Source of the DNA: Hydrolagus colliei
Lineage: Eukaryota
DNA length: 64,000 nt
Assembly: GCA_035084275.1 (NCBI GenBank)
Contig: CM068769.1
Coordinates: 1,488,001 to 1,552,000, forward strand
Direction of reading: 5' to 3'
This document shows, in pieces, positions 1 to 64,000 of this stretch (positions are counted from its first letter, which is position 1; the number at the start of each line of letters is the position of its first letter). A program made the translations under genes and the position numbers. Below the pieces are notes generated by a model that was not told where the DNA came from, ran no database searches, and saw only the letters and a program-made list of their open reading frames with translations.

Positions 1-3000
1 GCGGTAAAACTGAAGGCCCGTCCTCTGATGGTGGGGCGGTTCGGGCGGGGGTTTTAGAGCAGGTCAGGTACTGCTGAACGGAGGGTCCGAGTGGGCTTGT
101 AGGGGGAGAGTAGATTGGTTAAGTAGGGCGGGGCAAGGCCATGTAAGGCATTGAAGGTGAGGACGAGGATCTTGAATTCGATCCTCTGGAGGATGGGGAG
201 CCAGGGGAGACGGGCTATTGTGGGGGTTATATGGTCGCGAAAGCGGGTGCGGGATAATACACGGGCTGCAGAGATTTGGATAACGTGCAGCCTATGAATG
301 GAGGAGCTGGGGAGGCCGACGAAGAGAGCGTTTCCGTAGTCCAGCCTTGAGGAAGTGTATTTGTGCACGAGTGTTTCGGTAGCGTGGGGGGTAAGATAAT
401 TGCGGAGCCTGGCAATATTGCGAAGGTGGAAATAAGCGGTGCCGGTCAAGGCACGGATGTGGGGGAGGAAGGAGAATTTTTGGTCGAACGTGATGCCGAG
501 GTTCCTGACTGGCTTTATGAGGTGGACAGTACAGCCTTGGATGTTGATGCTGGCAGCGCCCAATGTGCGGAGGCGCTGGCTTGTGCCAATCAGGAGGGCC
601 ACGGTCTTACTCACGTTCAATTGCAGGAAGTTTTCCCTCGTCCAGGACTCGATGTCGGACAGACACACTGTCAGAAAATCGATGGCCTGGGGGTTGAGGT
701 ATGAGGCAGAAAGCTACAACTGGGTGTCGTCCGCATACATGTGGAAATTTACCCCATGTTTACAGATGGCATCGCCCAGAGGGAGCGTATAAATGGTGAA
801 AAGGAGGCGGCCGAGGACAGAGCCCTGAGAGACGCCGTGAGAAACTGTGCGGAGGTTTGAGGAAAAACACATTGGAGTTCAACGTGTAAACGGTGGGTGA
901 AATAAAAATGGAACAATTCAAGGACTGTGCCTTGAAGGTTGAGGTGGGAGGAAAGACGTTGGAGGAGGATGGTGTGATCGACTGCGTCGAACGCAGCAGA
1001 TAGGTCAAGGAGGACGAGGAGGCAAAGGGAGCCTGGTCACAGGCGGTTAGGATATCATTTGTAACCTTAACTAGGGCAGTTTCTGTACTGTGAATAGGGC
1101 GGAAACCTGATTGGAGGGGTTCAAGGAGTGAGTGAGTTGAAAGGAAAGAGCGGAGCTGGGAGGCAACCACTCTTTCAAGGACCTTGGATAAAAACGGGAG
1201 GTGGGAAATGGGTCGATAGCTTGATGGGTGCGACGCATCAAGGGAGGGTTTCTTAAGGATAGGTGTGATGGTGGCGGTTTTAAGGGTGATAGGGACGGTA
1301 CCTGAGGAGAGGGAAATGCTGATGATGTCAGAAATGAACGTGTCCAAAACGTGGAGCTGGGTGTGGAGTCGGGGGGGGGGGGGTGGGTGGATATGGGTTC
1401 CACTGAGCATGTGGTGGGTTTCATGGAGGTGATTATTTTTGTGATTAAAGACGGGTTAGTGGGGTTGAAAGTATGAAATGGGGTGTGGGTGGGGGTTGAT
1501 GAAACGGATGGAGGTGCGGAGCTGGAGGAGAGGTCGGGGGAGGAATCCGCGGAGCGGAGTTTCTCTATTTTGTACTCGAGGAAGTCCAACATCTCCTCAC
1601 AAAGTTCGTTTGAGGAGAGAATCTGCGAAGCGAGACGGGGGGGCGGAGGAGCTGGTTGGTGGTGGCGACAAGGAGGCGGTGGTTGTCCTTCGCTTCCAGG
1701 ATTATCGTGGAATATAAAGCTGATTTGGCGGTGGCTAGGTCGGAGCGGTAAAAGTTTATGCGGTCCAGCCAGATTTGCCGGTGGACCGTGAGGCCAGATT
1801 TGAGCCAGGTGAGTTCAGCTGCTCTCACTTGGCTTTTGAGGGAGCGGAGGTTAGTTGTGTACCAGGTTGATTATCGGGAGTGGGAGACGGTTCTGGAGGT
1901 GAGGGGGGGCAGGTGTCGAGGCTAGTGGAGAGGGTGTTATGGAGGGCGGTGGTGGCGGATGATGGGTCGGTGCATAAAGAGTGCCACTTTGGGAGGAGGT
2001 CGGAGGTTTCGTGGGCAGATTTGAAAGTTTGAGGGGGAATCTTCTTCCAGGGATGGTAGAAGATGGTGGTCGGTTTGGAAGTGGAGGGGGGATGGATAGA
2101 GGTGTTGAAAGAAATGAAAAAATGGTCTGAAATGGCCTTGTCGATGATGGTGACTCCAGAGACGTTGAGGCCTCGGGTGATCACCAGATCGAGCGGATGT
2201 TCGTGGGCGCGGGTGGCACTGTTAATGTGAAGGGAGAAGTTGAAAGACCAAAGTAAAGAGGAGAATTCAGAGGAAATGGGGTCAGGAGGGAGTGAAATGG
2301 AGGTTGACGTCGCCAAGAATGATGAGGCGATCAGAGGAAACGCAAAGGGAGGTTAAAAGTGAAGAGAAATCTGAAATGAAAGTGGGGGAGGGTTTGGGGG
2401 GGCCATGAACTAATAGGATTTTGAAGGAATTGTGGGAGGAGTGAGAGAGGGTGAACTGTTCTAAAGAGGGGAAAAAACCGGAGGAGTAGAGGGATAGGGC
2501 GAGGGATGAATTTGAAATGAGGGCCACACCACCGCCTCGACGGTTGGGTCGAGGGGCATGGACGAATTTGTAATTGGGTGGTGTTGCATCTACGAGTGCG
2601 AAAGTGTCGCCTAGGGTAATCCCGGTCTCCGTCAGGGCCATGATGTCAACGTTCTCATCAAGAATGTGATCGTTGATGGCCAGGGTCTTGTTGCAGACAG
2701 AGCGGACATTTTGGAGGCCGATGCGGAAAAAGCAGTTGGCCGAGGGTTGAGAGGGGGGGGCTGGGATGGTCGGCGGGGAGGGTGGGGATCTGGATAAGGG
2801 AGGAGAGGTTGACCGCCCGGGTTTGTATCCGGTGGGACTGGCGGTGATGGTGGGGGACAGGGCACGTGGGGTGGCTGCTGTTGGACAGCCAGCGCCGAAT
2901 GCCACGGTGAGCCCAACGGAGAACTCCAAAACTGGAACAAAGGGAAGTGGTGGGAGGGTCGAGCAGGGACAGTAGTCGACGAGGGCGAAGAGAAAGAAGG

Positions 3001-3660
3001 GTAGAGAAGGAATAACGGAGAGGGGGGATTGGGGTGAAAGAATTGAGGAGGGGAGGGAAGCTCGGGTCATGGCGGCAGCCATATTGCGCAAGCGGGAGAT
3101 CAGGAGGGAGGGATCAATGGGGCGGCATCATCCAAAGCGATGTGAGGCCGTGACAGGGGGATGCAGGGGCGTTGCGGTCTGGAGCCTGGCCGGGACTGAG
3201 GCCGAAGCTGGGGCTGTGGGTTTCAGGGCCAGTTGCCGGGGATGCGTGGGCCCGGGCCATGGGTCGACGGCTCAAGGCTGGAGCTGGGAACGGGGTAGAG
3301 AATCTCGGGGCTGTATGTCTTGAAGCCGGTCTTGGAGCCGGGGATGAGGGTCACGGAGCTGTTGGTCGCGGGGCTGGAGCCGGTGGCTGTGGGTCCTGGG
3401 GCTGTGAGTCTCGGTGCTGGAGCCGGTGCTGCGGTTCCTGGGGCTGTGGCTGGAGTCGGTGCTGTGGGTCCTGATGCTGGGGCTGTGGCTGGGGCCGGGG
3501 CTGTGGGTCTCGGTGCTGGAGCCAGGTCGAGCAATATCTGCTATGTGGACTTCTTAATCTCATGCTGCACAGAGACAGCTGTGAGTCTCGGGGGACAGAA
3601 GGGACACCCAGAGGACAGCCTAGACATGTCATCTATGTGTCCCTCTCGCCGCCATTTTTA
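1..3660 (-). mobile_element. L2-clade LINE, decayed, 3' end runs off window start (copy 1)
   Basis: Frameshifted ORF pieces give an APE endonuclease (GLQNVRSVCNK, ILGDVNLH, HEHPLDLVITRG, ISDHFFISF) and RT ([49 protein letters not shown]). The 5' end begins AAAATGGCGGCG (YY1-like) with a Pro/Ala-rich repetitive 5' region at 3170-3560. Confidence 0.85.
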
Positions 3661-4465
3661 AAAGCTGCAGCATCATGCCAGTTTGCCAAATAATGTACCA
3701 ATGGTCACTGTAGCCTGAGAAGTTTATTGACTCTGAATTTCTCCGGTACAAGAAAAATAAATCATATGTCATCCATAATACTGCGAAATTTACCGATATC
3801 GCAAACAGTAAAATAATGACTTTCCTTTGGTTCTTCATCTCTGGATCACTGTCTCCCTCACCTCTATTCCTGTCCCCATCACTGTGTCCCCGCAATCTCA
3901 TGCGGGCTCGACTGGCCACTAGGATGTGCCTGACAGTCAGGGCGTTGAACAGCAAAATCCCATCGAATGGGAGCATTTGGGTTAAAACAAGTTCGAGGAG
4001 GTCAAACACATTCCATTGGATAAACGAGTAAACGCTTGCTTTGGTCACGCAAATCCACGATATGCTGTTAGATATGAACTCTGGTTCATAGACAAAGTAC
4101 CAGGGAATGTTTACCCCCAATGAAGAACACACTGAGCCCCGCTATCACTGCTGCAGCTGTTTGTTCCGTGCAATATTTAGTTTTCAGTTGTTGGCAGCAG
4201 ATGGCGACATAACGGTCGAAGGCTAAAGCCACAGTTAGCCAGACAGAGATTGCCGATGCTGCAGTACTCAGTGCCTCTAGCAACGAGCAAACATAGGTGA
4301 TGTTCACGAATGAATATGGGAAGTAGAAAGGAACAATGCGATAGAAAATCACCACAAAAATTACCATAATCAGATCAGGCACTGACATGGCCAGCAGAGA
4401 GTGGGAGACACATTTTGAAAGACCGCACCTCCCTCGGGACAGGATCAGAATGGCTACCATGTTAG
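3661..4465 (-). pseudogene. GPR139-like class A GPCR, main coding exon, frameshifted and truncated in TM7 (copy 1)
   Basis: Acceptor tctctgcag|CTAACATG at 4465; NMVAILILSRGRCGLSK, TVALAFDRYVAICC, DPEMKNQRK motifs typical of the chondrichthyan GPR139-like expansion. An extra C in the run at 4114-4118 shifts the frame relative to copy 2. Ends at GMMLQLL, fused to the L2 5' end. Confidence 0.8.
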
Positions 4466-6649
4466 CTGCAGAGAGAGTGAACGTAAAATGACCAGTTATA
4501 ATAATCAATTTCTACAGTTCATTTTCTGCTGGTAGAGTAATATTTTCTGCTGCGCTTTCTGTTGGGTACTTTTCGCTTCTCTCACATGAATTCACTATTT
4601 TTGCGACATCAAAGTGCGATGGAGAGAAGTCTGCCTCGCTGCCCATCGCCAGGAGTCACATTCGCACGCACATGCAGAGGCAGAAAAAGATGCACAGACA
4701 GCGGGAAATGCACTGACATGAAGACAGGGAAAAAGAGCAAGAAACAAATACGGAACACGCAGGACGATGTAGAGAAAAGTAAATTCAGGCCGAAATGCAG
4801 AAATACACTTTTATGTATATCGGCAGAAAGACCTCTACCTGTTCTGAGAGAGAGAGACCGTCACAGACAAAGGGGGAATGGGAGATACACAGATACAACT
4901 ACACAGAGAGTTAAACACAGACACAATGAGTTTGGTACAGAGATACAGCGAGTCAGATAGATGCACTCAGACTGACAGATAGAGGGTTATTCAAAGACAG
5001 AGGGAGAGAATCACTGATACAAAGAGAAATGCACAGAGACAGATTCATATAGATATATATGCACACAGGCAGAGAGAGCGACACATCGCCTAAATACACG
5101 TACACAAACATACAGATGAATTAGACAGATATGCACACAGATAGAGATAAAATTACATACAAGGTGAGAAAGATTCACCGACAAGTAGAGACAATTCCAC
5201 ACACAGGGAATGGTAGTAAATATTTGAAGCAGATGTGGATGTAGATCGATACATAGATAGACACACACACGCAACTAGAGAATGAGAACAGAGAGGGGGG
5301 GGGGGGGGGGGTGGGGGAGGGACGCAGAAACAAACAGAAGAACAGCCACATGCAGAGAGATATACAAAGAAGTACAGAATGAGACAGGGAGACCTACATA
5401 GGTCTTGTGGGGTCAGTTTAGAACGAGACACATGTAAAAACGTTTCACCTGCACAGCAGTAAACAAACCCAACTAAGACTTCCATGAATCTCAATTTTAC
5501 ATGTAAATCCCATAGATAGATTGTTGGAAAATAATGCAGAGAGAAGCTATCTCTACATATGTCTGCTGATCTGTTTGTCCATGCGTATCTCTTCCTCTCT
5601 CCCCCCCTCTCTCTCTCCATAGGCCGTGGTGTTCATGTCCGTATTTCAATATATAGCTCTATTTCGGTATCACTGCAAATCTCCCTCTCACTGCCTGTGG
5701 GCAATATGCTTTACTTTCATATTCTTATGGATAGCGATATGATTCCTTAAGACTCAAGCCCCCCAGCTGACCAAACTAAATCTATATGAACAATTATGTG
5801 TGGAGCAAAGAAACTTGCCTTATGTTTCCCACTACTTCATAATGAAACCCGGTCTTCCGGCTTGACAGTTCAATGCTGTAGTAATGGAGAGAGGGGAATA
5901 CGGATAGCGGAAAGACAGCTCACAAAATACGTGGAGAAGGGGATTGATATCAATGGAAAGAGAGAGGGACACGCATACATAGAGAAATAGGTACTCACAG
6001 TCACATATAGAGCGAGAGAGATAGACACAGATCAATACATGAAGAGACAGCGAGATGTAAACAGGTAAAAATGTTGACGTACAATGTGCAATAAACACGG
6101 TCAGAGAGTATGTAGCACGCAGTTTGGGACAGTGCCGCAGGACTCTGGATCCTCAGCAGCCTGGGGAGGGAGTAGTTGGGAAAACCGTCCAACAGAGTAT
6201 TTGCATTGCCAAGCCGGAATGTAATGAAGACATGAATGAGGCTATCAGCGGCTTTGAAGTGGTGCGTTATTGGCGGAGTCAGGCAATGTGGGTTAGATGA
6301 GGAAAGTAAGTGGGTGGCATTGCTTGGATGTGACGGAGGCAAGACACGTGAGTGTCGAACAAGACAACAAGGTATCTGAGTGGCTTGATGAGGTCAAGTG
6401 AGCAACGATGGAGGTTGACACTACCAGCGACGGATGCTTCAAGACGCTGGCGAGAGCTAATCAACAGTGAATGTATAGAAATAGCTGGAGAATAACAGAG
6501 AGATGAAGGGATGCAATGCGACAGCTAGAGTGCTAACCACGCAGAAAGAAAAGGACAGATAGACACTGATAGAAATGGACACAAAGAGGCAAAATTACAC
6601 AGATATACCAAGAAAGAGAAAGATGCAAACAAACAGAGATAATAATATT

Positions 6650-6935
6650 AAATCTTGCTTTTCATGTAGCGCTTTTTGCGTCTTCCAGAAGTCTCAAAAT
6701 GCATCACAGAATAGAGTGAGTATAAGTGAATTGACTGTCTATTTGTGAGCGAAATGTAGCAAGTCAGTGTCACACAAGCAGTGATGGAGTGAAATCAACA
6801 TTTTTTGTCAGGCATTATTAATAGGCGAGTAAAGTAAGGAAACCTGCCCAAGATTTCACACTAACCTGCCAGGAATTGAAGACAGATCTCTTGCTATTAA
6901 GTCTAGTGCTCTAACAACTGAGCTACGGTAGAAGG
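6650..6935 (-). mobile_element. tRNA-derived SINE (Deu-type core, L2-like tail)
   Basis: tRNA-like head (GTAGCTCAGTTGTTAGAGCAC...), degenerate core, tail AAAAGCGCTACATGAAAAGCAAG; duplicated at ~62860-63140. Confidence 0.6.
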
Positions 6936-9029
6936 GGAGGTACAGGGGATGGCGATTTTCAAAGTATTGCAGAGACAGCGGCAGACACACAGAGGCACAG
7001 CTTGAGATACTAGACAGACGGAAGCAGATCGGGAAAGACACACACAACGCGTACTTAAGGAGAAAAAGTTAAGCACGTATGAATGAATAGAGGGCGAGAG
7101 AGCCGCACACGGTCAGAGAGAGGGAGTTACAGACAGCGGAGGAAGAAAGTGCATGATATATGCAGACATACGGTGATACACGAGCAAAGAGACTGAGAGG
7201 TAAACACACAACAAGAGAATGATACACACAGACACAGAGAATAAATACATACCAACAGAGAGATTCACACACACAAAGTGAAAGCAACACACACTGTATT
7301 TAGATGTGTAGAGATACAGATACAACATTAGATACATAGAAATATGTACACGCTGACGGAGAATAATGGACAAACAGAAAGAGAGAAAAAGAGAGGCAGA
7401 GACGTGCTCACAGACAGTCAGAGTGCTACACATAGTGTGAGACAGGGGGTTAACGGGACAGCAAGAGATAAGCAGAGAAATTGAGAGAAAGGGATGGAGA
7501 TATACATAAAAAACATGAGTAAAAACAACAGCTTACATGTATGTAGCGCCTTTCGCACCGGGTAGCTAACACAGAGAGAGACAAATACAGAATCAGATCC
7601 AGCACACTGCGAGAAAAGAAACAGAGAGAGCGCGCAACAGCTATAGAAACTCAAACAGATATAAACCCAGCCACACAGGGAGAAAAAGTAAGACAAAAGA
7701 GTAGGATACAGAAACAAAGGCATTCAGATAGATTCAGAATCATGCACAGCCAGAGGGATCCGGAGAGTTACAGAGACACAAAGAGACAGAGAGAGCACAA
7801 ATATGCATAATAAGAATCCTGGTATTTTTAAGTAGCACTCTTCGAGTCTTGTAGGCTTCTCATGCGCTCGACCGAATCTACACTGACGTGAATTGACTGT
7901 AAATTTGTGCAGGAAATACAGCAGCCAATGGCGCATAAATTTGTTATCCATTGTAGTGATCAATGTGATATTAGTTTTTTCTTTCTTGGGGGATTAATAA
8001 CAGGTGTATGACGTAAGGTAACTTGTAAGGATGCTATCACACTGCCAGGAAATGAAATTCCGTCTATCGACTCCACAAATTATTTCGCTCTTAATTTATC
8101 AATCAAACAATGAATCAAAACTGAAATCTACATAGCGTCGTTCACGTCGAAAGGACGTCCAAGGCGCTGTAGTGTCAGGAGTGGACAAGGGAAGTGGGGA
8201 GACGCCGTGGCAGGATGAAGAAGAGTAGGAAAATTGACTATATTTCTGGGATCAAAGCGGAAGACAGATTGCGCAGAGCAGTGTCGCACAATCAGCCATG
8301 GCAGTGGGATTAGGAGAGAAAGGGGGGAAAGATGGCAAGGGGAGGTGGCGGGGGAGACAGCGTAGGGGGAAGCAGAGCAGGAAAGCCGACGTTTTGTAGG
8401 CGAAACCCCACCCCATCGCAGCAGACAAATTGTGCTCAGCAGCGTCCCACAAACGGTCACTGAAATTGGGACAGGGAGGAAATGTGGAAAAGAGGGTATA
8501 GGGGGAGAGGGATGTCAACGGGGCAGATTGAAGGTAAGATGGGGTGGGGTAAAGTAAGAGAGGAAGAGCGGGAAGCAACGAGGTTAAGTGGAAACTAAAA
8601 CGGGTTAAAATACACAATTGCCTGATTCAGAGGGACAGTTGTAAACCGGTCGAGCTGCAAGCCTTAATGCATATTAATAAATAAATTAACTTTGGTAAAA
8701 CACTTGCCGGGAAAACCAAATGCAGCGAGAATCGAGTGGTAAATGTATTTCTATTCTGTGAATAATCGGAGTTGTCATCTTCAAATCGGAAATTATTACG
8801 TCTTCTCTCGGCAGAGGCAGCTGCTGACGGCTGAACGATGATGCTAGAAAGTCTCAAACGGATTCTTATATAAACCAACAGTGATCGCTTTGTTGAGCAA
8901 TGTTACCACGGGGTCGTCGATGAATTTGAGCCGCATGCAAAACAGTTACTCAACGTGTGTAATGTCATTAACCTCAAGGATTTAATTTTGGGGGGCAGCC
9001 CATTGTTTCATCAAAGCTGAATTATTGCG

Positions 9030-9358
9030 AACTCCCTTTAGCTCAGAGGTTAGAGCACTCGCCTTGCAAGCGTGAAACATGTGTTCGAATCCAGGCAAGT
9101 CGGCGTGAAACCTTGAGTAAATGTCCTTGCTCCACAAGGCTGAAAATAATCCTCCCAATAAAAACACAACAATAAAAATTGGTCTTGTCAACCCACGACT
9201 GTTTGTGGTGGGGGGACGCTGCTGTGCGCAAATAGCTGCCGCGTTTTGCCTATAAATATACAGTCACTTCACTTTACAGTATATATTGTGAAGCACTTTG
9301 ATACATTGATCAGATGCGAAACGCGCTACAGCAAATGCAAGGTTTATTATTATTATCA
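9030..9358 (+). mobile_element. tRNA-derived Deu-core SINE, near full length; representative of roughly 25-30 copies/fragments across the window
   Basis: Box A TAGCTCAGAGG, box B GTTCGAATCC, core CCACGACTGTTTGTGG...GCTGCTGTGCGCAAATAGCTGCCGCGTTT (SacSINE1/AmnSINE1-like Deu domain), tail GCGCTACAGCAAATGCAAGG(TTA)n. Related copies at ~13990-14275(-), 24715-25000(+), 26200-26420(-), 28230-28470(+), 31670-31880(+), 37380-37800(-), 44240-44560(+), 46730-47060(+), 53850-54150(+). Confidence 0.75.
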
Positions 9359-9610
9359 TCTCCAGTTACGCACTTAATTCCCCAGAGTGTAAATTAAAGC
9401 AACTTCGCTCCATACCGACAAGCTCCCATCTTCATTTATTACAGAGAGTGTGGAGAAGTGCATGGGAAGAACCAAGGTTTTGTGATCCCAGTGTGCGTCC
9501 TGAGGTTCCTGTTGAAATGTAACCAACCAAAGCTGAAATGCTTCTCAATACAACGAATCTATTTAGAATCTATTTCAATAACCGTGTGTATTGTATTGTC
9601 ACAGTCGCAC

Positions 9611-9656
9611 CTGACATAAAGCTCTAGAAGAGAAAGGAAGTGATAAACAGTCGCAT
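9611..9656 (-). pseudogene. Orphan TCR V leader exon with internal stop
   Basis: ATG CGA CTG TTT ATC ACT TCC TTT CTC TTC TAG AGC TTT ATG TCA G|GTGCGA (MRLFITSFLF*SFMS). Same 46-nt length, phase 1 and MRLF start as the leader at 23598-23643. No V exon found downstream. Confidence 0.55.
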
Positions 9657-9789
9657 TGTTGCTGCTCGCTAAATACCTTTGCACCAGAATATCATTATAC
9701 ATATTGCTTGTCGACGTAGAGATGTTTCAACATTACTTCCGTGACAGAACAGCAGTGCTTCATGTCACGACCTCCTGTGGCCTTGTTGG

Positions 9790-10160
9790 CTAGACTAAGC
9801 AAATTCCCTGCTGGTCGACCTTCGTAATTCCCCCCTCTGTAGGCTGCAGATAATCCAGAACTCTACAGCCCGTGTCCTCCACGGTTCCCAACTCCGTGAC
9901 CCCTTTTCCCCTATTCGTGCCCGACATCAATGGCTCCCCATCATTCAGAGGATCCAGTTCAAGATCCTGGTCCTCACATTTCACGCAATCCACAACCTTG
10001 CCCCACCCTTTATCCGTGACCTCCTATCCCATTACCAAACTGCCCGTCCCCTCCGCTCAGCTGTCTCTGGCCTGTTCCACGTCCTCCGACCCTCCCGCCC
10101 AACGATTGGCAGGTGAGCCTTTAGTCACTCTGCTCCCAATCTCTGGAACACCATTGTGAT
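9790..10160 (+). mobile_element. L2 LINE 3' fragment, degenerate
   Basis: Similar to the post-RT region of the L2 copies (CTAGACT..., ATAATCCAGAACTCTACAGCCCGTGTCCTC, GTTCAAGATCCTGGTCCTCAC). Confidence 0.6.
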
Positions 10161-11609
10161 GCCCCTCCTCCTCGCCACCTCCCTGGCCACCTTCACGTAT
10201 CTAACCATGGCTCTCCTCTTCGTACCCACAAAGGTTGCAATGCGCAACTGGCTGTTGAGTTTCATCAACAAACATACAGTTAGTTAATTTATGTTAATTA
10301 TTCTGTTATTATTTTTGCATCATTACTGAGTGACGACGTTATTATAAATGGACCAAAAACAAGTATTACGATAAGAACGCCATTTGAGAAAAAATATACA
10401 TGAATCAATACTGAATAAAACTGAATCCCTTTGCACAACAACACAATCTCTCTAGAAAGTAATCTGTTTTTTAGTTTAATGAACATATAATTTCATAGGT
10501 TGAAATGGCTAATTTTATCAGCGTGTTTTTCTTGGCGAGATTATTATCAGGTGTGTGTGTATATTTACGTGTATATATCTCTGTGTGTGCTTGCGTTCGT
10601 GGAATAGGAAAGCTTGTCCAAGGTTCCACCCTTAACTGCCTGGATTCGAACACATTTCTCACGCTTGTGAAGCGAGTGCTCTAACCACTGAGATACAGGA
10701 TCTCCGCAGTTTGTGGAACAGATCCATATGAAGTGCTTTTGTGACACTCGAGTATGTGTTATATCAATGGTAAAGAGCATTATTATTTCTATGACTTTCC
10801 CTCTTTCCATACATGAATGTATCCACCACTTTGGTTTGCAGTTGAGATATTGTCACATATTTCCACTGCGAGCGACAGCAGCAAAGTCAGTAATTGTCAA
10901 ATATGTCATTAGTCATTACTAATATATGTGCAGCGATTAAAGCATTTGTCTGCCCGTGGGTGTTTTAATATCAGTGGTATAATGTGACGGTAACACAGTG
11001 TGTGAAAGAATAATAATAACAAATCTTATTTATCAAAAGTATAAAATGTAAGGTTTATTAGTTTTAGTTTCACTCTTTCCTTACATGAACCACACTATCA
11101 CTACTTCTGCTTCTGGTTGGAAATCAGTCACGAGTTTCCTCTGAGACACAGCAGCAGAGTCAACAAATTGTCAAACAGGTCAACAGTCATTCCAGGCCTC
11201 TGAGCTGAGATTAAACCTTTTCTCTCCTATTAGCAGGTTATTGTAAAGTGGGGGCAGGCTGACAGCAGTCTGATTCTAACATGGCTTGTGTGATCGCATG
11301 TTTACTGTGGCTGTGCTGGATGCAGCCACAGTGACAGTCAACCACTTCAATGGACTTCCCGACGTGAGAGGCGCTCTGCACACGTCATTGTGTTGTTCTT
11401 GATGTTGGGTTCGATACCAGGACAGTGCAACACATTGGGCAGATATCCGTACTCCACAGGCCTCAGTTTAAAATACATCCATTAGGAAAACTGTTCTATT
11501 AAAATAGCGGTGTGCTATTCCTTGGGTATTTTTACTTTTATAAAAACTAAATATTACTTTACAACATTCGCCTTATTTACTTCATAAGAGTTTATTCCAA
11601 ATACAGTGA

Positions 11610-12595
11610 GAACTGTGTGTGGAATACACACATGGCGAATCCTTCGGCAAATTTATTTAATCCACACGCCCAATAGTAATCCGTCCCATACCAAAAAATT
11701 TATCACCAATCATAAATTGGTCATTTACATCCACTACTGTGTTTGGGGACGTTGCTGCGCGCAATTGGCTGCCCGACATCGGGCGCTGCCAGCCTCAATA
11801 TACAAGGCTGTACTCTCCACCGCACAAATTCAGTCAGGAACCTCGGCATCACATTCGACCAAAAGCTCTCCTTCCTCCCCCACATTCGTGCATTGACCGG
11901 CGTCGCTTACTTCCACCTGCGCAACATTGTCAGGCTCCGCAATTATCTCACCCACCACGCTGCCGAAACACTCCTGCACGCGTACATCACCTCAAGGCTG
12001 GACTACGGAAACGCTCGCCTCGTCGGCCTACCCAGCTCCTCCATTCACAGGCTGCAGGTCATCCAAAATTCTGCAGCCCATGTATTATCCCGCACCAGCC
12101 TCCGCGATCATATAACCCCCACCCGCGCCCGACTCTACTGAATCCCCATCCTCCAGAAGATCGAGTTCAAGATCCTCGTCTTCACCTTCAAGGCCTTACA
12201 CGGCCTTGCCCCGCCCTATTTAACCGAATTACTCTCCCCCTACAAGCGCACCCGGAACCCCCGTTAAGCAGGACTTGGCCTGCTCCAAGCCCCCCGCCCG
12301 AACCGCCCCACCATCGGAGGCCGGGCCTTCAGTTTTTATGCTCCGACCCTATGGAATTCCATCCCCCAATCTCTCCGTCTCGTTTCTTCCCTTTCCTCTT
12401 TCAATGAACGTTTGAAGACTTTCCTCCTCGACCGTGCCTATTGTTCCACCCCGAATTCTTCGACCTCCCCTAATTGTTTCACCCTTTTCCGTACACTACC
12501 TTCCCAGATCGGGTCACACGCCTCCTGTGCAGCGCCGTGGAACGTCTTCCCGACGTGAAAGGCGCTTTATAAGTGTAATTTGTTATTGTTGTTGA
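11610..12595 (+). mobile_element. SINE 5' part fused to L2 LINE 3' end
   Basis: SINE core ends GCAATTGGCTGCC and runs directly into L2 ORF2 (GAASLNIQGCTLHRTNSVRNLGITFDQKLSF...SRLDYGN...), ending with L2 tail GAAAGGCGCTTTATAAGTGTAATTTGTTATTGTTGTTG. Confidence 0.75.
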
Positions 12596-12939
12596 TGTTT
12601 CTCTCTCCCATAAACAAACAGTCAAATCACTTGACAATGTATTCTATGAAGCGCTGTGAGTCGCTTAGAGTAGTCGTGAAAAGCGATAAAGCGAATGCAA
12701 GTATTATTATCATTACTGCTGTTATTATCCACTTGTCTTAATTCCAACAAACATGTATCACAATCTTCTATCGGTTGATTAATCAACACATATAATACAG
12801 AGCTAGTGATGCATTTCCTTTTCTTTAATTGACTTGATATGAAGTAAATCAAGTGTAAGCTGTGGGGACAGATAACCGATGGCTTGTTACATGGTGTCTC
12901 ACTGCTCTTTACTGATTCCCAGCGTTTGGTTGTGATTAG

Positions 12940-12978
12940 GGTTATTGTACGAGGCTTCCTATGATGTGTATCACTGTG
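12940..12978 (-). other. 23-bp-spacer RSS of supporting V-delta
   Basis: Minus strand CACAGTG (12978-12972), 23-nt spacer, ACAATAACC (12948-12940). Confidence 0.9.
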
Positions 12979-13271
12979 GTGCAGACTGACTGCACAGTGA
13001 TACATAGCGGAGTCTGGCTGCTGCAGGCTGGCGATGGATAAATAGCTGATTTTCTTGGCAGTGTCAAGAGAAGCAGAAATATGATCTCCAGTGGGGTTTC
13101 CTCCCTCTCCTGTAGTGTTTCTGTGGAGAAGGTATTTCGGTGCCTCACCAAGGGACTGACGGTACCAGGAGACAATGAACTTCTGTCCGCAGAATCCTGA
13201 GTATTGGCATTGTAAATCCACTCTCTCTCCAGCAATAGACTTTGTTTCAGGCGGTGACTGGTGTATCGATC
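12979..13271 (-). CDS. STCRDV: Leaderless supporting TCR-delta V segment of a NAR-TCR cassette
   Basis: Phase-1 acceptor ccacgtag|GA; open frame GSIHQSPPETKSIAGERVDLQCQYSGFCGQKFIVSWYRQ...DSAMYHCAVSLH with Cys23, Trp41, Cys104 and an extra CDR1 Cys (CQYSGFC). No leader exon found between it and the upstream J. Confidence 0.88.
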
Positions 13272-14671
13272 CTACGTGGAGGGAATCACAGGATAGTGAG
13301 CATTTCAATGGCATAGCGTTGTACAGCAATTAAGGAGGACATTAGGACAATTGTTTATTTGCCAGCTGTTTGGGGCAATTGTCCAACTCATCCCATTTCC
13401 ATTGTTGCCCCACATTCTTGACACATTTTGCTTCTGCATTACTCCACCGGTCCATTTCCACTTTAAAATGGATAGTTTAACAGGCTTATACAAGAATATC
13501 AGGCAGCGGATTGCAGATTATCATAACTTTGAAATTTATAACAAATTCTCTTTTTCTCCCGTTTGCTTCTTTTTTAAAAAAAACTTTAAAACACATGTCC
13601 TTTGATTACTGACCCACTGGCCAATGGAAACAGTTTCTATGCTCCCCTTTTATCAGATACTATTTTAACATTCATTGCACTCATGAAAAGTTGATCTCTT
13701 TGTATGTGTCAATTGCTTCTTTGCTGTAACCATTCTATTAAATCGTCTTTCAATAATAACTTTAATATCCTTCTTATCCTGTCAATAAAAGACACTTTAG
13801 ATACACTTTTCACCTAAACCATACAGTTACTCTAATAACAATACTTGCATTTGTTTTTGCGCTTTTCATGTCCTCTAGCAGCCTCAAAAACCTTCAAAGA
13901 ATATACTGTAAAGTGAATTGACTATATGTGAGTGGACGAAGCGCGGCACCCGAACAATAATAACACTATTATTACTGTTTTAATATAGGCGATTTTCCCA
14001 ATTTATCGACGTCACAAAGCGCTTCACAGAATATACTGTAAATTGGAATGATTCTATATTTGTGGGACAAACGCGGCAGCGAATTGCGCACAGCAGTGTT
14101 CCTCACAAACAGTCGTGGATTGGATTGACCAATGTAGATTATTGTGGGAATTTTTCACGGATTATTATTAGAAGTGTGGAGAAAGGTAACTTGCCCAAGG
14201 TTTCGCCCTATTCTTCCTGGATTCGAACACGGGTCTCACGCTTGTAAGTGATTGCGATATCCACTGAGCTATAATCCACAATGAAATAGTTTAACTGATT
14301 CTATACGGGTTTGCTGTTGTAGATTACCCCCACTGAAGACCTGGTTGTCTTTGATCATGGGAATGTTTAGCAGAGAATCAGATGTCGGTGTACACAGTTA
14401 ACTCCGTTGAATTAAAGTTGAGTAAAATGGAATTCCCCTCTGTAAATGTCGTGACATTAACATCGCTGCTGGAGGAGGTGAATTAAGTCTCTGGCTTGTT
14501 TCCAAAATCAGTTTTGTCTCAGTCTGTTAGCCTCTAAATGCAGTTTCATTTTTGCCAGAAGAAAACTGCTTTCCATAAAAAGTGTTAAATAATTGCTTAA
14601 ATATGTTTGTTTCTTTGTTTGTGCATTTGTTTATTTATTTGTTTCCTTCTTTGATTCTTTCCTTGTTTCTA

Positions 14672-14904
14672 TCCTTGTGTCTTTCTTTGTGTCTTTCCTT
14701 GTGTCTTTACTCGTGTCTTTCCTCGTGTCTTTCCTCGTGTCTTTCCTCGTGTCTTTCCTCGTGCCTTTCCTCGTGCCTTTCCTCGTGCCTTTCCTCGTGC
14801 CTTTCCTCGTGTCTTTCCTCGTTTCTTTCCTCGTTTCTTTCCTTGTTCGTTTCCTCGTTTCTTTCCTCGTGCCTTTCCTCGTGTCTTTCCTCGTTTCTTT
14901 CCTT
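14672..14904. repeat. 12-bp tandem repeat (TTTCCTCGTGTC-like) abutting an assembly gap
   Basis: About 19 imperfect copies directly before the N run. Confidence 0.9.
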
Positions 14905-15147
14905 NNNNNNNNNNNNNNNNNNNNNNNNNNNNNNNNNNNNNNNNNNNNNNNNNNNNNNNNNNNNNNNNNNNNNNNNNNNNNNNNNNNNNNNNNNNNNNNN
15001 NNNNNNNNNNNNNNNNNNNNNNNNNNNNNNNNNNNNNNNNNNNNNNNNNNNNNNNNNNNNNNNNNNNNNNNNNNNNNNNNNNNNNNNNNNNNNNNNNNNN
15101 NNNNNNNNNNNNNNNNNNNNNNNNNNNNNNNNNNNNNNNNNNNNNNN
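14905..15147. other. Assembly gap (243 N)
   Basis: Run of N in the sequence. Confidence 1.
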
Positions 15148-15809
15148 TCCAATCTATCTCTCCCGCTTTCCCCCTCATCTCTCTCTAATTTACCTGAGAT
15201 GCTTCCTACACGTGTATTTGCTTACATATTGGCAACATACCGTGTTTTCGTGTTAATGAATAGTTAGTTGCTTGTTTCTGTAGAATATGATATAGTTCAG
15301 TTGGAACACTCAACTTCCATACAGAGGGGAAATTGGTGAACATTTCACGTTATCGCTTGAGACAATCCTTGGTTTGAATAGAACAATTTAAAGCATGTTT
15401 CATATTGGAGACATTTCATTGAGAGTTGACTTCTCGATGGAATCGCGGCAGAGAGTGTCTATAATATGCCACTGGAACTCACATATCCTGCGTCTATCAT
15501 TTGTCTGAATTTACAGTTAAATTATGTATTTAGGCATGTTCCTTTGTAAACCATCTCCAGAAAAAGTGCAATGGCATAAAACCAAAAATGGAGTAGATGC
15601 AGTTAATCAGAGGAAAAAGCCTATTAGCGGAAGCTGTCTAGTCTTTTAAAATCACAAGCATATCTTTTATTTTTCAAACGGCGGTCAAGGGGAATGTTGG
15701 CATGACACATTTGAACATAACTAGGCAATTTGTTAAAATAAGCAGTGCATTTTAGAAATTCAAGTAACTCATGTTTCGTTTTATTTCAGTAGAATTTATT
15801 ATCACTTAG

Positions 15810-15865
15810 TTTTTGTTACTGTGACATTGGTTCCTGATCCATCTAAGGTATATTCCTCCCAAGGA
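15810..15865 (-). CDS. NAR-TCR J segment (IgNAR-like), non-canonical splice donor
   Basis: Reads PWEEYTLDGSGTNVTVTK+A (DGSGT resembles IgNAR-type DG.GT). Phase-1 end followed by CTAAGT rather than GTAAGT. 5' RSS: heptamer CACAGTA (15866-72 on +), 23-nt spacer, GCAAAATAT (15896-15904). Confidence 0.8.
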
Positions 15866-16219
15866 CACAGTAACCCAGCGCTCGTAATACAAGGCGCAAA
15901 ATATATTCTACCTGATTATGATTGAATACTGCCACGAAGTAAATGTAAATGATAACAAGTTAGTTGTTAGTTTCTACATTTCTACCACTTTTTCATCACA
16001 ATACATGCATCGTGTCCAAATTTGGTTTGATTTCAATGTAATTTCCACCCATCATGAACAAATTGCCTCGCCCAGAAAACATATAACAGTAAATAATTCT
16101 AGAGTTGTCTGCTTCAAATGGCTAATCCAGAAAGCAAACTTCTGACAATTACAGCGCAATAAAACATGGCACAGCAATTAGTGTTGATCTGCAATGTAAT
16201 TCCATGTAAACAGCCGCAC

Positions 16220-16292
16220 GGTATTTGTGCTCATGGATTCCAATGTGGCTTTCCAAAAAGCCAGCACAGTATTTGTTGTCAACACAAATATA
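16220..16292 (-). other. NAR-TCR D segment (16248-16264) flanked by two 12-bp-spacer RSS
   Basis: D = CTGGCTTTTTGGAAAGC (17 nt). 5' RSS: CACAGTA (16265-71 on +), 12 nt, ACAAATATA (16284-92). 3' RSS on minus: CACATTG (16247-41), 12 nt, ACAAATACC (16228-20). Confidence 0.88.
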
Positions 16293-16617
16293 GTATTTTG
16301 CAAAAACAGTGTAACACTATCTGGTCAAGTACAATTTATCAATAAATAATATCACGTGTACAAATATTTTGAAGATATTCCTATTCAGATTTGATATGTC
16401 GTCTATTCGATATACATAAACTGCGATATATGCCAATTGCACTCACATTCAACGTCTTTTAACACTACCTACATTTTCCTAAGTGTTCACCAATAATGCT
16501 TGTTAATCGAAGAGAGTGTTATGAAACACAATTCACATCTCAACACACTGGAAAATGTGCATAGAATTCATTGACAAAGTCACATTGACTGTGTGTTGTC
16601 TTTGAATTGACGAAGAA

Positions 16618-16655
16618 GCTTTTTGTATTGTTGGAAGCCTGGATGCAGCATTGTG
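16618..16655 (-). other. RSS of NAR-TCR V (22-nt spacer, 23-type)
   Basis: CACAATG (16655-49), 22 nt, ACAAAAAGC (16626-18). Confidence 0.85.
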
Positions 16656-17351
16656 TTGTACCACAGATATTGAGATACACATCTGTAGGTAGCGCTGTCT
16701 GCTACTTGCAAATCATTAATTTCCAGCGTGGATGTCTTTGTTCCCACTTTGATAACATCAAACCGTCTTTCGCGAGGGATGGACATCCAATCTCCACCAT
16801 TTGGAAACTGCCTTTGAAATGCCAATCTAATGGATCTGTAGTTCCCACGATTCCCTTCTGCAAACACGCAGTTGATGGTCAAAGAATCACATCCTTCTTT
16901 GGTAACAGAAGTTGGTGTCTGTGTTAGGGTCTGACTGAAAACATCTGAAACATACACAACATGACGTCAGGTTAATACAGGCACAACTTTGACCTGTACC
17001 ATTAGCAGCAAATCCTGATGCTTGGCATGAGTTGAATTGATTTCAATTAATACAATAATAATATAATTATAATATCATGTTTAATTAATAAAATACAAGC
17101 AGAACAGTTTAATCGATAGCAATCGGCTGCTACTTTTCGCCCGCAAAATAAAAAAAAGTACGGTCACTTCGACATACAATATACACTGTGAAGCGCTTTA
17201 AGACGTTTCATCGATGTGACAAGCCTCTGTATCAAAGCAAGCAATAATGTAAATTATTGTAAGGCACAGGGTGTTCACTCGTGCCGTGTAATTGGAACAA
17301 AAACTCACGTTGTAAGAAGTGGAAGGCGATGGAGACAGAGATGAGATGCAT
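16656..17351 (-). CDS. NTCRV: NAR-TCR V gene (IgNAR-like V domain): leader exon 17309-17351, V exon 16656-16944
   Basis: Leader MHLISVSIAFHFLQ+C|GTGAGT. V exon after tttcag|: VFSQTLTQTPTSVTKEGCDSLTINCVF...TSTLEINDLQVADSATYRCVSQYLWY. Matches the VNAR pattern (QTP..TKE.GESLTINCV...L.INDL.V.DS.TYRC). FR2-CDR2 is short (45 residues between the position-41 residue and Cys104 vs 59 in the V at 22865). Extra FR1 Cys. Confidence 0.88.
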
Positions 17352-17400
17352 TCTTTCCTCGCTGGACAACTGAATGACTGTGTGCAACAGGGGGATGTTC

Positions 17401-17476
17401 TGCGTCAGCTTTAGAGACTAAATTATACTTGTACAGACTCTTTCCCGTCAGGAGAATCACATTAGCGTGTGACGTG
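17401..17476 (-). promoter_or_regulatory. CRE-like motifs upstream of the NAR-TCR V leader
   Basis: TGACGCA (minus, 17401-07) and TGACGT (17470-75), about 50 and 120 nt upstream of the ATG. No ATGCAAAT octamer seen. Motif-level evidence only. Confidence 0.35.
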
Positions 17477-17719
17477 ATGGCCGGTGATAGCGGAATTGGG
17501 GTTGGAGGAGGGCGGGGCGATAAACGATTTAAGGAAAGGGAGTGACAAACTGTGCAAGTGAGCAGGGGGCAGAAGGGGATGATTTGGGTGTGACTGTTGA
17601 ACAAAATGGGCAATTGGCGAGGGCAGTGATAGGAAAGAAAGTGAAGAGACTTCCAGAGGGCAAACGGCAGCGTAGTGTAGAGAGGGCCTCTGTTGTGAGT
17701 GGGTAAAGACAAATTAGCA

Positions 17720-18400
17720 ACGACAGCAACAAAATTAGACTGATCGAGCGCTCTTCACCTCGGTAAGAGGTCACAATGCGCTGTACATCGAGGTCGGGAC
17801 CAGCGAATTAGGGCAAAGTATCAGTGTTCTTGTTAGCGGAAGAAGAGTAGGAATGAGGGGGAGTGAGGAGGGGGAGTTGGAGAGAGTTGAGACGGGAGAG
17901 AGAGAGTCATGTGGCTTATGAGACAGTTGAAAGAATTGGTAGAGATTTGGGAAGTGAGGGAGAGAATTGGCAGCGGAGGGAGAGAGTATGCAGGAGGAGA
18001 GATTTGGAAATGAGGGAGAGAATTGAGACGATGAGAGAGTTGGAGGGAGGAGAAGAAAGTTGGGAGCGGAAGAAGAGTGTTGAGCGGGATGGGAGAGAGT
18101 TGTGAGTGGGAGGGAAAGAATTGGGAGGGCAGAGAGCAGGGATGGGAGGGAGTTGGTAGGTGAGGTAGAGAATTGTAGAGCAGGGAGAGAGTACGGCATG
18201 GAGGCAGAGAGTTGGGAGGGGAGAGTAAGATATTTAGGAGGGGAGGGGGATTGTTTGCAGGGTAGCGCGAAAGAGTTGAGAGGGCAGATGATGTGTGAGG
18301 AGGTGCAACTAGAAACTAGGGTAAAGGCATTGTGTGTGCGTACAGTGGCTGGAGTCGTATGTGGGAGAGAGAGTAATGGAGGGCTGCAGTGTGACACAGC
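17720..18400 (-). mobile_element. Highly degenerate LINE-like (probably L2) purine-rich fragment
   Basis: Strong G/A bias on + like the L2 endonuclease region; no intact ORF. Similar tracts at ~19880-20150 and ~25400-25990 (opposite strand). Confidence 0.35.
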
Positions 18401-19784
18401 GAAAGAAGATTTGACAGCTAATGGATGAATTGAAACGTTTCAAAACTTCCCAGCTGCTGTACCAAGTTAGAGCGTTTGTAGCATAAATATTTATATTAAA
18501 TCTCGGCCAGTCCATCTCTCTGCCTAAGTCTCTGCCTTTCAAATGGAAGGCAGTTGTGGCGAAAATTATTAACTGATTTACCTAGCTGCAATTAGGAAAC
18601 CGCTTATTCGTCGTTTGTCCAGTGGCTTTGGACGGAAAAACGCGTCTTCAAATTAATATTAATAATTGTGTGATCGCTGATTCCACGATTGAGTGCTGGA
18701 CTTCGATGTTCATAATAGACTGCAAATTTTGTCCACGAAACACACAACAGCGACTTATATTTATTTAGCGCCCTTCAAGCCGGATGGAGTCTCAGAGCGC
18801 TTCAGAATAAAGGTATAAGTCAAGGACAGCGGGAGAAAGGTGACCGAATGTGACACATTCAATACTCCTGTAACCTGTCAAGCGCTTGGAGCCCTCTCGA
18901 TCAAGTAATCAGCTGGTATATAAAATGTCAGTATTAGGGCTATCATGTTGTTTATCCAAACAGAGTGTAATCCACTTTCCAACTGGCATTTGTAATAAGT
19001 ATGGAGATGGTTGAGGGCATGTGAGCAGGAGACGATCCCTTATGGACATAGACGTTTCACGTCATTTTTGGTTTCATGATGAAGAGTGAGGAGAATGCAG
19101 TTTGTGTGTGAAAGTGGTGATATTATCGATCATTCTGGAGACAATTTATTGATGATACTCATAATAATCATTGGATGTCATGTTGTGATTTATCACGTAC
19201 TCGAGATGCCTCCAAGCGCTTCACAGAATGTGCGGTACAACGGAGTGACTTTGTGTTTTGGGGGTGAAACATTACGCAATGATGGACTGCAGCATCTCAC
19301 GGACAGCAGTATTTGGAATGATCAAGTTCTTGGATAATATATATTGATTGCATTTTTTGTAGCAAATTATTATTTCATTTATTTTCATTGAAATATTTAT
19401 TTATTTTTGTTAAATTCTTACTTAATTATTCAGAATTGTTGTTGTATTTTGGTTCACATACACTTATTATTTATTATTTCATGTATTTTTGTCACGTCTG
19501 TCTGTAATTATATTTGTAGTTATGAAACAACGACTTTGTTTCTGTGTTTATTCGTCTGATTCGTTTGTTCGCTTGTTTACTTTCCAAGGATAATTTCCAG
19601 TGGAACAAGACTCGCCAATCGACAAACACCAGGTTCCTATTTACTGTTTAGTAAAGAAAGGCACATGTCATAAAGAAACTTTCTCTAGGTTTCGTGTAGA
19701 CTGTGAATCAAAAGCAGGACCTCTCGCTTGTGAGATAGGACCTCTCGCCATCAAATTAGAGCACTCCACATTATTTGTTAGATG

Positions 19785-19800
19785 GCGGCATCTAGTGGTG
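19785..19800 (-). promoter_or_regulatory. Candidate CTCF site
   Basis: Minus strand CACCACTAGATGCCGC, one mismatch to the CCACTAGATGGCGC-type consensus. Confidence 0.3.
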
Positions 19801-20931
19801 GTTCAGGAGAATGACAGGCGAATGGTTTGAGTTGATTTAGGAAACATGCAAGTTGGTTTTCAGTTAACCGAGTAACCATTGAATGCGGGATAAGTCGTAC
19901 AACATTAATATTAATATTCCGCTCACACCAACACTCTCCTCCACAACCACACCTTCCATACTGACTGATTCGCCGGAGCAACTATCCGCCTCCCACACCC
20001 TCGCATCCCGTGTCTCTCCCACGAATCCACCCAATCCCACAAAGCTCTCCTCTCTCCATAGCTCTCGCCTCTCCACATAACTGCCACACTTCTAAAAGCG
20101 CAACCCCACCCACACTCCCCCCAACCACCCCACCCCCTCTACACACTCCTCAATCTCGCAGAGAGGTTCAAACAATGAATCTGTTGCACCATTGAAGACT
20201 CAAATTTGCTCTCCGCCGAAAGGACGGAAAATAAACTCAAGTTGTTTTATTTGTTCTTGTCGTTAAAGACGCAATATATCACAACCTATTTTGCTGTGAA
20301 GTAACTCAACTGTGTATACATTGGGGAGCGTGACAGCCAGATAGCACTGTTCAAGTGCGGATGGGTTCCAGATACCCTTGTGAATGGAACCAACCACTAG
20401 AACACAGTACACTTCTTGCAGCTTCCTTCACTATGTAAAGTAGTCCAGGGGCGCTGGGCCATGAGGGATTTTGTATTCCAGACAAAAGTTGGCTTCTCAG
20501 TTGGGGTGGAGTGCTGGGGTAGTGCCGATGGAATGGTGACTAACTCCACGGTCAAGGAGGAGAATTATAACATGATAATCTCATTTTTCTGGAAAATTTC
20601 ACATCGGGCAGAGTTCCCAGTTTACTGGACAGTTAGTGTTTCGAACCACAGTTTGGGCTCGGAATCGGGAAGGTTGAATGGCAGTGGGAGTTGGAGGTTG
20701 ACGAGAAGCACATTCGATATAGAGTGACTCAGATGGGTCTTGAGGGAAGTGGAAGAGAGAGAGGTCGAGACAAACGGAGAGCAATATAGAGCTCCATGGA
20801 GTGGGGTCGGAGAATCAGCCGACCATCAATGATTTGTTTGGTTTATTGGATCATTTAATCGATTCCCCGCGAATCCTCCAGGCCTGACTATGATTCCGCA
20901 TCCTTTCCAACAAGTTGTACAAAATGAAAGC

Positions 20932-21285
20932 AGTTTCTGTTCGAGCCCTGCAGTGTAATCAACCACTGTGGTGAGACTGAAGGCACGGTGATACACTGCG
21001 CACTCAGATACTAGCAGCTCAGAGATGGAAAAACTGGTGAAAGAACTAGATTCCTGCAGCTGAGCAGCGCAACGTTTTCGAAATCCTGTTCGTTTCACCA
21101 GATCGCCATCACCAGAATATATCTCCGGACTGTAAACTCTGGGTGTTTGTCTGGGTAATGTCTGTACCAGAAGAGATAGTAATTGCTTGCAGTAGTGGTG
21201 TGGGTACACACAATATTGACAGCTTCTCCTTCTTTCGTAACCACCGTGGCAGCTTTCTGACTGACGTAATCAGCGTCACAGACTT
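20932..21285 (-). pseudogene. TCR alpha/delta V pseudogene (family C), V exon 20971-21285 with intact RSS
   Basis: ttccag|AA...DYVSQKAATVVTKEGEAVNIVCTHTTTASNYYLFWYRH. 2-nt insertion near 21117-21122 shifts the frame; Cys104->Arg (VYHRAFSL). RSS CACAGTG (20970-64), 23 nt, ACAGAAACT. Leader not located. Confidence 0.85.
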
Positions 21286-21816
21286 CTGGAATAAACCAGG
21301 AAAAGCACGGCGAAATATTATTTACCAAATTCACAGTTTATTCGTCAGCAGTGGAACAATAGTTAGCAATGCGTTTTGCACAGCGTGTTATAGCATTGTT
21401 GAGACTCATTAATGCGTTGTCCAGAATATACAATCAAGTGATAAACTGTAGATTTTGTCGCCAGAACATGTCAGCCAGTTTTGCACATCAATGCCTCACA
21501 AAGACTTGTGGTATGAGTTACTAAACTATTATTGAAACATACATAAGGCATTATTACCTTCGGAAAATATATCTGTCTGTCTGGTAAACAAAGGTTAAAA
21601 TCGATAAATAAATTTTATTTTGAATATCAAGGCAAGGGTTCAAACCGGTGATAAATCCACGTTCAAAATCCTGAATGTAGGATCTTGAATGCTCCTCACA
21701 TTTAACGACCTCCACAACCTCGCACCGACATGTGTTACGTCATATCCTTTCACAAACCTGAACTCCCGATCAATCCGCTCAGCAGGCTCTGGCCTGCTCC
21801 ACCTACTCCAACCAAG

Positions 21817-22138
21817 GGACTGTTTCCCCTGGTACGAGAATCTATAACCAGGGGTCAGTGTCTTAGAATTAAGGTTCAGCCATTTAGAACAGATTTGAGG
21901 AAACATTTCTTCACTTAGAGGTTAGTGAATTGATGGAAGGCTGTGGATGCTCAGTCCTTGAACATTTGCAAGGCTGAGACTGATAGATTTTTCAAAAATA
22001 AAGGAATTGGGAGAAATAGTGATAGGCCAGTTAATCAGAGTTAGGTGAGAAGATCAGCCATGATCTTATTGAATGACGGAACAGGCTCGATGAGCTGAAT
22101 GGCCTACTCCTGCTCCCATTTGTTATGTTCTTATGTTC
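21817..22138 (+). mobile_element. CR1 LINE 3' fragment
   Basis: GLFPLVRESITRGQCLRIKVQPFRTDLRKHFFT followed by CR1 3' UTR (GAATGGCCTACTCCTGCTCC...TTATGTTCTTATGTTC); flanked by L2 3' scraps at ~21680-21810 and ~22140-22385. Confidence 0.7.
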
Positions 22139-22864
22139 AAATCTATCCGCAATGCCGTTCACGGCCGAATCTTCAGCCACTTTGGCCCCAAAATCTGGAA
22201 ATCTGTCCTGCAGTCCTCCACGTCGCCCACGCTCCGGCCTCCTTGAAGTCTAGCCTCAAGACTCTCCACTTCGACAGCAACTGATAAGCCTCCCCTTCCA
22301 GCCCACCTCCCAGTCCTCAACATGGGTTTGAAACTGTAACTGTCCAGCGCCTTGAGACACCCTACTGACGGTAAATGAGCTATAAAAGTGCAATTTTTGT
22401 CGGGTTGCTGTTGTTTGTTGCACAGTTTCTATAATGCGGGATAGACGGCTGTTTCGTTTTGGAAGACGGTTGAGCTAGAGGTGAAGCTTTGGAGGGGTCT
22501 GCAGCACACTACTGCAAGTCTTGCTTGTTACACTATTGACTATTGGTCCAACAAAATAATAAATGGAAAGAAACATGGTATTTGCAAACTGATATGAGTG
22601 AATTGCATCTGGATGTGTAGCGCTTAACTCGTTCACTAATTGCTGTCTGCGTTTAGTGAACGTGTAATGATGTGAGGGTTTAGCTGACAAGCTGATGGGA
22701 GGGGAATGTGGTTTGCGCTGTGTCTGTCTGCTGAAGTATCTGCTCCCCGCTGGGCCTCAAAGCCAGACCAAAATTCCGCACACGCTTCAAACACACGTAT
22801 CGTCCCCTATGTATAAAATGAAGACAGTTTTTGTACGAGCTCTGCAGTGTAGTCAACCACAGTG

Positions 22865-23643
22865 GTGCGTCTAAAGGCACAGTAATACACTGCGCTATCA
22901 GATACCAGCAGCTCAGAGACGGATAACCTGATGGAAGAACTAGATTTCTGTAGGTGCGCAGAGAAACGGTTTCCAAATCCTGTGCCTTTGACTGGATCAT
23001 TAGTCGAAGATTTACTCAGGACTATAAACTCTGGGTGTTTGTCTGGGTACTGTCTGTACCAGTAGAGATAGTAACTGCTAGCAGTCGTGGAGTATGTGCA
23101 AACCAAATCGACAATATCTCCTTCTTGCTTAATCTCGGTAGCTTTCTGGTTGACAGAATCGGCGTCACAGAGTTCTGCAATAAAGCAAGCAAATAACAGT
23201 TAACATTCATAGAATCATAGAATCTTATGGCACAATGGGAGGCCATTCGGCCAATCGAGTCTGTGCCGGCTCTTTGAAGAGAGGAATTCTATCACAATCC
23301 CCAGCTCTCTCTCCCGATAACTGTGCAAAACTGTCCTCCAAAAATATACGTCTACATCTCTTGTAAAATATGCATCAGCCTCTCCAACCGTTTCCGGCAA
23401 TGCATTCAAAATCCCAACAACGGGATGAATGAAAAAACGTTTCCTCAACTTCTCTCTAAATCTTTAGAAACTATTAAAGCATCTCGATTGCGGAATGATT
23501 TCTCTGTCCACTCAGCTACAGGTCTCCCTCCAACAATTGTTGTTGAAATGGAGCTGACCATCAGCAGCGACACTGAATTAGCTCAAGACGACCTCACCTG
23601 CTGTAAAGGTTCCCAGCAGTAGACAGAAAACAAACAGCCTCAT
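22865..23643 (-). CDS. TCR alpha/delta V gene (family C), apparently functional: leader 23598-23643, V exon 22865-23174
   Basis: Leader MRLFVFCLLLGTFTA+G|GTGAGG. V exon ELCDADSVNQKATEIKQEGDIVDLVCTYSTTASSYYLYWYRQ...DSAVYYCAFRR, open. RSS CACTGTG (22864-58), 23 nt, ACAAAAACT (22834-26). Confidence 0.88.
23208..23480 (-). mobile_element. CR1 LINE 3' fragment in the leader-V intron
   Basis: (ATTCTATG)n tail at 23208-23223; CR1 terminal ORF2 remnant (RKRFFIHPVVGILNALPETVGEAD). Confidence 0.75.
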
Positions 23644-26600
23644 TGCTGCTTCTCAGCCTTTGCGGTTGTGTCTGTGACATCAGTTTGCTGGGAACCATCC
23701 GCAATATTCGTCACTGGCAAATCCCACAGTCCCACGTCACCTCATTGACATCTCACACTTGCTTCAACAATAGGAACCGATTGGTTTAACACAGCGCAAT
23801 ACGCAATTGACTGTGTGTATGGCTGTGGGGGTGGGGGGGTGGAGAATTGGGGTGAGGGGGAGCTGGAGGGCAGGGAATCCTCATACACAGCTCCTGTTAA
23901 CTCTATAATTAAAACGCAGCATATGGGATGGTGATAGTAAAAATAGAACAGCGAAAACGTAAATTTATATACCGCTCTCTAATGCAGGATGGCATCTCAG
24001 AGCTCTTCTCAATGACAGATCCTAGGCCCGTGCGAGGGACTGGAGTAGAAAAGTAACCAAATTCTCGGTCAAAACAAACATCTTCATCTGATTCCCAAAA
24101 GTAGTAAGAGAGGGGGCGAGGTGAAGCTATTCCTGAGACTCGGGGCGAAGTGGCTGACGGCACGGCCGCCGACAGTGGAGCGGATGATTTAGGGGACAAG
24201 GAGGAGGCCAGAAACGTAGGACTCAAGGCAAAAGTTGCTGTGCTGGGGAGAGAGGTAGGTCAGAGAGGCAGGGGAGGTGGATGCAGAGGAGTGTAGAGAC
24301 TTGAAAACTAGATTGAGGATCTTGAAATCGATCCTCTCCGAGACAGAGAGCCAGTGGAGTCTGGCAAGTGCTGGGGTAATCTAAAGGAAATGCAAGAATT
24401 ATTATTTGTACTATTATTACCATTATCATTATTACTATTATTAACCGCACACACAAGTGCCGTTTGTGTTGACGATCGAGATAATGCAGGGAGACTGGAG
24501 AGGGGCTGGCCAAAACAGAATATTGGGTGTATTTCTGACTTCCACTTCAAATTTCGCAAAGCCGTGTCTCACAACCAGTCCTTGAATCTGTAACCTAATT
24601 AATAATTCGCTTCTCTACATATTGGCTTTCTTTTACACTTTAGTTTACCTAATTTTGAATGTAATATTACCACCGCCACCGGAATGTGCTCTGCCAATCG
24701 ACTAACTATTGTGGAGATTGTAGCTGAATGGTAAGAGCATTAGCCTTACAAGTGAGAGACCTGGGTTCTTTTCAGGCTGGTCAAAAGCATGCGCAGGATA
24801 CATTATTGTACCCACCAGATAAAAATCCATTTAAAAAAATGATAATTTCAATCCACGACTGTTTGGGGGACACTGCTTTGTGAAATGAGCGATAGAATTT
24901 CGCCCGCAAATATACAGTCACTTAACACTCTATACTGTGAAGTGCTTTGTGCTAACTGGATGTCGTGAAAAGCGCTACAGATAATGCAAGAATTACTGTT
25001 ATTTTCAATGTTAAATTGAATACTCCTTGGTGCTAGTTAAAAAGAGGTTTCTGTAGGAATTAAACTGACTCGTGGTTTGACCCACCCAGTAACCGTATCC
25101 AGCTCTGCTCGCTTTCGAGGCTTGTGATGTAACTATTTAGCTATAGAACTCCACGGTATTTGCTGTACAACGCAGTAACGCGGCTTCATATTGATGTGAA
25201 TGTTGCTATAAATATTTGTTGTATTGTATATTATATAGCGCCATCTAGCTTCCTTTCAGGCAAGTGTCAGTTGATGGGTTGTGTGATGATGATTTGATTT
25301 AGATTTACCCGTGTATCCAATGGGATAATTAGTACATCATCAATATTCTTTTCGACAGCTCCCTGTTGAACAAGTCCTTGCAAAAGCTTTCCAACACTTC
25401 CATGTATTTACACCTATATCTCCCATCACAGGACATCCACGACCGACCCCCCCCTCCCCTAGCTCCCGCAACAACCCCCTCACCCCCCACCAAGAGAAGC
25501 ACCCATCTCCCCAGCTCATACCCTAACTCCCTCTCTCTCCAAACCCTCCACTACGACTTACCATCAGTGTACAGGCTTTCAGCCTCTCTCCTACCGCTCT
25601 CTTGAATTACATCCCAGAGTCATTTCGCTACCCTATCTCGCTTGACAAACTACGGCCGGTCTCAAGACCCTCTGCTTCGATCTTGCCTGCTGCTGCCCTC
25701 CCAACTCCCTCCCACCCCACTCGAACTTTCTTCCCTACCCTTCCATATCTCTCCCCTACCCTTCCAACTCTGTGCCCTTCTCCTGCCAAATCTAGACTTT
25801 TCCTCTCCGAACTCTCTACCCCTCCATTCCCAACACTCTCCGTCGATGCCAACACTCTACCTCACGCACAAATCTCTCCCTCTCCTCCCAACACTCTCCC
25901 CATCTTCCACAATCTCTCTTTCCCCTTCCAACTCTTTCCCTACCCTGCCAGCTGTCCACCACCGCATTTGGATGTACTGCTATCGTCAAATGCGCTATAT
26001 CAATTTAGTTAATTCGTTTTCGTTGCTTTATTCTAATAACAACAGCAGTGCATGACAAAGATAAATGCATTACTGCTTCTATTTGTTGGAACGCCATATC
26101 AAGTATTTCATTTCATCCACAATATAATATAATATACTTGTGATTCACTACATTTTGTCTGGAAATGCGGCAACGAACAGACTACAGCTGTGTTCCACAA
26201 GTAGTCTTGGATATGGTGACTAACGCTTTTGTAAGGGAATGACAAATCTTGCATTTGATATAACGCTTTTCACGTCTAATCGACGTCTCAAAGCGCTCAC
26301 GGAATATACAGTCAAGTGAATTGAAGACATCTTTGTGGGCGACACACGGCAGCCAATTGTGCACAGAAGTGTCGCACAATTAGACGTGGGTTGAAATGAC
26401 CAAATTAATTATTGTGGTTGTTAACTAGTTATTAAGTCTCCCTGAAAAGAAATGCACAGTTTGACTACCAACAGGCGGCCAATATATTCCTTGTTAAACA
26501 GAGTAATTTGGAAGATGGAAACATGCCGAAAGTTTCTACTTGACGGTTATCAAAAAAGTTGTCCTCTCTACGGAATCATTTTTCCACAAATATACAGTCA

Positions 26601-27534
26601 ATTCGCTTTACGGTGTGTACTATGTGAAGTGATTCCAGACGTCGGTAAGATGTGAAACGCGCTACATCAAATGAAAGGATTATTCTTACATTATTATAAC
26701 TTTGTCTCACATTCCATTCTACACAGATGGAGCTTGACTTGTTGAGTTCAAGCGATGTCAGTATTTGTTTCCGTTTAAATTGTGTTTCACTCACAAAACA
26801 TTAAACTCAACACAATATGTCTTTGCGTATAATCAACATCCATTGGGATCACTGGCTTGAAATTATTTTGCCAAAAGAGCAAAGCCATTGACAAAGTGAG
26901 ACATCTCAATAAAGCTGCACATGATACAGTGTGATATCTAAAAGAGGGACATCTACAAGTGCTGGACAAGATATAGTGTGATGTGTACTGACAGTTTCTG
27001 TCTGCCAACTCGCTGTTAACTCACTTTACAGTATATTCACTGACACGTTGAGACGTCCAGCAGCATCAACAACACACTTACAGTTGTACGGCGTCTTGGA
27101 TATCAGGAGAACGTCCCAAGATGCTGCCTAGTTACTGCTAAGGACCCGAGCTGAGGAGAGGTGGCGATGTGGGGAGCTGGGGGGTTGTGGCCGAGGAGTT
27201 CAGATGGATCCATCGAAGAGGAGAGTCTTGGGGCGAGACTCGAGGAAGGCCAGGGAGATATGATAATGCTCCCATAACCAAAATTAGAGATGATTATTGC
27301 TAATCTTTCTTCCACTCTTCTCCTATGTATTCTATCAGTTGTTCGCCTGTGGTTGGAAATGTTGTCACATGTTTCCTCTGAGAGACACAGCAACAAATGT
27401 AGGATACGTCAAATAGTTCAACCGTCAGCAATGACAGCTTTGCTGTGATTAAACCCATTAACTCCCTTTGCAGGTTTATGTTCGGTGGTGTAGAGTGTTT
27501 TTGTACGAGTCACAGGCTGGTTCGCATCACTGTG

Positions 27535-28609
27535 TGGACAGAGAGCACAGTAATACACAGCGCTGTCAGACAGCTCCAGCTGGGAGATAGTTAAACTACT
27601 GAGTTTTGTCGAGGTCTGGAGTTCCACAGAGAATCGTTCATCAATAAAATCTGCTCTGTATGCACTCACACTGGAATGCTTCGTGAGTATATACTGCGGT
27701 TGATATCCCAGCAGTTCTCGATACCATTGCAAATAATATCTGCTGAGAGATGTGTCATACTGACATTCCATGGTTACACTTCCTCCTTCTTTCTCGGTCA
27801 CTGGAGCCGCCTTCTGTGTCACAGAGTCCCCTTGGGCCAGGCCTGAAATACACAAACACGCAGTCATGTAGATCAAGATTTCGCGCTAGCTTCACAACCG
27901 AGAAGACCTGGGTTAGATTCCCGGTCAGGACACAATAAATCGTCAGGTACGTTTCCCAACAAGCATGCGTTTGTTTGCGTAGCATCAACTTGAAACCCAG
28001 TTGTTCGTCGATCGGCGGATTGAGTTTACCAAGGGTAATGATCCGTTTGAAAATACAGAAATTATTTAGTCATTCAATCAAAGACTGTTTTTGCGACACT
28101 TCTGTGAGATCATGGCTTTCCCGTTTCTTCCACAGATTACATTACTCTTTACACAATATTCTGTGAAGTGACTCTAGTATCTCGAACTGATGCTTGACCC
28201 AATGCGTCGATTGTTAGTGTTGTTATGAACCCTTTGGCAAGATTTCTTAATCCACACGCCTACTAATAATCCCTCAACAAATACACAGTAATAAAATTGG
28301 TCATTTCAATCCATGACTGTTTGTGGGACACTGCTTGCGCAATTGGCTGCCGCGTTTCGCCCACATATATACAGTCAATTCACTTTGCAGTTTATTCTTC
28401 GAATCGCTTTGGGACGTTGATAATATGTGAAAAGCGATTCATAAAATGCAAGGATTAGTATTATTAATAGTATTATCATAATGAAGAGAATATATTCACG
28501 TAAACAAATCAACGGTTTTGAAAATTGATTAAAATGACCACTGTTACACCATATTACCTATTAAAATGGCAACCAGAGGCAGACGCCCATTGAATCTCCA
28601 TATTGTCAT
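27535..28609 (-). CDS. TCR alpha/delta V gene, apparently functional: V exon 27535-27842, probable leader 28558-28609
   Basis: tttcag|GC CTG: LAQGDSVTQKAAPVTEKEGGSVTMECQYDTSLSRYYLQWYRE...DSAVYYCALC. RSS CACAGTG (27534-28), 23 nt, ACAAAAACA. Leader candidate MTIWRFNGRLPLVAILI+G|GTAATA (52 nt, phase 1). Confidence 0.85.
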
Positions 28610-30050
28610 CACTCACTGCAAAATTACGATGTTATGTGTGAAGGTATTGTTGTTGTTCTGAGACATACAGCTCTGAGACAGGTGACGCTTGATGGCGATG
28701 ACCTCACTTCCAAATCCTGTGACGTGGACATCAACTGATCAGTGTGCTAGCGATGTCAATAAGTCACAGATTATCGTCTGGGGAAAGAGATGGGGGAGCG
28801 TATCTTAATTGAGTTAATTCAGTTTGGCGACAGACATAGCGGCGACACTTAACATTACTAATATATCTGATATTTGCTATTCCTTCCTGTTTTAACGATG
28901 AGGAAACTTTAAGCGTTCCACACAATAATGACTTTAATGACTTTAATGACTTTAGAACATATTTGTGTGTTGTCATATGTTATATTGAACGACTATCAGT
29001 TGAGGAACATACGCACGACGACATGTGGACTGGATACCAATGGATCCGGGCTGGAATCAGAGCAAAAACCGGTAGAGTCGCGAAACGCGGCAGCCAAATT
29101 GCGCACAGTCGTGTCTCACAAACAGTCATGGCAGTGGGTTTAGGGGAAAATGGTGGCGCAAATGGCAAGGGGAGGGGTCGGGGTAGGGAGAATGGGAGCA
29201 AGACCCGAAATCTTGACTCGATTTTCTTTACTCCATAGTTGATGCCTGGTCTGCTGATTGTTCCCAGCCATTTCTATTTTCGTTTCAGATTTCCAGCGTC
29301 TGCAATATTTTGCGTGTTTATTCAGGCAGAATCTATTGATGGAAGTTCAGCTAGTTGGTCAAGCATATTGTGTAGCTATTACTGAATATAATCTGCTACG
29401 ACTTAAGCGCTCGAGACACCGTCTGACGTGAAGGACGCTATGTAGATTCTTGTTGTTGTTGTTGATCTCTTCATTCATGTCAATTGTGGTCAGCCTCAAC
29501 TGGGATCTTGGACGTATGTGGAAACCCATGAAATTGCTTAAGCATATCCAAACCAGATAGAGCATTCAATTTATACCATCATTACTGAAGGATTACTCGA
29601 CAGTTATTAAGAGGCATGGGTTTGCGTCAGAGCAACGCAAAGGTTGGACAAGTTGATTTACTCCCCTGTTTTTGCCTCTGTTTAATCAGCAATAATTTGG
29701 AACCAGGTTGTTAGTCGATTGGCCGATCACTAATTACGGATTAATAACCACTCAATATAGAACAATGATGGAAGCACTGAATCCATAATTGCTCATGGCA
29801 CACTGCTATCCTCATTTGGCTGCTGCGTTTCGCTCAAAAAAATTGCAATCAATTCATATTATTGTGTATTCCGTGTTCCGTTTTGGTGGGTGCCGAAGAC
29901 GTTATCAGTCGCTATTCTAAACACAAGGATCATTATAGTTGTCATCAATTCTGCGAGACGTCTCAATCGACTTCGCAAAATACAATGTAATGTGCATCGA
30001 CAATATCAGTTTTAAAGTGGTGTGATGTAAGAAAATCTACATGGTGCATT

Positions 30051-30068
30051 GTCGCCCTCTAGTGGCCA
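30051..30068 (-). promoter_or_regulatory. Candidate CTCF site
   Basis: Minus strand TGGCCACTAGAGGGCGAC, close to the CTCF core consensus TGGCCACCAGGGGGCGC. Confidence 0.5.
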
Positions 30069-31004
30069 GTATATGAAAATTCAACTCTATCATAATATTT
30101 GATGCATAACGTGAAATAATGCAATCATTGAAACAATAATATTGTGTAGTTGCCCGTGTCTTATGCCAGCTCAGAATAAGTAGAGTAGTAGCCTGTATAT
30201 TTGTTGGACGAAACTCGGCAGCCAATTGTGTAGACTACTGACAAGCAAAGTTTAAGGGATGGAGTGATCATTTATTATTTTTTATTTCGTGGCGAATTCT
30301 CTGCTCTGAAAAACTAGTCGACGTACAAATGGATTCCAGCTTCCAGCTAGACACACTGAACATTGAGGAGTAAGACAATTGGGCCAACGTTTCCTCTAAT
30401 CAGAGACTCAAGTCTCGGTCCCATTATTGAGGTGAAAGGGGCAGAGTTCTCCTTCAGATTGGAGAGAGCGAAGAGGTTGACGTAGGTTTAACGTTTCAGA
30501 GCACAAAAATTGGGAGAATGTATAGCACGGAGGACTTTGAAACTGATAATGAGGATTTTGAATTCTGGAGAATGGGTAAGCAAAAGAGAGGGCGAGTTTC
30601 CAATGATAGGTTTATGGAAATTGCTTTGTGGAAAAACATCAGCTGTAGAGTTCTGGATGAATCACATTTTGTGCACGAAAGAGTTCGGAAGGCCGACACC
30701 CATTGAGATAACCGAGCTGTAAATAGATGGGATGAACATGTAGGCGTAACGTAAGAAATCTAAAATAATTATTCGTTTTATTATATTAGCAAACCCCAAT
30801 CAAATAATAGCAACTGGACCTGCAGCGAATAATTATTGTCTGCGTTGATCGTGACAGCTAATGAATATCTGACGTGATTCAGGGAGGTGAATGTGGACTC
30901 CTCTGGGGCGCCATTGGCTTCCTGCAGCTCACAGAGCTCGAAGTCGTTATCAAGCATCCACTTGTTATTCAACCAGTGGATCAACCCATGTAAAATGCGT
31001 AGGC

Positions 31005-31046
31005 AGTTTCTGTGAGAATTGCTACGACATCTGTCACTGTGGTGAG
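31005..31046 (-). other. Detached V 3' end and RSS (family C)
   Basis: CTCAC|CACAGTG (31041-35), 21-nt spacer, ACAGAAACT (31013-05); same heptamer context and nonamer as the pseudogene at 20971. Confidence 0.65.
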
Positions 31047-31050
31047 TTTA

Positions 31051-31430
31051 CAACAACAACAACAACAACAACATTACATTTGTAAAACGACTTTCCCGTC
31101 AAGAGGACGTCTCAAGGCGCTTGACAGTAATTGGTTCAGATCCGAACTGAGGAAAAGTTGAGTGGTGGGAGGAGATGCCGATGGGTTCTTCGAAGAGGAC
31201 AGTCTTCAGGCGGATTCTTGAAGGACGCTAGGGAGTGGTCGACGGTGGTGCCTGCGAAATGGATTTCCAGAGTTTGGGGTGGCAGAGTGGCTGACGGCTA
31301 GCTCGCCAACGCTTGTGCGGATGGGTCGTGGGTGGTGGAGCAGATTAGAGTTAGCTGAGTGGATGCGTCGGGCAGTTTGCTAGTGGGATAAGAGGTCAGG
31401 GATGTAGGGTGGGGCGAAATTTTAGGGGAC
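31051..31430 (-). mobile_element. 5'-truncated L2 LINE inserted in a V exon 3' end
   Basis: (TTG)n tail at 31051-31072 and L2 3' UTR; flanked by TTTA at 31047-50 and 31431-34. Confidence 0.65.
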
Positions 31431-31434
31431 TTTA

Positions 31435-31665
31435 AATGCCACAGTGTTTCGCAGCAGTGTCAGATCGCAGCGGATCAGAGATAACCAAAGTAAGTGTTGG
31501 AAGTATCAGAGATGTATAACTGAGCACAGAAACAATTTCGAAATCCCATTGCATTAACTTGATTGTTTCCTCGCAGAATATCCACGAATTGTAAATTCCT
31601 GCAGCTTTTCTCGCTACCAAAAGAGATTTTAATAGCTAACAGGAGTAGAACAAAAAATATTGGTA
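31435..31665 (-). pseudogene. Degenerate TCR V pseudogene (family C)
   Basis: Pieces in shifting frames: LFW*, EFTIRGYS, MGFRNCFCAQL, TLTLVISDPLRSDTAAKHC align to family C FR2-FR3. 5' part interrupted by a SINE at ~31670. Confidence 0.65.
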
Positions 31666-32439
31666 GTAACACCAAATATTATCCACTCCAGAAAGAAACG
31701 CAATAATCAAATTGGTCATTTAAATCCGTGACAGTCTGTGGGACGCTGCTGTGCAAAACTAGCTGCTGCGTTTCACCCACAAATTTAGTCATAAAACTAC
31801 ACAATACATTATGTGAAGCGCGTTTTGACGTTACAGAAGACGTGAAAACTGCTATTGCAAATGCAAGAAATATTACTACAATGTCTGCGTTAACAGTCAT
31901 GGCACGGCTAACGAAAATTCTGTTCCAGAGCGTATGTGTAAGGGAGTTGACTCGATGATCTTGTTGTACAACATGCGAGCATTGTCTCAGAAACGAAGAT
32001 TCTTGGTGGAATTATTAACTCGGAAAAAAAGCAGCCACCCCCACTCGGTTCCCGACATAACGTTTCAGCACCAAGGGACGTCCTGCCTACCTCAATGGCG
32101 CTAATTTCACTTAATGTTGTTGTTTTTCTCGTGATAAAGAACGATACGTCATGCAACGATTATTAACATGATACTTTTGTAAAAAGAATAAATAAGGTAT
32201 TACAAAATCAATTTTTTGAAATGTCTTACGGCAAAGCAAAGCGAGCGTTATTGAAAGCATAGCCCACATCTCCCAGATAATCATTGTGATTCTTTGTCTC
32301 ACACTAACTAACTAGCTCACGGCTGTTCATTGTGAATGTTGATGAAATGGAGACTTGCAGACATTGCTCCTCCCACACGCAGCCTCGCTTACCCAATCAC
32401 TGCTACGACCATGCAAAGTCACGCCCAGAAAGTCATTGT

Positions 32440-32720
32440 ACCAAACACACAGAGCCCGGCCCACTCAGACACTTCCCCGCCCACACAGCGCCCCGCCCAT
32501 CAGTCACTGCCCCTCACACACAGAGCCCCGCCCGCTCAGTCACTGCCCCACCTACACAGAATCCAGCCCACACAGCAACTTCACCGCCCACACAGAGTCC
32601 CGCCGACTCAGTCACAGCCCCGCCTACACAGAGCCCCGCTCACTGAGTCGCTACCCCGCCTACACAGAGTCCAGCCTACTAAGCAACTTCCCCTCCCACA
32701 CAAAGCCCCGCCCACCTAAA
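32440..32720 (+). repeat. ~36-bp GC-box-rich minisatellite
   Basis: Unit approx. ACACAGAGCCCCGCCCACTCAGTCACTGCCCCACCT, 6-8 imperfect copies; translates in one frame to SVTAPPTQSPAH repeats. Confidence 0.7.
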
Positions 32721-33154
32721 ACCTCGCCCACCCTCTCACTGCCAGATGCAGAGAAAGCCCTTCCCACCCAGAGCCACGCCCACAGTCTCTGCGCTAAAAT
32801 CACGTAGCGCCGCCCACCCAGTCAGGGCCACGCTCTCACAGACCCCCGGCAACAGACTCGGTTCCTCACAGGGCCTGCCCAATAAATTGCTGCCACGCCC
32901 ACAATACGTTGAGCGCCTTCTGTTGTTTCCTCAGACCTGACTAACACCAATTGCAGGTTTTTTGCGAAACCTCCGGTTTATTGACACGTCCTCTCCGCTG
33001 CCCCGGGTTCTCTTCGTTTTCCTTGCCCTCTCTCCCCGCATCTCTGGCAGAGCAGCCTCTCCCTCGCAACACGCTACAGTTCTCACAATGCGTGGCTGAC
33101 ATGCAATGCAGGCTCACATTCCTTAGCTCCTCAGATGTTGCCTGATTGTTATTA

Positions 33155-33415
33155 TTATTAAACTGGTGGAAGTGTTGCTTTTGTGTATCTGAGCAGACAA
33201 TCGATTGCCAAACCCCAATACTTTGATTAGATTACCAATCCCAGCAGAGAATATCCGAACTATAAACCCCGGTTGGCTGTTTGGGTGATGTATGTACCAG
33301 TAAATATAATAACTGTTTCCAGTGTTGGGATAGGGAATCTCTAAAGTTGCGGAGTCTCCTTCTTTCTAAACCATCGCAGCAGCTTTGTGACCGACAGTGT
33401 CGCCAGCCGAGAGTT
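33155..33415 (-). pseudogene. 3'-truncated TCR V pseudogene (family C)
   Basis: ttacag|AA: ELSAGDTVGHKAAAMV*KEGDSATLEIPYPNTGNSYYIYWYIHHPNSQPGF...GFGNRLSAQIHKSNTSTSL. In-frame stop, no Cys23, no FR3 end or RSS. A leader remnant ends at 33835 (|GTAAGT). Confidence 0.75.
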
Positions 33416-35388
33416 CTGTAATAGAAAATGAAGAGTAGGTCAATATATTATCCACTACTTGCCTCAATTATTTTTCCGTAGTTTGGGAAACTGACCCCAC
33501 TTGAACGGTTCTATGAATAAATCATTGATTAAAAATGAAATAATTATTAATGTTGAATTATATGTAGCGTATTTTTACGAATTTGTATCGTCTGAATTTG
33601 CAGCACAGAATATGCTGTCTAGTGAATTCCAATGTATTATTGAGTAGGAAACACGGCAGCCAATTTTTTACAGCAATCAACCGTGGATTGAGTATTCAAT
33701 TATTTTTCAAAATTGTTGAAGGGTTGATTGCTCTAGGAAATCACAGCTGCCAATGGACTCAAAGTATTCGTGTGGACAATTTATTATTAATAATCTTTTT
33801 ATACAGCGAATAAAGGAACCGTATTCCTACTTACCGCTGGTAATCTTGCCTGCAGTAACCCCCCCGCCCCCCCCCCCCACCCCCCACCCCCCCCTACCCA
33901 ATAATCAAAATCAGTTTCCCTCGCTTGTGAGACGAGGACATTTATCACTCGACTACATTTGTCCATTAATTGTTCAAGTTTAGTTGGCAATCCGCTAGGA
34001 ACAGTATCTCAGCCAAACAGGACCTCATCTGAAATAAAGGTTGCCAGCATTAGACAGACAGCAAACATCCTCATTGTTGGTCTCCAGCCTCTGTGGTTAT
34101 GTGTGAGGCCTCAGCTGGATGATACCGCACCATGCCTTGTCGACATTGGTAGAGCCCATCCACTCACGTCATCTCATTGACTTCTCACACACTTTGTACA
34201 CGAACAATGACCTAATGCTTTCACACAGCGCCAGCGGCTGGAGAGGTGAATCCTTACACTCTGATCCAGATTACAATGCAAAGCATAGCCTCAACGTGCA
34301 GGCTGGCCATGTTAGTAATATCATCACAATCCTTCCAGTTCTGATAGCGCCTTTTTTTTGTGGTCCAGACATCACAAAATGCAGTGGGGTCAGTTACCTC
34401 TATGTTGTGAGCGAATTGCCAGACAATTGATGCACAGCAGTGTCTGGTGAACAATCATGGATCCAGCGTTGTCAACCAAATGGCCAGATTATCGCCATTG
34501 TGCTTCTTGAAGGAATTACTTCATGTGGAAATGGGTGTCCACCTAACGCTAGATAAACAAACTTCTGTAGGGGACGGAAACTTGCCCAACAATTTCCACT
34601 TCTGGAAATCGAACCCAGGATACTCAATTGCGGGTCAAGTGCTTTTTTAAACTACTATTGTGTAATAGGTTTTGCTTTGCTTGTTTCCCTCATGGGATCA
34701 TCGATCTGATTGTTTGACTGTTAGATCATAGGTCAATGTGATGTTCACATCGTGTCTTTGTCTCCTATCCAACAGGAAAGCGCTGCTGCCAACTCTGTAG
34801 AGATACAAAATCCATTCCATTGGACACTATTCGTTTGCGTAGTAGTTTCTCACTGTTACCCAGGCTGTTGTTGTTGTACAGTATTGTACAGCGTTAAAGG
34901 AATATTAGCATATTGTCGACAACAAAATCGAATACATTTGTTTTACCGAAGTGAGATCCATCAAATGGCAGCTGCTGTTTGGGAGACAAAATGAGTAATA
35001 AAAATGGACAGATAAATTATTTTTTGAAAGCAATAGGTTAGTCCTGCTTGAGAAATACTGGTACATTTGTGACTGGATCAGATTATGAGCAAGAATGGTG
35101 ATTGCCAGAGCATTGAACTGTTTCTTCAAGTCGTGGATCTACGTGTCCATGTCAGAAACAAGTGTGAATATTTTTGAATATTGTCCCAGTGAACTGATAT
35201 GCAAAGCGACCACCAAAGTATGTTCCTTGCTGTTAATACAAAGGCGTGTGTATTAACGAACGGATGTTTTGTTCTGCCATGACTGAACCCAGGTGCTCTC
35301 ACATGTAAGGCAACTGCTGTTACCACTGAGATTCAGGCCTCAGTCTGTGAGTTTGTGTATGGCAGAAACGCTGATTTGTGCCTTTGTG

Positions 35389-36075
35389 GGGCTCAGTGCA
35401 CAGTAATACACAGCAGAATCTGGAAGTCTCACTTGGGATATAATTAATGGCACGGTTCTCTCCGCTTTATCCACCTTCGTTGAAAAACGTTCTTTTGGAA
35501 AATCTGCATGACGATGGTCTTTGCTTCTGGAGTGTATCTGAACGATATATCCTGGAATTTGTTTGGGATAGAGACGACACCATATCAGGTAAGGATTGCT
35601 GTCGCTTGTCGTAAAATTACGCTGCAGATGCACATCTTCGCCTTCGTCCATTGCTACAGTTGATTGGGGCTGTGTTACACTATCTCCTACACACTGCCCT
35701 GGAAACCAGACACACTTGAACGTTCAGCAAAATAAGAACAATAATAAAATTTGAACACGTGGATGTGGCGTCTCACTTCTTCTAGACCACTCAAACTCGC
35801 GGTTCAGTAAAAACAACAATGAGTGGGGGGTAAGTAAACTCGCCTCACGTATCACCTTGTTTGACCCGTGAATCGAACCCACATAATCACGCTTGTGAGG
35901 CGAATACTCTAACTTTTTACGTACAGGTCTCGACAAATCCATGAGTAATGACACGTGTTGGTTACTTTGTACAAGAAAAGATGGGGTGGATAATATATCT
36001 TGTCAGCAACATTCTATAATTCGTGTGTGTCTTACCTGACAAGGTATTGAAGACTGATACCATGTACATTGCCAT
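35389..36075 (-). pseudogene. TCR V (family A), open frame but Cys23 lost and weak RSS: V exon 35389-35698, leader 36036-36075
   Basis: GQCVGDSVTQPQST...VHLQRNF (C23R)...YLIWCRLYP...DSAVYYCALSP. Heptamer CACAAAG, 23 nt, ACACAAACT. Leader MAMYMVSVFNTLS+G|GTAAG. Confidence 0.7.
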
Positions 36076-36251
36076 ATGTATTTAATGCCCGGAGTGATAA
36101 GAGAGTGATGATGCTGCAGTTGCAAATGTTGGTCGGGAAGCAGTGAGATGCTGTGAGGAGGGCTGAACAGTAAATTACTTACACAAGTTCCCATACACCG
36201 TGAAGGAGCAGGTCTGCGGTTTATGTGTAACAAGGTTTTCTATGTCATTAA

Positions 36252-36291
36252 GCGTCATTTGCTCTGCTCTGCCATCTCGCTCCTCCATTGG
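36252..36291 (-). promoter_or_regulatory. Family A V promoter module (half-CRE + CCAAT), also at 48884-48923 and 53717-53756
   Basis: GCGTCA (TGACGC on minus) plus conserved CTGCTCTGCCATCTCGCT(C/T)C(T/A)CCATTGG, 150-200 nt upstream of three paralogous leader ATGs. Confidence 0.5.
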
Positions 36292-38225
36292 TTCTCCACC
36301 AACCCTGACATGTCTTTGATCAACCAGGTGTCTGACACATGCACCAACTTACTCCAATAATCCTGTTACAATTCGTCCAAACACATATATGATATTAACG
36401 CAATTGTACTTCCTGCGGATTCCTATATCTTAGTGGTGTCAACACCCACCCCACAAGCAACGTGTCTGTGTTAGATTATTGCAGGGCGAATTCTTAGATA
36501 AGTTTCCTATCTCTACCCACACAATTCTATTTGCACTGCAATCAGTAGCATTTCGATTATTTCTCGATTGATCTGGTTGTGTTTCATTGTTAATAATCAT
36601 TCATAAAATAAGCTATTGAATACAACACTGTTTGTGTGACATTTCTGTGCAGATTTGGTAGCCTGGTTTCGCCTGCAAATCGCCGAGTCACAATATTTTA
36701 CAATATAGTATGAAGCGATTAGTGATGTCTCAAGTTGTACATGGTATTCAGTGGAATACACTGAGTGTATACACAAGGCTAGATAGTGAAGTAATCTGTG
36801 ATGGTTTCACATTCCCTGGGACAGCTGGCGATTTGGTAAAGAGGTGAAACAATCCTTTGGGTGTGAGTTTGGTGGTGGTGGGGGGTTCAAAGCCAACGGG
36901 GAGGAGCCATGTGGCGTCAGCAGTTTCTCAGATGTCTCTGCCCCAGTTAGTTGAACTATCATTCGTGCCCCGTTTCCGCTCCAAGCTTCTGGGTTTGGGC
37001 AATAAACACATTTTTCTAGCATAACTCGTGCGTGCAAGATAGGTTCTGTGTATTTTAATTCGCTGAATTCAGCTTCATATATTAACATCACCATTTGCAA
37101 ACCGTGGCGATGAAGCATTGGGAAAGCCATCCAGATACTTGTGAGTATTCAGATCAAACTGTGTTCTGTATTTATGACTGTATTTGCTAAAGCAGCTTAT
37201 TAAGGAAGAGTCTCTAAGTGTTTGATTTGATGTAACATAAAGTCTACCGATGGTGTATTTTGTACCAGAGAATTCCACATCACATCATATTGTAAATATT
37301 AATGCATAGAATGGCATCCACCAATCGATTATCAACCAGAATCCAACTTGCTTCTCGGCAGAGAAACCCCAATCATGCTAATCATTGCTTTTTATATAGT
37401 GCTTTTGACATCATATTAACGTCCAAAAGCGCTTCTCAGTGTATACCCTTAAGTGAAATGAACACAGAAGTTACTGGGAAACGCAGTAGGTTAGGAACTT
37501 CAATGGAGAAAGGAAAATGAGTCGAGCTTTCGGGTCCACGATGCTTCGGCTGAATTTTGCAGTTGTTTTTGTTTGTATACAGTAAAGTGAATTGACTGCA
37601 TATTTGTGGGCGAAACCCGGCAGCTGATTGAACACAGAAATATCCCTCGAAGCGTCGTCGGTTGCAAATGACCAATATATATTATTTGTCGGCCGGATTA
37701 TTATTGGGCAATTAGGACAAGGAAGTTTGCCCCAGGTTTCTCCGTGTTCAGCCTATTCTCACGCTTGTAAAGTGAGTGTTCTAACCGCAGAGCTCAAGTA
37801 GTAGTTGGAACTAATCACGTCTTCCACATGCTACTAAATCTGTACTGGTTGTACAGTGATGTGGAATGACTGTGTATGTTTCCTGCTGAAAGTAGCAGCC
37901 ACACTTGCACAGCAGTGTCCCACAAACAGTCATCGACTGAAGAGGAACACTTTTTAAAATCAATAATTATTCCCACGAAAGCGATCCGCCATTCGACGAA
38001 AAACTGTATTCCTACTTAATGCTATGTAAATATATGTATGTGTTTGTATGTGTGTGTGTGTGTATGTGTGTGTTTGTGTGTGGAGTAATGTAGCACGTCT
38101 AGTAGGTCGCCATGTGGCGAATGAAACTCAGGTCAGCTTGTTTACGAGGCGAGTGATCTGAATGTTGAACTACAGTAACCTCAGCATGTTTTTGTACAGG
38201 ATCCTCTTAGACACGCAGCGCTGTG

Positions 38226-38682
38226 CTCTCTGCTGCACAGAAGTACGTGGCGGTATCTGTCACTCGCGCGTCTCTCATTGTCAGTGTGCTGTTCTTCTCT
38301 TTGCTATCAGCCAAAGCACTTATCCTCTCATCCGCCTTGATCTCTCTGCTTCCCTTCACCAGCAAATGGATGGAGCCGTTTTCATACTGTTTGTACCATT
38401 GGAAGGCTGGGCTGAGCAGAGTCGTGTTGCAATCGATGGATACATTTTCGTTTTCATTCGCTGTCAGTATCTGAGGCCTCTGTGACACTTCTCTTTCAGC
38501 CAGGACACCTGGGGAAAAGACATCGACATTCTTGGAAACAAATTCGGACAATACCTAGAACAAAACTTGTCATTATTTAGTAGGAAAACAAGGATGCGTT
38601 TATCCAATCTTGCACTCAACTTACAGAAGAGCGAAATCATGAAATTAAAAGTAATATGTGTTGCTTGGCAACTTGGCTTCAT
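38226..38682 (-). CDS. TCR alpha/delta V gene (family B), apparently functional: leader 38625-38682, V exon 38226-38508
   Basis: Leader MKPSCQATHITFNFMISLF+T|GTAAGT. V exon VLAEREVSQRPQ...SIDCNTT...FQWYKQ...DTATYFCAAES. RSS CACAGCG (38225-19), 23 nt, ACAAAAACA. Confidence 0.88.
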
Positions 38683-38829
38683 TCTCAATCCTCGTCGTTT
38701 CATGTCAGAATCTCCGGGTGAAATGCAAGGAGACACCAGCTAACTGATGATATACGTTCATGAATGTTTGTCGAGTGCCGCTAACTGTGTAGTTTGTAAC
38801 TATACTTTGGGTGACGCCTAGACTGACGT

Positions 38830-38851
38830 CTCATTTCCTGTATGTTTGCTT
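38830..38851 (-). promoter_or_regulatory. Family B V promoter ETS-like motif, also at 50474-50495 and 55328-55349
   Basis: CTCA(C/T)TTCC(T/G)G(T/C)ATGTTTGCTT conserved 100-150 nt upstream of three paralogous ATGs; TGACG motifs adjacent in this copy. Confidence 0.45.
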
Positions 38852-39619
38852 GCGTGACATTCATTCCCCAATCGACTACAAGCAGCGTTCGTTTATTCCA
38901 GAAGATAGGAAGTGATTGCACTTTTCAATATAGTCTTGCAATCACTTTGAATCAGTTGAATTACGTAATCTGTTGCTGCATCTCATGCAGCAACAGATTC
39001 ACCCATAATTTATACAGTCAATTCACTTTACATTGTATTCTGTGAAGCGCTTTGGGACGCTGATAAGATGTGGAAAGCGCTATATCAAATGCAAGGATTA
39101 TTATATTATATATTATATAAGCAAACATATCTATTACTGTTCGTAATATTATTATAGGTTCTAATTGGAATGTCTTATCGGAAGAACATTCAAAAGGCAT
39201 TTGATAAAGTGCCACATGAGAGACTTATTATGAAATTAAAGGCCAATGGCGTAAAAGGTACAGTGGCAGCGTGGATCCACAACTGGCTGCGAGACAGAAA
39301 GCAGGGAGTTGTAGTGAGCGGCTGTTTTTCAGATTGGAGGGAAGTGAGCAGTGGTGTGCCACAGGGATCGGTTTTGGGACCATTGCTGTTTGTAATCTGC
39401 ATCAATGATCTGGACTTGGGTGTACGGAGTACAGTTTCCAAGTTTGCAGATGACACTAAGTTAGGGAGAATAGTAAACAGTGAGGAGGATAGTAGCCATC
39501 TGCAAGAGGATATAGACAAATTGGTAAAGTGGGCAGACACATGGCAGATGAAGTGTAATGCAGAGAAGTGTGAGGTGATGCATTTTGGGAGAAGAAATGA
39601 AGGGAGGCAATATAGGCTA

Positions 39620-41710
39620 CAGGGCCGTACGCAGGATTTTTTATTGGGTGGTGCGAATTGCTAGTGATGGGACCAACAATGGCCGGCGGCTTGGGGGCTG
39701 CCCCCGAAGCCCCCTCGAGGCTCCGACGTTTTACACAGTTTGAGGTCTTATTTAATCGGTTCAGAAGATCCAATATGAACGGTAAATGTTTCATGCCCTT
39801 GGTGTTTAAGAGCATCATTATTTATTCAGTGTTTTTATTTTCCCCGTTAGTCCGTGTCTAATTGGGAAGGTAGAATGTGTTCGCCGATGAAAGCCAACAC
39901 GATTGTTGACTCGATGATGTAAGGAATGCGAACGATAAAGTAAATTACAATCCAATTAACACAGTACAATGACGAATGCTTGATAAATGTATGCGTATAG
40001 AGAAAATGATCATAAACTACAGATTGACGGTAATTAATAAGTTGTTCTGCATTGTTATCCTAAGACTAAATTTCTTTCGGACTGTAATGAACAATAATGT
40101 AAGAGTAAAGTATGAATATTGTGCTCAGATATTCCAGCAAAGCAAATTTTATAAAAGACAAGAAAATATACAGAAACTGAAAATCAGTGTCAAACAGTTA
40201 ATTCACACGTGTTACAAGCCTGTTATCAGCATTATCCTGAAAATATCGTTGAACTGTGAGCAATAGTGCAGTTAGTTTTTATTTATTTATTTAGAATCAA
40301 AATTAAAGGAAGTGACCCATCAAGCAATACTGATCTGACGAAAATATACTTGAAAAAATAAGGGAGGGGAAATTCATTATTTAATAGCGTTCCGTATTCG
40401 AGACGCCTCGGTCGCTTTGAAGCGAATACGTCAACCGCTCTACCAATATCGATTTCCATATTATAATGAATGTGCATTAACGCGAGGGCTGAAAGTCGCT
40501 CCTATACGGAGCAGAATGCTGGACACTTAGGCAAACCTCGACCAGGAGATTAGGTGACTCGTGAGGTATATACCAGGCTTCTAAGAGACGCCCTGAACGT
40601 TTACTGGCGACAGCATCTGACAAATAGTGAGCTATATGGTACACTACCACACTGGTATCACAGACATTACTGCAGAGGCGTCTTAGGTTTAGCGGACATA
40701 GCTGGAGAAGCCGGGAGGAAACTGTTCATAGTGCTATGGGCAATGCCAGAGTTCGCTCGATCAGCTTTTTTTATGCCAAATTCGTGCGACATTGATGTTT
40801 TTTCACTCTGGGTACAAAACTGAAAGTGAAATAAAGTAGCACTGTTTATCTTTGCGGTCATATGTTTTTTGCACGCCAGTGGACGTCTCTAAAAGCAATT
40901 TTTAATTACCGGAATACATTTTTAATAATATAAATCAAATGTGATAATCAAGACAAAACAAGAAACGTGATGTTTCAGAAACACGCCTATCAAAACTTAA
41001 GTCATTTTTACTTACATTTGTCAGATTAAAATACGATTTCAGCTTCCACAAAGTGGTGCTACCTTTTTATGTAGTGACTGTATACGGGATGATTTCCGAT
41101 TGACACACCACGTGGAATAGGCGCTAAAGCATAGGTCTACGTCCATGAGTATTTTTTTTAAAGATAGGCATTCCCGTCCAGACACATAAAACTTTTTTGT
41201 TGGGTTCTCAAAAGCTTTAAGTTCTCAGAAGCTTGTAAATATGTTGTCATTGTTTGCTAGCAATACAGTCACACCTCTCAAAACTTGAGTAATTTTTACT
41301 TACGGTGATCAGTTGAAAAGATGATTTAACTTCCAGTAGTGGTGCTACCCTTGTGGCTGTTTACGGGATGATTTCCAAACGAGGATTTGAGTCTTGGCGC
41401 CTATGTTTATCCAATCACGAGTCACAGACTCGCCGCGTCATGGACTGGTCTATCGACGCGGTATGTTTTGGGTAGACGCCGATTCTGGTGTGTGACTCGA
41501 TAATTTTATATTGATACTAAATAATTCAAAGATGCGTGTTTATAATTTATACATAGTTTTGAAGAACTGATTGTTACACAAATGTTCAATAAATTTACTT
41601 GGTATTTAAATTTGATAAAAAATACAATTCTCCACCCCGGAAAATGTGGACCTTTTATAATTTGGGGTGGTGCGTACGCACCCGTCGCACCCCCCCTGCG
41701 TACGGCCTTG
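39620..41710 (-). mobile_element. Non-autonomous hAT-like DNA transposon (2091 bp) with 16-bp TIRs and 5-bp TSD
   Basis: TIRs CAGGGCCGTACGCAGG (39620-35) and CCTGCGTACGGCCTTG (41695-710), one mismatch. GGCTA duplicated at 39615-19 and 41711-15. Internal remnant ERLSALALMHIHYNMEIDIGRAVDVFASKRPRRLEY (~40394-40501, minus) resembles the hAT transposase C-terminal dimerisation region. Confidence 0.82.
40554..40750 (+). mobile_element. RTE-clade LINE fragment inside the hAT element
   Basis: YTRLLRDALNVYWRQHLTNSELYGTLP resembles the RTE post-RT motif YTRMLR..LNV.W..H.TN.ELYG.LP. Confidence 0.55.
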
Positions 41711-43123
41711 GGCTAGATAGTACAATTTTAAATGGTGTAAAGGAACAGAGAGACATGGGGATTTGTGTTAGTGACTCGTTGAAGGTGGCAGGACAGGTAG
41801 ACAAGGCTGTTAAGAAGGCATATGGGATACTAGGCTTTATAAATAGGTGTATAGAGTACAAAAGTCAGGAAGTGCTGACTAACCTCTATAGGACTTTGGT
41901 GAGGCCTCAGCTGGAATACTGTGTTCAATTCTGGTCACCACACTACAGAAAGGATGCGAAGGCATTGGAAAGGGTACAACGAAGATTTACTAGGATGGTG
42001 CCAGGATTGAGGGACTTCAGCTATGAGGAGAGGCTAGATAGGCTAGGGTTATTCTCTCTGGAGCAGAGAAGATTGAGGGGAGACCTAATAGAGGTTTATT
42101 AGATCATGAGGGGTTTCGGCAGGGCAAATAGAGAAAAACTATTTCCACTCGTGGTTGAATCTGTGACTCGTGGTCACAGATTTAAAATAGTTTCAATGCG
42201 CAGTAGAGGGGAGCTGAGGTGAAATTTTTTCACTCAGCGAGTTGTTCGAATCTGGAATGCGTTGCCTGAAAAGGTGGTGGAGGCTGATTCGATAACAACT
42301 TTTAAAAGGGAATTAGATCTTTATTTAGGGAGAACGGGTCTATTAGGCTATGGGGAGCGGGCAGGGCAGTGAGATTGAATCGCTCTTTTCAAAGATCCGG
42401 CACAGACTAGATGGGCCGAATGGCCTCCTTTTGTGCCGTAAAATTCTATGATTCTATGATTCTATGAACTGTCCATATATGTATTTATTTAGCTATAAAA
42501 GTTACTTCCATGCATTATTATGTCAAGTCATTGAAGCGTCTCATAGGTCGACATAGATGTTACTCCCGAGGGCAGACACAGAATATTTGGCAAACTCAGT
42601 ATTTAATTTGTGTAACACAATGTCCCACGATCACATGTGAAGTGACCGCACAATTGTGCTGGTACAATGTGTGCCAAAGCACCAGTAGAAACTCTGTTCA
42701 CCCTGGAGCAAATCATTATTGCTTCTTGCTTCAAGTCACGTGAAACTCCCTTTCGTGTCTCCATAGATTGACAGCTTCTCCGACACTGCAACCACCGCCA
42801 GGACAAGCGACCCACTAACTGGCTAACAGACAGGTTACAATGTACTGCTGTAACCTGCTGTAAACGTGTATTTTTATGCCGAGTATGGGACCATGCATAA
42901 GGATTTGGGACTCGGACTGAGAATCCAACTCAGGTCCACACGGTTGCAAGGTGAATACTCAATCCACTGTCATGCTGGGCTCCTCAGACCCTGCACAACA
43001 TCCCCTCTGTTTACTCTTGTAATCGCATAAAATTACTGAAAGCGCCAAGTTCAATGTGTGAGAGGAACTCATGACTATCTAGTGAGTGTTTGTACGAGGA
43101 CTCTGCCCTTCTGTAACAGTGTG

Positions 43124-43421
43124 GGCTCCACGGCACAGAGATACACGGCGCTGTCACTCACAACCACCCTGAGAATCTGCAAGTTAATTAGTTTCTTCCC
43201 CTTGTTCACCTCGGCAGTGAAACGGTCAGCAATTCCAATAGCTTTATCTACCTTTCCCGAGGCATATATCCTGAGGACATACTGAAGAGCTCCATCGGGA
43301 TATTGCCTGTAGCAGAAGATAATGTCTATGCTTGAAACGTTCATTCTGATTGTCACGTTTTGTCCTTCAAGTTCTGTTATCTCAGGGGGGGTCTGGTATA
43401 TGACACGACTCCCATTGGCCA
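43124..43421 (-). pseudogene. TCR V segment, open frame with Cys23->Met and Trp41->Cys; leader not found
   Basis: ttttccag|TG: ANGSRVIYQTPPEITELEGQNVTIRMNVSSIDIIFCYRQYP...DSAVYLCAVEP. RSS CACACTG (43123-17), 23 nt, ACAAACACT. Confidence 0.7.
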
Positions 43422-46306
43422 CTGGAAAAACAATACATTTCTAATTAAAAATATGAGTCAATTCTCTTTACTCTGTATATTATGGAGAGCTTTTGCACGT
43501 CTAAAATGTCAATATGAAACGCAAGAGTTGCTGTTTTTACTGTAAGTTTGCTGGGGAACGCTAAACGATCAATAGTGTTTTGGTGCTGATAGATTTTCAG
43601 TCTGTGTTTGTAAATGTTAGAACTGCTTATAAGTGCGAAGTTGTTCCATTCAACCTTTATCCTTGATTTTCTGTAGCTCGTGAAATAATTCATTAAAAGC
43701 TACTTCCAAGTTAAAAATACAGATCTCTTGGGTTTGTGTGTTTGCATTATCTCGTCTTGTCGCCGTCTCCAATCGCTTCAGTGATCTGAAGCGAATTTAA
43801 GGTATGTTCTGTTGGAGGAAACGTGGCATTCCACTGTGGGTAACCGTATCCCAAAGTCATTTGTGGATTGATCGATCAAACTAATATCAGGTAAATATTA
43901 TTTTTAGAAAGTGATTCGTTAATTAAATAACACCAATGACAACATTAAACCCATGTGCGCAGCATGCATTGGTCATGTCCAAACATACTTACTGGTTAGA
44001 GTGAGAATTACTATCAGTAACTGGCAGTGGGTTGCCATGCTGGCTGCTGAGTTGTGGACAGATAATAGAGTCTCTTCATGTATAAATGGCTGCTTTGCTG
44101 CTTCAGTTGAATGTTGTGAGGCAGCGGTGGGTCTGACGTGTGCAGTGAGCTATTGTCTGCATGTGTAGGCGTTGCCCACCAACCATTGGATCTTGAACTT
44201 GATCCACCGCAACTTAGGACTTCCTCCCGACGTACGACTTTTGCTGCACAGTGGTTAGAGCTGTCTGCTTATAAGCGTGAGACATTTGTCTGAATCTAGG
44301 CACATGAGGGCGAAACCTTGGGCAAGTCTCCTTACTCCACACACACATAACTAATAATATTCCGTTCAAAAATACACAATGATAAAAATGGGTCTTTTCA
44401 AGCCACGACTGTTTGTGAGGACGATGCTTGGTGTGTGCAATTGTCTACTGTGGTTTGCCCACAAATACACAGTCACTTGCTTGGCAGTATATTCTGTGAA
44501 ACGCTTTGAGACGTCGAGAAAATGTGAAAAGCGCTAAATCAAATATAAATATTATTACTTGTAAATATGTAATGTTTTTTTTGCTGCTGTACCGGTGATT
44601 GGAAGCTGATGTATCTGGGAAAAGAATGGAGAGTGCACTTGCAGTTAGCACACAATCAAACTGATATAGATGAACGTAACTCACAAGTGAGCCGACTTGT
44701 GTTTGATTCCCAGGCAGGACGACACTTTGGGCAAATGTTCTTAATCTACACACGCAACTGCGTGTCGCTGACACTGAATCGGATCGTGTAAATTAGTGTA
44801 TTGGTGGATCGCGTTGATGTCGTCATCAACCCTTCAAAGATAATTGATAATAATAATAGTGATTTTGAATTTCCTCCCCTGTCTGTTTTCGGGAACATGT
44901 AGCGTCCGCGGTGTTTCCAACACAAAATATACAGTTACTAATTGATGCAGCAGATCGTGTGTTGTACTATCAATTGTCTTGGTGATGTGATAATACACTA
45001 AATCTAAATCACAAATTATAATTTTTTATAACTCAAGAGTGTAATCTGTAAGCACTTTGAGAAGTGTGGAAGATTCGAAACTGTATTCCCCTTTGTTGGG
45101 AATACATCTAAGCAAATAAGCTGTGAGCTATGATTTCTAACATGAGAAAAATAGGCCAGTATTAAACGTGTTCCCAAATGAACCCAATAAAGAAAAACAG
45201 ATTGCTGTTATCGAAATATAACACCTTGATCAAACCAATAAGTTCCACGGAAGGGCGGATGATTGTTTGTGAGAAGTACAACAAAAAAAAAGGATACATT
45301 GTTCATTAGTCAACCGAAGCCTTGCGTTAATCAGGCTTTAGACAAACCTTTGTACTTTTCAGCTGAGCCAGCTAAATTGTATAGCAGGGAAACAGTATCA
45401 ACTGTAACAGGAAGCACCTGCTGTGGCTGCCAAGTAAGTTGTTTCAGAAAGCAACGTGGGAAGTTATGTCAGTTGCTGCTGATGTTATAGGTGTGTTTAT
45501 ATCCCCATCTGTTGGTTGATTGCAGCTAGAACACGTGTACTGCAGAGACAAATGATTGCAAATTGATTTCTACCCACCATATCTTTCCTGTTCCTATCCT
45601 ATCCTTTGGATATTTACACCTTATTCTCATTTCCCTGCTCGTTTCTCATATTGCCTATGACTTAATGGGACATTCGACTCCAACCTCATTCACATGCTCG
45701 TATTGCGGCATGTCTCTGCTGGTACGTGGCACAGACTATTTAAGTTTTTTCCCTTGCACTTCTCTTGTATTTGGTAATGTTACATTTCGTAACCTTGACA
45801 TTAAGAATTTACATTACTGAATCATAAGCTTTATATGCATATACATTTGTATTACTTTTATACAGCGACTCTCGCATTGATGTCTCAAGGTGCTTTTCGC
45901 TAGAGGAAAAGTGATAACTAATCTGGGTACTTGTTAAATATAACCCTCTCTTCCCACTGTCCCATGGAACAACATTTATGGTGGTTGAAGGTGTGTTTTG
46001 CTTAAGCGTTGATTTAGTTTGTTCTAACTGCACACCCAGAAATCGGTTCAGCTGTATGTTCGGCCGGATAAGTCGAGTTTTCTAACTACTGAGCTACAGG
46101 AGCTAATTATAATCGCATCAAAAGAGGGTTCACATTTACAGCAAGTTAATCAGAGATGTGTGGATTAAGGAAACTTGCCTAACTACAAACACTTGTAATT
46201 AAATAGCGCCTTCTACGCATCTTAGAAAGATTCTCCCTCAAAAGGAATCGAACCCTGTTCCTACCGAGTTAAGTGCTGCAACCAATATGGCACATAACGC
46301 CACAAG

Positions 46307-46639
46307 GGTTTTTGTACGGGTGTCTCGGTGATGCCTTCGCTGTGGGCCTCATTGCACAAACATGGGCAGCGGTGTCGCTGAGCTGGAGGTTGTCGATCTT
46401 GAACTGGAAATATTTCTTAGAGGAATCCATCAGGGCAGAGAAGCGTTCCTAACTGATATTCTTCCCGTAGGAATGCCTTTGGATGAGGAAAGCGGGCCCT
46501 TCACTGCGGCGCTGGCGGTAAAGCAGCACTGAGATGCTGTCACTAGTCGTGGAGACATTACAGCTGATAGTCAGTGAGGCGCCTTCGAAACGCCAGGCTG
46601 CTTTCGGGCTCTGCCTCACCGAATCTCCATCACGGATTC
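46307..46639 (-). pseudogene. TCR V pseudogene (premature stop), V exon 46345-46639
   Basis: GIRDGDSVRQSP...LTISCNV...VLLYRQ (W41L)...NIS*ERFSA...DTAAHVCAMR; TAG at 46449-51. RSS CACAGCG, 22 nt, ACAAAAACC. Confidence 0.85.
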
Positions 46640-47869
46640 CTACAGGAAACAATTGTGTAATTCAGTGTTGAAACGATCAATACTAAGTTAGAAAACAAAT
46701 GCTATTATGGGCCACATTTCATAGAGTATATGTAATTCCTGTAGCTCACAGGTTGGAGCACTCGCCTTACAAACGTGAGACCTTTGTTCACATGCAGGCA
46801 GATCAGGAAGAGACTTTGGGCGAGTTTCCTTACTCCACATGCGCGACCAATAATAATCCCTCCGAAAAAACACAATATTGTGAGGAAATCTGGTCATTTG
46901 CAACGCACGACTGTTTGTGGGAACGCTGCTGTGTGCAATTGGCTGCCACGTTTCGCCACCAACTATACAGTCAATTCACTTTAATGTATAATCTGTGAAG
47001 CGCTTCGAGCCGCCGATAAGATGTGAAAAGCGCTACATCAAATCAACGGATATAATTACTGTATACTATGACACACTTTGAGACGCTTTTAGAATGTCTT
47101 CACCCACGGGGATATTTTGTTCTACAAGATGAATGTCTGTAAGAATTTGTCAGTCATTTGAAAATTAAATTGCATCGTCCTTCAAATGAAAACGTCTACT
47201 AATAATCATCCTTAAAATTTCTATAGCGCTTTGCACGTTTTCTAGACGTCATTAAGCGCTTCACAGAATATATTTTAAAGTGAATTAACTGCAGATTTGT
47301 GGGTGAAAGTTGACAGCGAATTGTGCCCAGCAATTTTAAAGTGAGCAGGGTTAAAGGAGACTCTGTTTAGAGATGACCCGTGGTACTAGCGTTGACTCGA
47401 TGGATGTCGGTAATGATATCTAGATTAATTAACCATGTAGTGAGAATGCGATGGCTGCGGAGAGCAAATATCCCAACTGCATTGCGTTCAGACACCACAA
47501 TCAGCGTTTATGTCTCTGCTACTCTTGACACCGTGTGACACTGATGCCAAAGGTATAGCTGAGAATCTTTTGTGATGTTGTCTCTTATCTGTGCGTCACT
47601 ATATCGTACCTCGAGCTGCTGTGGGCGTGCAGGACTGCTCCATTCAGATTCAGGCTTAATCGTGTACATTTGCTCCTGAGTATACACACCCACAAATTAC
47701 ACAGTCAATTCACTTTACAGTATAGTCATTGAGAAATATTAATGGAAAGGCGATTGATCAGATGGAAGCATCATTATAATAACGAATTATTTCATCATCA
47801 AACGCTCTCGCCTTCAGTCTACATTACAAACTTGAAACTTTATATGATCTTATCTTCATTGTAATATTT

Positions 47870-48700
47870 GTGCGTGTTCCTGTTTGATGTGCTGAGGGTG
47901 TATTCTGGGGGTTTGTAGGGGTATTGGCGGTAGCAAACCAAATATGGATCTTCGCTGATTTTCACTGTATAATTGCACTGCAGATACACATTCTCCCCTT
48001 CATTCACTGTCACAGTCGCTGTGAGCTGTGTCACCGAGTCTCCTCCACAATGCCCTGGGAAACACAAACACATCAGCTTTTAATGCAATAATAACATAAA
48101 CATACTTGTGTTTGATATAGCATCGTATAGAGTGATCGTGCCATCTCCAAGCGTTTCACTGACTATATATTGACTCCATTTTGTGGGTGAAAGCGGCAGG
48201 CAGTTGAGTGCATCTTTCCAGCACAAACAGTCATGGAATAATAATGATAATCCTTGCATTTAGTGTGGCGCTTTTCACTTCTTGGAGTCGTCTCAAAGCG
48301 ATTCCCAGTGTATACTGTGAAGTGTATTGACTATATTTTCTTCAGTAGCTGCATTTTGCAAGAGATCAATAGCGTAGTAAAGTGATCTGCCAATCGACTA
48401 AAAGATCGTGTACCTACTCACTGCTCGGTAAGCAGATATATCTGTGGGTCTGTGGAAAATGTACACTTGTAGTTTCGCCCAATCCCACCGGGAATCGAAC
48501 TCAGATCCTTCAGCATGCGAGGCGAGTGTTCTAACCACTAGCTGTGGGACACCACTTATACACAAGTGGTATAGTATGTTGGTTATTCCATGCAACAAAA
48601 CTTTGGCTTTGAAGAACATATAAAGGAATTGCATCCATATGGAGTAGGTGTTTGGCTTACCTGCGAAGGTAATGATGGCGGCTGCCACATATGTGTACAT
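47870..48700 (-). pseudogene. 3'-truncated TCR V (family A): leader 48661-48700, partial V exon ~47870-48054
   Basis: Leader MYTYVAAAIITFA+G|GTAAG. GHCGGDSVTQLT...YLQCNY...YLVCYRQYP (W41C)...TLSTSNR, then similarity stops; no FR3 or RSS. Confidence 0.78.
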
Positions 48701-49356
48701 TGTCACCTGTGTTAATGGCACCCTGTGTTGAGGAAGCGCTGGTGGTTTAGTGGGAGAATGTTTGCTGGGAAGCAGTAAGATACCATGAGGAGGACTGAAC
48801 AGGCAATGACATAAACAGGTTGCCATACACTGTGAGTGAGCTGGTCTGAGATTGATGTACAACCTTTGTTTCTCTGTCACTGGGCGTCATCTTCACTGCT
48901 CTGCCATCTCGCTCCTCCATTGGCTCACTTCTAACACTGACATGCCTTTGATCAGCTGGATGGCAGACACCTGCAGCAAGATAGATCGATAGATGCATTA
49001 CATGACGTCCAAACACATACATGAGTTCCACACATCTGTACAATCTGTGCACTCATGTAGTTTAATGGTATCAACACTCGCCTTACAAGCACTTTGCCTG
49101 CGTTTGATGCCTGCCAGAGCGACACGTTGGTCAAGTTTACTTACTCAACACCCCGACCGAGGATCACCGAGAGTAAGTAGGATTACGGTTGATAATGGAT
49201 TAAAGAGCAACTTTCCAGGGAAACAATCTCTCCCAGCATAGGGAACTCGATCCGCGTCCGTGTATAGGACAATGCTGTGCCGAACTGAATGCCTCGTTTT
49301 GCCTGCAAAACAAAAAGTAAGTACATTTTACATTGTACACTGTGAAGTGATTTATA

Positions 49357-49420
49357 TCCATCCATCCATCCATCCATCCATTCATCCATCCATCCATCCA
49401 TCCATCCATCCATCCATCCA
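49357..49420. repeat. (TCCA)n microsatellite
   Basis: About 16 tetranucleotide units. Confidence 0.95.
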
Positions 49421-49882
49421 TGTATATATTACAAAATAGGTAGGAGGAGGTGCTCAGAGGAACTCCCACAGTGTGTGTGTATGGGGTTAGATAATTCCTT
49501 TATTTGTGTTGATCCCGTTCCTCACATCAAAAGCTCTCAAGAATCTCGCACCACCCTACATTCGTGACTTCCTATCCCTCCTATCTCATTACCAAACTGC
49601 CCGCTCCCTTCTTTCGGCTGGATCTGACCTGCTCTACGTCCCAAGACCGACCCTCCCAACCAATCGCGGGCGAACCTTCAACCACTCTGCCCCCAATATC
49701 TGGAAATCCATCCCGAATTCATTCCGCCACAGTTTGTACTGAGAAGTGAATTGACTGTATGCGCTACTATATAAACGTGGCAAGCCACTTCCTCTATTTT
49801 GCAAACCTAGTACTTTACACATTGAACTGCAGTCACCTTAGCATGTTTTTGTACAGGTCCTTCGTAAACACACATCACTGTG

Positions 49883-50326
49883 CTCTCCGCACAGAAGTAA
49901 GTGGCGGAGTCAGACACTCGCACGTCTCCGATCGATAACGTGCTGTTTTTTCCAACAGTCAAAGCATTTATCCTGTCCTGCTGCTTCATCGCTCTCGATC
50001 CCAACACCAAGTAAATAATGGAGCCGTTTCCATGCTGTTTGTACCATTGAAACGCTGGGCTGGACACTGTGGTGCTGCACTTCATAAATACATTCCCATT
50101 TTCATTCTCTGTCAGAGTCTGAGGTCTCTGTGACACTTCACTTTCAGCCAAGACACCTGGGGACATAGAATATTATTGGATAGTAATTCATAAAATGTCT
50201 GCAATAAAATTTGTAATTATGTACCAGGCAAAACAGAATGCGTGTGTCCAATCTGATACTCTACTTACACAAGATTGTTGCAATTAAATAAAAAATTATA
50301 TATGGTGCATTAAATTCCTGCTTCAT
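49883..50326 (-). CDS. TCR alpha/delta V gene (family B), apparently functional: leader 50269-50326, V exon 49883-50156
   Basis: Leader MKQEFNAPYIIFYLIATIL+T|GTAAGT. V exon VLAESEVSQRPQ...FMKCST...FQWYKQ...DSATYFCAES. RSS CACAGTG (49882-76), 23 nt, ACAAAAACA. Confidence 0.9.
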
Positions 50327-51744
50327 TCTCAAGTCTTTTCTATTCGCGTCAAAATGTCTTATTGATGTACAGTGGGAAATCAGCTACTGGCTGATAAATG
50401 TTTGCAATTTTTTGTGGAACGAAGTTAGCCATGCAGATTATAAGTAGATTCTCAGTGACACCTTCACACACTTCTCACTTCCTGTATGTTTGCTTCTGCA
50501 GAATTCATTCGCCAATTGGCTAGCCACTTGCTGCTGGTTAGCGGAGGTTTGCATGTGTGTGAAGTTAGCAATCGTGACTTATGTTTCTCCCACCCTAATT
50601 GGTTCCCAATCAGGCGATAGGTTGGGCAAATATACTTACTCCATACACGCACACCTCATTTTAGTTTACAATAACGAGGAAAACGCAGCTTAGTCCATTG
50701 GTGGTTCACTTTGCTGGGGATAATATTCCCCATCTCCAATATGTTCTACATCAAAGGCAAGCAACACTAAAATAATCATTAATATTGATAATATAATTAC
50801 TACCATTATTATTAATATCGCTGTCCAGTCATCTATGTAATTATTTGTACGCCTTGAAGCATGTAAACAATATAATTCTTCTGCACCTAAGTTTAATTAA
50901 TTGTTGTCAGTTTTATCGTGTTCCCAATCTACACTGAAACAAACTAACTTACTGTAGTTACCAAAATCCAATGCAATTGTTAACAAAGTGAGATCCGCTA
51001 GAATGCGGATGCTTATGTTGGAGAAAGGCAATCAGATGAATATATGACATCCCTATTACTTTTCGAGCAAACTAAGCGTTGCGATTGTCATGGTTACGGT
51101 TTAGACAAACCTTTGAACATTTCAGCAGAAGCAGCAATAATACGTACGATTTAACCAATGTGGACTGTAACAGGAAGCACCTGTTATAGCTGTCAAGGTA
51201 GATTGACACAGAATGGAACGTGGCAAGCTATGTCAATTGCAGATGATGTTATATGTGTGTTTTGTCTGCCATCTGCTGGTGGACTGTAGCTACTGCAGGA
51301 GCATAAGTTAAAAGCAAAATTTTTTTTTCGTCCCTACATAACGTTCCTGGACCTATTGTCTCCAATGGAAATTGATAGCTTAATTCCATTTACATGCTTT
51401 TTCCTCGTATTGTTTGTGCTTTAATGGGACACTCGAATTCATTCTCATTCTAAGTCTCTTACTATGACATATCCCTGATAATTGTTTCTCCACTTTAATT
51501 CTATTCCTTGCTCTGATCCTGTAAACGTTGATTAAATTTGGTTCACCTTGAGCTGGCATTCACCGTTTACATGACAGCAGCACAATAGTTACATGTGTGT
51601 GGCACTATTCATTTGGCGATGATGTCACAATGCAGTGTATTTACTACTACTTCAACAAAGGATTCACATTTGGGACGTCCTCCCGACGTGACAGGCACTA
51701 TGTAAGTACAATGTTGTTGCTGTTGTTCACGTCGGATGGACGTC

Positions 51745-52190
51745 CGAAGCCGCTGACCAGTCAGCTCGGGAACTGAGCAATGGAGAGTGCAGGGTAGTGG
51801 GGAGGGTCGTGAGGGAGGTGACACTGGAGGGCGAGAGTTAGCAGCGAATGGACAGAGTGAGCAGGGCAGGAGAAGGCACGGTCGAAGAGTAGCGTCTTGA
51901 GACCGATATTGAAGGAGGCTTTGGAGGCGGGCAGGTAGTCAGTCGAAGGAACTGTGGGAAGTAGTTCCAGAGAGCAGCGAATTAAAATCCTTCCACCGAT
52001 AATAGGGCGGGTCAGGCGGGGGACAAGGAGCAGATCGGATCCCGCTGAACGGAGGGGGAGTGGAGATTAATGGTACGACAGCAGATCGGAGAGCTGGTGG
52101 TTGGTAGGGGTGGCGAGGGGTTGGATCACGGGGCTGGCAAGGCCGTGCATGGCCTTAAAGGTGTGGAGGAGGATTTTGAATTGGAAAACT
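51745..52190 (-). mobile_element. L2 LINE 3' fragment
   Basis: Reverse complement of the L2 terminal region (TTCAAAATCCTCCTCCACACCTTTAAGGCCATGCACGGCCTTGCC...). Confidence 0.6.
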
Positions 52191-52732
52191 GCATGAGAAT
52201 TGACAAACAATCTGCATTTTTATTTTTGTCACATAAATAATAAACTTTGTCCTCAATTCCTATTGCGTCATGGACCAACACAATCATGTCTTCAGTCTCT
52301 GTTTTTTTTCGAACCATTGATTGAACCTGTTGTATCTGCACATCCAGAACTGGTGTCACCTCTAAGCCACAGATGTCAAGCAGAGCATTGTTCATCGAAA
52401 AGCCCAACAAACCAGGACCTTTGAATTTATGTCAGTGACAATAATATGATTATGTTTTATACACAAATTAATACTAGCATTTGACTAAGCACCATATCAC
52501 ATATTTTACAGTAATTTGTACCAATGGAAAACGAATGTACAAATCAACTCACAAACAGGTTTGAATTTAATACTGGGTAAACGGTGCAGATTAAGAAAAC
52601 TTCAACACAGATTCGTTCTGCATGGAATTGAACCCAGTTTCCTCGCTGGCGATATGAGTGCTCTAAAAACTGAGCTATATAACTACACTGGGCAGTTTTT
52701 GTAGGGCGGAAGCGCTGATCTGTGTCTCTGTA

Positions 52733-53570
52733 GGGCTCATTTCACAGTAATACAGCGCCGAGTCATTAACTCTCACTTCAGTTATATTTATCGGGACAGT
52801 TCTTCCCACTTTATCCACCATCGTTGAGAATCGTTTGTTTGTAAAGTCGGCGTATTGTGGTCTATTGCTAGTGGACGTCGAAAGGATATTTTCTGGGGCT
52901 GTGTTTGGATAATGGCGGTACCAGAACAGATAAAGAATGCTTGTGCCTGTAGCTGTATAATTACACCTCTGATACACATCCTCCCCTTCCTTCACTGTCA
53001 CGGTAGATTGGAGCTGCGTCACAGAGTCTCCTCCACAATATCCTGGAAATCAGACACATGTCAGCGTTCCGTAGAATAACACCAATAACAAGAATAATGT
53101 AGGCATATGACAAAACTACATCTTGCGTCTTCATGTTAATTAAACGTTTACTACTGAATGTAGTTTAACGCATACTGTCGGTTTACTTTACGGTCGAAAC
53201 GTAGTAGACATTTGTACACAATAGTGTTCCACAAACAGTCGTGGATTGAGTAACTGTATTAACATTATCAGTATCACATATTGACAGATAATTACCCCCC
53301 AATAAAGCAATCGGCCAACGGACCATATTCGAAATTACTTCCCAGGAATCACAGCAATGCGTGATGAGTGACAAAACTTGCCTAATGTTTCGCGCTGTCC
53401 GTGCCGTGGAAGGATCCCAGATAATCTCGATTGTGACAGCTCTATAAAGCTTGTTGTGTATTCATTATCTTAACCAATAAACACTGGATAATAAGTTCAG
53501 TTGGCTGACTATACAATGAGTGTATGGCTTACCTCAAGGCAGTGATGGCTGCTGCCACATATATATACAT
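52733..53570 (-). pseudogene. TCR V (family A) with intact V frame but dead RSS and out-of-phase leader: V exon 52733-53042, leader 53533-53570
   Basis: GYCGGDSVTQLQ...YQRCNY...LFWYRH...DSALYYCEMSP. Heptamer TACAGAG (CAC lost), 23 nt, ACAAAAACT. Leader is 38 nt (phase 2) vs 40 nt in the paralog at 48661. Confidence 0.78.
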
Positions 53571-54768
53571 TGCCGTGTATATGTAAAGGGCGCTGATAGT
53601 TTAGTTGGAGAATGTAGGCCGGGAAGCGGTAATATACCGTGAGGAGAGCTGAACACTAAATGACAAAGAGGGAGCAGGTCTGAGGTTATGTACACACCTT
53701 GCGTTTCTGTCAATGTGCGTCATCCTCTCTGCTCTGCCATCTCGCTTCACCATTGGTTCTCTGCCATCACTGACGTATCTTTGATCCACCGGGTGTCTGA
53801 CACGTAGCAATATGGTTGTTAGTCAACCAGTGAGTACGAGACACTTTAACTCCATTTTTCAACTCGGTGTTCAGAGCACTAGATTTTCAAGTGTGTTCGA
53901 GTGCACGCAGAACAGGGCGAAAGCTTGGACAAGTTTCATTACACCACACACATGCCTAGTACTAATCCGTGCAACAAAACCCATCACAATAATAGAATTG
54001 GTGATTTCAATCCACGATTGTTTGTGGGTCTGGCAGCCGCGTTTCGCCCACAACTATACAGTCAGTTCACTTTACAGTATACTCTGTGAAGCGCTTTAAG
54101 ACTTCGATAAGATGTGAAAAGCGCTGTATCAAGTGCAATAATTCTTCTTCTTATTATTAATTAATGTTTGTTTCCAGGGGCATCATTCTATTGTTAAATA
54201 AGTAAATGAAAACACGTCTGTCTGTGGGACAATGCTGTTGTGTACGTTTGGTTGACAATCGAGTGATAATGTTTTTTGAATGGATTACCATCCTGCAAAA
54301 GTCGACATGCTAATTGACTATTAAATGGGTCCCTACTCACACTTCGGCAAACAGACAACAATACTAATAATCTATGCGTTCGACATAGTGCCTTACCACG
54401 TCATCGAGACGTCGAGGAGCGCTTCCCTGGTTGCAATGTGCTTTGCGTTTTACTTTATATGTTATCGGATAAATGCGGCACATACCTGCGCACAGCTGTG
54501 TCTCGCAAAAAGTCGGACATTGAAGTGATCATTTTAATTTGGAATTATGACACGCGGAAAAGCCATCCACTATTAGAATAATAAACTGATTCCTATTAAC
54601 TCCTATCTACTCAGAAGCGTGTGGTGCTAGAAAATATTGACCGAGTTTTGTGCCTGCTGGGATACGAACCAGCAATTTTATCGTTTGTGAAACGCGTGCT
54701 TTAATCATTGAGCTAAAGCAGCCTCAGCATGTTTTTGTACAGGCTACTCTCAGACACGCAGCACTGCG

Positions 54769-55231
54769 CTCTCTGCTGCACAGAAGTAAGCGGCCGTGTC
54801 TGTCACTCGCACGTCTCTGATTGTCAGTGTGCTGTTCTTCGCTTTTGTATCAGCCAAAGCACTTATCCTCTGCTCCGCCTTTACCTCTCTTTTTCCCAAC
54901 ACCAATAACGCTATGGAGCCGTTTCCATACTGTTTGTACCATTGGAAGTTGCGGACTTCTACATTGGTCCTGCATTCTATAAATACATTTCCAGTTTCGT
55001 TCGCTGCCATGGACAGAGGTCTCTGTGTAACTTCGCTTTCAGCCCAAACACCTGCGAAATACAAATGAAGAATGTAGGAGAGAAAGTTGGGGAAAACAAA
55101 CACCACCATCGACAAATTTTATGATTTCACAGTAAAGCAAAGATGTGATTCTCCCAATAAATAGTTTGCTTACATAGCAGTGTTGTCATTAACTTTACAA
55201 ATATATATATTGGATTCAAATTCGGTTTCAT
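54769..55231 (-). CDS. TCR V (family B), open frame, RSS heptamer mutated (probably non-rearranging): leader 55174-55231, V exon 54769-55051
   Basis: Leader MKPNLNPIYIFVKLMTTLL+T|GTAAGC. V exon VWAESEVTQRP...IECRT...FQWYKQ...DTAAYFCAAES. Heptamer CGCAGTG (54768-62), 23 nt, ACAAAAACA. Confidence 0.8.
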
Positions 55232-55942
55232 TCTCTGGTTGGAACGTTACGAGCGTTCGGCAAGGTTGACTGGAGTCGTTAGCTGTGCAGATGGTAATTA
55301 TATTCTCGATCACGGCTTCACCCACAGCTCACTTCCGGCATGTTTGCTTGTGGTAAATTGTGCATTCATTAGTAGACTTTCATCAGTGCTCATGCTTACT
55401 GCTGGGTAAACAGTGCCATGTGTGTGGATGAAAGTAACCGTGCGCAGACTTTCTGCTTAGTCGAGCAGGGAATACAAGTCCATATCTGCACTTACCAAAG
55501 CCAATTTCTGGGTGAGCGTCACGACAGTTGGAACTCAAAACATTCCTATTGCTACAACCACCCCATTCGTCAGGGTTTTGGCTTGCAGGATTAATAGGAG
55601 CAGAGTGGAATGACTCCACTTTAATCGTGACTTGTCTGCTCTTCTAGGTTCTACTGATGAACCAGCCTGGTCTACCCTGTCATCCGCAGTTTCGTGAAAT
55701 AATGCGAACTTGTCTACCTAAAGAACATGTCTACCACTGCAACTGGACTAGAGACCGTCGCAGATAGATGGATAAATTCTGATATTCCGTTACAAAATTC
55801 AAGATAATCTGCCGTAAGAACTGCTTCCCTCGCATAAGTAGGAGAAGTGATTTAGCTCAGACTATTGTGGACATTTACATAGTACAAAGGCACCCTCTTT
55901 CGGCAGTAAAGCGCTACTGCGTTTTTTCATTTTTTATTGAGT

Positions 55943-58900
55943 AACAACAACAACAACAAATTACATTTATAAAGCGCATTTAACGTCGTTGGGACGTCCC
56001 AAGGCGCAGCACAGGAGGCGTGTGATCCGAGCTGGGAGGTGAGTGTACGCGGAGGGGTGAAACACGTAGGGGAGGTCGAAAAATTCTGAGTGGAACAAAA
56101 GGCACGGTCGAAGAGGAAAGTCTTCAAACCGGCCTTGAAATTGGAAAGGGAAGAAACGAGACGGAGCGATTGAGGGATGGAATTCCATACGCTGGGAGCG
56201 GTAAAACTGAAGGCCCGTCCTGTGATGGTGGGGCGGTTCGGGCGGGGGTTTTAGAGCAGGTCAAGTACTGCTGGACGGAGGGTCCGAGTGGGATTGTAGG
56301 GGGAGAGTAGATTGGTTAAGTAGGGCGGGGCAAGGCCATGTAAGGCATTGAAGGTGAGGACGAGGATCTTGAATTCGATCCTCTGGAGGATGGGGAGCCA
56401 GGGGAGACGGGCTAGTGTGGGGGTAAAATGGTCGCGAAACCGGGTGCGGGATAATACACGGGCTGCAGCCTATGATTAACGTGCAGCCTATGAATGGAGG
56501 AGCTGGGGAGGCCGACGAGGAGAGCGTTTCCGTAGTCCAGCCTTGAGGTAGTGTGTTTGTGCACGAGTGTTTCGGTAGCGTGGGGGGTAAGATAATTGCG
56601 GAGCCTGGCAATATTGCGCAGGTGGAAATAAGCGGTGCCGGTCAAGGCACGCATGTGGGGGAGGAAGGAGAATTTTTGGTCGAACGTGATGCCGAGGTTC
56701 CTGACTGGCTTTATGAGGTGGAGAGTACAGCCTTGGATGTTGATGCTGGCAGCGCCCGATGTGCGGAGGCGCTGGTTTGTGCCAATCAGCAGGGCCGCGG
56801 TTTTACTCACGTTCAATTGCAGGAAGTTTTGCCTCGTCCAGGACTCGATGTCGGACAGACACGCTGTCAGAAAATCGATGGCCTGGGGGTTGAGGTATGA
56901 GGCAGAAAGGTACAACTGGGTGTCGTCCGCATACATGTGGAAATTTACCCCATGTTTGCGGATGGCATCGCCCAGAGGGAGCGTATAAATGGTGAAAAGG
57001 AGGCGGCCGAGGACAGAGCCCTGAGGGACGCCGTGAGAAACTGGGCGGAGGTTTGAGGAAAAACACATTGGAAGATACAACGTGTAAACGGTGGGTGAAA
57101 TAAAAATGGAACAATTCAAGGACTGTGCCTTGAAGGTTGAGGTGGGAGGAAAGACGTTGGAGGAGGATGGTGTGATTGACTGCGTCGAACGCAGCAGATA
57201 GGTCAAGGAGGACGAGGAGGCAAAGGGAGCCTGGTCACAGGCGGTTAGGATATCATTTTTAACCTTAACTAGGGCAGATTCTGTGCTGTGAATAGGGCGG
57301 AAACCTGATTGGAGGGGTTCAAGGAGTGAGTGAGTTGAAAGGAAAGAGCGGAGCTGGTAGGCAACCACTCTTTCAAGGACCTTGGATAAAAACGGGAGGT
57401 GGGAAATGGGTCGATAGCTTGATGGTTGCGACGCATCAAGGGAGGGTTTCTTCAGGATAGGCGTGATAGTGGCCGTTTTAAGGGTGATAGGGACGGTACC
57501 TGAGGAGAGGGAAATGCTGATGATGTCAGAAATGAACGGGTCCAAAACGTGGAGCTGGGTGTGGAGTCGGGGGGGTGGATATGGGTTCCACTGAGCATGT
57601 GGTGGGTTTCATGGAGGTGATTATTTTTGTGATTAAAGACGGGTTAGTGGGGTTGAAATTATGAAATAGGGTGTGGGTGGTGGTTGATGAAACGGATGGA
57701 GGTGCGGAGGTGGAGGAGAGGTCGGGGGAGGAATCCGCGGAGCGGAGTTTCTCTATTTTGGACTCGAGGAAGTCCAACATCTCCTTACAAAGTTCGTTTG
57801 AGGAGAGAATCTGCAAACGAGACGGGGGAGCGGAGGAGCTGGTTGGTGGTGGCGACAAGGAGGCGGTGGTTGTCCTTCGCTTCCAGGATTATCGTGGAAT
57901 ATAAAGCTGATTTGGCGGTGGCTAGGTCGGAGCGGTAAAATTTTATGCGGTCCAGCCAGATTTGCCGGTGGACCGTGAGGCCAGATTTGAGCCAGGTGAG
58001 TTCAGCTGCTCTCACTTGGCTTTTGAGGGAGCGGAGGTTAGTTGTGTACCACGTTGATTATCGGGAGTGGGAGACGGTTGTGGAGGTGAGGGTGGCCAGG
58101 TGTCGAGGCTAGTGGAGAGGGTGTTATGGAGGGCGGTGGTGGCGGATGATGGGTCGGTGCATAAAGAGTGCCACTTTGGGAGGAGGTCGGAGGTTTCGAG
58201 GGCAGAGTTGAAAGTTTGAGGGGGAATCTTCTTCCAGGGATGGTAGAAGATGGTGGTCGGTTTGGAGTTGGAGGGGGGATGGATAGAGGTGTTGAAAGAA
58301 ATGAAAAAATGGTCTGAAATGGCCTTGTCGATGATGGTGACGCCAGAGACGTTGAGGCCTCGGGTGAACACCAGATCGAGCGGATGTCCATGGGCGCGGG
58401 TGGCACTGTTAATGTGAAGGGAGAAGTTGAAAGACGAAAGTAAAGAGGAGAATTCAGAGGAAATGGGGTCACGAGGGAGTGAAATGGAGGTTGACGTCGC
58501 CAAGAATGTTGAGGCGATCAGAGGAAACGCAAAGGGAGGTTAAAAGTGAAGAGAAATCTGAAATGAAAGTGGGGGAGGGTTTGGGGGGGCCATGAACTAA
58601 TAGGATTTTGAAGGAAATGTGGGAGGAGTGAGAGAGGGTGAACTGTTCTAAAGAGGGGAAAAAAACGGAGGAATAGAGGGATAGGGCGAGGGATGAATTT
58701 GAAACGAGGGCCACACCACCGCCTCGACGGTTGGGTCGAGGGGCATGGAGGAATTTGTAATTGGGTGGTGTTGCATCTACGAGTGCGAAAGTGTCGCCTA
58801 GGGTAATCCCGGTCTCCGTCAGGGCCATGATGTCAAAGTTCTCAACCAGGATGTGATCGATGATGGCCAGGGTCTTGTTGCAGACAGAGCGGACATTTTG

Positions 58901-59846
58901 GAGGCCGATGCGGAAAAAGCAGTTGGCCGAGGGTTGAGAGGGGGGGCTGGGATGGTCGGCGGGGAGGGTGTGGATCTGGATAAGGGAGGAGAGGTTGACC
59001 GCCCGGGTTTGTATCCGGTGGGGCTGGCGGTGATGGTGGGGGACAGGGCACTTGGGGTGGCTGCTGTTGGACAGCCAGCGCCGAGTGCCACGGTGAGCCC
59101 GACGGAGAACTCCAAAACTGGAACAAAGGTAAGCGGTGGGAGGGTCGAGCAGGGACAGTAGTCGACGAGGGCGAAGAGAAAGAAGGGTAGAGAATGAATA
59201 ACGGAGAGGGGGGATTGCGGTGAAAGAATTGAGGAGGGGAGGGAAGCTCGGGTCATGGCGGCAGCCATATTGCGCACGCGGGAGATCAGGAGGGAGGGAT
59301 CAATGGGGCGGCATCATCCAAAGCGATGTGAGGCCGTGACAGGGGGATGCAGAGGCGTTGCGGTCTGGAGCCTGGCCGGGACTGAGGCCGAAGCTGGGAC
59401 TGTGGGTTTCAGGGCCAGTTGGGACAGCTGCGTGGGCCCGGGCCATGGGTCGACGGCTCAAGGCTGGTGCTGGGAACGGGGTAGAGAATCTCGGGGCTGT
59501 GTGTCTTGAAGCCGGTCTTGGAGCCGGGGATGAGGGTCACGGAGCTGTTGGTCGCGGGTCTGGAGCCGGTGGCTGTGGTTCCTGGGGCTGTGAGTCTCGG
59601 TGCTGGAGCCGGGGCTCCGGGTTCTGGGGCTGTGGCTGGAGTCGGTGCTGTGGGTCCTGATGCTGGGGCTGGGGCTGGGGCTGGGGCTGTGGGTCTCGGT
59701 GCTGGTGCCAGGTCGAGCAATATCTGCTATGTGGACTTCTTAATCTCATGCTGCACAGAGACAGCTGTGAGTCTCGGGGGAAAGAAGGGACACACAGAGG
59801 ATAGCCTAGACATGTCCTCTATGTGTCCCTCTCGCCGCCATTTTTA
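55943..59846 (-). mobile_element. L2-clade LINE, apparently full length but frameshifted (copy 2)
   Basis: (TTG)n tail at 55943-55960; RT with HGVPQGSVLG and [11 protein letters not shown]; endonuclease at ~58000-58930; 5' end AAAATGGCGGCG at ~59846. Confidence 0.88.
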
Positions 59847-62800
59847 AAAGCTGCAGCATCATGCCAGTTTGCCAAATAATGTACCAATGGTCACTGTAGC
59901 CTGAGAAGTTTATTGACTCTGAATTTCTCCGGTACAAGAAAAATAAATCATATGTCAACCATAATACTGCGAAATTTACCGATATCGCAAACAGTAAAAT
60001 AATGGCTTTCCTTTGGTTCTTCATCTCTGGATCACTGTCTCCCTCACCTCTATTCCTGTCCCCATCACTGTGTCCCCGCAATCTCATGCGGGCTCGACTG
60101 GCCACTAGGATGTGCCTGACAGTCAGGGCCTTGAACAGCAAAATCCCAACGAATGGGAGAATTTGGTTTAAAACAAGTTCGAGGAGGTCAAACACATTCC
60201 ATGGGATAAACCAGTAAACGCTTGCTTTGGTCACGCAAATCCACGATATGCTGTCAAATATGAACTCTGGTTCATAGACAAAGTACCAGGGAATGTTTAC
60301 CCCAATGAAGAACACACTGAGCCCCGCGATCACCGCAGCAGCTGTTTTTGCGGTGCAATATTTAGTTTTCAGTTGTTGGCAGCAGATGGCGACATAACGA
60401 TCGAAGGCTAAAGCCACAGTTAGCCAGACAGAGTTTGCCGATGCTGCAGTACTCAGTGCCTCGAGCAACGAGCAAACATATGTGATGTTCACGAATGAAT
60501 ATGGGATGTAGAAAGGAACAATGCCATAGAAAATCACCACAAAAATTGCCATCATCAGATCAGGCACTGACATGGCCAGCAGATAGTGCGAGATACATTT
60601 TGAAAGACCGCACCTCCATCGGGACAGGATCAGAATGGCTACCATGTTAGCTGCAGAGAGAGTGAAGGTAAAATGACCAGTTCTAATAATCAATTTCTAC
60701 AGTTCATTTTCTGCTGGTAAAGTAATATTTTCTGCTGCGCTTTCTATTGGGTACTTTTCGCTTCTCTCACACGAAGTCACTATTTTTGCGACATCAAAGT
60801 GCGATGGAGAGAAGTCTGGCTCGCTGCCCATCGCCATTTATCACATTCACACACCCATACAGAAGCAGAAATAGATGCACAGACAGCGGGAAATGCACTG
60901 ACATGAAGACGGAAAAAGAGCAAGAAACAAAGACGGAACCCACAGGACGATGTAGAGAAAAGTAAATTCAGGCAGAAATGCAGAAATACACTTTTCTGTA
61001 TAGCGGCACAAAGATCTCTACCCGTTCTGAGAGAGAGAGACCATCACAGACAAAGGGGGAATGGGAGATACAGAGACACAACTACACAGAGAGTTAAACA
61101 CAGACACAATGAGTTTAGTACAGAGATACAGCAAGACAGATAGATGCGCTCAGACTGACAGATAGAACGTTATTCAAGGACAGAGGGAGAGAATCACTGA
61201 TACAAAGAGAAATGCACAGAGACAGATTCACATAGTTATATATATGCACACAGGCAGAGAGATAGACACATCGCCTAAATACACGTACACAAACATACCG
61301 ATGAATTAGACAGTTATGCACACAGAGAGAGATAAAATTACATACAAGGTGAGAAAGATTCACCGACAAATAGACACAATTCCACACACAGGGAATGGTA
61401 GTAACTATTTGAAGAAGGTTTGGATGTAGATCGATACATAGATAAACAAACACACGCAACTAGAGAATGAGAACAGAGGGGGGGGGGGGGGGGGCGGGTG
61501 GTGGGGATGGACGCAGAGACAAATAGAAGAACAGCCACATGCAGAGAGATACGCAAACACAAAGAAGTACAGAATGAGACAGGGAGACAGATATAGGTCT
61601 TGTGGGGTCAGTCTAGAACGAGACACATGTAAAAACGTTTCACCTGCACAGCAGTAAACAAAACCAACTAAGACTTCCATGAATCTCAATTTTACATGTA
61701 AGTCCCATAGATAGATTGCTCGAAAATAATGCAGAGAAAAGCTATCTCTACCTATGTCTGCTTATCTCTTTGTCCATGCGTAGCTCTTCCTCTCTCCCTC
61801 TTTCTCTCTCTCTCTCCATAGGCGGTGGTGTTCATGTCCGTATTTCAATATATAGCTCTATTTCTGTATCACTGCAAATCTCTCTCTCACTACCTGTGTG
61901 CAATGTGCTTTACTTGCATATTCTTATGGATGGCGATATGATTCCTCAAGGACTCAAGCCCCCCAGCTGACCAAACTAAATCCATATAAACAGTTATGTG
62001 TGGAGTAAAGAAACTTGCCTCATGTTTCCCACTACTTCGCATTGAAACCCGGCCCTCCGGCTTGACAGTTCAATGCTGTAGTAAGGGAGAGAGGGGAATA
62101 CGGATAGCGGAAAGACAGCTCACAAGATACATGGAGAAGGAGATTGATATCAATGGAAAGAGAGAGTGACACACATACATAGAGAAATAGGTACTCACAG
62201 TCACATATAGAGCGAGAGAGATAGACACAGATGAACAGATGAAGAGACAGCGAGATGTAAACAGGTAAAAATGTTGACGTACAATGTGCAATAAACACGG
62301 TCAGAGAAAATGTAGCACGCAGTTTGGGACAGCAGAGGACACGTGCCGCTGGACTCTGGATCCTCAGCAGACTGGGGAGGGAGTCATTGGGAAGACCGTC
62401 CAACAGTGTATTTGCATTCCCAGCCGGAATGTAATGAAGACATGAATGAGGCTATCAGCGGCTTTGAAGTGGTGCTTTATTGGCGGAGTCGCAGAATGTG
62501 GGTTAGACGAGGAAATGAAGTGGGTGGCATTGCTTGGATGTGATGGAGGCAAGACACATGAGTGTCGAAAAAGACAACAAGGTATCTGAGTGACATGATG
62601 AGGTCAAGTGAGCAACGATGGAAGTTGACACTGTCAGCGACGGATGCATCTTGACGCTGGCGCGAGCCAATCAACAGTCAATGTATAGAAATAGATAGAT
62701 AATAACAGAGAGATGAAGGGATGCACTGAGACAGCGAGAGTCTAACCACGCAGAAAGAAAAAGAGAGATAGACACGGAGAGAAATGGACACAAAGAGGCA

Positions 62801-63344
62801 CAATTACATAGATATACGGTGAAAGAAAGAGAAAGATGCAAACACAGAGATAATAATATTAAATCTTGCTTTTCATGTAGCGCTTTTTGCGTCTACCAGA
62901 AGTCTCAAAGTGCATCACAGAATAGAGTGACTATAAGTGAATTGACTGTGTATTTGTGAGCTAAACGGAGCAAGTCAGTGTCACACAAGCAGTGATGGAT
63001 TGAAATTAACAATTGTTGGCAGGCATTATTAATAGGCGTGTAGAGTAAGGAAACCTGCCCAAGATTTCACCCTAAACTGCCAGGAATTGAACACAGCTCT
63101 CTTGCTATTAAGTCGAGTGCTCTAACCACTGAGCTACGGTAGAAGGGGAGGTACAGGGGATGGCGATTTCCAAAGTATTGCAGAGACACCGGCAGACACA
63201 CAGAGGTACAGCTTGAGATACTGAGACAGACGGAAGCAGATCGGGAAAGACACACAGAACGCGTACTTAAGGAGCGAAAGTTACGCACATATAAATGAAT
63301 AGAGGGCGAGAGAGCCGCACACTGTCAGAGAGAGGGAGTTACAG
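56198..63344. repeat. Segmental duplication unit, copy 2 (paralog of 1-7133)
   Basis: Colinear with the window start throughout L2, GPCR exon, GA-rich tract and SINE. Confidence 0.9.
59847..60650 (-). pseudogene. GPR139-like class A GPCR main exon, open frame but truncated in TM7 by L2 (copy 2)
   Basis: tctctgcag|CT AAC ATG...; single frame NMVAILILSR...FDRYVAICC...DPEMKNQRK...GMMLQLL, then L2-derived KMAARGTHRGHV*. Lacks the end of TM7 and the C-tail; exon 1 not identified. Confidence 0.8.
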
Positions 63345-64000
63345 CAGATAGTGCGAGACACATTTTGAAAGACAGCACCTCCCTCGGGACAGGATCAGAA
63401 TGGCTACCATGTTAGCTGCAGAGAGAGTGAAGGTAAAATGACCAGTTATAATAATCAATTTCTACAGTTCATTTTCTGCTGGTAAAGTAATATTTTCTGC
63501 TGCGCTTTCTGTTGGTTACTTTTCGCTTCTCTCGCATGAAGTCACTATTTTTGCGACATCAAAGTGCGATGGAGAGAAGTCTGGCTCGCTGCCCATCGCC
63601 AGGAGTCACATTCACACGCACATACAGAGGCAGAAAAAGATGCACAGACAGCGGGAAATGCACTGACATGAAGACAGGGAAAAAGAGCAAGAAACAAAGA
63701 TGGAACACACAGGACGATGTAGAGAAAAGTAAATTCAGGCAGAAATGCAGAAGTACAGTTTTCTGTATATCGGCAGAAAGATCTCTACCCGTTCTGAGGG
63801 ACAGAGACCGTCACAGACAAAGGGGGAATGGGAGATACAGAGATACAACTACACAGAGAGTTAAACACAGACACAATGTGTTTGGTACAGAGATACAGCG
63901 AGACAGATAGATGCACTCAGACTGACAGATAGAGGGTTATTCAAAGACGGAGGGAGAGAATCACTGATACAAAGAGAAATGCACAGAGACAGATTCAGAT
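63342..64000. repeat. Third, partial tandem copy of the GPCR/GA-rich unit
   Basis: From CAGCAGATAGTGCGAG (cf. 60577 and ~4394) through the GPCR exon start (acceptor near 63415) into the GA-rich tract, to the window end. Confidence 0.88.

Follow-up and report, generated by a model that had tools for sequence, protein, structure and literature searches.

Our analyses suggest that the window (the whole 64-kb stretch of Hydrolagus colliei DNA analysed here) carries a germline NAR-TCR cassette of the TCR alpha/delta V region, and that this copy has most likely become a pseudogene by recent inactivation, a reading to which we assign a probability of about 0.6. NAR-TCR is the classic example of a T-cell receptor that bears a single V domain of antibody type, and is central to ideas about the origin of IgNAR. 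The first-pass annotation of this DNA had described a leader, a VNAR-like V, a D and a J, followed about 2.5 kb further on by a leaderless V exon with a splice acceptor and its own 23-RSS. The minus strand indeed carries the whole set, with every part where it had been placed (in the list and below, a slash marks an exon-intron boundary):

17351-17309, minus strand: leader exon of the NAR-type V; ATG at 17351, MHLISVSIAFHFLQ plus 1 nt (phase 1), donor AAC/GTGAGT
16944-16656, minus strand: V exon of NAR-TcR type; phase-1 acceptor, cag/, at 16946-16945
16655-16618, minus strand: RSS of the NAR V; CACAATG, 22-bp spacer, ACAAAAAGC
16292-16265, minus strand: 5' RSS of the D; TATATTTGT, 12-bp spacer, TACTGTG
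16264-16248, minus strand: D coding segment of 17 nt, CTGGCTTTTTGGAAAGC
16247-16220, minus strand: 3' RSS of the D; CACATTG, 12-bp spacer, ACAAATACC
15904-15866, minus strand: RSS of the J; ATATTTTGC (weak nonamer, 5/9), 23-bp spacer, heptamer TACTGTG
15865-15810, minus strand: NAR J coding segment, LDGSGTNVTVTK, ending in EEYTLDGSGTNVTVTK plus 1 nt (phase 1 by homology)
15809-15802, minus strand: site where the conserved splice donor of the J is expected; CTAAGTGA in place of GTAAGTGA, the +1 G being changed to C
15809-13272, minus strand: intron between the J and the supporting V; 2538 nt as assembled, including an estimated gap
13271-12979, minus strand: leaderless supporting TCR-delta V exon; polypyrimidine tract, acceptor ending in ccctccacgtag/, phase 1
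12978-12940, minus strand: RSS of the supporting V; CACAGTG (7/7), 23-bp spacer, ACAATAACC (8/9)

The RSSs are laid out as V with 22, 12-D-12 and 23-J, which obeys the 12/23 rule, and all segments stand in deletional orientation. The cassette possesses its own D and J, both homologous to those of sharks, with RSSs that permit a separate V-D-J join; the coding segments (V, D, J and the second V) are all open, and the RSS heptamers are intact. Moreover, RSSs are far more abundant in the window than expected by chance: those scoring at least 14/16 number 10 in the 64 kb, against 0.03 expected from block shuffles, and all 10 lie on the minus strand, three of them belonging to the cassette. The cassette J is the single J-like segment in the 64-kb window, where we found neither a second J nor a C exon, and no second D was detected between the NAR V and the D at the thresholds used. 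An RSS-like pair at 11333-11283, considered as a D, proved to be an inverted repeat without a 5' nonamer and was not counted. A scan for promoter motifs, by presence alone, revealed CRE half-sites only and no Ig octamer. The two ends of the window form a direct duplication with 95% identity, and further copies of the cassette probably lie close by.

Phylogenetic analysis placed the V at 16.7 kb inside the NAR clade, which comprises the V domains of NAR-TCR and IgNAR (support 97/91), and apart from conventional TCR V, in agreement with the earlier reading of this exon as a VNAR. Its best 30 matches in PDB were all VNAR (top E=1.3e-11), and an exhaustive protein search recovered the NAR-TcRV of Callorhinchus milii together with the two-V chains of sharks. 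When the NAR V was the sole query, a word-indexed protein search gave no match, and a combined-query search gave matches to the supporting V family only. No identical protein was present in the database, as expected of either an unannotated paralogue or a holocephalan other than C. milii. For the GPR139-like gene the best match was again to C. milii, at 57%, and no exact match was obtained. The closest relatives of both V domains are predicted proteins of C. milii, with which the NAR V shares 48% identity; the leader, too, has a homologue there, namely that of NAR-TcRV, MSLLCVSISFLFLQ (P0010). The features reported as diagnostic of NAR-TcR are a leader, an a-b loop Cys and the lack of the WYRK Trp in V1, and a leaderless V2 with a CDR1 Cys (PMC1845163); all of them were found in the two V segments. 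The NAR V has the a-b loop Cys (KEGCDSL) and F in place of the absent FR2 Trp (RLAFQRQ), and keeps both canonical Cys (INC, YRC).

These residues also bear on the idea that the cassette is an IgNAR-type immunoglobulin cluster, or a remnant of one, rather than a TCR element, the probability of which we consider negligible. It is true that the V is NAR-like and that a V23, 12-D-12, 23-J layout is immunoglobulin-like, since IgNAR clusters share both the related V domain family and this RSS logic. However, IgNAR clusters keep the FR2 Trp, contain three D segments and are followed by constant exons. The IgNAR V domains that we compared (P0047, P0057, P0061 and P0063) carry W in FR2 and G at the a-b site, whereas the cassette V carries F and the NAR-TcR Cys; the cassette has one D, and its next exon is a TCR-type V. 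We detected no constant-region exons, of IgNAR or any other type, in the window (tblastn with an IgNAR constant region returned no hit with E under 2), hence the J is not followed by IgNAR constant exons here, as the first-pass interpretation had presupposed. Furthermore, the closest relatives come from C. milii, the genome of which is reported to be without IgNAR (PMC3964593).

The second V reads (R)SIHQSPPETK.., possesses the CDR1 Cys (SGFCGQ), WYRQ and YHC, and matches the Pfam V-set (E=5e-13). Its identity to C. milii V genes reaches 65-75%, the value of 75% referring to shorter local alignments and full-length identity extending up to 72%. In the tree it groups with the C. milii family (97/96), as sister to the supporting V of sharks (99/99). 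The claim that this V at 13 kb lacks its own leader stands for the 1.6 kb of upstream DNA as far as the run of 243 N, where no credible leader was found. An exon with an ATG in this region was rejected as a leader, being non-hydrophobic and having a poor donor 53 nt upstream. Unlike the supporting V, ordinary V segments of the window have their leader 0.1-0.6 kb upstream.

The N run (14905-15147), adjoined by an array of 12-bp tandem repeats (14604-14903), is located within the intron between the J and the second V, so that coding sequence is untouched and no reading frame extends across it. Given that this gap separates the two halves and that its length is an estimate, the NAR V-D-J could owe its position beside the leaderless V to a scaffolding artefact, the halves not forming one cassette. 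We regard this as highly unlikely, because three gap-free shark loci agree with the cassette in order, in orientation and in a spacing of 2.4-2.8 kb (the introns measure 2787, 2455 and 2418 nt, against 2538 nt here with the estimated gap), and because the second V comes from the very clade whose members accompany NAR V in those sharks and has the partner Cys. Tandem arrays such as the one beside the gap, moreover, commonly cause assemblies to break locally.

Among elasmobranchs, NAR-TcR of the nurse shark was described by Criscitiello et al. (2006), whose work is summarised in PMC1845163 and PMC12227049. We compared the cassette with genomic copies from Chiloscyllium plagiosum, Hemiscyllium ocellatum, Mustelus asterias and Heterodontus francisci. 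The shark copies share with it the order of leader, NAR V, D, J and leaderless delta V, the RSS spacers (22/23, 12/12, 22/23 and 23), the phase 1 of the J-to-V intron and both interdomain Cys. The spacing matches the Chiloscyllium, Hemiscyllium and Mustelus loci, with about 390 nt from V to D, about 380 nt from D to J and 2.4-2.8 kb from J to the second V. The likeness extends to the signals themselves: a 22/23-bp spacer follows the NAR V in shark loci L001-L003, the spacer of the D 5' RSS, GTTGACAACAAA, resembles GTTGACTTGAAA of loci L001 and L004, the nonamer of the D 3' RSS is identical in Chiloscyllium (L001), and that of the supporting V is also present at the Mustelus supporting V. The shark D segments are 16-17 nt long and occupy the same relative position. 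The whole unit has thus been kept across the chimaera-like and shark lineages in its RSS spacer lengths, D and spacer sequence, intron phase and segment spacing. The differences are that the NAR V of sharks is only about 40-45% identical to that of the cassette, that the J ends in VTVTK rather than in the VTVTA of sharks, that the J nonamer is weaker than those of the shark J RSSs (which have 22/23-bp spacers), and that the J donor is CT rather than GT. Hence, V trees, diagnostic residues and homology to the shark loci agree with the original assignment of a germline NAR-TCR cassette amid ordinary V-alpha/delta genes.

The suggestion that such a cassette might be unreported for this species carries little weight as a claim of novelty, since the NAR-TCR V and its leaderless associated delta V have already been described in the holocephalan C. 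milii (PMC1845163, PMC3964593). C. milii resembles the cassette in its homologous leader, in a J ending VTVTK, and in the RSS and flank 3' of the supporting V, which are the same when translated. The system is already known, the elephant shark included; the cassette is one more germline copy and leaves current understanding unchanged.

The cassette had also been called complete, which is right as regards every segment and RSS but not as regards the J splice donor, a defect that the first-pass annotation missed. The dinucleotide at +1 is CT (A/CTAAGTGA at 15810/15809; context ACAAAAA/CTAAGTGA), while all shark J segments compared have GT: the J donors of the four shark loci are G/GTAAGTGA, G/GTAAGTTA or G/GTAAAT at the homologous phase-1 position. 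In contrast to the cassette, C. milii protein models (P0040, P0036 and P0019) imply an intact GT donor in phase 1, as far as protein models can. The only GT dinucleotides nearby are at 15825 and 15819 (phase 0) and at 15805 (phase 2), the acceptor of the second V (tag/GA) is in phase 1, and an in-frame TGA follows the J at 15804-15802. A phase-matched J donor for the supporting-V acceptor is therefore absent as assembled. Since the J donor is CT and the other GTs are out of phase, no canonical splice joins the two halves in frame, which makes the copy a probable pseudogene or points to a base error. A phase-2 donor, AA/GTGATA, was rejected because a stop occurs after 8 codons in the V exon. 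A phase-0 donor, ACA/GTAACA (exon end at 15820), combined with a second acceptor that is also in phase 0, cag/TCA (start at 13257), could in principle yield an in-frame product. The donor defect concerns the function of this copy and leaves its ancestry untouched.

The pseudogene call hangs on a single base, and a base error or an allelic variant is possible in an assembly scaffolded with an N gap. It is also a point against this call that an old pseudogene with every ORF and RSS heptamer intact would be unusual. Alternatively, the copy may be wholly functional: the C at 15809 would then be a rare allele or an error of assembly or sequencing, with A/GTAAGTGA as the true donor. This is possible but doubtful. 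The open V, D, J and second V, the five RSSs, the good acceptor and the conserved spacing argue for it, as do the agreement of the donor with the shark consensus GTAAGTGA at 7/8 positions and the presence of at least one unresolved stretch in the assembly. Nevertheless, the sequence as given has C at this position, finished contigs seldom carry substitution errors away from repeats, and the J nonamer is degenerate (5/9 versus 7-8/9 in sharks). Several of the neighbouring V segments, moreover, are clearly dead, having stops, frameshifts or lost Cys. We thus favour recent inactivation of the copy.

If a gene with the dead J donor were nonetheless rearranged, read-through into TK and the TGA at 15804-15802 might produce a secreted single-domain NAR V of about 125 residues without the TCR part; an AATAAA is located just beyond this stop, at 15800-15795. 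Such a product would amount to an antibody-like V that circulates on its own account, free of the receptor, although the nearest sequenced relative of this lineage reportedly lacks IgNAR; we believe its existence to be very improbable.

The way in which a cassette of this type works is established for the family, and would apply here to an intact copy. RAG would assemble the NAR-type V with the D and J reserved for it, and the leaderless supporting delta V would separately join TCR-delta D and J segments located farther downstream, beyond the window. With transcription starting from the leader of the NAR V, splicing would connect the NAR J exon, in phase 1, with the acceptor of the supporting VDJ exon, and this exon in turn with C-delta. 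In the predicted delta chain the antibody-like V is outermost and unpaired, and a bridge between the a-b loop Cys and the CDR1 Cys tethers it. Other TCR chains, too, bear an additional or antibody-like V domain at the N terminus, namely TCR-mu of marsupials and monotremes and VH-delta of frogs, birds and platypus (PMC3457774). TCR-mu resembles NAR-TCR in having two V domains; however, both TCR-mu and VH-delta are convergent with it, as their V is VH-related rather than NAR and their locus and exon organisation differ.

A cassette that looks complete may thus be dead, and counts of functional NAR-TCR need splice-site checks. Gene predictors, for their part, annotate the parts of NAR-TCR wrongly: the public protein models of such genes either run on across RSSs or merge several V segments into one.

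All features of the NAR-TCR cassette lie on the minus strand, and the segment order, orientation, splice phases and the two partner cysteines are directly visible in the sequence, from which 12/23 compatibility can also be read (V22/23 to D12, D12 to J23). The parts are as follows (a slash marks a splice boundary):

ATG at 17351, 43 nt, minus: leader exon, encoding MHLISVSIAFHFLQ plus one base; donor GTGAGT
364 nt, minus: intron from leader to NAR V; acceptor cag/
16944-16656, minus: NAR V exon, encoding (H)VFSQTLTQTPTSVTKEGCDSLTINCVFAEGNRGNYRSIRLAFQRQFPNGGDWMSIPRERRFDVIKVGTKTSTLEINDLQVADSATYRCVSQYLWY
16655-16618, minus: NAR V recombination signal sequence (RSS), abutting the exon; CACAATG, 22-bp spacer, ACAAAAAGC
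16264-16248, minus: D, 17 nt, about 390 nt beyond the NAR V exon
D flanks, minus: 5' TATATTTGT-12-TACTGTG; 3' CACATTG-12-ACAAATACC
15865-15810, minus: J, ..EEYTLDGSGTNVTVTK, about 380 nt beyond D
Directly 5' of J, minus: J RSS; TACTGTG, 23-bp spacer, weak nonamer
13271-12979, minus: second V exon, 2538 nt 3' of J as assembled, opened by a polypyrimidine tract and tag/; product (x)SIHQSPPETKSIAGERVDLQCQYSGFCGQKFIVSWYRQ...SAMYHCAVSLH
12978-12940, minus: second V RSS, a near-consensus 23-RSS at the exon end

RSS matches at 14 or more of 16 positions numbered 10 in the window, against 0.03 expected from block shuffles; all ten are on the minus strand, each at a V end or at the cassette D. The cassette J is the sole J-like motif in the 64 kb. 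An inverted repeat at 11283-11333 (minus; CACTGTGGCTG...CAGCCACAGTA) resembles a D between heptamers; one side has a nonamer (ACACAAGCC) set off by an 11-bp spacer, the opposite side lacks one, and a gene segment is unlikely here.

The best 30 PDB matches of the first V were all VNAR structures (best E = 1.3e-11), the first non-NAR V appearing only at E of about 1e-6. In an exhaustive HMMER search, its best match was P0010, a predicted NAR-TcRV-type protein of Callorhinchus milii (48% identity), and the search also retrieved two-V proteins of Chiloscyllium, Mustelus, Hemiscyllium, Cetorhinus and Heterodontus with the layout L-NARV-J-deltaV(-Cdelta), as well as IgNAR heavy chains with weaker scores. 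Both V domains are nearest to C. milii proteins, with 0 identical proteins in the database, and the genome is of holocephalan type. A maximum-likelihood tree placed the first V within the NAR clade (97/91), apart from all conventional V of the window, and grouped the second V with a C. milii family bearing a CDR1 Cys (97/96), itself sister to the shark supporting V (99/99). Venkatesh et al. (PMC1845163) gave as diagnostic of NAR-TcR a first V that has a leader and a Cys in the a-b loop but lacks the WYRK Trp, and a leaderless second V with a Cys in CDR1; all of these features are present here. A scan for ATG...GT phase-1 exons gave the ordinary V segments plausible hydrophobic leaders, 0.1-0.6 kb away on their upstream side; the 1.6 kb preceding the second V yielded none. 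No IgNAR or TCR constant exon was found in the window. The NAR-TCR identity proposed in the first-pass annotation is upheld by the position of the first V in the tree, by the missing IgNAR constant exon and, as far as the sequence up to the gap shows, by the lack of a leader for the second V.

Three of the four shark loci compared (Chiloscyllium, Hemiscyllium and Mustelus) share the window layout. Their V and J each carry a 22/23-bp RSS and enclose one well-formed D that has a 12-bp RSS on each side; after a phase-1 intron of about 2.4-2.8 kb comes a leaderless V, which begins ag/AT TCC and is followed by a 23-RSS. Window and shark D segments are homologous: the 3' nonamer ACAAATACC of the window D recurs unchanged in Chiloscyllium, and the 5' spacer GTTGAC..AAA is shared as well. 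The D and J of the first-pass annotation are thereby confirmed by homology as well as by motif. In the fourth locus (Heterodontus francisci), a NAR-type V is fused straight to D/J in the genome (..YYCKAEYDGTGVDTRYVDGSGTVVTI) in two near-identical copies (3864-4190 and 4989-5310), which look like NAR-TCR VDJ exons joined in the germline, with one supporting V downstream; an orphan J lies at 3046.

The J-to-second-V intron holds an N run (14905-15147) adjoining a minisatellite (14604-14903; 12-bp unit TCTTTCCTCGTG, about 21-25 copies) that runs into the gap and probably caused it. No reading frame crosses the N run, hence the question of whether the parts are in frame across it does not arise. 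Continuity is not provable from sequence; the intron length, 2538 nt with the estimated gap versus 2787, 2455 and 2418 nt in the gap-free loci of Chiloscyllium, Hemiscyllium and Mustelus, and the second V, of the type partnering the NAR V in those sharks, fit the shark arrangement. By analogy with the family (PMC1845163, PMC5931798, PMC12227049), two independent RAG-mediated joins would occur, transcription would start from the NAR V leader, J would be spliced to the second V, and the latter would pair with a gamma chain, leaving the outer V to bind antigen by itself.

All shark J exons compared end one base past the codon after ..VTVT or ..VTIT, with donors N/GTAAGTGA, N/GTAAGTTA or N/GTAAAT. 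The window J ends ACA AAA A/CTAAGTGA, keeping 7 of 8 donor positions, with the invariant +1 G replaced by C at 15809. Among C. milii protein models, ..VTVTKSK-stop and ..VTVTKCE resemble read-through of A/GTAAGTGA and T/GTGAG, and ..VTVTKRKSYTVSQSPPEQ resembles a phase-1 splice; these agree, at the protein rather than the DNA level, with a GT donor at the shark J phase. No alternative GT dinucleotide near J has the +5 G, and none shares the phase of the acceptor (phase 1): two are in phase 0 (15825, 15819) and one is in phase 2 (15805). The phase-2 GT leads to a stop after eight codons, and the sole in-frame alternative combines a weak phase-0 donor with a second AG 14 nt within the second V exon. 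As assembled, the window copy therefore cannot yield a two-V chain by canonical splicing. The J nonamer is, moreover, weaker than those of shark J, and several ordinary V segments nearby look dead: the V at 46272-46661 has an in-frame stop, those at 21098-21337 and 47843-48079 are frameshifted or truncated, and those at 35343-35723 and 43078-43440 carry Arg where the first canonical Cys should be. Given the CT donor together with the weak nonamer and these neighbours, we read the cassette as a young pseudogene; the main alternative to this reading is a base error or an allele at 15809, the single changed donor position. An in-frame TGA lies two codons after J, followed one base later by AATAAA (minus 15795-15804); the TGA (15804-15802) falls within the conserved donor consensus GTAAGTGA, and AATAAA may be due to chance in AT-rich sequence.

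Earlier work has reported NAR-TCR from C. milii (PMC1845163, PMC3964593) and placed it on the maps of several elasmobranch genomes (PMC12227049); the window copy adds a base-level map and the donor defect. Automatic C. milii and shark gene models (P0001-P0008, P0010, P0015) continue past the RSS into the adjoining DNA (..CALSLHHSDTHHRKPRTITLITTK..) or merge several V into one "protein", under generic names (Ig-like domain-containing, uncharacterized, TCR alpha chain-like).

Elsewhere in the window, the V at 27421-27885 (minus) has its exon and a hydrophobic leader-like stretch (MIYMTACLCISGLAQG) in one unbroken ORF, its leader intron apparently absent, unlike in its neighbours. The window ends (1-7136 and 56198-63347) form a 7.2-kb direct duplication of 95% identity, containing LINE-like reverse-transcriptase ORFs and a GPR139-like receptor gene (best database match 57% identity), open in the copy at 59806-60693 and broken into two ORFs at 3629-4508. 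The duplicated ends suggest a tandem segmental repeat of about 56 kb; hence, sister NAR-TCR cassettes may occupy adjacent units.
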